A stretch of DNA of 64,000 nt from Callorhinchus milii (taxonomy: Eukaryota): assembly GCF_018977255.1 (NCBI RefSeq), contig NW_024704743.1, positions 28,522,001 through 28,586,000 of the forward strand, in the 5' to 3' direction. A program made the translations under genes and the position numbers. Numbering within the stretch: position 1 is the first letter of the stretch; every line of letters begins with the position of its first letter. This document shows, piece by piece, positions 1-64,000 of the stretch. The notes below the pieces were generated by a model. The model worked only from the letters and a program-made list of their open reading frames with translations. It did no database searches and was not told the origin of the DNA.

Positions 1-1204
1 AATCTGCGTAGAACAAAAGTAGAAGAAGATTTCTTGGCTGTCGTCCTGCTCTTGCCCTGGTTTCTCTGGTGTGAAAAACCTTACTTCCCTCCTGCCAGTC
101 AGGTCAACTGACTTCTCACTCTTTTTCTCCACTAATTATACCCCTTTCTGAACTCTTGCCAGATACCTTTACCCCCCTTACCACTCGTCCTGCATGTACT
201 CATCCTGATCAATCATTGGCCTGGCGCCAGCCCACCGGTATTGATAAAGTGAGTCTCCATTTTCTTGTCTATTCCTTATCTTCCTAGACCTAACACTTGA
301 TGTTTTGCAGACCTTTCCTCCAAGTCTAGCTGGTACCCAAGGTTACAATAACACTTAGCAAAGTGCATCTAGAGAGAGGGGAGATAACGGGTGCCATGGT
401 TCTAGCCTGTGCCACATACCATAATGTCATGTCATAATGTCAAAGAAAACCAGTAAATTTAGATTGTCAAAACCCCCCATTCATGAACCCATATTAGCTA
501 TCATTTCAAGCTTAATTTCTGCCTTAGTTCTCTATGATTTTTGTTTTAATAATTTTACCCACAATGGACGTCAAATTTACTAGAGGTCAAATTTACTTTC
601 TAACAAAACTTTAGCTTGCTGTTAACCCATCGTCCCACTCAAGTACTCAGCAGGGGGTAGTGTTGCTCTACAAATCAGGGGGTGTCTACACCTTGGGAAT
701 CTGTTGTGTTGACTTTCTGTTAAACTCTATCCTATGCTCTGAATGTATTTGTAGCATTATAGTCTTAAACAGAACTTTGTCTAGGTCTATGGTGACAGAG
801 GGTTGGAACGCTTTTTTGAATGTGCCTCTGTATAGAGAGTGGGTATGGACCATGGTACAGATATATGACTCCTATACTGTATTTGTGCTGTCCATGTGGA
901 ACAAGAAGTAAGAATGATTTGTGATCCTTGATTATATTCAAGAATTATATTGCTGATTCTTAAATGTGGTATAAATTGTCAAAAGATATCACAATGGATG
1001 CCTTACATTGAGATTGTGTCAGGCTGCTCAGTTGATACCATTCACACCTCTGGATCTTAAAGATGTGAGTTGAGTTCCCATGTAGGGTGGTGGAAGTCAT
1101 GGAGTCTGACATTCAGTGTAGTGCTGCGGGTGCCATCCTTTGTATGAGATGTTCAATTGGTCTTTGATTTTATCCTTAAGTCTCCATAATTATACCCACA
1201 ATTG

Positions 1205-1512
1205 TGGAGTCCTGTAGCTCGGTGGTTAGAGCACTCGCTTTGCTAGCGAGAGGCCTGGGTTTGATTCCTGGCAGGGTGAAACCTTGAGCAAGTTTCTTTA
1301 CTCCACACGCCTGATAATAATCCCTCCAAAAAAAAATAATAAATTGGTCATTTCAATCCACGACTGTTTGTGTGACATTGCTGTACGTAATTGGCAGCCA
1401 CATTTTGACCACAAATATACAGACCATTCACTTTACAGTTTATTCTGTCAAGAGCATTGAAACATCTAGACGATGTAAAAAGCCCTATATTAAATGCAAG
1501 GATTATTATTAA
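1205..1512 (+). mobile_element. tRNA-Ala SINE
   Basis: Same family as 5493-5812. Confidence 0.88.
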
Positions 1513-1519
1513 TATTAAT

Positions 1520-2290
1520 GGATGTCAAATTTACTGGTCTTGTATCCTGGGTCACTTTTGCTACCTTTCTTACAAATAGCAGTAACATCTCCCTTTCTCC
1601 AGTCCGTGGCACGCTCCAGGGTTCAGTAATTTGTGCCAGTGTTTCTGCAAATTACTCCCTTAGTTCCTTAAAGATCCTTGGATGCAATTTATCTGGCCTC
1701 TGATATTTATTAACTATAAGTTTGTGTAGCTGTTTGGCAACCATGCTGTTAGTGATGTGAATCATATTGCAACTTTCCTCTGTGACATCCTTGAGTTCCC
1801 TTTCCGGATCAGATTGGTTACCTGTCTGCTCCTTAGTAAAAACTGAAACAAAGAACTTATTTAGCACTATTGCAGCCTGTGCAGCAATAATTGTCATGTC
1901 CTCTCATGATCCCACCTTGAGTGACCATATTCCATCTCTTGCTTTCTTTTTCTCTTGAAGTATCTGAAAAACTTTTTGTCATTATCCTTCACATCTCTTA
2001 CCATGTTCAAATCAAAGTTTTCTATGCCATTCTGATTCCCCTTTTTCTTACAATCCTGGCATATCTTCTGGTATTGAATCTGACATAATTCTGTGCCGTG
2101 TTCCTTCATTGGCCTTAAATGCTTTTTTCCTCTTGATGAGTTGCTTTGTAGCCCCGTCCAACCATCCTTTAAGCGTGATACTTTTGCTTCCCATGGTTAC
2201 ACATTGTTCCATTACCTTCATAATCACCTCCTTGAAGGAACTCCATAGTTCCTCCACTCGTTTTGCCACATTTAAGACTGCCAGGCACAC
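1520..2290 (-). mobile_element. Degenerate CR1 ORF2 fragment
   Basis: LNKFFVSVFTKE, PDKLHPRIFKEL, KKFFRY. Confidence 0.75.
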
Positions 2291-2914
2291 TCTGACAAGA
2301 CTTCTCAAGCGCACAAAGTTGGTCCTCTTGAGATTTGGCAGTATTGTTTGGATTTTTATCACCTTACTTTGTCGAGCCAAGCTGTCCAGCGGCATGCTTC
2401 CGCCTCTTGCCCGGGCTGCTGATTTAGATTTTTTTGTGAAGTGGTGTGACTGTGTATTGGTAGACGAATTCTGCATTTCAATTATGCACACCAATAGCCC
2501 ACAAGCAGCCACAAAACGTCCAATTTTATTTGGTCAGAACACCAGGAGAAACTCCATTCCCTTTTCAAAGTTGTGCCAAACAGGCAGATTGGATCTCAAT
2601 TGAATGTCTCATCCAAGAATTCCACGCACTTGCACACTGCCCTGGAGTATGATTTTAGACTGCCTTCTGACTCAGAGATGAGAGTGCTACCAACTGGAGG
2701 TTATGGAAAAATAAGCCACTCTTGTTTGCCATCCAAGCCCCATTCTCTCCTGTTTAAGTACCCATGGCACTACATGCATTGAAGGATGCTATACAAATAC
2801 AAGTTGTTGTTGAATAGCCTTATTGAATTTTTAGTTTGCAACTTATCTTGATGTTGCCAGTCATTAAGATATTTCAGTCTCTCTAATCTGAGCCAAATGT
2901 TTTTAGCAACGTTA

Positions 2915-3665
2915 GCCTTTTCAAAATCCTGTCGCAGATTTAGTGGGGAGCAAGACCACGGAGGGCTTTGAAGGTGAGGAGCAGGATCTTGAATGGTATC
3001 CACTATGTGATGGGAAGCAAGTGGAGTCGGGCGAGGATAGGGGTGATAGGGACAAGGAGCCTGTTTCGGGAGAGGACACAGCGTGCAGAGTTCTGGATGA
3101 TCTGCAGCCTATGGAAAGAGGAGTTGGGGAGGCCGACAAGCATAGTCAAGCCTCAATGTAATGAAAGCACGTGTGAGGAATTTGGTGGCCTGCGGTGTGA
3201 GACAGTGGCAGAGCTGGGTGACGTTGCATAGGTGGGAGAAGGCAGAGCGGGTCATGGCACAGATGTGAGTAGAAAGGATAGTTGAGGGTCAAACAAGACG
3301 CCAATGGTCCGGACTGGTTTAGTAAGGTGGAATGTTCAACCATGGATGGTGATGCGGTCGGCGCTGACAGGAGCCAATCAGGAGGGCCTCGGTCTTGTTG
3401 ACGTTCAACTAAAGAAAATTGGCTCTCATCCAGGGCTTGATGTTTGGCAGACATTCTATCAGGACAGCAGTGGTCCTGGAGTCAAGGGTGGAGGCAGAAA
3501 GGTACTGTTAGTTGTTATCCGCATACATGTGGAAGTTGACCCCATGTCCACGGATGATGTCACCAAGAGGGAGCATACAGATTTGAAGATGAGGGCACCA
3601 AGGACAGAGCCCTGAGGAATGCCACATGAGATGGTGCGCAGGCGAGTGGAGATGAGGTGAAGGCA
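2915..3665 (-). mobile_element. L2 LINE fragment
   Basis: GIPQGSVLG motif and similarity to other L2 copies. Confidence 0.85.
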
Positions 3666-4084
3666 GTGTGCCCAAGGTTTTGCCCTGCCTGGAATTGCAC
3701 CCAGTTGTCTCGCTTGCAAGGCGAGTGCTCTAACCACTGAGCTACAGGTCTCTAATAAGGTTATCTATTATTATATAATAATGTTATCTATTATTATCAT
3801 TAATCCCAATGCATACATGTAAATAAGATTGTATCCAGTGTACCAGCAAATAGGAAAGCTGCAAACATGTACTATTGGAGTAGGCACAAGTGAACAGGGT
3901 CTTTTCTAACATACTGTTGCTTTCTTAACTATAACAAATTCATCCTGTATCATTGAAGACCCAGATAATCACTTTTAATGAATAACACCAACAATTTCCA
4001 GTGGGAGTTGGCTCTCCAAAATAGCACAGAGATGTCTTAGCAATTTGCTTAGCAGCAAAGGATACTGGCAGCTGAACCCAGATG

Positions 4085-5015
4085 TGTTCTCCTTTATTCA
4101 TCAGTTCAAGACCTACCCAGTGGCTCTGACCTCTTCAACCTCCCCAGCCTATCCCTCAGACATACCGACTCACTTTACTCCTCAAATGCTTTCTCCTCCC
4201 ACCCCTCACCTGCGGGGTACCCCAGGGCTCCATCCTTGGCCCTATTCTTTTCCTCATCTATATGCTCCTTTTGGGTGATGTCATCTGCAGACACGAGGTA
4301 AACTTTCAACAACAAGAACAGTCGGCGTCTCAAAGTGCCTCACAGTAATGGATCCCGGGTCCGAGCCAGGGGGAGGGGGAAGAAGGTGACCAAAGGCAAA
4401 GTCGAAAAGAAAGGTCCTCAGTCGAAACCTGAAAGTAGGAAGAGGGGGGCGAGGCAAAGGGAGTGAGGAAGGGAGTTCCAGAGCCAAATGTATGCAGATG
4501 ACACACAAATCTATTTCTCCTCCAGCTGCAATTCCAGGTATGCCGATATTCTCTCAGCTTGTCTGGTGGACATCATGGCCTGGATGAGCGAAAACTTCCT
4601 ACAACTCAATGTTGACACACAATACCTATTGCTCCTATCAACGTCTTCTATCTTGCAGCTCTGACCTCCTCAACCTCCCCAGCCTATCCCTCAGACTTAC
4701 CGAACCAGTGCGCAACCTAGACGCAACCTTTCTTCCCCATGTCTGGTCCTTGACTAGGACCGCCTTCCTCCATCTCCGCCACATTGCCTGCCTCCGACTG
4801 TACTTTATACCAGATGCAGCCAAAACACTTGTCCATGCGTTTGTCACCTCCCGACTCGAGTTCTCGATTGCCCTCTGATTTGTCAAATCAAAACTAGATT
4901 ACGCCAATGCTCTGCTCATCAGACTTCCCAGCTCTTCCCCGGACAAGCGGCAGACGATCCAGAACTGCAGCCTGTGTCCTTTCCTGCATTAGGTTCCATG
5001 AGCCTATCACCTCTT
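4085..5015. mobile_element. Cluster of L2 fragments (+ with a nested - 3' end at ~4310-4480)
   Basis: [15 protein letters not shown]2 3' UTR. Confidence 0.75.
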
Positions 5016-5492
5016 TGACTGTGACTTTGGTCGTTTTTCCCCTCCTCAGCTCCCACCCCAGCTCGGGTGCCAAGATAGGACTGTCAAGGTTTGGGAATGT
5101 CATCTGAATGTGAAATGTGCTATATATGTGTAAAGGTGTATTGTATCTAACCATTGCAGAAACACCATATTAAGAGACACTAATATCTCAGGAAAGTGAG
5201 ATTCCTTAGTTCTTGGTCTCACTGAGATCCCTTATTTGTGGACAGATATCACATTGCACTCTGGATCTTTGGTAGTGTGTGTCTTAAACAGAATTTTACT
5301 GATCGTTAGAAAGGCAACTCCAAGGCGAGCATTACAACACCCACACCGTTCTCTCTTCCCTCTCTAAGAGCAACAATTAGGAACTCGACATTAATACTCT
5401 CTACCAGAGGCCTTCGCATTGGTAAGGTGATGTAGTGTCAGATCTGCTTCCTCCCAATTGGACTTTCATTAAAACTCCATCAGTTCACACCT

Positions 5493-5812
5493 GAGTCCTG
5501 TAGCTCAGTGGTTAGAGCACTCGCTTTGCAAGCGAGAGACCTGAGTTCAATTCCAGGCAGGTCAGGGCGAAACCTTGGGCAAGTTTCCTTACTCCACACA
5601 GAGCCTAATAATAATCTCTCCAAAAAAACAATAATAAATTGGTCATTTTCAATCCACGACTGTTTGTGGGACATTGCTGTGCGCAATTGGCTGCCGCGTT
5701 CGCCCACAAATATACAGTCAATTCACTTTACAGTGTCTTCTGTGAAGCGCTTTGAGACGTCCTCCCGACGTGAAAAGCGCTATATCAAATGCAACGATTA
5801 TTATTATTATTA
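5493..5812 (+). mobile_element. tRNA-Ala(TGC)-derived SINE, full length, (TTA)n tail
   Basis: A/B boxes, tRNA-like head, L2-like 3' end; more than 15 copies in the window. Confidence 0.9.
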
Positions 5813-6091
5813 CCAGGTCTTCCACCTTCGATGAAAATCCATCTCAGCTGCAGGCAGACTCCAATTCCACATAATGCAAATAATTAATATCTTGGGAGAG
5901 GATAACACTAGCAACAAAATACAATACAACTTTTTTGATTCAACAGTGTTAACAAATGGGAAGTATTAATACAAAGGGGTAAGACTGTCTTCGACAGTTG
6001 ATAAGTCTCAAAGCCGATTATGGTCACAAAGAATTGTCATCAACAATAAGATTCAGAATCAACACTTCACTGTTACAGAAGAAGTCAATGG

Positions 6092-6300
6092 TTGGGTTTA
6101 AACCTCCTGAGTGAGGAACGGTATAACACTTCAGATAAGAATACTCGGGTCAGCATTGAGGACGTCTTTGGAGTTTTGAAACAGCACTTTTGCTGTTTCA
6201 GGGGTGCTGCGTTAGAGTACCACCCCACTAATATGCTGCATCATGTCAGTCTGCTGCATGTTGCCCATTGTGATCAAGGAGACCTGTTCCATTGCCCTCA
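6092..6300 (+). mobile_element. PIF/Harbinger transposase C-terminal remnant
   Basis: EERYN..TRVSIEDVFGVLKQHFCC...LEYHP resembles the Harbinger/HARBI1 DDE C-terminal motif. Confidence 0.65.
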
Positions 6301-9300
6301 AGTGTGGCGGGAGGTGAGGGAAGATGCAGCCGATGATAATCACAGGTACAGCTGCCCGGCAGGAACTCAGCAATAATGACTTTGCAAGTTGATGGCAAGG
6401 CCCACTACAATATTTTGTGTTAAAAGAACAATATTGGGCTATGCCATGACACTTGACATTTTTTGTTTACATAAAAAAAAGATACTTTCGTATGTTGTTG
6501 ACTCCATGACCTTATGCTCACACATCTCCTTGTCCCCCGAGTCCTCTGCTCCACCCTTGGCGGCCGTGCCTTCAGCCACTATGCCCCGAGGCTCTTGAAC
6601 TCCCTTCCTCACTCCCTTTGCCTCGCTCCCTCTTTTCCTATTTTCAGGTCTCTGCTGAAGACCTTTCTTTTCGACCGTGCCTTTGGTCACCTTCCTCCCC
6701 TTCCTCCTGGCTCAGCCACGGGATCCATTACTGTGAAGCGCTCTGAGATGCAGTCCAGCGCGGAGGGCGCTATATAAATCCAAGTTGTTGTTGTTCCATC
6801 TCTCGTCCCTGTCTTTCCCCGACTCCTGGGTGAGCAGTGAAGGGGAAGATGTGCCATTCCTTCAGATAAGACGTCAAACTGAGGTCCTGTCTGCCTTTTC
6901 AGTTGAACATTAAAGATCCCACGGTATTTTTGAAGCTACATCTGAAGATGCACAACTCCCTTGTTTGGTACAATTTGACTTGTCTCAGTGAAACGACAAT
7001 GCCCCCTATCTGCCACTTTGCATTTATTGTTTTTGCCATGTTTTTCTATTGGTGTTTTAATATATCCAGACAGTATTCTGAGGCCATTAATGACTTTGAT
7101 CTGGTTATTACTGGCTGTGTTGGAGGCAGCTCTGTCTATCTCGTTGGTTGATCTTTTGACATTCAATTCTGATCGTTCCTGAGATCATTATGCGCATCTC
7201 AAAAATGATCTGCGGTAACTTCCCTTCGTAAAGTGTTTCACTCTTAACTTAAAGAAAACTTTTATAACTCTTTCTTAATAAATCTACTAGAATTTCACCC
7301 TACTTTGCTTCCCTTGGAAGTCACAATTATCACTGCAAAGGTGACAGTAATAAACAGAACGTAATACAATGGTCATCAAAAGAAGCAACCATAGCACAAA
7401 GCAATTTTGCATTTACCAGCCAGTAAAGTATCTTGACAATGCCTGGGATGCCAGAAGAGCAAGGTATGTAAACTGAAACTTAGAAACAACACCCTGTGCA
7501 TATATGTTTTTAAGTTGTGCTGCCAGCTATGGAATCTGCCCTACAGCACCAAGCATTACCGATTTCTGATCTTACCATCTGCCTGTTTTGCTTTGTTTTG
7601 GCATGGTCTAGCATGGAGGTGAGTGGACTTGATGGGCAAAATGGTCTCTTGTTGTTGCATGGTTTCTTAGATTTTAAAAATGGAGTTAGCTCTCCTGGGC
7701 CAGGGAGATTTCCTACTCCCACCACTGCACATCTCTGAAAGGAGCCAATTCCTGTGTCTGCACTCTTGACCGGAGAATGTTCTAAAGGGAGAGGATAGAG
7801 GAAGTCAAGGCACTTCCTCGATCCTCTCAAAGGGGAACAACATATCATATACCATTTTAAACATGTTGAATTCAGGGATCAGTTTGACATTCAGATATTC
7901 GATCAATCAAAATATAACCAAAGAGTATGTAAATATTTAGCTTCCTGACATTTCAAATGAACTGTGAGGAGTTAGAGCAATTTGGATGAAGAAGGAACTT
8001 AAAGCCTTTTGATCTCATTATTCCAGAGTACCCACATCACTGTTCTCCCATTACAGCAGCAAGATTTTTTTTTAAAATGTGTTGGTTCTGTTTGGCTCTC
8101 AGTTCTACCCAAGCACAACAAGATTGCAGAGTTGCTGGTGGTGCAGTTACAAATAGCTTGAAAAAAATCCAGTTGTGTCAGAAGCTATTCTGTAAAGGCC
8201 TCCCACCTCACTAAAGTCAGATGTCTATCAAATAGCTGACAAGGAAACTCTGAGGCTTGCGATGACAGTTTGTGAATAAATCCAGGGCTTGGAATCCACC
8301 TTTATTGATATTCAGAGCAGATGTTGTTGCACTTCTAACTGGTGGGACCATTCTTTAATAAGTAGGAATGTGAGCCCGAGCTGTGGGCAGGAGGTTAGTA
8401 GCAATGCTTTCATGCATTTCCTGCTGAGTTATGCAAGAAGCTCACAGGTAGTTCCTAGTTCCTTGGGATGTCCTCCTGATGTGAAAGGCGCTATATAAAT
8501 GTAATTTTGTTGTTGTTGCCAGACTGCGCCACAGTAGTCCAAGGCTCTGCTGTTGACAGACCAACCAGCCTGGCTCATTGTCAGGACTTGGGAGTGTTAA
8601 CCCTGCAAGGTGTTCCTAACTGGAAAAGCTGTGGGAAGCTTGCCAAATAATGCTCTTAACGGCAAGCTAAACCTTTTAAACTCCAACAATACCCCAAAGC
8701 CCACTCTGGGGTTCCCAAGCCTCTTTCCAACCTGTGCTTATTACAATATTTCCTTTGGAATTGACCAAAGGATATACAACAACAAAATTACATTTATAGA
8801 GCACCTTTCACATCGGGAGGACGTCCCAAAGTGCTATATGTTGTAACAGGCAGATATGAAGATGCGATAAGGCGCTATATCAAATGCAAGGATAATTATC
8901 ATTATTATGAGTGGGGCCCTATTTGCACTCAGCTGGTAAAGCCCTTATTCATTGTCAAATCAGGCCATATATACCCCAAAGACACCTAGTTCACGCTGAA
9001 TGTGCTGATCTCAGGAAGGAGAATAGTAAAAGTAATGAAGCGAAATGTGAGATGATTTATTTTGGTAGAAAAATGAGGGAAGTTGAATGGCAGTATCTTG
9101 CAAGGAGCTGAGTAGCAAAGGGATATGGGAGTGAAGGTACATAGCTCTTGAAAGAGACATTGCATGTGACTGATGCCTTCTAATGTGAACGCCGTTTTCA
9201 GCCCGGAATACAAACAATTAAAACCCAAGGTAAATATTTAAACTGGTTCGATTTCTTCTTCGTAAGGTCATTTACTGCAACTTTATAGATTCTCCACAAC

Positions 9301-9750
9301 GTGAGCAACTTGCATTTACACAATGCCCTTCAGGTAGGCTGACATCTCGGGGTGCGGTAAACTGCTAACCTCGGAGTAAACCCATCAGATACAAAGGTCA
9401 GTGTGGAACCAACCAGAAGCAGACTAACATGCGACGCTGATCCAACCTGCTGTGCCGTTTCAACATCTGCAGCACCTCCCCGCTTCTGACGCAAGCTGAA
9501 ACCCATCAGCACACTTAAGAATAATCCAACCCAACTGAGATTTCCACCCGTCCCACCGACACATGGAAATCCCAGAGATAGATTGTTGGAATGGAATGCG
9601 CACTCTCTCCTCCGGACGGACGCGTCCTGCTTCCCCAACTCCGCAAAGTATTCGGTGCAAGCGGGCAAGAGGCCAAGGCTTGGGGTCCCCAGAGAGTGCC
9701 CTTAGTTTTACTGAAAGCATCAACTGGAGAAGTGGAGGAGTGACCCCTTC

Positions 9751-9767
9751 AAAAGCGAAAATGAAAC
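9751..9767 (+). promoter_or_regulatory. ISRE/IRF element AAAAGCGAAAATGAAAC
   Basis: Tandem GAAANNGAAA; retained in the paralogous arm. Confidence 0.6.
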
Positions 9768-9784
9768 GTTAAAGGGATCAAAGG

Positions 9785-9815
<31 letters not shown>

Positions 9816-10228
9816 TCACTCACTCATCTCTCACTCACTCATCTCTCACTCACGTTGCAATCTCAGTGGAAAGATTTTCGATTCGGATTCCAGAAAAGGA
9901 TCACAGATTCAAAGTAATTTGGGGTTTGGACTTTTTGTTGTAGTTGAAGCGGATTTAATGCGATTTTCCTTTGGTTTGGAAGCGTCAGAGACGGCTTCGC
10001 GGTTCGAGGTGAACTGAAAAGAACAGGACGGTATTTTGGGGGCGTTTTACAGCCTTATATATATATATATATGTTAGATTTTTTTTTGAAGCTGCAGAAA
10101 GCGGAGAGAGCCGGGGCTGCCTGCGGGCTGCAGGGACACACAGCAGCGGGTGTGGGGGCGTCTGGTGCAGCCACAGAGCAGCACTGTCTGTAAAGGCACA
10201 GACTGTCTGAGAGACCAGACTCTGAGCC

Positions 10229-11195
10229 ACACACACACAGACACACAGAGACACACACACACACACAGACAGACACACACACACACACACACAGACACAC
10301 AGACAGACACACACACACACACACACAGACAGACAGAGACACACACACACACACACAGACACACAGACAGACACACACACAGAGACACACACACACAGAG
10401 ACACACACACACAGACACACACACAGAGACACACACAGAGACACACACACAGAGACACACACACACACACAGACACACACACAGAGACACACACACACAC
10501 AGACACACACACACACAGACACACACACACACACACACACAGACACACAGACAGACACACACACAGAGACACACACACACAGACAGACACACACACACAC
10601 AGACACACACACACACACAGACACACACACACACACACACACACACAGAGACACACACACACAGAGACACACACACAGAGACACACACACAGAGACACAC
10701 ACACAGACACACACACACACACAGACACACACACAGAGACACACACACACACACAGAGACACACACACACACACACACACAGAGACACACACACACACAG
10801 AGACACACACACACACAGAGACACACACACAGACACAGACACACACAGACACACACACACACACAGACACACACACACACACACACAGACACACACACAC
10901 ACACAGACACACACACAGAGACACACACACACACACACAGACACACACACACACGCACAGAGACACACACACACACACACACACAGAGACACACACACAG
11001 AGACACACACACACACACAGACACACACACAGAGACACACACACACACACAGACACACAGACACACACACAGAGACACACACACACAGACACACACACAC
11101 ACGCACAGAGACACACACACACACACACAGAGACACACACACACACACAGAGACACACACAGAGACACACACACACACACAGAGACACACACAGA
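10229..11195. repeat. Compound (CA)n/CAGA/CAGAGA microsatellite
   Basis: Direct inspection. Confidence 0.97.
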
Positions 11196-11266
11196 GAGTG
11201 ATGAGCAGAAGCTGATAACGGTACAGGAGGAACTCATCATCTTTCGGTTATTCCGACTCCTGTTCC

Positions 11267-11307
11267 GGGGATTCCCATCGTTAAAGGGTTAAAGGTAGGA
11301 AAGTCCC
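11267..11307. promoter_or_regulatory. Paired NF-kB sites GGGGATTCCC and GGAAAGTCCC (=GGGACTTTCC)
   Basis: Two perfect kB decamers whose starts are 31 bp apart, with IRF-like half-sites on both sides. Confidence 0.65.
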
Positions 11308-11517
11308 TGTGAATGTGAAACGCAATGTGCACTCTTCCCCCCAGAGGAGCAATCGCTGTTTATACAATCCCACAAAGTACAGGGCAGGTTTGCAGCTCAG
11401 CAAGAGCTGAGGTTGGAGGAGGGGGACCTCAGAGTGAGTGATGTGGGAGTGATGCTGGAGAGTAACCAACTCAAACCCCACATCTTGGTGTTGCGAACAG
11501 AGGGGCTCAGTCTTTGC

Positions 11518-11970
11518 CGCGTTCGCCCACAAATATACAGTCAATTCACTTTACAGTGTGTTCTGTGAAGCACATTGGGACGTCCTCCCGATGTGAAAAG
11601 CGCTATATCAAATGCAAGGATTATTATTATTATTATTATTATTATTACGTCTTTGAGACGTCCCAAAGCGCATCACAGAATATACTGTAAAGTGAATTGA
11701 CTGTATATTTTGTGGGTGAAACACGGTAGCCAACTGCGCACAGCAGCGTCCCAGAAACAGTTGCGGATTGAAATGACCAATTTTTTTTTGAAGGAATTAT
11801 TTCCTCCCGAAATGCAATCCGCCAATCAACTAACCACCGGGTTCCCACTTACTGCTCGGTAAGCAGGCGTGTGGAGTAAGAAAACTTACCCAACATTTTA
11901 CCCTGCCGGGAATCAAACCCAGGTCTCTCGCTTACGATGTGAGTGCTCTAACTACTGAGCTATAGGACTC
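11518..11970. mobile_element. Two tail-to-tail tRNA-Ala SINEs (+ 3' half 11518-11646; - 11648-11970)
   Basis: Family similarity. Confidence 0.85.
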
Positions 11971-12304
11971 GAAAAACTTACCAATACAATCCATTTCAAA
12001 GTACCTGGAAGATCAAAGACTTTTAAGTAGAATTAAGATAAAAAAATTTCATTCCCAGCAAGGTTACAAAAGTTACGAAGTACAATTATGAACAAAATTT
12101 CATTTAAATACCACAAATGTTCAATAATTTCCATTGCTGGCAAAATACATTATAATGTAACAGTGTACTAGTCAGCTTAATAATATTTCACCAATCTATA
12201 GCATTGAAATAATTCTAAGTATATGCTTCATGCTGGGAACACTTATCAGTAATATATATGCATTATTTTATACGGAGGGACCAATTTACTCATCAATTCA
12301 TAAT

Positions 12305-12715
12305 GCTTCAACTGGTAGCACTCTCACCTCTGAGATAGAAGATTGTGGATTCAAGCCTCATGTCAGAACTTGGAACGTATAATCTAAGATGATACTTCAG
12401 TGCAGTGCTGGCAGGTGTTGAGTTATTGGCACTGCCATCCTTCAGATGAGACATTAAACTGTCTGTCCAGGTGGTTGCTAAAGATTCTATGGCACTATTC
12501 AAAAAAAAGAATGGAGTTTCTCGTGAAATCCTAGCCAACAATCCCCTAAAGTAAAATTGGTCATTCAGTTCATGGCTGTTTGTGAAACATTGCTATGTGC
12601 AAATTGTCTGTGGCCAGTTGCCAACAAATGCCATTGCTGATGGCCCACAAAACACATAATAGTCACTGCACTTTATCGCATATCCCTTGAAGTGCTTTGG
12701 GATGTCGTGAACATT
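12305..12715 (+). mobile_element. Older tRNA SINE with Deu-domain (SacSINE1/AmnSINE1-like)
   Basis: TGCCATCCTTCAGATGAGACATTAAAC...TAAAGATTCTATGGCACT core; related copies at 26620-26980, 42139-42482, 43099-43443, 43490-43840 (-), 57597-57860 (-). Confidence 0.7.
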
Positions 12716-13096
12716 ACCAAATGTAATGTTTACACTGAAGTTTTGGAGAAGATTCAAGAATATTCTGGTGATTGAGGCTTTACTGATCTCTGGCTGTGAT
12801 CTAGTGAGTTATTTTGGCTACTCTTTATTGACCATTATCTGGAAATTCTGCACCTCTGAAATACATTCAACAGAATCAGCTGTCATCGATTTTGGAAGCA
12901 GCTTGGAGACAAAAATGCAAGTATTCTAGTCAGTGTTGTGCAAAGTGATATCCACCAGATGATGGAATGCAATATCTATTTAGCAGGTGAAGAGGAAATG
13001 TATTTCTTGTTTCTGGACAAGAGTTATTGTGGGCCCGAAGGGTTTTTACACTTAACAGGAAGAGTAATTTCTCACCTGACACCTACCAGTGTAGTT

Positions 13097-13394
13097 ATAA
13101 TAATAATAATCCTTGCATTTGATATAGCGCTTTTCACGTCGGGAGGATGTCCCAAAGCGCTTCACAGAACACACTGTAAAGTGAATTGACTGTATATTTG
13201 TGGGCGAACGCGGCAGCCAATTGCGCACAGCAATGTCCCACAAACAGTCGTAGGTTGAAAATGACCAATTTATTATTAATTTTGGTTTTGGAGGGGTTAT
13301 TATTAGACGTGTGGAGTAAGGAAACTTGACCAAGGTTTCGCTCTGCCTGGAATTGAACTCAGGTCTCTCGCTTGCAAAGCGAGTGCTCTAACCA
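13097..13394 (-). mobile_element. tRNA-Ala SINE
   Basis: Family similarity. Confidence 0.88.
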
Positions 13395-13554
13395 TGTAGT
13401 CGTCACGTAGCAGAATCACATATAAACTCAGTGAACACGACATGATATTTTAGCATGCAAACTGTAGTTTGATCTATGAATCATGGTCTGAATTAGTTTT
13501 CCAACCTCAGAGGTCAGAGAAAAAAAGCCCCTTTTTGTGACTCATCATTGCATA

Positions 13555-13905
13555 GATTACATAGAATATACAGCACAGGTATAGGCCATTCTGCCAAACT
13601 GGTCTATGCCGGTGTTTATGCTCCTGTCCTTCCTCAACTAAGCCTATCAGCATAACCTTCTATTCCTTTCTCCCTCATGTACCTATCTAGATTTCTCTTA
13701 AATGCATCCATGCTATTCGCCTCAACTACTTGTGGCAGCGAGTTCCACATTCCCACTGCTCTCTGGTAAAGAAGTTCTTCTGACTTCGCTATAATTTTAA
13801 AGACCTCTATTAGGTCACTCCTCACCCTTTTCTTTTCAAGAAAAAAGAGTCCACTCTTGTTCGGCCTTTCTTGATCGGTTTAACCTTGCAGTTCGAGTAT
13901 CATCC
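13555..13905 (-). mobile_element. CR1 3' fragment
   Basis: RSDLIEVFKI, WNSLP, FKRNLD. Confidence 0.8.
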
Positions 13906-13974
13906 TTAATGTTTTTTGCTGTTTGTGGGATATTGCAGTGTGCAAATTGTTATATTTTTAGTCAGAATGTGCCG

Positions 13975-16375
13975 ACAACAACAACAACAAAATTACATTT
14001 ATCGAGCCCCTTTCATGTCGGGAGGACATCCCAAAGTGCTGAACAGTCAGGTATCGGGGCCCGAGCATGGGGGAGGGGTGGTGCAGGGATGAGGGAAGGC
14101 AGAGAGGTGGGAGTGAGACCAAAGGCACAGTCAAAGAGAAGGGTCTTGAGACCGGCCTTAAAGGAGGTAAGGGAGGAAGCGAGGTGAAGGGATTGTGGGA
14201 TGGAGTTCCAGAGTGTGGGAGTAGAGAGGCTGAAAGCTCGGCCACCAATGGTAGGGCGGGTCGGACGGAAAACATGGAGCAGGACGGGAAACATGGAGCA
14301 GGCCAGAGCCCGCTGAGCAGGGAGCGGGCAGGTTGGTAGGGAGTCAGCAGGTTAGAGAGGTAGGAGGGGGCAAGGCCATGGATGGCCTTAAGGGTGAGGA
14401 CGAGGATCTTGAACTCGATCGTCTGGGGGATGGGGAGCCAGTGGAGTCGGGCAAGGGTGGGAGTGATGGGGTCATGGCGCCTGGTGCGTGAGAGTACACA
14501 AGCTGCAGATTTGGATGATCTGCAGCTTGTGAAGGGAAGAGTTGGGAAGGCCGATGAGGAGGGAGCTCCCGTAATCAAGCCTTGAGGTGACGAATGCGTG
14601 GGTGAGGGTTTTGGCAGCCTGAGGGGTGAGGCAGTGGCGGAGTCTGGCAATGTTGCGGAGGTGGTGGAAGGCAGTGTCGGTCATGGCGCCGATGTGAGGG
14701 AGAAAGGACAGTTCAGGGTCAAACAAGATACCCAGGTTCCTGACTGGCTTAGTGAGGTTGAGTGTGCAGCCGTGGAGGCTGATGCTGCCAGCGCCTGAGG
14801 TGCGGAGGCGCTGGCGTGAGCCAATCAGGAGGGTCTCGGTCTTGCTGATATTGAGTTGGAGAAAGTTGGCCCTCGTCCAGGACTTGATGTCGGACAGGCA
14901 GTCGGTCAGGACGCCAGTAGTCCTGGAGTTCAGGGTGGAAGCAGGGAGGTAGAGTTCGGTGTTATCCGCATACATGTGGGAATTTACCCCATGTCTGCAG
15001 ATGTCGTCACCAAGGGGGAGCATGTAGAGGGTGAAGAGGAGGGGCCCGAGGACAGAGCCCTGAGGAACACCGCACGAGACAGTGTGGGAGCTGGAGGAGA
15101 AACCGTTTGCCCCGATGAAATGGAGGCAGTATGAACCAGTCAAGGACAGAACCTTGAAGGTTGAGGTGGGAGGAGAGGTGGTGGAGGAGGATTGAGTGGT
15201 CCACGGTGTCAAAGGCGGCGGAGAGGTCAAGGAGTCAGAGGGAACCCTGGTCACACATGGTCAGGATATCGTTTGTGGCCCTGAACAGAGCAGTTTCCGT
15301 GCTGTGGGCAGCACAGAAACCCGATTGGAGGGGTTCATGGAGGGAGTGAGAGGAGAGGAAAGAGCGAAGCTGGGAGGCAACGGCTCTCTCAAGGACCTTG
15401 GATAGGAAAGGGAGGTTTGAGATGGGCCGGAAGCTAGATAGCTGTGACGGGTCAAGGGAAGGTTTCTTCAAGGTGGGGGTGATAGTGGCTGTTTTGAGGG
15501 GGTAAGCAACAATGCCAGATGACAGGGAGAGGTTAATGATGTCGGCGAGTAGTGGGCAAAGAGGTGGAGCTGGGATTCAAGGAGAGGGGTAGGGATGGGG
15601 TCGCGGGAGCATGTGGTGGATTTCATGGAAGTTACCGTGTTGAAGACAGAGGAGAGGGTGACAGGTTCAAAGGTGTGGAAGGAAGGATGCATAATTGTCG
15701 GATGGGTAATTGTGTGGGTTGGGGTAGGGAGGGTGTGGAAGTTGGGAGGGCAGTGGCAGCTGAGCGGATTCCCTTGATTTTTGGACTCGAGGAAGTCCAG
15801 CATTTTCTCGCAGTGAGAGTCATAGGAAAGTATCTGCGAGGCATGTTGGGGAGGGCGGAGGAGCCGGTTAGTGGTGGAGAACAGGAGCCTGGGATTGCCT
15901 TTTGCCTCCAGGATTAACCTGGAATAGAAGGGTGATTTGGCTGAGGCGAGAGCGGAGCGGTAGTTCTTGATGAGGTCCAGCCAGATGTAGTGGTGGACCG
16001 TTAGGCTGGATTTGAGCCAAGTGCGTTCGGCAGCCCACACCTGGGCCTTAAGCAAGCGGAGGTGGCTGGTGAAGCAGAGTGAGGATCGGGAATAGGAGGC
16101 AGTTTGGGAGGTGAGGGGGGCAAGGACATTGAGTGTGGTGGAGAGGGTGCTGTGGAGAAGAGTGAGTGCAGAGAGTGGGTTGTTGCATGAGGTGGGCCAG
16201 AGGGAGAGGAGATTCGGAGTACTCCAGGGCAGCGGAGAGAGATTGCGAAGAGATCTTCTTCCACGGGCGGTAGAATGGTGGTAGGTTTGGAGGTAGTAGG
16301 GAGAGAGATATGGGAGTTGAGGGAGATGAAATGGTGGTCAGAGATGGCCTTGTCAGTGAAGGGGTGAAATTCCAC
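13975..16375 (-). mobile_element. L2-clade LINE, ~2.4 kb, degenerate ORF2
   Basis: RT motifs across frameshifted ORFs 13958-16375; (CAA)n tail. Confidence 0.93.
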
Positions 16376-16399
16376 CAGAGGTTGCAGAGAGGTGAAATT

Positions 16400-16485
16400 A
16401 ATCTTTTGGTGGAGTGTGCTTATAACGAGGAAATCCCTAAATGTTCATGCCACATGGTAGCTACTGATCATCACAGAAGGTGAGT
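16400..16485 (+). other. Candidate non-coding upstream exon of the serpin
   Basis: Perfect AAG|GTGAGT donor after 16479, kB-like GGAAATCCC near 16430, 1.3 kb upstream of the ATG exon. Confidence 0.35.
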
Positions 16486-17811
16486 CCTTGTATTAGATCA
16501 ACCCTTTGCTTTCTTTATTTTCATTTTAACAGTTGGCTTATTTGATCTCAGAATTCTGCTGTCTTGCAGCATCAATGCAGCATCAAACAGTTTCTTAAAT
16601 GATAATAATAATAATCCTTGCATTTGCCTTATCAAGTCTTCGAGTAACGGACAGAACCAAAAGGGTTTAGCAGAGAGAAGGCGGAGAAGGATAGTGTGCT
16701 CGCATAACACTTGAAGGTTGTGACCTTTATGGTTTTAACACAGACCTTATTTAAAACGTGTGTTTAAAATGCGATATCAGTTGCTGTAGTCATTCACTTC
16801 ATGTGGGACATCGTTGTATGCAAATTGGCTGCTGCATTCGCCAAATATTCAGTCACTCCACTGTATAGTATACCTTTTGAAGTGCTTTGAGATGTTCAAT
16901 TGAACAAAATTGCACTGTTGCTGTTGCCTGGGAGCTTTATTAATCCTCGCATTTGATACAGATTTTGGAGAAGGTGGCAACATCACTTGTTTTATTGGCA
17001 AAGCTTATTTACTTTATTTTTGGATTTGAATTAAAAAAAGCCATGTTATTTGTTGATAAGGATATGTTAAGATCTGGTGCTTAGTGACTATGGCTTTTTT
17101 GCGAATGGTCACAAATTAAAACGTGATCCGCGAACTCACTATTGTGACCTAGTTGTGAATTGTACAGCTCAGAAGAGTTTAGAATTTACACTGAAAATAA
17201 TTGAGTGTTAAATAGCAACAACAAATTACACTTATATAACGCCTTTCACGTCGTAAAGACGTCCCAAGGCGTTGCACAGTCAGGGGTTTTTGGACCCAAG
17301 ATGGCAGTTGGTGTCAGGAGGGGCAAAGCAGCAAGGGTGGGAGGCCAAAGACACGGTCGAAGAGGAAAGTCTTTAGACGGGACTTGAAGGAGGCAAGAGA
17401 GGGGGTGAGGCGGAGGGATTACAGGTTTGCGTTTCAGAGTGTGGGGGCAGAGATGCTGAATGCCCGATTGCCAATGGTGCGGTGGGAAGTGCTGGAGACC
17501 TAAAGCAGGCTGGTGACCAACCTACCAATTAGGGCTTTGGCTTGTAGGCTTAACAGGAGCGGAGTGGGATGATTCTTGTCCCCAGTAAACTGGTCAGCCT
17601 TTTCAAGTCCTGCGGATGAGCCAGGTTGACTGTGTTATCAGCAGTGCCCTAGAGTACTGCGGACCCGCCTGGCTCAGGAACCAGACTACCGAGACTGTCA
17701 GAGGGCTGGCATGATTCTGACATTCCGTTGCCAGGCATTTCAACTTGGAGCCGGTTCAGCCAGTTCTCCATGGAGGATGATTATTAATATTTTTTGTTTC
17801 TGACTTTAGTT

Positions 17812-17979
17812 ATGGATCCTCTGAAGGCAGCCATTACCAACTTTTCCCTCGATCTCTTCAAACACCTGAACAAAGCAGATAAAACTGGGAATATCTTTGT
17901 ATCCCCGTTCAGTATCTCAACTGCTCTGGCTATGCTGCTTCTCGGTGCCGAAGGCAATACTGCAGCTCAGATGGTTAAG
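17812..17979 (+). CDS. serpinb1: Serpin coding exon 1 ([16 protein letters not shown]...AQMVK)
   Basis: Acceptor ttag at 17809, ATG at 17812, donor AAG|gtgggt. Confidence 0.92.
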
Positions 17980-20900
17980 GTGGGTGTGCAATGATTTCTG
18001 TTTTGTATATTGTTTTCTTTTGAAAATATTAGAGTTTACATACTTTCTCAGATCTTGGTATAATAGAGTACATGTTGGTTTATAGATCACACAGTGTATC
18101 CAGTGGTATAGCTATGTACAGGGAAGTAAATGCAGTAAAGAACTAGAAAATCATGCAATAATGTATTGGGAGCTGTACCACAGGGAACTGTGCAGCAATA
18201 CACAGAGGTACATGTTAAATTCTTGGGTTTCAGAGGATATCACAGGGTCACAAAGGAGGTTCGAAGAAGACCCTTTGGTCCATTTGAACTCATCCTTCTA
18301 GAACATCCACCCTACTGCCTCCCATTACAGCATCAAGCTTTTTAAAATTGATTTCTGAGTCTTGGCCACAACCACTCTGTCTGGTAACTCTCTGGGTAAA
18401 GAAATGCTTCCAGATGTCTGTCCTGAATAGATAGCTCTGAGACATTATCGTGATTTCACAATGTACCCAGTTTCCTATCTGCCACGTTTATTGCTGCCTC
18501 ACACTGTTTTGACATGGTGAACACGCAGCTTCCTTGGCAAATCCGTGGGGTATACATGCCTCCTATTTTTACTTCCTAAATGCAGGATAATGCATTTGTT
18601 TGTATTCAACTGAATTTGCCAGTCACCAGCCCACGTGCATGCTCTATCAAGCTCTCATTATTGACATCTTGGTGTCTGATCAATAGTTTCCATCTAAATG
18701 TGACTGACTGATCATGCCCACTGTATTGCAAACAAAATCCTTCCTCTCAACAATTAATCACTATAAAAAAGCGGTGCCTTTTTAAACCTGATAAACAGTT
18801 AATAATGTTATATTTTTACAGAAGTGTGGGTACATTTTGCTGAACACAAACCGTTATATAATGTAAACCTCACATAAGTCGTATCAGTTGGCACCATGTA
18901 TTTAATATGACATGCCACGTATGAGTTATGTCAAACTTGCATATATTATAAACTCTTGAACAGAACTTGGGCAGATGTATGACTTAGGCAGTTATACAAT
19001 TTATACAGATCAGACTTATGCAAGTTTTATTGTATTAAAAAGGGAAAATATTCCAAGTTGAAAGTGGGGAGTACGAAAATTTTTATCAGGCTTACTTGAT
19101 TAATTGTGTGTTTTTTCATGTCTGTAGGTGCTTCATTTTAATAAAGTGAAGGACATTCATTCAGAATTTCAGGCACTGCAGTCTGACATTGTCAAATTCA
19201 GTGCTCCGTGTCACGTGAAACTGGCGAATCGTCTCTACGGGGAGGAAAACATCACCCTGCACTCTGTAAGAAAAATTAATGTGTAAGAAGGATTAATCTG
19301 CAGCATTTTAAATGTAAATGCTTCAACTATTTTCAAATGCAAAGATCATTATTATTTCTTACAATGAACTATATACTTATTGATTGTCTAAAACATCGAA
19401 CACGCATCATTCACTAACACTGGTGAGTGTTCTGCTTCCCTTGATAATCTGAGTTGTTTCAGAGCACAATCTCACTAAATTCTTTTATTTTCCTTCCCTA
19501 AACCCTTATCCTTATTATTCATTGTTGCTAAATTTCTCCTGTCACTGTTCTTCCTCTGCATTTCCATGTGCTCTCTCCAAGGGAATTCGCTCCGCGGTCA
19601 CTTCTCCTCCAACATCCACCAACTCCCCACCCCCTCACTCCCACACTCCGACTGCTACCCATCCTCCCCTACTCACTTTTGTACCCGTTTCCCCATCCTC
19701 TGTCACCAAACTCATCCTATCCCTGAAACCAACCACCTGCTCCCTTGACCCCATCCCCACTCCACTCCTTATCTCCCAGCTCCACTTTCTTGCCCCACAT
19801 ATCACCGACATCGTCAACCTGTCCCTCTCCTCTGGCTCTGTCCCCATTCCCTTAAAAACTGCCACCATCACGCCCACCTTGAAAAAACCCTCCCTTGATG
19901 CGTCGCAGCTATCAAGCTACCGGCCCATCTCCAACCTCCCCTTTCTCTCCAAGGTCCTGGAAAGAGTTGTCGCCTCCCAACTGCGCTCTTTCCTTTCCAC
20001 CCATTCACTTTTCGAACCCCTTCAGTCAGGTTTCCGTGCTGCCCATAGCACAGAAACTGCCCTGGTCAAGGTCACCAATGATATCCTGACCATCTGTGAC
20101 CAGGGCTCCCTCTGCCTCCTCGTCCTCCTCGACCTATCGGCAGCATTCGATACGGTCGACCACGCTATCCTACTCCACCGCTTGTCCTCCCACCTCAACC
20201 TTCAAGGCACTGTCCTTGAGTGGTTTAGGTCGTACCTTTCTCACCGTCTTCACTTTGTCTCTACAAATGGCTTCTCCTCCACCCCCCGCAATGTCTCATG
20301 CGGTGTCCCTCAGGGCTCTGTCCTCGGTCCCCTCCTCTTCACCCTCTACATGCTCCCCCTCGGTGACATCATCCGCAGACATGGAGTTAACTTCCACATG
20401 TATGCGGATGACACCCAACTCTACCTTTCCTCCTCTACTCTCAACTCCACGACCACTGATGTCCTGACAGCCTGTCTGACATCGAGTCCTGGACAAGAGA
20501 CAACTTTCTTCAGCTTAACGTGCGAAAAACCGAGGCCCTCCTGATTGGCTCACGTCAGCGCCTCCGCACCTCAGGCGCTGACACCATCAGCATCCAAGGC
20601 TGCACTCTCCACCTCTCAAAGCCAGTCAGGAACCTCGGCGTTCTGTTCGACCCTGAGCTGTCCTTTCTCCCTCACATCCGCACCACAACTGGCACCGCCT
20701 TCCATCACCTCCGGAACATCGCCAGACTACGGCACTACCTCACCCCTCACGCTGCTGAAACCCTGGTCCACGCCTTTGTCACCTCAAGGCTGGACTATGG
20801 GAACTCTCTCCTCGCCGGCCTTCCCGCCCTCCCTCCACAAGCTGCAGGTCATTCAGAACTCTGCAGCTCGTGTACTGTCCCGCACCAGGCTTCGCGACCA

Positions 20901-23900
20901 CATCACTCCCACCCTCGCTCACCTCCACTGGCTCCCCATCCCCCAGAGGATCGAATTCAAGATCCTCATCCTCACCTATAAGGCCATCCACGGCCTTGCT
21001 CCCTCCTACCTCTCTGACCTACCTACCTGCCCGTACCCTCCGTTCCTCCGGCTCCGGTCTGCTCCACGTCCCCCGCCCCAATCGCCCTACCATCGGTGGT
21101 CGGGCCTTCAGTCTCTCAGCCCCCAGGCTCTGGAACTCTATCCCCCAGTGCCTTCGCCGCTTCCTCCCTCTCCTCCTTCAAGGCCGGTCTCAAAACCTTT
21201 CTCTTTGACCGAGCCTTCAGCCCCCCTCTCGACTCTCTTCCCCCTCCTCGCTCCCTCCCTTCCCTCCCCTCACCCTGACCATTTCCCCCCTGCTCGGGTC
21301 CTGACCCAACTGTGCAGCGCATTGGGACGTCCTCCTGACGTGAAAGGCGCTTTATAAATGGAATCTTGTTGTTGTTGTTGTTGTGCTCTGATCTTTGCAA
21401 TGCATGACGTTTGCCTCTCTACTGGTTCTACAGAAATACTTGGAGTCCACTTTAAAATTCTATCAGGCAGAATTTGGCGTTGTCGATTTTCCAGATAGAG
21501 CAGAAGAAGCCAGATCGCAGATCAATTCCTGGGTGGAGGAGCAGACTGAGGGTAAAATACCTTTAACAGTTAGTGGACACAAGATTGTCTACACTTTATG
21601 GCTGTTCTATTCCAAAAACTGATGTGCTAGAGTCTCTCATAACTTGTATTACATTAATTTGCGTCCAAAAATGTTTTCCTTTTTAACAAAGATGTTGTAT
21701 GTATTGCTTCAAATTAGGTAAAATCCCAAACTTGTTGGCTCAAGGAATGATCGATCAATTCACCAAACTTGTCCTCGTGAATGCCATCTACTTCAAAGGG
21801 AGATGGACAAAGAGTTTTGATAAAGAAGACACTGAGGAAAGGCTATTCTTCATCAGCAAGGTGCTGGAAGCCAAGAGGAAACATTTAGGAAACATTTTAT
21901 TTTCATTTATTACTTTATTATTAATGAGAGATTTTGAAAAAAAACTTTTTTTCAGGATGATTCCAAGACCGTGAATATGATGAGCCTGAAAGGAACATTT
22001 AACGTGGCTTATGTCGAGGAGCTTGAAACCCAAATCCTAGAGATCCCTTATGCTGAGAACAAACTGAGTATGTTCATCTTGTTGCCAGATTCCATCAATG
22101 ATAACTCTACTGGACTAGAAAAGGTACTGATATACAACAACAACAACAACAAGATTCCGGTTTTGAGACCGGCCTTGAAGGAGGAGAGGGAGGAAGCAAG
22201 GCGAAGGCACTGGGGGATGGAGTTCCAGAGCCTGGGGGCTGAAGGCCCGACCACCGATGGTAGGGCGATTGGGGCGGGGGACGTGGAGCAGACCGGAGCC
22301 GGAGGAACAGAGGGTACGGGCGGGTAGGTAGGGGGATATTAGGTCAGAGAGGTAGGAGGGAGCAAGGCCGTGGATGGCCTTATAGGTGAGGATGAGGATC
22401 TTGAAATCAATCCTCTGGGGGATGGGGAGCCAGTGGAGGCGAGCGAGGGTGGGTGTGATATGGTCCCGAAGCCTGGTGCGGGACAGTACATGAGCTGCAG
22501 AGCTCTGAATGACCTGCAGTTTGTGGAGGGAGGTGGCGGGAAGGACGGCGAGGAGAGAGTTCCCGTAGTCCAGCCTTGAGGTGACAAAGGCGTGGACCAG
22601 GGTTTTAGCAGCGTGAGGGGTGAGGTAGTGCCATAGTCTGGCGATGTTCTGGAGGTGATGGAAGGCGGTGCCAGTTGTGGTGCGGATGTGAGGGAGAAAG
22701 GACAGCTCAGGGTCGAACAAAACGCCGAGGTTCCTGACTGGCTTTGAGAGGTGGAGAGTGCAGCCTTGGATGCTGATGGTGTCGGCGCCTGAGGTGCGGA
22801 GGCGCTGACGTGAGCCAATCAGGAGGGCCTCGGTTTTTCACACGTTGAGCTGAAGAAAGTTGTCTCTCGTCCAGGACTCGATGTCGGACAGGCTGTCAGG
22901 ACATCGGTGGTCGTGGAGTTGAGAGTAGAGGAGGAAAGGTAGAGTTGGGTGTCATCCGCATACATGTGGAAGTTAACTCCATGTCTGCGGATGATGTCAC
23001 CAAGGGGGAGCATATAGAGGGTGAAGAGGAGGGGACCGAGGACAGAGCCCTGAGGGACACCACATGAGACAGTGCGGGGGGTGGAGGAGAAGCCATTTGT
23101 AGAGACAAAGTGAAGATGGTGAGAAAGGTACGACCTAAACCACTCAAGGACAGTGCCTTGAAGGTTGAGGTGGGAGGACAAGCGGTGGAGTAGGATAGCG
23201 TGGTCGACCGTATCGAATGCTGCCGATAGGTCGAAGAGGACGAGGAGACAGAGGGAGCCCTGGTCACAGATGGTCAGGATATCATTGGTGACCTTGACCA
23301 GGGCAGTTTCTGTGCTATGGGCAGCACGGAAACCTGACTGAAGGGGTTCGAAAAGTGAATTGGTGGAAAGGAAAGAGCGCAGTTGGGAGGCGACAACTCT
23401 TTCCCGGACCTTGGAGAGAAAGGGGAGGTTGGAGATGGGCCGGTAGCTTGATAGCTGCGACGCATCAAGGGAGGGTTTTTCAGGGTGGGTGTGATGGTGG
23501 CAGTTTTTAAGGGAATGGGGACAGAGCCAGAGGAGAGGGACAGGTTGACGATGTCGGTGATATGTGGGGCAAGAAAGTGGAGCTGGGAGATAAGGAGTGG
23601 AGTGGGGATGGGGTCAAGGGAGCAGGTGGTTGGTTTCAGGGATAGGATGAGTTTGGTGACAGAGGGTGGGGAAACGGGTACAAATGTGAGTAGGGGAGGA
23701 TGGGTAGCAGTCGGAGTGTGGGAGTGAGGGGGTAGGGGGTTGGTGGATGTTGGAGGGGAAGTGACCGCGGAGCGAATTCCCTTGATATAGTAATAATACT
23801 TGCATTTGATAATAGGGCCTATCGTGAAAATGTCTCAATGCACTTCACATGAGTTACGCGTAGTGACTGTATTTCTAGGGGAAAGTGGCAGCCAATTTGT

Positions 23901-26270
23901 TCACAGCCATAAAGTGAATGACCAGATTTTATCTGTGGGCTTATGATTCAGAGGCAAGAGGTACTGACTATCGTAACAAATTGATCCAGGCTGACACCAA
24001 CATATAATAATAAATCGTAGTCCTTGTAACTAATGAAAGAAGTTATAGTGTACTGTGACTTTTAGGAGTCAAGCATGTTGTGCATTGTAATGTAGGAATG
24101 TTGGAAAACATGAATAGGAGGTCATTGAATCCATCAGTTTATTAGATCTTGGCAGTGGGGCAGAGCAAGTTAAATATTAACCATAAAACCATCATTTTGG
24201 ATGGGTTCTTAAAGGCAAGTGGAGGGGAGGTGGAGAATCAAGGGAAAGCAAAATATTCTCCTGTGCTTAGAAAATGGCATGGTTACAAACTAAATTTATC
24301 TTTTTAAGAAAATAGTTTCCATTCTGAGGATCACTTGGAGCAACCTCCTGAGCTTGACTGTTCTCATAATATGAGGGAATCTAAACCAGTAGTGTGTTTT
24401 CCTCTGGCCAGGAGACTCTCTATCAGCTCCCTGAATATAATTGACATTTACATAGCGCCTTTCATCTCAGGAGGACATCTCAAGGCGCTAAACAACAATG
24501 GTTTGGCATCTAAGCTGGGGGTGGGAGCCAAGAGGGGGTGAGGTGGAGAAAGATGACTGAAAAGCACAATCAGAGGAAGGTCTTGAGACAGACCTTGAAT
24601 GAGGTGAGGGATAGGATGAAAGCCTGCCTGCCTGAATCCCCACCAATAATAAGGGATTTAGTTCAACTGTCTTGTCGGGGGTCGAGGAGAAACTTTGCAG
24701 CTCTTTTCCTCATGTGATTTCAAATAACTTGTGAGTACATGGTTAAAATTCAAACTCCAAAGCGTTGCCTGCTAGGGAACTCTTGCCCCCTTTGCCGTTG
24801 GTCCTCTCTGCCCCGAGCTGTCCGATCTGCTGACTTTCTTTTAATATTCTACTTGGTCATCATCCGCTGAAATTCTTCCCTTATCAAAAGGAAGAACATC
24901 ACCCTTGATTGTTTAGGTAATTATATAGATGGAATCTGTTTAAACAGAATTGGGTGTTTACTTTCAGTTTTAATGTGACTCGCCCACAATGCTTTCCTCT
25001 TGGAAAGCAGCTCGGGAGGGATTGTTTTTCTACAGGGCGGGAAAGGAAGTAAACACAGTCCGCAAGCAATGAATGATGTGGCACCAAAAATGAATTGAGG
25101 TTCTTGAACAGAGGCTGTAATTCCTCATCAGTAGCTGTTCTGTCATTAAGTGGCTGCTGTGACATTTAATTCTATTTGACCCTGGGTGCTGATAAGGTGA
25201 CATCAGTACCACAAGACCTTTGTACCTGGTGTTCACTCAAAGCTTTGAATCTTATAGTCATGCACTCCTATCGGTCATCATCATCCAGCACTGAAAAGAG
25301 TGCAGGTTAATGCTTTCTGTATGGCAGGATGACAGGTATTTGCTGATAAATAACTTGCAGATGACAAGGCAAGAAAAGCTGACACAGGTTTGCCTACAAA
25401 AACAGTCACAATTCTAAACATTAAATACTGTAATTTGCTTTGAGATGTTTCAAAATAAGTTATTCTAAAATTACAAGATTGAAAGAATGCATTTAAGCAA
25501 GAGTTATAATAATAATCTTTGCATGTGATATAGGGCCTTATCGTGTTGGTGTCAATGGCTAAAGTGCTTCACAGGAGTCAACAAGGTCAAAGAGTTATAT
25601 AAATAAATACAAGCTTCGAGACATCTCAAAGACGTGATAAGGTGCTATATCAGATGCAAGGATTATTATATTAATAATTGATTATGCATGAAACACAACA
25701 GTACTTAAGATTTTCTGTCGCTCGAGGGAAAGCCCTGCAAAGTTTCTCCTTGTACTGAGTCCCTTATTGGTGGGGATTCAGACAGGCGGGCTTCTGTAAC
25801 GGTAAATTAAACTTGTAAAATCATGTGCTCTGTTTAATGAATGTTACCATTTCCCCCCTTTCCATTAGCTTGAGAAGAGCCTCACGTTCGATAAATTGCT
25901 GAAATGGACGAGTGCGGAAAGCTTGAGTTCCTCCACAGTGAATGTTTATCTGCCCAGATTCAAGCTGGAGGAAAGCTATGATCTGCAGGCCACACTGTCC
26001 AGTATGGGAATGTCAGATGTATTTGATGGTGCGAAAGCTGATTTCTCAAGAATGACTGGAGAACGGGGTCTCTCACTGACCAAAATTGTTCACAAATCTT
26101 TTATAGAGGTGACTGAAGAGGGGACTGAAGCAGCAGCGAGCACAGGGGCTGTTCTGATGTTCCGTTGCCTCAACTCGGATGAGTTTGTGGCTGATCACCC
26201 TTTTTTATTTTTCATTAGGGAAAGCAAAACCCAAAATATTTTATTTTTTGGCCGATTCTCAATCCCTTAG
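17812..26270 (+). CDS. serpinb1: Clade B (ov-)serpin, SERPINB1/leukocyte elastase inhibitor-like, 6 coding exons, 378 aa
   Basis: Exons 17812-17979, 19128-19265, 21434-21551, 21718-21860, 21956-22123, 25869-26270 (168/138/118/143/168/402 nt = 1137 nt). All introns are GT-AG and the frame is continuous. Motifs: [36 protein letters not shown] hinge, [12 protein letters not shown]. No signal peptide or CD loop. Paralog assignment (B1 vs B6) is uncertain. Confidence 0.93.
18858..19034. mobile_element. Tc1-mariner/Tigger-like MITE, degenerate
   Basis: Imperfect TIRs GTAAACCTCACATAAGTC / GACTTATGCAAGTTTTATTG, TA flanks. Confidence 0.45.
19128..19265 (+). CDS. serpinb1: Serpin coding exon 2 ([15 protein letters not shown]...[15 protein letters not shown])
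   Basis: tgtag acceptor, gtaag donor, LANRLYGE motif; not in the ORF track. Confidence 0.92.
19578..21383 (+). mobile_element. L2-clade LINE, 5'-truncated, RT domain with frameshifts, (TTG)n tail
   Basis: [52 protein letters not shown]. Confidence 0.95.
21434..21551 (+). CDS. serpinb1: Serpin coding exon 3 ([10 protein letters not shown]...[11 protein letters not shown])
   Basis: tacag acceptor, G|gtaaa donor, INSWV motif. Confidence 0.92.
21718..21860 (+). CDS. serpinb1: Serpin coding exon 4 (KIPNLL...[13 protein letters not shown]...FFISK)
   Basis: attag acceptor, AAG|gt donor, serpin signature. Confidence 0.92.
21956..22123 (+). CDS. serpinb1: Serpin coding exon 5 (DDSKTVNMM...LSMFILLP...STGLEK)
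   Basis: tttcag acceptor, AAG|gtact donor. Confidence 0.92.
22133..23784 (-). mobile_element. L2-clade LINE, near-identical inverted copy of 19578-21383
   Basis: Same RT motifs, same 5' end, 3' internal deletion. Confidence 0.95.
25869..26270 (+). CDS. serpinb1: Serpin last coding exon with reactive centre loop
   Basis: Polypyrimidine-tag acceptor; [38 protein letters not shown] stop. Confidence 0.95.
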   Translation, partial: LEKSLTFDKLLKWTSAESLSSSTVNVYLPRFKLEESYDLQATLSSMGMSDVFDGAKADFSRMTGERGLSLTKIVHKSFIEVTEEGTEAAASTGAVLMFRCLNSDEFVADHPFLFFIRESKTQNILFFGRFSIP

Positions 26271-27103
26271 ATCATTTCTGTTGTACAGTAAATGACGGTT
26301 GGAAATGCTGGTCAGCCGGGCGCCTGACACATGCAGAAACCCATCACCATGCTTAAGAGTATGCAAACCAAAGAGCTCCACGCGTCCCACCCATACAGAG
26401 ATATTTCATGGAATGCCCACACTTTCCCTGCATCACATTATTACAGACTGTATTAAGCTCTGATTAGGCTTAGGGCTCCGAGAAGGTGCACTGCGGTACA
26501 GAGCGTTGGCTCCAGTCTGACATTCTGTTGTCAGACTTGTCACCTTGGAGCCAGTTCAGCTTCGTGGACCCTGCTTAACTCCCTTCCAAAGAGCTTACTT
26601 CATTGGCAACTTGCTTAAATGCTTAGCTCAGTTGGTAGCATTTTCACCTCCTGAGTCAGAAGGTTCTGGATTCAAACCCACATTGGGAGTTTGAATTCAG
26701 TCTCGGCTGTCCCTTCAATACAGTGCTGGGTGAGCAATTCATTTTAAAGGTACCATCCTGTAGATGAGACATTTAACTGAGACACAGCTCAGGTGGATCT
26801 TAAAGATTTTCTGGCACTATTTGAATTTTCTCCTGGCCAACAATCCCCCAAATAAAATTGGCTATTCACTTAATAGCTGTTTGTTGGGGCACTTCTGTGT
26901 GTAGATGGGCTACCACATTTACCCTACAAAAATAATAGTCACTACACTTACAGTAATTCCTGTGAAGCACTTTGAGCAGGCTTTATCACTCCATCAAAAC
27001 ATCTTAAATTGTTCCACAGGATCTGCTGTAAAGTGTAGTGGCTGTATTTATTTGTATTTGGCAGCCAATTTGCACACAGTAATGTCCCACCTTCATTTCA
27101 CAA

Positions 27104-27109
27104 AATAAA
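27104..27109 (+). other. Candidate serpin polyadenylation signal AATAAA
   Basis: Motif only; an alternative lies at 26851 inside a SINE. Confidence 0.35.
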
Positions 27110-27391
27110 CACCAACTTTACTGAAATCCTGTTAAGCCCTGTAAGACACCAAAATGAAAGGTCACCCACTTGCCACGTTTGGGTTACATTTCTGTTTCAA
27201 AGTCTACTATTTCTGAATGTATTATTTAGTGATTGCACTATCTATATTAAAAGCTAACCATGATAAACTGCTCTAATCTTGTTCAGTATTACAAGTCTGC
27301 ATTCTGTGTGATATTTCTATCATAAACTGCTACTATTTTGTTAATCCTAACAAATGTTCAGGACCTGTGAGATAGAAACGCATTGCATATT

Positions 27392-27397
27392 TTTATT
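27392..27397 (-). other. Candidate RIPK1 polyadenylation signal AATAAA
   Basis: ~800 nt downstream of the stop codon. Confidence 0.45.
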
Positions 27398-28197
27398 TAT
27401 TTTGCCACATTACAAAGACAGTGGTGTTATCTCCCTGTAACCACATGGTTTGCTGATGTGAGATAGATGCCAATTTTAGGTAGCACTAAACACTTTAGGT
27501 AGCACATGAAACGCTTACATTATGTTTGTTTTCAGCATTTCAGCACATTGGGACATTCTGCCGACGTGAAAGGTGTTCTATAAATGCAATTTGTGGTTGT
27601 TGTACTCTTTACCCATATTCTAGGTTTTATAATTTAAAAAATATACTTGATACAAAAGGCAGTGTTGGGTCCTGCTGGCGTTAACTGAAATTGGGACAGA
27701 CTTAGACCAGATCCAGAGAACTAACCAGAGTTCAATATAACATTGGCGATCCCACTCTTGGTATGGAAAGTGCAAACATATAACCCTTGTGGAGTAACGG
27801 ATGTTCTTCTAAAGATATCGGTAATAAACGTAGTAATCTCCAGAAGCATGGGAGGCTGCTGCTATCCCTTCACAAAACATAAATTGGGACAAAACATACA
27901 GCGTTCCTTTGTACTCCATACCAAAGGGAATGACCAAGCCAATTGGCTGCACAGGACAAATGATTGTCATGTCCTTGACAGATGCAACAGCCGCTAAAAC
28001 TCCAAATCTGGTAGCTCCAGATTGAGCAGCCAGAGAACTCTTTACTGTTCCAGAAGTTAAAAAGATTTGTTAGCTGAATACTATCACACGTAATGCATGT
28101 AACCAGGGATTTTAAAGTGGTTAACACTTGTGCATGTCTTGTGTGTGCCCACAGATCCAGATAGCAGTGGTCCTCTCATTGAAAACTGGGCAAAGCC

Positions 28198-28478
28198 CTA
28201 GGCACAGTTCTGCAGACTGAGAGTTAGGTCAAACCTCTTGCAGGATTGGAGGGCTTGAGCCAGTTTGTTGACAGTAGCGCCTTTTCCACCTTCTTTCATC
28301 TGCCACTTGTGCAACATTTGGTAAACTTTCTCCTTCAGTCCGTCCCTCTCGTAGTCATGATCAATTTCATCAATTTCCGACTCCCTGAAGCCAAGCTTTC
28401 GAGCGCAGTGTTTCCAATCTTTCCCGAGCTCTGAGCGCAAGAGGTCAAGATGAGAATCTTTAACTGGGCTCCGGTCAT
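28198..28478 (-). CDS. RIPK1: RIPK1 last exon, death domain
   Basis: [14 protein letters not shown]...[14 protein letters not shown]...GATV; TAG stop. Confidence 0.95.
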
Positions 28479-31400
28479 CTGAAAATAGGGCAAGAGACAC
28501 ATCAGCTCTGCAATGGAGGAAACAGAAAATATGCAAACAAATTGCCTTCGCTGTGTAAAAGCCTTACTAAAAATTTCCAAGTGTTCCGCTCTTTGAGGTG
28601 CATTTGGCACTGCAGAATTTTTCTTCTTTTTCTTGTTGAAAACCTGTTTTTCAATATTCAGAACGTTATTGGAACCGATCTGAACAGTCTTGGTGTTTGA
28701 TACAAAGATTCTTGATGTTGATTCTAATAAAGGAAAACACATTTAAGGACTAAGAAAATGCACACAGCTGAGCAAGAAGCTACGGACCTGTATTCAAACT
28801 CACATACGTACTGAAAATTAAATACCTGCCACCACAACTAAGAGAAATATGTGTTACACTTGTTAAACTGATATAGAAATGATTCTCACTATTTACCAAC
28901 TCATGTTTTACAGGTTGATAGTGGGGACTATCTTACTCCGATAAAACATTGACTTTTTCATCAAGGTTTTGCTATATTTACCGATCAATGTTAACAACAA
29001 CAATCAGGAGTCCTGTAGCTCAGTTAAAGCACTCGCTTCGCAAGCGAGAGACCTGGGTTTGATTCCCGGCAGGGCGAAATGTTGGGCAAGTTTCCTTACT
29101 CCACAAATCTCTGTTTACTTAGCAGTAAGTTGGAACCTGGTTATTAAGTCGATTGGTGGATCGCTTTTCTGGGGATAATAATCCCTCAAGAAAAAAACTG
29201 AAAAAAAACAATACTAATTTGGTCATTCAATCCACGACTGTTTGTGGGACACTGCTGTATGCAACTGGCTGCCGTGTTTCCTCCACAAATATAGTCAATT
29301 CAATTTACAGTATATTCTGTGAAGTGCTTTGAGACCTCTAAAAGATGTGAAAAGTGCCGTATCAATTCCAAGGATTATTATTATTTATATATGTTACAAA
29401 ATTCCTCCTAAACTCACTTTTAGATCTGCTACAGGTTATTATATTTATGCCCCTTCATTTTGGACTCACCAACAAGTGGAAACAGCTATTCATGTCCACC
29501 TTATCAAACCCTTTTATAACCTTAAGCACTTTCATCGGGTCGCCTCTCGACATGGCATTGCTTTTTATTTTATTTTTATTTTATTTTCAGTGAGATATTC
29601 AAAGAAGGAAAAAGATTTGGAGGAATTAAGGGGACTGATGTAGAAATGAGAGGCACAGCAGTGATACAGTGATTGGGATGGGGGTATGTTGTATGCATTA
29701 ATAGGAAGATATCACTGGGGGTGAGCCAGGTTTCAGTGAAGTAAAGGACATCAATGTTTTTATCAGCATAAGATTGCAGATGGAGAGAGATTTATTAGCA
29801 GGGAGTGGATGTTTTGGAGGGTGATGCGCAAGAGAAGGGAGATGGGAACTCAGCACAGTGGAGGATTCCTGGTCTTACCTGGGTCAACAAAGTTCAAGTT
29901 AGAGTCAGATCCAATGGTGTTTGCAGTATTCCAAGCAACATTCCCTAAAAACCAAAATAGAAAGCAATGCCACACCATTGTTTATTAAAGTTGACACAAG
30001 CACATTGCACTCTTCTACCAAATTCACCCGATATTAATCATTTGCAGATTTTCCCTTTTGCAGCCCAGCAGTACTGATGCCAGTAGTGGTGTGTAACAGC
30101 TGCCTCAGCTGAGATAAGACAATTTAGTACAGGAATGAGACTTGCAACTTTCTAATCGTATGGATTAGAACTGGGTGATGCCTTTATCAACCAGACCAGA
30201 CTAATCAGAGGCTTAAATTATTGTCAACTTGACTTTGATTACAATGCCATACAGTAACTGATTATAATGTTGTGTAATGATTTGGATTATAATGGGGAAA
30301 TCCCATTAAGAGAGAGGCATCATTAATGTTGGTGCTCAGAACCCTGGAATTTCATCCCTCAGGAGAGCGAGATAGACAGTTTTAATAATAATACAACAAC
30401 TTGCAGCTATATAGCGGCCTTCTCGCAGGTTAGCATCCTGGAGAGCTTTATAATAATTCTTGAATTTGTTATCACATCTTCGAGTTGTCTCAAAATGCTT
30501 GACAGAATATACTGTAAAGTGAATTGACTGCACATTTTGTGGGCGAAACACAGCAGCCAGACACAACAGTGTACCAAAAACAGTTGTGGATTAAGTGACC
30601 AATTTTTTAAAAAAAATTATTTTTGAACGGATTATTACCCACAAAAAAGCAAATTGACAAATTCACTAACAACTGGGTTCTTACTTTCTGCGTGTGGAGT
30701 AAGGAAACTTGCCTAATATTTTGCCCTGGCCGGGAATCAAACTCAGGTCCTCTAGTTTGCGAGGTGAATGGTCTAACCAATACGCTACAGAATACATTTT
30801 AAATCGGAATAGCTAGCAGCTAAGCCAGGTTCATCTTTTGTCAAACCAGTGAATTTACTTGTTCCACCCCACAACACGAGAGAGACCACTAGTCGCCTGC
30901 CTGCCACACAAACCCTATGTGCCTGAGACTGGCTCGGGCCAATGGACAATCCCATTCCCACTGGTGAATGGTACCAAGAGGTAAGTCTTGAGATGTGCCT
31001 AACCTTAAACTTCCCGGGACTCTACCCCACATAAAGGGTGCTATATAAATGCAGGTTGTTGTTGTTGTTGTTGTAACCTATACAATCGAGGAGTCTCTGA
31101 CACTCACGGCCAAGGCTCATACATGAACAATGCTTACTTGCACAGGGCGCTGGAGGTTAAACACAGCCCATGAGTAAGAGGCTGGAGATCAGGAGCAGAG
31201 GCGTTTGCCAACAGATTTTTTAAAAAAAATAACTGGACCCAAAATTTTCAGGGAGAACTCTTGCAACAAATTCAGGAAGAAGTGTATCAACACATTTATG
31301 AAGTGTTTTCGGGCTTATTTTTACTTGACAGATTGCTACATAAACAAGTTATTATTGTTTGCCATCACCCTGGCCCACATCAATATAGAAGTAGAATAGT

Positions 31401-34400
31401 TACAACGCCTACTTTAATGCAATTTTTGATTACAATTTGCACTTATATCGCATCCTCCACACAGGGTAGCGTCTCGGAGCACTTAAATTACAAAAAGCAA
31501 TTAAAATTAAAAGCACAAAAAACACACCTGGTCTTGTATGCTCCTGCCATAGGGGAGTCCTCAATTGCCGTTCAACATGCAGGCTACCAGTTTCTGAAAT
31601 GGGAATGGTGCCCAGACCTCTTTGTGCAATCTCCCCCTGTGTCATAGGGATACCTACTGGGCTTGTTTTAGTTGCATACGCGCTGGTCTCCTCCTTGGCT
31701 GGTTTACAAAGGCTGTCATAAGTGGCTGCCCCCTGGTAAAGATCAGGGTGAGCCCCCAAATTCTGGGTGCTAGAAGACATTGGAGCACTGTGTAACCCTG
31801 CCAAAAGGTTGGTGTGGAACATTTTAGCAGAAAACTGGTTTGTGAACACGGGTTCATTTGAAACTCTCCTGCTTCTTTCCTCCATGATCTGATTGAATTG
31901 GCTCTCAGGATATTGTGAGCACACGTTGTCTAGACGGCTGCCGTACATGTGGTAATTGTATTCATCATCCAGCTTCCTCAAGAGAGGAGGTAAAGCTTGG
32001 CTGTTATACTCTTCCTCAGAAGGCTCGTTCAATTTTGCTGGAGCGAATGAGTCCTCCGCAATGTGGCCACTGGCAGCGTTTCCTTGTGAGCTATGTAAGG
32101 AATTTGGATCATCTGTGAAACACACAAAGAGAAACTGTAAATTTTAATTGCTGAATAATTTATACACTGAGGTCTAATTTACAATATTTATAACCTGAAT
32201 TCAATGTGTTAGCCTGATTCTTTCTCCCTCATAACTAATTGGATGCCGTTCTTACATACTGGCAATGCTAACTAAGATGTGAGCCAGAATGGTTCATTCG
32301 CTGATGCTTACAGTTAGTTCATTTCATGGTAAAACCTGGAAACTGCTTTGAGACATCTTAATCATGTGAGAAGGCGTTATATCAAATGCGAGGATTATAT
32401 AATGTGCTAATTACGATTTCCTGCGAGCAAACATCCAGATATTTGAGAGATTTATAAACAGCTGGATGTGTTTGAATCATGTTTATGAAAGTCACAGTTA
32501 ACATCCCTAATCCCTAACATTCCACACGTATTTAAAGGGAAGACTGAGTTTGAAAGGGGAAAGTGTGCTCTGCTGAATAATCCTGTGTCAATATTCTTTC
32601 ATACTTCAGGAAAATGTATAAAACATGACAAACACTGCATTCTGTGACTCAGACCTTCTCGTGTTTAAGATGTGAAGTGTACCTTTTGTAGCATGGCTTG
32701 GCAGTTCTGCATTACTATCCATTTGAAGAGACTGCATTCTTTTAACCAGTTCTCTTGGAGCAGTTGGCTTCACCCGGGTTAATTCCTGTTAATTGTTAAA
32801 GCAGGAGCAAGGTCACAACAATTCAGTTCTGGGCAAGTGGATGGAATTACAGTCTTAGCACAATTGTGAAAATTAATATGAGAAACATGGTGCTATTAGG
32901 TCCACCTTTGAAGAAGTTATGAGGAATTCCACTAATAATTGCTGAGATAAAATCTGTTGAAAACTCTGCTAAATCTTTTACAATTACCTCTGGGCTAAAG
33001 GGAAGGAGTAGATGTTTAAGGATTATGGGGTTCTCTAAATTAAAATGCAGGGATTATTACATATATTTTAGTGGGAAATTACAAAAGAGAGAAAGGAAAC
33101 ATTATACAGGTCCTAAATAAAAACAGAAACCATGCGGAGGGATGCTGGAATTATGAAATAAAACCCAAAACACTGAAAGTGTCACTCAGATCTGACCCAT
33201 CAGAAAAAGTGCTCTGAAAAAGACCAGGCCTGAAACTTTAACCTATTTATCTTGTTCAGATTCTGCACAAGTAAATATTGTTGGGAAATCAGTACAAGAA
33301 TAAACATTACTGATTCAAGATCATAATGGCTCGAAAATCTCATGAAGCTCTTTGAGACATCTCAATGATGTGATGATGTGCTATGTCAAACGCAAGGATT
33401 ATTATTATTATAATAATAAAACTGCAGATTGTAACATTAAATCAATACTTACTCTTAATGTTTCTATATCTGTAGTAATGTCTTCACTTAGCTTTTCTTC
33501 ATAGAATGGCCTTAATTTATGATTACATTCTGAAACAGACAGGATTGTTAGTGAGCAATAAACACATTCAGTCTCCTTTAAATAGGAACGTATGGGACCA
33601 GAAAGACCATTATGATCCCATCATCCCATATAAAAATAATTAAATCTGGAAAGTGTCTGGTCACTTTCTCTTTGGAGCTTGAGTCTGTGTCCCCTAAACT
33701 TATTGACCGTGTTGCCAGAGTGCAGGAATGCACCTCAGTACATCTGTAATCTGGCAATAACCAGCAGCTGCATATTGCTCTTGGTCCATCATGTACTCGT
33801 ATAGCATGTGATTTTGCAAACAAAAGGCAACTATATTAATCCCTTAATTGTCATGCTATAAGCTTGGAGATGAGAAAGGTGAGATGGTTCTATCACCCTT
33901 ATATGTACACCCTCAATATGGCTCGCTCTCCCTCGTAGTGTACTTACAAGGTGGTCTGTGTCCAATCTTCACTAATGAATGCAAGTTCCTATAACTAGGT
34001 ATAACTTGACTAATGAGTTCTTTCATGACGACAGATATTATTAATTGCTATTTAAATTAAAGCAAATAGGAAAGCTTCAGTCAATCAGAGGTTTATTTTA
34101 CACCTCTGTGACCTAAGCTGAACCTGTTTGTGTATTCCTCCTTCTTTGATTTATACAGAAAGCTTGAGTTAATCACAGTTAAGTTAGCTCCACAGAATTT
34201 TATTGTAGCTTCAATGAAATCCACAACCCTCAGCATTAAATCTTAAACAAGAAATATTAACAACCACAACTATAAGATAACAAACATAAAATCACACTTA
34301 AATTACACACGATAGCAGCCACATGTAATGAAGTTAATGTGAAGTGCACGAAGACTACTACTCATCAATAGTCAGAGCACGTACCTTTGTTGTCATCAGA

Positions 34401-37400
34401 TCGAAAAATAGTGACCACGAGCACATGGCACTCGTTCTTTTACGGGCATTGAGCCCCTCCCCGAATTAGGGTACCCAGTGGTAACTGTATTGCACTAATT
34501 ACCCGATGTAACAAAAAAGGCACCGATTACTTAATGTACCCGTATAGCGGGTACATTTCCAATCCTTCATCTGCATATTGGAATGGTAAATTACCGTCAA
34601 ATGATTGAGGTCAATGCTAGAGTTGGACTTGATAGCACCATAAGTATCAAAAACATTCAATACACAATTTTTTTTTAAAAGCGTTACTCAATATAGTTAA
34701 ACAACAGAGAGGCGTTGAAAACAAAAAGGGGTGACCGTGACAAAGGTTATAGATTTGTGAACTGCGTATTCCACTGAATGCACTAAATTGAAATATTGCT
34801 TACATCTCTTCTGCCATTAGAGGGAGCACTACACCTTAGGAGATTTTACAGCACTGGACATCATTTTGTGAAAATATTTCTGGTCAGCTGTGTGTCTGAC
34901 GCATGCTTAAAGGCTGAGAGTATGCTAGCCACACATGGAAATTTCCTTGTGTCTGAAATGGAAGGTGCATTCTTGCACTGGAAGAACGCATTCTTCTTAT
35001 CTAAATCTGAAAGAGTATTAGAACCTAGTGAGCAGGAGCCAAGGCTTGGGACCCCATCGTGTGCGTTGGGGTTACTGCTGGAATCTAACCAGCTAAAATT
35101 GCAAGATACAATACTTGAGCACACTGACAAGAGTCAGATTCTAGACCAAGGGTTCCCAAACTTTCTGGGCTCAAGGTCACCATGATATTAGTCATCCTGA
35201 CTGAAGACCCCCACTTGGGCTGGGATCTCTGGAGCCTTGGGGGGGGGGGGTTGAAAATATTCTTGGGGTAAAATGATTAAGACTTATCGGACATCCTCAC
35301 CTTTAATTATCAATTCACTTTACAGTATATTCTGTGAAGTGCTTTGAGACGTCTCAAAGACGTGATAAGGCACTATACCAAATGCAAATATTATTATTAT
35401 TGGCCAATGAACCTGACAGTCAAGCCAAACGCTTGGTTTTAAGACACATGCAACCCTTGCACTTCCTGCTGCCTTCTGTGTGTCTTCTAGCTCAGCGGTC
35501 CCCCTGAACTATCCCCGCCCACCTGCCCCCCCAACCCCATCGGGCTCCAGGGATCCCAGTTTGGGAACCAATGTCCTATCAAGACTAAAAGAGTAGCAAA
35601 AGCTTCTGATCAGTAGAGGTGCAATCCTCTCTAAAACGCAAAGGCTGCAAAAAGCAAAGTACAAAAATAACTTGTGAACTTCTCTATTCAAAAAAAATGC
35701 ACATCAGCAACATCATACCACACTGCCTTGCAAAATAAAATCCCAAACTCCCAATAGTGATTGTGCATCAGATCAGTCAAAAACTGGGCTTCCAATCATT
35801 TCCAAATCTTCATGCCTGTTCTTAAGAATTTGGACGCGGGTTGTCACAGGGGTGTTCATTCAGGTTGCATTAACTCTACTAAGATCCACTAACTCAGCAT
35901 AGATCAATGATGGAGACTGGAAACTTCACCTCTGCGTATTTCCATATTGGATAAACAGCTCCTTGAGACATCCTCCAGACATGAAAGGTGAGTCATGGAA
36001 ATGCAGACAATACAAAGGTAATTTCTTGTTGTGAACCATTCATTTAATTCCAGAAGAGGACATCCAACCTTCTCAGATAGGTAATAAAACAAAGAAAGTC
36101 GAAACTGGCTTTTCTTTTCAGCTGATTGAAGGCTGTATTTGTGGTTCTGTGTATTTCTATAATTCTAGGTTCAATATTCAGTCAAAGAAATGTAGACACA
36201 AGGCACAGTATTATGCGCAGTTTGTCAAGAATGAAGGCTTGTGGACCAGACAATATGCATTGGGGTACAGTGTTCAATGTTTTTTGACTATAGATGTTTG
36301 CATGTTACTTTTGCACTTTTACAGCCTTTGGGTTTTAAGAGAGGATTGCATGTAGGTGTTCTAACTCCAGTAATAACCCAGAAATTCTTCAGGATTTCCA
36401 TTGCTCTGCAAAGTTACCAATCTTGGCAGTGTATAAGAAAAGAACTGAGTCTCAGTCAATTACCCACCTTTAAAGGTTGGCCTGCTCTCAGGCTTGTTTT
36501 CCCAGCACTGTTGCATTAAGTTTACAATCTCCTCTGGTGCCTCATTAGGAAGCTCGTTTACATCGGGACGATCTCCATTAAGGACTAGATGATAGATCTG
36601 AGTGTCATTTACTGCATCTGGAGACATTTGAAACAAAAAAAACATTTCAGAAATCAACATAAAATGCAAACGCATTCTGAATCAATCACAAACCAGCACT
36701 CCTGCCTTCCAAATGGCAGCCAGTTTGATGAGAGTACACACAAAGACAACCCACACTAACACTCACCAACCCCCACCAACTCAAGACAACACATACTCAT
36801 CCATCCCCACCCTCCACTCATACAATCCCTCACACAATTCCACCCCACTCAGACATACACCACACCCCCCCACACTCACACAACTACTACTTTTCACCAC
36901 CCCCAAACACACACAAATCCACCACACTCACACATACCACAACGATCCCCAAACACTCACACAAACCAGACAACTCTGCCCACACAAAAAACATAAACAC
37001 ACAAATGCCCCCCGAACACAAAACACATGTACAAACAACAACAACAACAAGATTGCATTTATAGAGCGTCTCTCACATTGGGAGGTCATCCCAAGGCACT
37101 GGACAGTTGGGTCGAGACCCGAGCAGGGGGGATCTGGTCAGGGTGAGGGGAGGGAAGGGAGGGAGCAAGGAGGGGGTAGAGAGTCGAGAGGGGAGCTGAA
37201 GGCACGGTTGAAGAGAAAGGTCTTGAGACCGGCCTTGAAGGAGAAAAGGGAGGAAGCAAGGCGAAGATACTGGGGGATGGAGTTCCAGAGCCAACTCCAC
37301 GCAACACACAAAAAACACTATAGAAATGATACACACATACACAAAACAGAAAAACCACACACACAGACATAAAACTACACACAAGCACACACATGTACAA

Positions 37401-40400
37401 ACACTCACACAAAACAAAAAAAACAATTAGCATTTATATAGCGCCATTCACATTCTTGGAGCTCTCAAACCACGTGCACAAAATCACACATACACCAAAG
37501 AAAATAACTACAACTTGCATTTATATAGTGCCCTTCATGTAGAATAGCATCTTGGAGCGCTCAAACTACACACACACTCACACAGATACAACCATTGGTG
37601 GCCATGCTTTCAGCCACTATACCCCAAACTATGAATCTCCCTGGTTCAATCCCTCTGCATTGCCTCCTCCTTCCTCGTCTTCTGATCACACTTAAAGATC
37701 TTCCTCTGTGACCATGCCTTGCCATTTTCCCTCCTCTCCCTGGGTCAGTGTTAAGCACTCTGAGTTAATGTTATGCTACTCTGTGTGCTATATAAATTCA
37801 AGTTGTTGTTGTTGATAATAGTAATAATCCTTGCATTTGACATAGCGCTTTATCACGTCTTTGAGACGCCTCAAAGTGCTTCACAGAATATACTATAAAG
37901 TGTAAAGGGCAAAATGTGGCAGCCAATTGCACGCAGCAGTGTCCCACAAACAGTCGTGGATTGAAGTGACAAATTCATTATTTTTTCGAAGGAATTATTA
38001 CCCCTGGAACAGCGATCTACAATCGACTAATAACCGGGTTCTTAATTACTGCTAGGTAAACAGAGGCGTGTGGAGTAAGGAAACATGCCCAACATTTCAC
38101 CCTGTCGGAAATCAAACTCAGGTCTCTCGCTTGCGAGACGAGTGCTCTAACCACTGAGCTATAGGACTCAATTTTGACGATCAAAATTGAGAAAAATCAC
38201 TTCACAGGTCTTGATTTTCATTATCACTAAGGCTATAAGAAAATCACAGGCCACGATTTTGTTTTGGAAACCACAACTTGTAACACCCACTGCAACTTTA
38301 TATAGTTCCTCAATGTTTAATGACGATAGTGAGTATGCACTTCCCTTGATAGGCGGATGGTCCAATGGGAGTCCGTACTCACTGCAAGTACTTGAACTGA
38401 CTACAGTAAAACCACAACTTCAGCAAACTGTGTCTGCAACATTTGGACCAAAATAATTGCGATTTTCTTACAGCCTTATCTACCACCTCATAGAAGCTGA
38501 TGTGTCAAAACAAGCACAACAAACAATAAATTGCATTGCATAGTGCCTTTCAGGTCAGGAGGATGTCCCAAGACACTGGAGAGTCAAGGGTTTGCACCCA
38601 AACTGGATTCGGGAGGGACTTTGGAGAGATTAAAAGGACGAGGATCTCAATTCTTTGGAGGATGGGATGAGGATGGGGAACAAGTGGAGTCCAGCAAGGA
38701 CGAGGGTGATAGGCTCATGGAGCACTTAATAATGGGAGCAGTGAACACTGAGCAAGAAGAGAAAAGAATGTTGAGGAGAGTGAAGGCATGGTCGATAGGA
38801 TAGTGGAACTATCCTTTAGAACTGCATCCTATAATCCCTTTGCTTGCTCCCTCTCTTGCCTGCTTCAAGGCCTGTCTCAAGACCCTCCTATTCAACCATG
38901 CCTTTGTTCACCCTCCTACCCCTACCTTCCATCCCTCCTGATCCCAACCACCTGCTCGGGTTCAAATCCCTGGCTGACCAGCGTCTTGGGATGTCCTCCC
39001 GACCTGAAAGGCGCTATACAAATGTAATTTGTTGTTGTTGTGTGTCGGGGTTTGGTCAGGATTTAATGCCTCTTGAATGGCGTACTTTCTCCATCCCCCA
39101 AAACAAAACCAGATGTAAATAATAATAATCCTTGCATTTTTATAGTGCCTTTCACGTCAAGAGGAAGTCTCAAGCACCTCACAGGATTTCTGATACAAGG
39201 TGGTGTGCTTTGCTCAGAGGGATCATTAGTGCGATGGGATTATAAGAGGCCCCACGCTTAATTTGATTTTGCTTTTCAGGAGGTGAAAATGTATCCACAT
39301 GGATGTTACAGATGTATTATACATGGATCTAATCTCAATCATACTGAGGGATGCACATTGATCTTGGTATTATATTGTCTAGCATTCACACGTTCGTTTG
39401 AAAATGCTTTAAAAAGTTAAAAGAATGGGAATCAGCGAGCTAGTAAGAACGACAACTTGCATTTACATAGTGCCCTTCACACAGAGTAGAATCTTGGCAT
39501 CCTGACAGCATAAATTGGGATTATACCCAGAAGAAAATCAGGAGAGGCTAGAAGATGTGCCTTTACTGTGAAGTTAGTACAAGTGTAATATCTCACCACA
39601 ACTGGCTGTTAAACATTTGTAAGGGAACTGGATAACTGCTTGAGGAAAAATAATATTAAGGGGCAGGACAATGGGATCAGTGGAGATAACTGCAGTAGGG
39701 GAGCTAGCACTCACAAAGACCACATTTCGCCCTACTGTGCTGTGAACTGTCTATGATTCTGAGTCTCGCAAAGAGCCCCAAAGTGAGCAGTCACAAACTA
39801 CTTACTTTCATATGGTTCCTTATTGGTCATGATGACCCAGACCACGATTGAGAAACTGTAGACATCAGATTTCTCCGTGGGTTTGGTATTCAGCGATTGC
39901 AGGTGCTCGGGAGCCAGGTAGCAGAGAGTACCCGCATTGTTCTTGGGCTGGATGCCTAAATTGGACCTTCGGTTTTGCTCTTCCGTCAGCCTGCTCCAGG
40001 TTTTAAAAGTTGCTACACCAAGATCTGCGATCTAAAGAGAAAAAGCGGGTACTAAAAGAATCTTCTATTCCGACAATGTCTCCAACATTAATAGCAGGTG
40101 GTTTAAAAACTATGTCATCTTTTTGGTCAGCCGGGTGTCTGACACATGAGGAAACACATCACCATACTCAACAGTATGCAAATCAAACTGAGATTTCTAT
40201 GCATCCCACGTACACATGGAAATCCCAGAGATAGATTCTTGGAATGGAATGCGCACTTTCTCCCTGGAAGGGTGCATCCTGCTTACCTAATTCTGGAGAG
40301 TATTAGGCGCAGGTGGGCAAGAGCCATGTGTTGGTGACCCCAGAGTGTGCATTGGGTTACTACTGGAGTCTAACTAAACTGCCCAGCTTGCCATTGATAT

Positions 40401-43400
40401 TACTATCCGGCAAGGTTTTGTCCGCTGTTTGTCCAGCTAGGACCACCCTATCCTTTAGGGCTTTGGATTGCAGGGTTAACAGAAGCTGAGTGGGATGATT
40501 CTCTGCCCCAGTGACAACTATGTGAGAATTGTTACATTTCTTATGAAATACAGAGAGAATCTAATTTGCAGTGTTCTAAACTGGATTTGTTGTGCAAATT
40601 TTTAATCCTGGTGTGCACAATTCACAGCAGCTAAATCCAAAAACATCACCCACATCTGCCCAGAGACTGGCTGATTTGCTCGGTATTCACAATGCACGTG
40701 GACAATTCACTGCTCCCTTTTCTCAGTGCCAAGCCTATACACCTGACTTACCCGATGAGTCACAAATCTTTTTAATAATGTTTGCACTTGAATCTGTTTA
40801 TTTACTTTTAAAACGTTTGGGCTGAGGCAACATCTATTGTGCTCTGCCGCAGTTTGTTCAACTCCTGATGTAAAGAATAATAAAAATAAAAAATATTATT
40901 GTACATAATAAATAATAATCCTTATATTTCATATAGTGCCTTTCACTTCAGGAGAATGTCTCAAAGTGCTTCACAGGATATACTACAAAGAGCAGTAAAT
41001 TGTGCATCAGTCCATTCTCTATCCTTTATATATACCGACGCTATATAAATGCAAATTGTTTTTTTACCTTGATGTGATAATCTGCATCCACCAAGATGTT
41101 TTCAGGTTTCAGATCTTTGTGCACAATTTGCTGTTCATTTAGATAAGCCATTCCTTCAATAATTTCCAAAGTTATCCTTCCTTTCACAGATAATGGCACA
41201 GACACCTAAAATTACAAACAATTAAATTGATTTAATTTCCAAATGGAAATATAGAAAACAAACATTTCCCTTTACAATTTGAAATATGTATGAAATTACA
41301 AGCAGTTCAACGCTCCGAGAGGCTATCCCGCTTGAAGGGCGTTTTTGTTGTATCGAATCAACATGTGCTCTACTTCTGTTAATTATTAAATCCGTAAGTT
41401 AACAGAGTTGATGTGCCTGTATAGAATAGCTATGGATGATTTCTTCTGCACACAAGTTACATTTTTTCAAGTCACAAGACTTGAGCATTTGCTGACGCAT
41501 GAATGACCCTTGCTCCGTTGAGACCAAGAAAAGGAGAGATAGCCCACATTAGGTCTCCAGGTAAATTGCCCCATTGGCACAGGTATTGAGTGAGAATGTT
41601 GTGAATGTCTCATCTACTCTCTGAGGTAATTGAACAAGGCTTTAGGAGAGCTCTCTGGGTGGAATTATTTCAAATAAAAGGAAGGAACTCTGTCTGGGGC
41701 TGGATCTGGGCATCTACTATATGTGCAAAGCAGCCCCAGGAAAGCTATGCACTTGCTCTTTGACATCTAGTACAAATGTTCTGCACCTCTGTGCTCTCAG
41801 CAACCGGACTCAGGGTCATAAGACATCTGTCCTTGCAACTCTTGCCTCATATTCGCCTTGTTACGGCACTTATTATATTGAAACGAAACATACAAACTCG
41901 TCTTGCAAAGTGCAGAAATTGAAAAACAACATGTGTAGCTCTTTGTAACACCAGAAAAGAATTCCAGCTGCACATCTTTACCCTTAATAATTTGTATGAT
42001 CCACATTACAGGTTATTTTATTGGTAGACTCCAGAGGTTACAAGAACTATTGGGGAGAAATTCCACTGAGACCTAGATTTATGTAGCATTATAGCAATTC
42101 AATAAATTGTTAAATTTAGGATTATCTTTAAAGTGTCAGCCTGGCTCGGTTGGTAGCACTCTCATTTCTGAAGATTGTGAGTTCAAGCTCCACATTGTCA
42201 CTTTGAATTCATGTGATCTGGGCTAACTAACACTCCAATGCAGTGCAGAAGGTATGCTGCATTGCTGGAGCTGGTACTACTCAAAAGAGAAGGGTATTTC
42301 TCCTGGTGTCCTGCTGATAATTCTCCAAATAAAATAAGTCATTGACTTCATGGATTTGGGACATTGCATCTACAAATTGGCTGAGTTGCCTACCAAATAC
42401 AAATGCTACACTTTGGAGTAAAGCCTGTGAGTCTCTTTGAGGTGAAAGGTATTGAAAGGTATATCAAATGCAAGGATTACTTTTGAAGTTAAAATAATTT
42501 ACAGAAACTGGCTTCAAAATTAAGGCTGCGTTTTAATAATTTGTCAATTTTTTAATGCCCTGAAGTGCTGCACAAATATAGTAAATATAGACCTAGGTGG
42601 AATTTCTCTCCATATATTTTCACATTGCAGTACTTGGGTGTGGCCCGCTCTCAGGCCCAGGGATACTTACACATTTTAAAAGCTGTAGCAAATTCCCATT
42701 TTCCATGAATTCCATGACAAGTGAGTAATTGCCTTCTTCCAAAATAACTCCGATCAGCTTTATAACCCGATCATGATTCAACCTGTGCATCATTTTTCCT
42801 TCCTCCAGGAGGGAAGAATTGAATCTGCAAAATGAAAGAAGAAATAAATACGAACTCCCAAGCAGTTAACATTATACAACCATTAAACTATCTGCTCATC
42901 TGCTCAGAGAGGCTGAAGGCCTGACCGCCGATGGTTGGGCGGGTCGAGCGAGGGACATTACAGGCTCTGTTATTGGTAGACGCCAAAGGTTACAAGAACT
43001 ATTGGGGAGAAATTCCACTGAGGCCTAGATTTATGTAGCATTTTGTAGCATCCAGTATTCAATAAATTGTTAAATTTAGGATTATCTTTAAAGTGTCAGC
43101 CTGGCTCAGTTGGTAGCACTCTCACTTCTGAAGATTGTGAGTTCAAGCTCCACATTGGCACTTTGAAATCATGTTGTCTGGGCTAACTTACACTCCAATG
43201 CAGTGCAGAGGGTATGCTGCATTGCTGGAGGCAGTACTGCTCAAAAGAGAAGGGAATTTCTCCTGGTTTCCTTCTGATAATTCTCCAAATAGAAAAAGTC
43301 ATTGACTTTGTGGCTGTGGGACATTGCATCTACAAATTGGCTGAGTTGGCCTACAAAAGACAATTGCTACACTGTGGAGTAAAGCCTGTGAGTCTCTTTG

Positions 43401-44976
43401 AGGTGAAAGGTATTGAAAGGTATATCAAATGCAGGGATTATTTTTTAAATTAAAAGAATTTACAGAAACTGGCTTGAAAATTCAGGCTGGAAAGTGGATT
43501 GACTGTATATTTTTTCGTAGGTGAAATGTGGCAGCCAGTTTGTGCACAGCAATATCCCACAAACAGCCATGCAGTGAGTGACCAATTTTATTTGGGGGAT
43601 TTGTTGGCCAGGACTTTGGGAGAAATAACCTTCTCTTTTTGAATAGTGCCATGGAATCTTCAACAGGACCTCGGTTTAACATCTCATCCAAAGGATGGCA
43701 CCTCCGACAAGCAACACCCCCCTAGAAATGCACTGGTGTGTCAGCTTAAGACAATGTGATTCTAAGTCCCGACATGGGGCTTGGACCTTCTGACAATCTT
43801 CTGACTCAGAGACAAGAGTGCTATCACTGAACCAGGCTGGCACACAAATAGCAATCTTTTGTTACGTCAACAGTGCAATAAAAAGATCGCTTCTTGTAGC
43901 TACCTAATGACGTAAGATCATTAACCACTAATAATCATTCACCTGCACAAATCAATCAGGTTCCAGGAGGCACCATAAGGGATGGCTAGTCACAATGTTT
44001 CTTCCTCCTCCTCCTCCTGTCAAACCCTTTACATGAAATGAAATTGTCTCATTTCCATATAGCATTTCATCTGATCATAAATGGCAATGTTCTCTCAACT
44101 AAGTTCACAGCCAGCCTGTGACTCAAGCTCATTGGTGTTGAAACTCTTATGCTTTACAGCATCTTTTTAAATTGGGCTGAGACACCTTGTTGCAGACAGG
44201 GTCATCTCCAACTGGGAGCTGTCAGCAGTGCAGAGATCGCTTTATGTAAAGAGGAACCTTGTGCTCTTGAACAGGAAGGAGATACGGCGGGCAGACAATT
44301 AATGGACTCCATTGACATGCATGTCAGCCCTTTGAGGATTCCTGGACAAAATATTGTTTAGAATCATAGAGCATAAAAGAAGATTTATATCAGGTCATGT
44401 GGCTATGCAACGGTGACACTGCTGAAGCACGTTGTAAAGTATCACAGTATACTTTGTGAAAACATTACACAATAAAAGAGATGAGGTTTCAGCCCCGCAC
44501 GGTCGGTAGCACTCTCGTCTCTGAGTCAGAAGGGTTTGGGTTTGTGTCCCATGATGGGACTTTGAACTCATTGTCCAGCAGTTTTGCAATGGGCATTTTC
44601 TTCAATGCCTTTGCACATGTGGTGCATCAAAGAAGTATAATCCTCGCATTGACACAACAGGCTCTTTCTATCCCAATATCTTTCCTGACCCACTCCTCAA
44701 TTTTTATCACATCAAGCAGAATAAATTCTTCAGCATTTGCAGACATTTTGCTATCCTGCTGATTGAAAACAAATTGCAATGAATTTAAAGTCACGGCAGC
44801 AGGTCCTCCTCACATTACACTTACTCTGTTCGCTGTGGTCCTGTGTACACGGTTTTGAGAACAACAAGTCCATGATTCTTGCTGAAACACAGCGAGACCA
44901 TTCCAAAGCCTCCAGCGTCTAGGGGCTTCTTCTCAATCAGCTCAGTGGAGTCAATGCGGATTTTATCTAAAGACAT
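28198..44976 (-). CDS. RIPK1: Receptor-interacting serine/threonine kinase 1, 11 coding exons, 695 aa
   Basis: Exons (-): 44976-44825, 42824-42671, 41205-41068, 40031-39806, 36617-36468, 33529-33453, 32785-32683, 32112-31528, 29944-29879, 28723-28568, 28478-28198 (2088 nt, GT-AG, frame continuous). Motifs: [27 protein letters not shown] caspase site, [18 protein letters not shown]-terminal death domain ([18 protein letters not shown]). Confidence 0.95.
28568..28723 (-). CDS. RIPK1: RIPK1 RHIM exon ([19 protein letters not shown])
   Basis: RHIM core VQIG, canonical splice sites. Confidence 0.92.
29007..29384 (+). mobile_element. tRNA-Ala SINE, longer subfamily
   Basis: Family similarity with an extra internal segment. 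Confidence 0.85.
29879..29944 (-). CDS. RIPK1: RIPK1 putative 66-nt symmetric exon ([21 protein letters not shown])
   Basis: Acceptor ctattttggtttttag, donor CAG|gtaaga, phase 1-1, no stop codon. Confidence 0.7.
30455..30790 (-). mobile_element. tRNA-Ala SINE
   Basis: Family similarity. Confidence 0.8.
31528..32112 (-). CDS. RIPK1: RIPK1 coding exon 8 (intermediate domain)
   Basis: Open 585 nt; [19 protein letters not shown] resembles the human K377/Y384 region. Confidence 0.9.
32683..32785 (-). CDS. RIPK1: RIPK1 coding exon 7 ([11 protein letters not shown]; caspase-8 cleavage region)
   Basis: Matches human KRMQSLQLD. Confidence 0.9.
33453..33529 (-). CDS. RIPK1: RIPK1 coding exon 6 ([13 protein letters not shown]...)
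   Basis: 77 nt, phase-compatible, RPFY motif. Confidence 0.88.
35147..35573. mobile_element. hAT/Charlie-like MITE with nested SINE tail
   Basis: TIRs CAAGGGTTCCCAAACT / AGTTTGGGAACCAATG; left flank TTCTAGAC. Confidence 0.65.
36468..36617 (-). CDS. RIPK1: RIPK1 coding exon 5 (GDRPD...[16 protein letters not shown])
   Basis: Kinase subdomains X-XI. Confidence 0.92.
37030..37290 (-). mobile_element. L2 3' end inserted in a CA-rich low-complexity tract
   Basis: Matches the L2 3' UTR and tail. Confidence 0.85.
37815..38168 (-). mobile_element. tRNA-Ala SINE, longer subfamily
   Basis: Family similarity. Confidence 0.85.
38231..38475. mobile_element. MITE, PIF/Harbinger-like
   Basis: TIRs GGCTATAAGAAAATCAC / GCGATTTTCTTACAGCC flanked by TAA and TTA; internal palindrome. 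Confidence 0.7.
39806..40031 (-). CDS. RIPK1: RIPK1 coding exon 4 ([13 protein letters not shown]...APEHL...KSDVYSF)
   Basis: DLG motif characteristic of RIPK1, activation loop. Confidence 0.93.
41068..41205 (-). CDS. RIPK1: RIPK1 coding exon 3 (PLSVKGRI...[12 protein letters not shown])
   Basis: Catalytic loop, canonical splice sites. Confidence 0.93.
42019..43489 (+). repeat. ~510-bp direct duplication (42019-42528 / 42971-43489) flanking RIPK1 coding exon 2
   Basis: Shared unique flank plus SINE, offset ~952 bp. Confidence 0.9.
42671..42824 (-). CDS. RIPK1: RIPK1 coding exon 2 (LLEEGKMM...[12 protein letters not shown])
   Basis: Kinase subdomains III-V, canonical splice sites. Confidence 0.92.
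44825..44976 (-). CDS. RIPK1: RIPK1 coding exon 1 ([10 protein letters not shown]...LDAGGFG...[10 protein letters not shown])
   Basis: gccATG start; exon begins at acceptor 45030; gtaag donor. Confidence 0.92.
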
Positions 44977-45099
44977 GGCTGTTCTTACTGGGCTTTCAGA
45001 CTTTGATCATAACTGGTTAGCGTCTTTTGCCTGTTGTTTAAAAAAAGAACAGTAAGTAAATGCCAGAACAGTGGATACTACTTGAAGAAGCAATAAAAT

Positions 45100-45438
45100 T
45101 ATAATCCATAAAATTTATATTACGTCGTCAAGACGTCTCAAAGCACTTCACAAAATATACTGTAAAGTGAATTGCCTGTATATTTTGTGGGTGAAAAGTG
45201 GCAGCTAAACGCACACAGCAGTCTCCCACAAGCAGTCGTGGATTGACTGACCAAATTTTTGGGGATTATTCCCCCAAAATTAATTAAGAAAGCAATCTGC
45301 CAATCGAATAACAACTGGGTTCCTACTTACTGTTGGGTAAACAGAGGTATGTGCAGCAAGGAAACTTACCTACGGTTTCGCCCTGCCCGGCAGGTTAGAG
45401 TGCCCGGCAAGTGCTCTAACCAATACACTACAGGACTG
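45100..45438 (-). mobile_element. tRNA-Ala SINE
   Basis: Family similarity. Confidence 0.8.
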
Positions 45439-47411
45439 CTAATAATCAAATATCCTTTTAAACAGCTCCTTTAAAACCATCAAAAACATCTACATAACCA
45501 ATATTGTGTAATATGGTCATCTCACTGAAGCTTTTATTTTTCTATAAGTAAAATTTATTTTTCACAATATCTTTCTATTACTTTCATTTCCTCTTTTTTT
45601 AATGGAGTCTCATTTCTCCTGATTAGACTCCTAGCTCATCCCGTAATCAGACATTCTCATCCCCTTTACTCTCCAGGTCACTGTAATGTGCAAGCGCTTT
45701 CATTTCCGACAGATTGTGAAACAGACAAAGAATAGACCTTTGTGTTACTCGATATGCAAGGCCTCTCTATACAGGAAACACAGGAAAATAAGAACAAGGT
45801 GAAGAAGCAATTCTGCTCATCAAGCCTGCACCACCAGTTTATTAGATCTTGACGGATCCTTTCATCTGAATCCTACCCTACCAAATCCCCAGGTAGGCAC
45901 ACATTAGGAGCAGTTAATAACACAGTTCATCAGATTCTGTGTTAAAATGTTAGTTTTATTCACAATCAATCTTGTCATGTCAGACAGAGCTGCTGAAAGA
46001 CAATCATTTATAGAACGGATTATCGGGGGTAAATTACCTTTCAGGGGCCAAAAATTCCCCTGGTTCTTTTTTTTAACATTTCAGAGCATGCAAATTTGGG
46101 CAAATTCTTAATTAATTTGGGAATCCAATTTTCTGTCATCGTAAAAGAATCTGTGGAAAAGCACATCAAATGGCTTCTCATATGCATCCAATTTAGGCAC
46201 GTGTACGCACACAGTTAAGAAAACTGTTAGGCAGATTTTATCTTAAAATAATTGTTAGTTTTATTCATAGTCAATCTTGTCACATGACAGACAGAACTGC
46301 TGAAACAGAATTATTCCGGAACAGGACGATAGTGTGCAAGTCACGTTCAAGTTTAGGACTGAATTTAAGTATCTGTCAAAACCTGCATGTTTTTAAGTAT
46401 TAAGGGAATAGTCTAAATGTGAAATTAGTGGAATTGCTGGCTGCTGAACAACTTCTTAACTCCCTCTCTTCCTACTAGAGAACAATTAGATTCCAAGGCT
46501 GAGATAGCAATGTGGAAGCTTAATCCAGGAGTGCTCTTGGTGTTTACCAGATCTGCTAAATCTGGACTCAACTCTAGTTTACAAGCCTCCAAAAACAGCT
46601 GATTGGCATATTATTACTAGATCATTACTTTGAACATCAAACTAACCCTCAACATCCACTGTAATGTCACACCACACAGGAGAGGCGCAAACATTAAACC
46701 ACATGACATTTCCTCTGCCTCAAGAAGAAATTGCTACTTTTTAAAAAGATGCATTCTAAATAAAAGTTCACACAACCTTTCATATAGGAGAACGCCTTGA
46801 AGCGCCTGACAGGGACAGTGTGAAAAGCTGAGAAAAGTGGGAAATAAGGACGATAGATACGAGGGAGGTGACTGAAGGAAAAATGTTGGGTTGAGTTTTA
46901 GACAAGCAGAGAGATGAGCCAATTTGGGTAACGCTTTATAATAACAAGAAATATATAAGACTTAGAAAACATAGAAATTGCTATGAAAGTATTCAATAAA
47001 AAAATGCAAGGTTCTGGTGCTAGAGAAGCTACTAATTTTGTGCAATTAGAATGAGACCATGGATCTTTCAAAGCAGATTTGAATTAATTGAGTTAGTAGA
47101 GATTGTTTCTTGATTTACTGGATTAAAGGTGTATCAGAGAAGAGGAAGTACTTGATCGAGTTGGTTTCCTAATTGCTGCTGCAGTACCCTGTCATATAGC
47201 AATGGGTGAAGTTTGTTGTGGGTTACATTTCAAATTTCCTGGTTTATATTTCTGAATTAGCAAACTCATATCTCTACTGAAAATGAGGAACTATGGTCCA
47301 GTGAAACTCAGTGCAAACTAGGAAGATGCAGCTGGGATGTGCAACTTCTCTGAGCTCCTTATCGTATGTGAAGGGTATGATAAATATAGCAAGCTGCTGT
47401 TATTCAATAAG

Positions 47412-47737
47412 TGGAGTCTTGTAGCTCAGTGGTTAGAGCACGCGCCTTGCAAGCGAGACACCTGGGTTCAATTCCAGGCAGGTCAGGGCGAAACCTTGGG
47501 CAAGTTTCCTTACTCCACACACCTAATAATAATCCCTCCAAAAACAAAACAATAATAAATTGGTCATTTTCAATCCACAACTGTTTGTGAGACACTGCTG
47601 TGTGCAACTGGCTTCCGCGTTTCGCCCACAATTATACAGTCAATTAACTTTACAGCATATTCTGTGAAGCACTTTGAGATGTCTAGAAGACGTGAAAAGC
47701 GCTATATCAAAAGCAGGGATTATTATTATTATTATTA
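47412..47737 (+). mobile_element. tRNA-Ala SINE
   Basis: Family similarity. Confidence 0.88.
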
Positions 47738-47879
47738 GACTGTCACCATGAGTAGTCCTATAGTTTATAACTACAGATCAACAAAGCAGCAGTCATCAAG
47801 CACTACATCCTGAGCTTTTATCTCCACAAACAGTATATCCTTCCTCCCCTGTCCATTCACCTGTGTTGTACCTGAAGGC

Positions 47880-49175
47880 TCCATCAATGGACCCCCTCTT
47901 TTTCTTATTTACATGTTCCTGAGATATCATTCCAGACACAGGATAAACTTCCACATATATGTGGATGACCTGTAGCTCAGTGGTTAGAGCACTCGCTTTG
48001 CAAGCGAGAGACCTGAGTTCAATTCCAGGCAGAGGGCGAAACCTTGGGCAAGTTTCCTTACTCCACACAGAGCCTAATAATAATCCCTCCAAAAAACAAA
48101 AACAATAATAAATTGGTCATTTTCAATCTATGACTGTTTGTGGGACATTGCTGTGCGCAATTGGCTGCCGCGTTCGCCCACAAATATACAGTCAACTCAC
48201 TTTACAGCATATTCTGTGAAGCGCTTTGGGACGTCCTCCCGACGTGAAAAGCGCTATATCAAATGCAAGGATTATTATTATTATTATTATGACACCCAAA
48301 ACTACTTCTCCTCCTCCAGCTACAACTCCAGGTCGCTGATATTCTGACAGCTTGTTTGTCAGACGTAGATGAGCCCAAATTTCCTGCATCTGAATGTTAA
48401 TAAGAGGAAAGCCTGAGCTCCTTGGCTCTTGTCAAGCTATTCTCGCCTGCTTCTCCAACCTCCTCAACCGGCCTATCGCTAAAATTTTTCGAACCTGTGC
48501 ATAACCTGGGTGCCAGATTCAATCCTCAGGTGGTCTTTCTACCCCACATCTGGTCCCTGACCAGGACCGCTTTTCTCCACCACCAGGACATTGCCTTCTC
48601 CGACCGTACCTCACACCCAACGCAGTGGATTCCCTCATCCGTGCTTTCATTACCTCCCGTCCCGATTATTCCAATGCCCTCTTCGCCTATCTCCCCAGCT
48701 CCACAATCCACAAAATCCAACTAATTCAAAACTCCAACTCCTGTATACTTACCTGTTCTGATAAACTCTGTACTCTCATCACACCAGTCCTCGCCAAGCT
48801 CCATTGGCTCCCTATTACAAAATGGATCGATGTCAAGATCCAGATCCTCACACTCATCTACAAATCCCTTCATGCCCTGGCACCTCCCTACCACTCCAGC
48901 CTGCTTGTACCCCACTTGGGTTCTCCACCACCCACCATTTCTGCCTAGCTGACTCCGGCCTCCTACTTGTCCCTCATTTCCTCTGATCCATCATCGGCAG
49001 CCGTGCTTGCAGGCACTACACCTTGAAACTTTGAAACTCTCTCCCTCAATCCCTCCACCTTGCCTCCTCCTTCCCCATTGTCAGATCATGCCTGAAGAAC
49101 TTCCTCTTCATCTGTGCTTACAGTCACCTCCCAGACCCCATGTGAATGCCGCTATATTAATGTGAGAGGTTGTTG
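47880..49175 (+). mobile_element. Old L2 fragment interrupted by a SINE
   Basis: AFITSRPDYSNA and LHWLP motifs; SINE at 47969-48290. Confidence 0.8.
47969..48290 (+). mobile_element. tRNA-Ala SINE nested in L2
   Basis: Family similarity; ATGAC on both sides. Confidence 0.88.
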
Positions 49176-49545
49176 AATGGCCCAGTTATAACATGCTCCT
49201 TTATAACAAATTTGGTTGTAGTTGCAAATGAGGACCCCATTCACTGCATATGAGCACAGCTGGTCCACGCGTTTCCTGTATGCCAGCCTGTATTCACTCT
49301 AAAATAGCTAACTTGCGACTAAATAGGTTGTCACTGACATCACTTGCTGCTTTGCACAACAAACAGGAAATGACAATTATGTCAACCTGATAACCTGGAA
49401 CTTGGCAGACGCACAGAGAGCTCGCTAGCTAGAAGGAAATTCAAAATGTACATTTTATAGCCCTTTTCTTTATAAAAAAATTTTTCAAAATTCCTGCGGC
49501 CCAAAGCAGTCTGACAGTTGATACAGAGAGGGTTTCATGGTAGTT

Positions 49546-49871
49546 GGGAGTCCTGTAGCTCAGTGGTTAGAGCACTCGCTTTGCAAGCGAGAGACCTGAG
49601 TTCAATTCCAGGCAGAGGGCGAAACCTTGGGCAAGTTTCCTTACTCCACACACCTAATAATAATCCCTCCAAAACAAAAAACAATAATAAATTGGTCATT
49701 TTCAATCTACGACTGTTTGTGGGACATTGCTGTGCGCAATTGGCTGCCGCGTTCACCCACAAATATACAGTCAATTCACTTTGCAGTGTGTTCTGTGAAG
49801 CACTTTGGGACGTCCTCCCGACGTGAAAAGCGCTATATCAAATGCAAGAATTATTATTATTATTATTATTA
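49546..49871 (+). mobile_element. tRNA-Ala SINE
   Basis: Family similarity. Confidence 0.9.
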
Positions 49872-51229
49872 GTGAAGTATTCGCAGTAAAAAACATGGAA
49901 TTGGAAAGAACTAGGGCCATATTAGAGGACAACAGGTAGGGAGCTCAGGTAGAGGCAGCTGAGACTGTCATATGAAGATCAACTCAATTCTGATAGTTTA
50001 TTGCCAGACACATTTCCTTGGAGTAAACTCTGCCCTAAAGAGGCTCAGCTCACCAACTGGCAACCTGGATTAGTTGATACTCTTATCTCTGTCAAAGGAT
50101 ACTCTGAGCTCATGGTCTAGGCTGACACTTCAGTGTCCTTTAGATGAGACATTACATTTAGATCCCATCCATCTATTCTGACTGTCGTTAGTGATTCCAT
50201 GGCAATATTTGAAAAGAGAAGAGTTTCATCTGGCCAACAGTCCTCCAGTGAAATTTGTAATTGATCTTATGATAATGCATGAAACCCACATTGGTGAGTT
50301 TCCCCTAAATCTTATGGCATTCTGACTTCATTTTTTTCTCCAAGCATCCTGCCTAACAATTTCCCCTAAATATAACTAACTGGCCATTCACTTCATGGCT
50401 GTTAGTCAAGACTCTGTTAAGTGCAAATTGCAGTGTTCACCTACAAATACAGTCACAACTCTTCACAGTAAAATCCCATGAAGGGCTTTGAAATATCTTG
50501 ATGACCAGATAAAGTGAAATATTAAATACAAGGATTACTATTATTAATATATACTTTAAAATTCATTTAATAGCTGTTTGTAGGAACTTGTTGTTTCTAC
50601 AAACAGCTGTGAAATTAATTTTAAAATTTATAATAATGATGTGTATGAATTGGCTGCTGCTTTTGTCCACAAATATACCATCATTATTCAAATATATTCA
50701 ACACTTTAAAATCCTGTGAAGTGATTTGTGCCATTTTAACTTTGTGATAACATCTAATACAACAATTATTATAATTATAATCCACAGGTGGATTGACATT
50801 AGTTGGTTATTAGACATCTGGCAAACTGGATTTTATTCAGGGTGTGCATTCCAGTTTATGAGGCCTTGTCCATAAGATCTTGTCCAAAGTCATAATTGAC
50901 AAACATCACATTAGTGGGTTTCCTGTGAACCTTATGACATTCTGACTTCATACAGTAGAACCCTGTTATAAGGCAAAGCCTATTATAATAGGATTCAGAT
51001 GTATAAAGCCACAACCTGCTCCTCACACAACTGCAAGAACAGAACCCAGATTATTCCTTCCTGTTTGCTCTGTGAACTTCTAATGCATCCCATTTACATG
51101 CGGTAGCAACCCAAAGCACCACCATGAGACTGAAATTAGTGAGGTTTCTCAGTAGATCTCAGTCTCATTAGAATCACTTTCTTATTGATAAATACCACAA
51201 TTGCACTATGAAACACTGATAACATAACA

Positions 51230-52110
51230 TGTAGGAGCAGGAGTAGGCCATTTGGCCCTTCGAGCCTGCCCCACCGTTCAATCATGGCTGATCTTCTAAT
51301 CTAACTCCAGCTAATAACCTGACCCTGCCTTATCCCCATATCCCTTAATCCCTTTTGCAATAAGAAATCTATCTATCTCAGTCTTGAGATAGAATATAGA
51401 ATAGAATATGTTCAAGGACTAAGCGTCAACAGCCCTTTGGGGTAGTGAGTTCCATACATTCACGACCCTTTGAGTGAAGAAGTTCTTCCTCAACTCAGTG
51501 TGAAAGGGTTGGCCTCTGATTTTAAGGTTGTAACCCCTGGTTTTAGTTTCTCCAACCAGGGAAAACAATCTCCCACTATCTACTCTATCATACCCTTTGA
51601 TGATCTTATAGGTTTCTATAAGATCTCCTCTAATTCTTCTATATTCTAGAGAATATAGGCCCAAATTGGTCAGCCTATCCTCGTAACTCATCCCCTTCAT
51701 CCCTGGTACTAACCTAATAAATCTACGCTGCACCCCCTCCAAGGCAAGTACATGCTTCCTTTAATAAGGAGCCCAAAACTGCACACAGTATTCCAGGTGT
51801 GGTCTCACCAGGGCCGTATACAGTTGCAGCAAGACTTCCCTATTCTTATACTCTAATCCTTTCATAATGAATGCTAACATACCGTTCGCCTTCCTAATTG
51901 TTTGCTGCACCTACAGACTAACTTTCTGTGATTGGTGTACAAGGACACCCAAGTCCCTCTGGACGCTAACACATTCTAATCTCTCCCCTTCTAAAAAATA
52001 ACCCGCTCTACTGTTTTTGCTACCCAGGTGGATGACTTCGCACTTCCCTACATTATACTTCATCTGCCACCTACCTGCCCAATCACCTAACCTATCTATG
52101 TCTCGCTATG
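51230..52110 (-). mobile_element. CR1-clade LINE 3' portion
   Basis: EGVQRRFIRLVPGMKGMSYEDRL..LGLYSLE.RR.RGDLIE, FFTQRVVNVWNSLP. Confidence 0.92.
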
Positions 52111-52525
52111 GTATGTGCACCTCAATGGGATCTTTAGCAGACAGCAGACAAGACCTCAGTTTCATGTCTCTTGAGAAGGTCTGAATGAGAACTACATGAA
52201 ACTAGGTATGCATTTTTTAACCAGTTCTTAAAATTTCACTCAGCCTCCACGAGGAATGACAACATGGAAAGCCTTTACCAAGCCACAATTATTGTCACTA
52301 ACAGTTTCATTGCAGAATTACAACTGTCGCTTATTGAAGTGACCTGACGTACAATATGTTGACTATACAGCCAATATGATCTGTTCCATGATTATATTTC
52401 ACAAGGATGATAAAATACAACTTTAAAAAGTGGTGAAAAGCAATGTTTTTTACTTAACTGTGACCAGGCCTGAAGAGGATCTCCAGGCTGCCTTGTACTG
52501 CCCTGGATCAGTCCATAAGGTGCAG

Positions 52526-52810
52526 CTTACACTATTTACTTCCTGGTTAAATTAGAAATCACATGAGCACAACATTTAACTTTCACTTTGTACAATGGAT
52601 TTCCTGGGCCGTACCATGGCTCTGATCTCTCAGAAATATTCAAATAAGGCCAATCAGATCTGCCATCGTCAATTCCCCTTTGGCCAGGAATTTAAAAAAG
52701 AACCTTAAAACAACTCCCAATTTTCTGTATGAATAAGTGACGTGAACTTGTGGGCAAAACACCCAAACCTTTTTGCACTTCCTCGGGAGGACAATTCACT
52801 TTTCTGATGG
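52526..52810 (-). promoter_or_regulatory. Candidate RIPK1 promoter/enhancer motif cluster
   Basis: ETS ACTTCC, IRF-E ACTTTCACTTT (52579-52589), kB-like GGATTTCC and AATTCCCC, CCAAT, TGACGT; gtaag donor on - at 52530. Confidence 0.4.
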
Positions 52811-52908
52811 CTGACAATGTTTGGAATAATCCTGGCAAAGAACCCGACCCCTTGCCCCACAGCCCCCACCTCTCACACCCTCTGCACAACCCGCACATTC
52901 CCCCAAAC

Positions 52909-54380
52909 CAGCCCAGCTCCAGCCCAGCTCAGACTCAGCTCAGCCCCAGTTCAGCCCCAGCCTTAGTTCAGCCCCAGCCCAGCTCAGGCCCAGCGCCAGC
53001 TCAGCTCAGCTCAGCCCAGCTCAGCCCAGCCCCAGCCCTAGCCCAGCTCAGCCCCAGCCCAGCTCAGCCCCAGCCTAGCTCAGCCCAGCCCCAGCCCAAC
53101 TCAGCCCAGCCCAGCCCCAGCCCTAGCCCAGCTCAGCCCAGCCCCAGCTCAGCCAAGCCCCAGCTCAGCCCAGCTCAGCCCCAGCCCAGCTCAGCTCAGC
53201 CCAGCTCAGCCCCAACTCAGCCCAGCCCCAGCCCAGCTCAGCACAGCTCAGCCCAGCCCCAGCTCAGCCAAGCCCCAGCTCAGCCCAGCCCAGCTCAGCT
53301 CAGCCCCAGCCCAGCTCAGCTCAGCCCAGCTCAGCCCCAGCTCAGCCCAGCCCCAGCCCAGCTCAGCCCAGCCCCAGCCCAGCTCAGCCCCAGCCCCAGT
53401 CCAGCCCCAGCTCAGCCAAGCCCCAGCTCAGCCCCAGCCCAGCCCCAGCCCAGCTCAGCCCAGCCCAGCCCCAGCTCAGCCCCAGCCCAGCCCCAGCTCA
53501 GCTCAGCCCAGCTCAGCCCCAGCCCAGCTCAGCACAGCTCAGCCCCAGCTCAGCCCCAGCCTAGCCCCAACTCAGCTCAGCCCAGCCCAGCCCCAGCTCA
53601 GCTCAGCCCAGCCCAGCTCAGCTCAGCTCAGCTCAGCTCAGCTCAGCTCAGGCCAGCCCAGCTCAGCCCAGCCCAGCCCAGCCCCAGCCCAGCTCAGCTC
53701 AGCCCAGGTCAGCCCCAGCCCAGCTCAGCCCAGCTCAGCCCCAGCCTAGCCCAGCTCAGCCCCAGCCCAGCTCAGCCCCAGCCCAGCCCCAGCCCCAGCT
53801 CAGCTCAGCCCAGCCCCAGCTTAGCCCAGCCCCAGCCCAGCCCCAGCTTAGCCCAGCCCAGCTCAGCCCTGCCCCAGCCCAGCCCAGCCCCAGCCCCAGC
53901 TCAGCTCAGCCCAGGTCAGCCCCAGCCCAGCTCAGCCCAGCTCAGCCCCAGCCTAGCCCAGCTCAGCCCCAGCCCAGCTCAGCCCAGCCCCAGCTCAGCC
54001 CAGCCCAGCCCAGCCCAGCCCAGCCCCAGCTTAGCCAAGCCCCAGCCCAGCCCCAGCTTAGCCCAGCCCAGCTCAGCCCTGCCCAGCCCAGCCCAGCCCC
54101 AGCTCAGCCCCAGCTCAGCTCAGCCCCAGCCCAGCTCAGCCCAGCTCAGCCCCAGCCCAGCTCAGCCCCAGCCCAGCTCAGCCCCAGCCCAGCTCAGCCC
54201 ACAGCCCAGCTCAGCCCCAGCTCAGCCCAGCCCAGCCCCAGCCCAGCTCAGCCCCAGCTCAGCCCCAGCTCAGCCCAGCCCCAGCCCAGCCCAGCACAGC
54301 ATAGCATAGCCCAGCTCAGACCAGCTCAGCCCCAGCTCAGCTCAGCCCCAGCCCAGCTCAGCCCCAGCCCAGCTCAGCTC
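52909..54380 (-). repeat. Degenerate penta/hexamer tandem repeat (GAGCT/GGGCT/GGGGCT)n, switch-region-like
   Basis: ~1.47 kb of CAGCT/CAGCC/CAGCCC units on +. Confidence 0.95.
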
Positions 54381-54530
54381 ACCATGGCGGGGGCTGCAAA
54401 GAACAAGCCCCTGGTTGAGCCCCCGAAGGGTTGCAGTTTCTGACCAGATTCCCCCCCGGGTTTCCTGCCCTGTTTCCTACCCACAGATGTGTGTCGGAGG
54501 CCGCGCTGCTCCCAAACATCTACAGTGTCA
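54378..54530 (-). other. Candidate RIPK1 first exon/promoter ending in gccATG|GTGAG
   Basis: GC-rich; kB-like GATTCCCC and GGGTTTCC; Kozak ATG at 54385-54383 followed directly by a donor. Confidence 0.45.
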
Positions 54531-54540
54531 AAAAAAAACC

Positions 54541-56092
54541 TCTGTCTGTGTGTGTGTGTGTGTGTCTGTGTGTGTCTCTGTGTGTGTGTGTGTGTCTCTG
54601 TGTGTGTGTGTCTCTGTGTGTGTGTCTCTGTGTGTGTGTCTCTGTGTGTGTGTGTGTCTCTGTGTGTGTGTCTGTGTGTGTGTGTGTGTTTGTCTCTGTG
54701 TGTGTCTGTGTGTGTGTGTCTGTGTGTGTGTGTGTCTCTGTGTGTGTGTGTGTCTCTGTGTGTGTCTCTGTGTGTGTGTGTCTCTGTGTGTCTGTGTGTG
54801 TGTGTCTCTGTGTGTGTGTGTGTGTGTCTCTGTGTCTGTGTGTGTGTGTGTCTCTGTGTGTGTGTCTCTGTGTGTGTGTTGTCTCTGTGTGTGTGTCTGT
54901 GTGTGTGTGTGTGTCTCTGTGTGTGTGTGTGTCTCTGTGTGTGTCTCTGTGTGTGTGTGTGTCTCTGTGTGTGTGTGTGTGTGTGTGTCTCTGTGTGTGT
55001 GTGTGTGTGTCTCTGTGTGTTTGTGTGTGTGTCTCTGTGTGTGTGTCTGTGTGTGTCTCTGTGTCTGTGTGTCTCTGTGTGTGTGTCTGTGTGTCTCTGT
55101 GTGTGTGTGTGTGTGTCTCTGTGTCTGTGTGTGTGTGTCTCTGTGTGTCTCTGTGTGTGTGTCTGTGTGTGTGTGTTTGTCTCTGTGTGTGTGTCTGTGT
55201 GTGTGTGTCTCTGTGTGTGTGTCTGTGTGTGTGTGTCTCTGTGTGTGTGTCTGTGTGTGTGTGTGTGTCTCTGTGTGTGTGTGTGTGTGTCTCTGTGTGT
55301 GTGTCTGTGTGTGTGTGTGTGTCTGTGTGTGTGTGTGTGTCTCTGTGTGTGTGTGTGTCTCTGTGTGTGTGTGTGTGTGTGTCTCTGTGTGTGTGTGTGT
55401 TTGTGTGTGTGTCTCTGTGTGTGTGTCTGTGTGTGTCTCTGTGTCTGTGTGTCTCTGTGTGTGTGTCTGTGTGTGTGTGTGTCTCTGTGTGTGTGTCTGT
55501 GTGTGTGTGTCTCTGTGTGTGTGTCTGTGTGTGTGTGTGTGTCTCTGTGTGTGTGTGTGTGTTTGTCTCTGTGTGTGTGTGTGTCTCTGTGTGTGTGTGT
55601 GTGTGTCTCTGTGTGTGTGTGTTTGTGTGTGTGTCTCTGTGTGTGTGTCTGTGTGTGTCTCTGTGTCTGTGTGTCTCTGTGTGTGTGTCTGTGTGTGTGT
55701 GTGTCTCTGTGTGTGTGTCTGTGTGTGTGTGTCTCTGTGTGTCTCTGTCTGTGTGTGTGTGTCTGTGTGTCTCTGTGTGTCTGTGTGTCTCTGTGTGTGT
55801 GTCTCTGTGTGTCTGCGTGTCTCTGTGTGTGTGTGTGTCTCTGTGTGTCTGTGTGTCTCTGTGTGTGTGTCTGTGTGTCTCTGTGTCTGTGTGTCTCTGT
55901 GTGTGTCTGTGTGTCTGTATGTATGTGTCTGTCTGTGTGTGTGTCTGTGTGAGTGTGTGTCTGTGTCTCTGTGTGTGTGTGTGTGTCTGTGTGTGTCTGT
56001 GTGTGTGTGTGTGTGCGTCTGTGTCTCTGTGTGTGTGTTTGTCTGTCTGTGTGTGTGTGTCTGTCTATCTGTGTCTGTGTCTGTGTGTGTCT
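54541..56092. repeat. Compound (TG)n/TCTG/TCTCTG microsatellite
   Basis: Direct inspection. Confidence 0.97.
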
Positions 56093-56422
56093 GACATACC
56101 TGCGCGGAGTGTCCGGGAGGAGAGGCGCGTCACATTGTATCCCCAACTCCGTACAATGTGTCGCCTCCTCACTCTGTTGCCTTCCGCGGCTCCCAGTCCC
56201 GCCTGGTGACCCCTCACCCCACCCATATGACAAGGGATCTCAGGTCACGCCAGCAAACACCGGCCTCCCCACAGCCTCCCCACAGCCTCCAGCAGAGCAA
56301 AGGTGGCTCTCTGTGACCTGCTTTCTTTTTCTGGTGATCGTCTTTTGCTTCCTTAGTAACCGTGAACGCGTGTCAACATATGCCACATAACAACAACAAC
56401 AACAACAACAACCACCACAACA

Positions 56423-56751
56423 ATAATAATAATAATAATCCTTGCATTTGATATAGCGCTTTTCACGTCGGGAGGACGTCCCAAAGCGCTTCACAGAATA
56501 TACTGTAAAGTGAATTGACTGTATATTTGTGGGCGAACGCGGCAGCCAATTGCGCACAGCAGTGTCCCACAAACAGTCGTAGATTGAAAATGACCAATTT
56601 ATTATTGTTTTGGTCTTGGAGGGATTATTATTAGGAGTGTGGAGTAAGGAAACTTGCCCAAGGTTTCGCCCTGACCTGCCTGGAATTGAACTCAGGTTCA
56701 AGCGAGACGCTTGCAAAGCGAGTGCTCTAACCACTGAGCTACAGGACTCCA
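56423..56751 (-). mobile_element. tRNA-Ala SINE
   Basis: Family similarity. Confidence 0.9.
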
Positions 56752-56759
56752 CAGTCCTG

Positions 56760-57550
56760 TAACAACCACCGCCACCGCCGCAAATTACACTCGAGCTGCA
56801 CATTTTACATCAGGAGGACATCGCACAAAGGCGCTGGGCAGTCGGGTAGTCGGGGGTCTGCACCCGAGCTGGTGGTTGGGTTCAGGAGACGTGGAGGGTG
56901 CGGGAGGGTAGGGGGAGGGTGACCGATGGCACGGTCGAAGGGGAGGGTCTTAAGATGGGTCTTTAAGGAAACAAGGGAGGTGGCGAGGCGGATGGACTGT
57001 GGGATGGAGTTCCAGAGGGTGGGGGCAGGCTGACCGAAGGCCCGCTCACCAATGGTGGGGCGGGTGAGGCGGAGGACGCGAAACAGGCCAGAGGCTGCTG
57101 AGCGGTTGGAGCGGGACAGGTTGGTAGTGGGTTAGGAGGTCACAGAGGTAGGGGAGAGTAAGGCCATGGAGGGCTTTAAAGGTGAGCACCAGGATCTTGA
57201 ACCTTATCCTCTGAGTGATGGGAAGCCAATGGAGCCAGACAAGGATGGGCTGATAGGGTCGCTGCGTCTGGTGCGGGAGAGGACATGGGGTGGAGGGAGG
57301 AGTTGGGGAGGCCGACAAACAAGGAGTTTGCATAGTCGAGCTTGTATGTGATGAATGCGTGGATGAGGTTCTCGGTGGCCTGCGGTGAGAGACCGGGCAA
57401 TCTTGTGGAGGTGGGGAAAGACGGAGCAGGACATTGCACGGATGTGGGGGAATGAAAGACAGGTGGGGGTCGAACAGGGTGCCGAGGTTCCGGATTGGCT
57501 TTGTGAAGTGTAGAGTGCATCCATTGAGGGAGATTTCAAAAGCTGGCATG
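56760..57550 (-). mobile_element. L2 3' fragment
   Basis: IRNLG, LHWLPI, FKILVLTFKALHG. Confidence 0.85.
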
Positions 57551-57980
57551 GTTGAAATGAGTCTTTGCAACTGTGACAAGTCCACAACACCTCTTTATTA
57601 TAATAATAATCCTTGCATTTGATATAAGCACCTTATTGTCTCAAAGCGCCTCACAGGATGTACTGTAAAGTGGATTGACAGTTTATTTTGTGGTGATACC
57701 CTGCAGCCAGTTGCATACAGCAATGTCTCACAAAAAGCCATGAAGAAAATGACCAATATTATTTGGGGGATTGTTGTCCATGACACCAGGAGAAACTGCT
57801 TTCTCTTTGCGAATAGTGCAATAGGATCTTTTACGTCCACCTGAACAGTCAGATAGGACCTCTTTCACTTGTATAAGTGCCACTCACGTAAGAGATTGTC
57901 TCCAAGCACTTTCTGTAGGTGGTCTGTGATTTCCTGCAGCTCTACTCCACTGCCCTATCCCTCCCTTCTGCCAACTGCCA

Positions 57981-59207
57981 ATAATAATCCCTCCAAAAAA
58001 AAAACAATAATAAATTGGTCATTTTAAATCTACGACTGTTTGTGGGACATTGCTGTGTGCAATTGGCTACCGCGTTCGCCCACAAATATACCATCAATTC
58101 ACTTACAGTGTGTTCTGTGAAGCGCTTTGGGACGTCCTCCCGACGTGAAAAGCGCTATATCAAATGCAAGGATTATTATTATTATTATTATTAACTGAGG
58201 CCTGCTTCATGTTCTCTGATTCACCATAGGCTGGTGAGCTTTCAGACACTTTTTTTTACACTTTCTAGGATTTTGTGGAGTCCTGCAGATTAACAGTTAA
58301 AGCGCTCGCCGAGCAAGCAAGAGGACCTGAGTTCGATTCCCAGGCAGGGCGAAACGTTGGCCAAAAAAAAAATGCAGTCAATTCACAGTATATTCTGTGA
58401 AGTGCCTTTAGACATCTCGAAGGCACGGTAAGGCACTATATCAAATGCAAGGATTATTATTAATTGTTTCTCCCTCGGCATCAAACCCCTGCTCACAGCT
58501 TCAAAACCAATCTAAAATCTCTTTAGCTGCGCTTTTAGCCAACTCCCCACCAGCTTGGGTACCCGTTCCATATGGCAGAAATTCCATTAGACAAACAATC
58601 CTGAAGTAATAATAATCCTTGCATTTGATATTGTGCCTTTCACATGAGGAAGACATCTCAAAACGCTTCACATAGCTTACTGTAAAGACTGTATCTTGTA
58701 GGTGGTCGCAGCAGCCAATTTGCACACAACAATGTGCTACAAACAGCAATGATGTTTTTTGGAGGGAGTTGTTGGCTAGGACACCAGGAGAAAATCCTAA
58801 ATCGTGTCATGAGATCTTTAACTCTTGGAGTCCAAGACCCTATTGGATCTTAGTTCTTGGATCCTTTAACGTATTGGTTAGAGCACTCGCCTTGCAAGTG
58901 AGGTTCGATTTCCAGGTGGGGTGAAATATTAGGCAAGTTTCTTTACTCCACATTGCTCTGGTTACTTAGAAGTATGTAGGAATTCATTTGTTAGTCAATT
59001 GTCGGATTGCTTTTCTGGTGGTAATAATCCCTTAAAAAAAAAATAAGTTGGTCACGCTGTTTGTGGGACACTGCTGTATGCAATTGGTTTCCACGTTTCA
59101 CCCAAAAACATGCAGTCAATTCATTTTATAATATATTCTGTGAAGTACTTTGAAACATCTCAAAGACTTGATAAGACACTGTATCAAATGCAAGGATTAT
59201 TATTATT
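57981..59207. mobile_element. Cluster of SINE copies and fragments
   Basis: 57981-58192 (+), 58276-58462 (+), ~58605-58820 (-), 58875-59207 (+). Confidence 0.8.
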
Positions 59208-60353
59208 TAACATCCTCTGAACAAGCAGAGAGGATCTCAGTTTAATGCCTGAGTCGAAGGATGGCAGCTCATATATTTTACTGGAGGAAGTTCTTCTCGC
59301 TTTAGAAAATCACACCACCAAAGGCTAAACTCCTAGACCCGGATGAGTGGAGACAGTAAAGGAGTTCGGACAAGGTCAGTTAGGTGCCATTGGCAGCATT
59401 GCCCAACATTGGCAAAGAAGGAATTGCTCCGCTAATTGGCGAACAGATAGAGCAATGGATTTCCACGTTCTAACCCCTTTGAATCCTTCAGCATAGAAGG
59501 AGGCCATTCAGCCCATCATGTCTGAGATGGCTCTTTGAAAGAGCTATTCAATTAGTCCCATTCCCCTGCTCTTTCTCCATAGGCTTGCAATTTTTTTTAT
59601 TTTGAATTATATATCCAATTCCATTTTGAAAGTTATTATTGAATCTGGTTCCACCACCCTTGTCAGATAGTTCATGCCAAATCGTAACACTTGCTGCACA
59701 AAAAAATTCTCCTCATCTTCCCTCTGTTTCTTTTGGCAATTATCTTAAATCTGATTACTGACCCACTCATCAATGAGTTTCTCCTTATTTACCCCCAAAA
59801 CAAACAGTCAATTAATTTTATAATATATTCTGTGAAGCACTTCGAAACATCTCAAAGACTCAATAAGACGCAGTTTCTCCTTATTTAGTCTATCGAAAAC
59901 CCCGTAAAATATTGAACACATCTGTTAAACCATTCCTTAACCGTCTCTGCTCTGAGAACAACAATCCTTGCTTCTCCAGTTTGCATCATGATCGCGCACA
60001 TTGCACCATAAAGGTTTCTTAAACGAACATCCTGTTTCAGTGTTTGAATACTTAAAATATTGTGATGATTTGAGTCAACACAACTGAGCCAGGCTGACAC
60101 AACAGGAAGCCTTTCACAATGCGGAACATCTCGGAGCACTTTGCAAAGACTGAGCCCCTCTGTTCGCAACACCAAGATGTGGGGTTTGAGTTGGTTACTC
60201 TCCAGCATCACTCCCACATCACTCACTCTGAGGTCCACCCCCCTCCAACCTCAGCTCTTGCTGAGCTGCAAACCTGCCCTGTACTTTGTGGGATTGTATA
60301 AACAGCGATTGCTCCTCTGGGGGGAAGAGTGCACATTGCGTTTCACATTCACA

Positions 60354-60394
60354 GGGACTTTCCTACCTTTAACCCTTTAACGATGGGAATCCCC
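60354..60394. promoter_or_regulatory. Paired NF-kB sites GGGACTTTCC and GGGAATCCCC
   Basis: Identical inverted copy of 11267-11307. Confidence 0.65.
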
Positions 60395-60454
60395 GGAACA
60401 GGAGTCGGAATAACCGAAAGATGACGAGTTCCTCCTGTACCGTTATCAGCTTCT

Positions 60455-60744
60455 GCCCATCACTCACCTGATGCCCATCACTCACCTGATGCCCATCACT
60501 CATCTGATGCCCATCACTCACCTGATGCCCATCACTCACCTGATGCCCATCACTCACCTGATGCCCATCACTCACCTGATGCCCATCACTCACCTGATGC
60601 CCATCACTCACCTGATGCCCATCACTCACCTGATGCCCATCACTCATCTGATGCCCATCACTCACCTGATGCCCATCACTCACCTGATGCCCATCACTCA
60701 CCTGATGCCCATCACTCATCTGATGCCCATCACTCACCTGATGC
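60455..60744 (-). repeat. 18-bp minisatellite x16 (GGGCATCAGGTGAGTGAT on -)
   Basis: 13 units carry GTGAGT and 3 carry ATGAGT. Confidence 0.95.
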
Positions 60745-60971
60745 TCGGGCCCAGAGGCAGCAAAGGGCAGAGGAGACGAGTGAAAACTCACACCATCGAT
60801 GTGGTGTCTGTCCACCGGTGCCAACAGCTCACAAGTGAACAGCGGCTCCTCCTCCCTGTGCTGTGCTCAGTGCAGCAGCGACAGCCCCAACATCAGCTCT
60901 GAGCTCTCCCACAGCAGCAGCTGCGGTTGGACCATAAGCGTCTGAGTGCAGCGCAGAGTGACCCTGAGGGC

Positions 60972-61428
60972 TGTGTGTGTGTGTCTGTGTGTGTGTGTGT
61001 CTGTGTGTGTGTGTGTCTGTGTGTGTCTGTGTGTGTGTCTCTGTGTCTGTGTGTGTGTCTCTGTGTCTGTGTGTGTGTCTCTGTGTATGTGTCTGTGTGT
61101 GTGTGTCTCTGTGTGTGTCTGTGTGTGTGTGTGTGTGTCTCTCTGTGTGTATGTGTCTCTGTGTGTGTATGTGTCTCTGTGTGTGTATGTGTCTCTGTGT
61201 GTGTGTGTGTCTCTGTGTGTGTCTGTGTGTGTGTCTGTGTGTGTGTCTCTGTCTCTGTGTGTGTCTGTGTGTGTGTGTGTCTCTCTGTATGTGTGTGTCT
61301 CTGTGTGTGGGTGTGTGTCTGTGTGGGTGTGTGTCTCTGTGTCTGTGTGTCTGTGTTTGTGTCTGTGTGTGGGTCTGTGTGTCTGTGTGTATCTGTGTGT
61401 GTCTGTCTGTCTGTCTGTGTGTGTGTGT
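60972..61428. repeat. Compound (TG)n/TCTG microsatellite (paralog of 10229-11195)
   Basis: Direct inspection; same flank as in the left arm. Confidence 0.97.
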
Positions 61429-61820
61429 GGCTCAGAGTCTGGTCTCTCAGACAGTCTGTGCCTTTACAGACAGTGCTGCTCTGTGGCTGCACCAGACGCC
61501 CCCACACCCGCTGCTGTGTGTCCCTGCAGCCCGCAGGCAGCCCCGGCTCTCTCCGCTTTCTGCAGCTTCAAAAAATATATATATATATAAGGCTGTAAAA
61601 CACACCCAAAATACCGTCCTGTTCTTTTCAGTTTACCTCGAATCGCGAAGCCGTCTGACGCTTCCAAACAAAGGAAAATCGCATTAAATCCGCTTAACAA
61701 CAATAAAAAATCCAAACCCAAATTACTTGAATCTGAGATCCTTTTCGAGAATAGAAAGTCGTTGGCAGTGGGTATGTGAGTGAGTCAGTGAGATACTTTT
61801 TGCCTTTTGGCTCACTTTAA

Positions 61821-61838
61821 AGTTTCGTTTTCGGTTTT
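61821..61838 (-). promoter_or_regulatory. ISRE AGTTTCGTTTTCGGTTTT (AP-1 TGAGTCA at 61781-61787)
   Basis: Matches the AGTTTCNNTTTC consensus. Confidence 0.65.
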
Positions 61839-62353
61839 AAAGGGGTTGGACTTGAACCTCTGGTTAAGTCCCAGTGAAAGTATTAGTTGGTGCTGCAGAT
61901 GTTCAAAATCCACAGCAGGTTTGGATCAACACCAGATGTGATTCTGCCTCTTGTTGGGTTACACACTGGTATGTGAGGCTTCACTGGGTACCAAGGGACA
62001 ACCCATTGCCACATTTAACGTTATCCAAACCAGACTAAGAGTTTCACATGTCAACTACACATGGGAATGTCCCTTGTCTGGAATTGTGGATTACAGGAAT
62101 TCCTTGTTAAAACAAGATCCAATAACTATCATTTGCAAAGAGATGAGAGCTTTTGGGCTAACAATCCCCCAGATGAAGTCATTACCATCCTGGCTGTTTT
62201 TGACTGTCATGTTTGACTCCAAATACAGAGCGAAGAGCTATTGACATCAAAGGTAATACAGGGCAAACCTGCTATGATACAGTCGCCAGTGTCCAATAAT
62301 TATAATAATCCTTGTATTTGATATCGCGCCTTATCACGTTGTTAGATGGTTCG

Positions 62354-62676
62354 TGGAGTCCTGTAGCTCAGTGGTTAGAGCACTCGCTTTGCAAGCAAGA
62401 GACCTGAGTTCAATTCCAGGCAGGGCGAAACCTTGGGCAAGTTTCCTTACTCCACACAGAGCCTAATAATAATCCCTCCAAAACCAAAAACAATAATAAA
62501 TTGGTCATTTTCAATCTACGACTGTTTGTGGGACATTGCTGTGCGCAATTGGCTGCCGCGTTCGCCCACAAATATACAGTCAATTCACTTTACAGTGTGT
62601 TCTGTGAAGCACTTTGGGCCGTCCTCCCGACGTGAAAAGCGCTATATCAAATGCAAGGATTATTATTATTATTATT
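62354..62676 (+). mobile_element. tRNA-Ala SINE
   Basis: Family similarity. Confidence 0.9.
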
Positions 62677-63044
62677 TAGATGTCACAAATTCTTCACAGG
62701 ATACATTGTAAATTGGATTGACTGTGTTTTGTTGGCGAAACGTGACAGTCAATTTGCGCATAGCAATGTCTCATTGGTTCAGTGACAAATATCTCAGCTG
62801 TGTGTTATAAGCCTCTGTGAAAATGGGGACTTCCTCTGCAAAGTGATGCCAGTAATGCCTACACATAGCTTTCAGGAAGTGATGTTAGTGGTATCTTGAT
62901 GACCCAGAAGTCAACCTTTTTAGCATGGGAAGCTAGCTGGTTAGTGTCAGTTTTAATGCACTTAGTGCATGAGTATTCACAATGGATAATAATAATAATC
63001 CTTGCATTTGATATAGCGGCTTTTACATCAGAAAGACGTCTCAA

Positions 63045-63680
63045 AGCGAGGATGGGGGTGATAGGGTCACAGAGCCCGATGCGGGAGAGGACACGGGCTG
63101 CAGAGTTCTGGATGATCTGCAACCTGTGGAGGGAGGAGTTGGGGAGGCCGACAAGTAACGAGTTTACATAGTCAAGTCTCGATGCAATGAGTGCATGCAT
63201 GAGAGTTTCGGCGGCCTGTGGTGTGAGACAGTGGCGGAGCCGGGCGATGTTGCGGTGGTGGGGTAAGGCAGAACAGGTCATGGTATGGATGTGGGGTAGA
63301 AAGGATAGTTGAGGGTTAAACAAGTTGCCAAGGTTCCAGATAGCAGTGGTCCTGGAGTCAAGGGTGGAGGCAGAGAGATACAGTTGGGTGTCATCTGCAT
63401 ACATGTGGAAGTTGACCTTATGTCTGCGGATGATGTCACCAAGAGGGAGCATATAGGTATTGAAGAGGAGGGGAACAAGGACAGAGTCCTCAGGAGTGCC
63501 GCACGAGACGGTGCAGGGGCTAGAGGAGAAACCATTAGTGGAGATAAAGTGGAGGCATTGTGAGAGGTACGATCTGAACCAGCCGAGGACAGGGACTGGT
63601 GTCAAAGGCAGCAGAGAGGTCAAGGAGGATGAGGAGGCAGAGAGAACCCTGGGATTGTCCTTGGCCTCCAAGAACACCCT
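63045..63680 (-). mobile_element. L2 fragment with internal deletions
   Basis: [13 protein letters not shown]. Confidence 0.85.
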
Positions 63681-63774
63681 CATTTCTTAAATTCAGTAAA
63701 AAAATTGTTGACAATCATCTTCCCAATAGGTTTTCAGCTGTTTTGGGGTATTCATAAATCATAATACCAAATAC

Positions 63775-64000
63775 AATAACAACAACAACAAGATTCCATT
63801 TATTGAGCGCCTTTCACGTCAGGAGGACGTCCCAAGGCGCTGTACAGTTGGGTCAGGACCCGAGCAGGGGGGAAATGGTCAGGGTGAGGGGAGGGAAGGG
63901 AGGGAGCGAGGAGCGGGTAGAGAGTCGAGAGGGGAGCTGAAGGCACAGTCAAAGAGAAAGGTCTTGAGACCAGCCTTCTAGGAGGAAAGGGAGGAAGCAA
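63775..64000 (-). mobile_element. L2 3' end, young subfamily, runs off the window
   Basis: Near-identical to 21160-21383 and 37030-37290. Confidence 0.88.

What the first reader, a model, noticed from the sequence alone, without database searches (positions are those of the whole stretch)
60455..60790. Minisatellite that is an array of 13 perfect 5' splice donors
On the - strand (RIPK1 sense) the 18-bp unit reads GGGCATCAG|GTGAGTGAT, a consensus U1 site. 13 of 16 units are intact and 3 are inactivated (ATGAGT). Spacing is a multiple of 3 (6-aa HQVSDG unit). The first unit follows a pyrimidine tract (ctcgtctcctctgccctttgctgcctct...CAG|GT), like a recursive splice site. The left arm has lost this whole block. 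It could produce a ladder of 5' leader lengths, act as a U1 landing pad, or tune expression through copy number.
Basis: partly seen in the sequence, partly recalled or inferred. Interest (0 to 1): 0.7.

Follow-up and report, generated by a model that had tools for sequence, protein, structure and literature searches.

The report
Splice-donor repeat upstream of RIPK1
A short DNA repeat in front of a fish cell-death gene carries thirteen copies of a strong splice signal, but it looks like one signal copied by slippage, a kind of repeat already known from human genes and lancelets, and nothing yet shows that the copies are used.

Summary
The array is real: 16 units of 18 bp, 13 with CAG|GTGAGT and 3 with CAG|ATGAGT. 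It is one motif amplified, not 13 independent sites. It lies in an inverted duplicated block with two kappaB-type sites and a TATA-like (TA)n tract. It is 4.2 kb upstream of a different non-coding exon (56221-56100), at whose donor RNA-type contigs of two studies break off; that exon is probably RIPK1's usual first exon. No protein effect is possible, because an in-frame stop lies 33 nt before the RIPK1 ATG. The recursive-site reading is weak. Best reading (0.5): unit 1 is, or was, the real donor of an upstream non-coding exon, and the other units are passengers, as in human F7 and amphioxus 'mirage' repeats. A chance motif in silent DNA (0.33) is close behind; a working ladder or U1 pad gets 0.12. 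The scan noted an acceptor-type counterpart elsewhere in this genome (SCRG1), but not this DNA.

The parts
60454..60744 (-). 18-bp minisatellite, 16 units; 13 CAG|GTGAGT and 3 CAG|ATGAGT. Every unit also holds a CANNTG E-box, an inverted pentamer pair (TGATG/CATCA) and, if transcribed, a 4-codon uORF
60732..60740 (-). unit-1 donor-like site (cut between 60738 and 60737); the first strong donor after the inward TATA/Inr-like site
   Evidence: -13.0 kcal/mol against -6.5 at best over 61561-60745; use not shown
60753..60786 (-). C-rich pyrimidine stretch ending 12 nt before the unit-1 CAG; poor as an acceptor tract
60745..60971 (-). unique 227-bp GC-rich spacer, present only in the right arm
60972..61429 (.). 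CA/GA microsatellite (458 bp; 966 bp in the left arm)
61561..61591 (-). (TA)n tract matching TATAWAWR on both strands, with an Inr-like A at 61561, 28 nt downstream on the - (inward) strand; the left arm has the same pair (10066/10096)
   Evidence: weak, since (TA)n matches trivially; consensus patterns recalled
60385..60394 (-). kappaB-type site GGGGATTCCC (also left arm 11267)
   Evidence: label recalled
60354..60363 (-). kappaB-type site GGAAAGTCCC (also left arm 11298)
   Evidence: label recalled
60143..61791 (-). right arm of the inverted duplication; inner parts 99-100% and outer part 84% identical to the left arm
9842..11517 (+). left arm, upstream of a clade-B-type serpin gene; lacks the spacer and the array
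56100..56221 (-). spliced non-coding exon ending CAG|GTATGT; probably RIPK1 exon 1 (partner exon inferred, start not shown)
   Evidence: table 8, records 17 (X12) and 25 (X6)
44825..45030 (-). RIPK1 first coding exon; ATG at 44976, in-frame TGA at 45009-45007
17810..26270 (+). intact serpin gene (6 coding exons, 378 aa), tail to tail with RIPK1; its ATG exon needs an upstream non-coding exon
   Evidence: 'clade B' is my label from the exon pattern, recalled

Best explanation
An exon-intron-boundary ('mirage'-type) minisatellite whose extra copies are passengers. Steps: (1) The block once held one strong donor, CAG|GTGAGT, between two GCA triplets 18 bp apart (shown in the flanks). Slippage duplicated it, and unequal exchange, helped by the unit's inverted pentamers, expanded it to 16 (inferred). 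(2) That donor is, or was, the end of an upstream non-coding exon transcribed inward from the TATA/Inr-like site of the duplicated block (inferred, not shown). (3) RIPK1's usual leader comes from another exon 4.2 kb downstream (splicing at its donor shown; partner and start inferred). (4) If the upstream exon is used at all, mostly unit 1 is chosen and units 2-16 leave with the intron, as in F7 (by analogy). The RIPK1 protein cannot change (shown).
For: Unit 1 is the first strong donor after the inward TATA/Inr pair: -13.0 against -6.5 kcal/mol. A full-consensus donor in a random 18-mer is rare (0.08%). In this window 5 of 13 tandem arrays start at a donor or donor-like site pointing into the array. 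Two of them are established donors (serpin coding exon 3; the RNA-supported 56100 donor), against 0.10 expected (P about 0.005, post hoc). The posterior for real-donor descent is 0.20-0.92, depending on the prior. The only variant that spread destroys the invariant G+1, which gives no sign of selection for many donors. Two RNA-type contigs from two studies stop aligning at 56099 and run on for 84 other letters. F7 uses only the most upstream of 5-9 identical donors (PMC1557585, abstract and Discussion), and amphioxus mirages do not disturb splicing (PMC3087553, passages).
Against: No read or contig was seen that uses unit 1 or covers the upstream exon; only the last two units were laid. The implied exon would be about 820 nt long with a 458-nt CA tract inside. 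(TA)n fits TATA both ways, and the outward direction also has donor-like sites in both arms (61771, 9854) and CpG-rich, 84%-conserved sequence. 0 of 16 established donors in the window have the full MAG|GTRAGT. The GAGTGATG octamer recurs twice more in the block without CAG|GT, so the unit may come from a local DNA motif. One 677-nt contig of run X1 joins the right-arm flank to sequence that leaves the window at 60465, where the left arm leaves it, so the array may be missing from some copies. IFI6 shows that downstream units can be used (PMC4526556, passage).
Confidence: 0.5

Rival explanations
1. Chance donor look-alike in untranscribed regulatory DNA. The array is a promoter/enhancer VNTR between kappaB-type sites and an outward-facing TATA promoter. 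If it does anything it acts as DNA, as a spacer or as an array of E-boxes (CAGGTG/CAGATG; CTCACCTG is a ZEB-type motif, recalled).
For: 16 of 16 units keep CANNTG, including the three that lost GT; this is weak, because most point changes would keep it. GAGTGATG recurs at 60224 and 60213. Outward donor-like sites lie at matching places in both arms. The spliced exon seen in RNA-type contigs lies 4.2 kb downstream. The distance across the repeats is 977 bp in the left arm and 973 bp in the right, as if only spacing mattered.
Against: A full-consensus donor turns up in only about 1 in 1,200 random units, and real donors do seed arrays in this window. An Inr-like site at 27-34 nt was found only inward, in 2 of 2 arms. 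X11 and X12 show small depth (1.0, 1.31) in bin 60362-60490, with the pieces not listed.
Confidence: 0.33
2. One reading: an alternative RIPK1 leader uses several units, giving an 18-nt ladder. Retained units add uORFs and U1 sites, so copy number tunes RIPK1 output.
For: 13 identical strong donors on the sense strand. The G|GUGAG core is mostly unpaired in folds of the array. Each retained unit adds an ATG-GGC-ATC-AGR-TGA uORF; there are 19 ATGs in the array. Precedent: IFI6 uses two downstream units (PMC4526556, passage citing Turri 1995).
Against: In-frame stop before the RIPK1 ATG. F7 pseudo-donors stay silent unless they match the consensus perfectly (PMC1557585, Discussion); this unit is near-perfect, so minor use is possible. 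The spreading variant kills the donor. The block is absent from the left arm and perhaps from some right-arm copies (X1 record 8). The usual spliced leader exon lies elsewhere.
Confidence: 0.12
3. Recursive (AG|GT) splice site or zero-length exon inside a RIPK1 5' intron.
For: CAG|GT junction with a pyrimidine stretch and a branch-point-like TTCAC about 43 nt upstream (branch consensus recalled).
Against: AG|GT is built into any CAG|GT donor. The tract is T-poor (0.23 against 0.41-0.68 in 17 of 17 real acceptors), ends 12 nt before the CAG, and an earlier AG lies 7 nt upstream. No strong upstream donor lies within 820 nt (best -6.5), and the nearest one would give an intron of only 54 nt.
Confidence: 0.05

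Closest known systems
Human F7 intron 7 VNTR (37 bp; PMC1557585, abstract and Discussion read)
   Same: Tandem units each repeat an identical 5' splice site, starting at the first unit.
   Different: In F7 the first unit is a proven coding-exon donor. Here no use is shown, the unit is 18 bp, the donor is near-perfect, and the setting is a non-coding 5' region.
Human IFI6 (6-16) minisatellite (Turri, Cuin, Porter 1995; seen only as a title and one sentence in PMC4526556; the paper is not held)
   Same: A minisatellite offering multiple donors in an immune gene; the closest precedent for the proposed ladder.
   Different: There two downstream units are used and change the protein. Here use is not shown and the protein cannot change.
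Amphioxus 'mirage' repeats in Adh3 and globins BflGb6/9 (PMC3087553, passages read)
   Same: Tandem duplication of an exon-intron boundary, with some units losing the signal; normal splicing is reported as unaffected.
   Different: Those sit on annotated coding exons. Here the parent exon is only inferred.
Variable internal tandem repeats in human segmental duplications (PMC2812944, outline and passages read)
   Same: A repeat that differs between recently duplicated copies, at a possible exon-intron boundary.
   Different: Transcript support was required there; none is in hand here.

Membership tests
Exon-intron-boundary minisatellite (F7/IFI6/mirage type) | Head-to-tail units each carrying a splice signal | tested here: met
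   13 of 16 units
Exon-intron-boundary minisatellite (F7/IFI6/mirage type) | The terminal unit spans an authentic, used exon-intron boundary | tested here: inconclusive
Exon-intron-boundary minisatellite (F7/IFI6/mirage type) | Unit number varies between alleles | tested here: inconclusive
   One X1 contig leaves the window at the array edge; allele, paralog or misjoin cannot be told apart
Exon-intron-boundary minisatellite (F7/IFI6/mirage type) | One or few units used in mature RNA | not testable with these tools
   Only assembled contigs were on offer, and a single lay
Recursive splice site | Juxtaposed AG|GT | tested here: met
   trivial for any CAG|GT donor
Recursive splice site | Strong polypyrimidine tract next to the AG | tested here: not met
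   T 0.23 against 0.41-0.68; proximal pyrimidines 0.45 against 0.45-1.0 in 17 real acceptors
Recursive splice site | Lies inside a long intron with an upstream donor (recalled) | tested here: not met
   Lies upstream of the RNA-supported exon at 56100; best upstream donor within 820 nt is -6.5; DNA beyond 64000 not seen
Promoter/enhancer VNTR carrying factor sites | Motif in every unit, near promoter elements | tested here: met
   CANNTG in 16 of 16 units; kappaB-type sites 60-100 bp away
Promoter/enhancer VNTR carrying factor sites | Factor binding or a copy-number effect on expression | not testable with these tools
   Needs ChIP, EMSA or reporter assays

The most novel reading that the evidence does not exclude
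An NF-kB-inducible upstream first exon, shared by duplication with the neighbouring serpin gene, splices into RIPK1. Its donor has been amplified into a polymorphic array, and each later unit chosen adds one more four-codon uORF. Array length, or its presence, would then set RIPK1 protein dose during inflammation: a splice-and-translation rheostat built from one tandem repeat.
Probability: 0.07. Interest if true: 0.6.

Novelty: new member of a known kind. Interest (0 to 1): 0.2.

Why it matters
Under the best reading it matters little: it is one more donor-bearing minisatellite, in a cartilaginous fish (species taken from an unchecked scan note). If transcribed, it would be a clean natural test of 'first donor wins' (F7) against 'several donors used' (IFI6), with 13 identical near-perfect sites, 3 dead ones as internal controls, and a paralogous arm without the array. 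The side observation that tandem arrays in this window tend to start at splice donors may be worth a genome-wide count.

Tried and rejected
Own genome not held, so there is no genome-wide count of such units and no search for a third copy. Run search with 60466-60972: no RNA holder listed; 4 of 24 rows, all one study and of unrecorded kind, hold 73-83% of 30 words. Neither fact is used as evidence. Lay of 4 of the 24 runs on 56070-60490: X11 and X12 have no cover in several bins, including 60214-60361 and 59918-60065, which proves nothing. X6 covers unique DNA upstream of the 56100 exon, but may hold DNA. SINE matches filled the joint and loose-end tables, so the letters beyond 56099 and beyond 60465 were not shown. 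Coding role of the array's open frames: only low-complexity Pfam hits below cut-off; rejected. The fold z-score of -4.2 is not counted, because shuffles destroy periodicity and the centroid is empty. My first reading, an outward-only promoter (stated), was weakened. No earlier scan note on this DNA. Paper searches found no description of this locus; a recalled UPF3A VNTR case was not found and is not used. PMC10078293 (passages) gave background only. No supplements were read; those of PMC10078293 and PMC2812944 may list further donor-bearing repeats.

Full report
Observation. The array is as described. TRF gives period 18, 16.2 copies, at 60454-60744. On the - strand the donors cut after 60738, 60720, and so on down to 60468; 13 of 16 read CAG|GTGAGT and units 2, 6 and 14 read CAG|ATGAGT. 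The 4- and 8-unit spacing of the variant points to one mutation copied in blocks (inference). The flanks show a GCA triplet at both ends of a single unit, a simple seed for slippage. The unit holds inverted pentamers that let units pair with one another. The donor is stronger by U1 pairing (-13.0 kcal/mol) than all 15 coding donors of the window (-4.3 to -11.8), and the AT variant falls to -6.3 (U1 end recalled). The 13 copies are one event. A random 18-mer unit carries MAG|GTRAGT in 0.06-0.14% of trials and AG|GTRAG in 0.4-1.3% (three null models, 300,000 trials each).

Setting. RIPK1 runs on the - strand. Its 11 coding exons, 44976 to 28198, are open throughout, and two exons tested match RIPK1 best in the PDB. 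An intact serpin lies tail to tail with it on the + strand (17812-26270). The array sits in an inverted duplication, 60143-61791 against 9842-11517. The inner parts are nearly identical (140 of 140, and 4 differences in 323) and the outer part is 84% identical, which suggests an old duplication with recent conversion (inference). Both arms have two kappaB-type decamers and a (TA)n tract (labels recalled). The left arm lacks the 227-bp spacer and the array, and joins its CA tract to the last 8 letters of a unit, which fits deletion better than insertion. Oddly, the span across the repeats is 977 bp on the left and 973 bp on the right; I cannot explain this. Earlier scan notes call the genome elephant shark; I did not check that.

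Where RIPK1's leader comes from. The ATG exon starts at 45030 and has a stop in the RIPK1 frame 33 nt before the ATG. The HQVSDG frame would join in phase and end there, so the array cannot extend the protein. I laid 4 of the 24 listed runs on 56070-60490, a stretch that holds only the last two units. A 207-nt contig of X12 and a 187-nt contig of X6, from two studies and both 'RNA?' by the tool's guess, align without a mismatch up to 56099 and then run on for 84 other letters. That is the predicted donor CAG|GTATGT at 56100 plus one shared G, and exon 2 begins with G. The partner's letters were not printed, and contigs cannot show a start, so 'RIPK1 exon 1' is an inference. It rests also on the lack of a pyrimidine tract upstream and on neither contig having an unaligned part at its other end. 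The array is thus 4.2 kb upstream of the leader exon that is seen.

Results that cut the other way. X11 and X12, from one study, show small depth (1.0 and 1.31) in the last bin, 60362-60490. The pieces are not listed; they could come from this arm, the left arm or elsewhere. A TATA match with an Inr-like site 27-34 nt downstream exists only in the inward direction, in 2 of 2 arms; this is weak, because (TA)n matches trivially. From that site, unit 1 is the first strong donor (best before it: -6.5). In this window 5 of 13 merged TRF arrays begin at a donor or donor-like site pointing into the array, leaving aside trivial (GT)n matches and two weak hits. Two are established donors, against 0.10 expected (P about 0.005, noticed post hoc). 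With about 5% of real donors near consensus (2,360 of 45,519, PMC1557585 Discussion, used as a proxy), the posterior that unit 1 descends from a real donor is 0.20, 0.38, 0.66 or 0.92 for priors of 0.4%, 1%, 3% or 2 in 13. This moved me from my first reading to a mirage-type origin as slightly the likelier.

Against function of the extra copies. The one variant that spread removes the invariant G+1. The left arm does without the block. One 677-nt contig of run X1 aligns from 59813 to 60465, through right-arm-specific flank, with 10 differences and no gap. It carries the left-type letter at 60425, and its last 24 letters leave the window exactly where the left arm does. It accounts for all of X1's depth in the last bin (6.43 of 6.44), though the tool skipped 102 letters at repeats. 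This may be an array-less allele, a third copy or an assembly misjoin. In human F7, 5-9 identical donors in a VNTR are functional, yet only the most upstream one is used, and only perfect-consensus sites compete (PMC1557585, abstract and Discussion). In amphioxus, mirage repeats do not disturb splicing (PMC3087553, passages). IFI6 is the counter-example, with two downstream units used (PMC4526556, passage citing Turri 1995; original not held).

Recursive site. The AG|GT is part of any CAG|GT donor. The acceptor half is poor: T content is 0.23 against 0.41-0.68 in 17 of 17 real acceptors, the tract ends 12 nt before the CAG, and an earlier AG lies 7 nt upstream. No long upstream intron is in view.

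DNA-level reading. Both unit types are E-boxes, and the GAGTGATG octamer recurs twice in the kappaB block without a CAG|GT. Donor-like sites also lie at matching places in the outward direction of both arms. A promoter VNTR with an accidental donor therefore remains a close rival. Nothing here tests binding.

Verdict. It works like an F7- or mirage-type boundary repeat, but membership is not shown, because the defining feature, a used boundary in unit 1, is untested. Eight paper searches found no account of this locus, and the scan has no note on it, though it noted an acceptor-type array in SCRG1 of the same genome. New member of a known kind; interest 0.2.

Noticed in passing
window 52908-54381 (-): A 1474-bp array of GAGCT/GGGCT pentamers in RIPK1 intron 1, 53% G on the sense strand, with 92 AGCT. 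It resembles an immunoglobulin switch-mu region (resemblance recalled; one search, listed only mammalian and IMGT papers, not read). It starts right at a donor-like GCCATG|GTGAGC (54383).
   Followed up: partly
window 9854(-), 19265(+), 54383(-), 56100(-), 60738(-): 5 of 13 tandem arrays begin at a donor or donor-like site; two are established donors, against 0.10 expected (post hoc). Splice donors may seed repeats in this genome.
   Followed up: partly
window 10228-11204 against 60457-61429: The span between the conserved parts of the two arms is 977 bp (almost pure CA/GA) against 973 bp (CA, spacer and array): conserved spacing, coincidence or assembly effect.
   Followed up: no
window 59813-60465: A contig of run X1 joins right-arm flank to a left-type end without the array: possible presence/absence polymorphism, gene conversion, third copy or misjoin.
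   Followed up: partly
window 7576-7782 (-): An exon-like stretch with a strong pyrimidine tract and AG, an ATG|GTAAGA donor and an open 69-aa frame, 2 kb beyond the left arm's outward donor-like site; no Pfam or Atlas hit.
   Followed up: partly
window 16419-16485 (+): A candidate serpin exon 1: TTATAA, a kappaB-like GGAAATCCC and a strong AAG|GTGAGT donor at 16479, next to the end of a LINE.
   Followed up: no
window 54383-54520 (-): A possible 138-nt extra RIPK1 5' exon between the CA tract and the pentamer array, with an acceptor-like and a donor-like end.
   Followed up: no
window 19578-21197 and 22159-23786: Two 96%-identical LINE copies in opposite orientation inside the serpin gene, flanking three of its coding exons; they could pair in the pre-mRNA.
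   Followed up: no
window 42003-42528 and 42955-43489: A 91%-identical direct duplication of about 530 bp on both sides of RIPK1 coding exon 2 (42824-42671).
   Followed up: no
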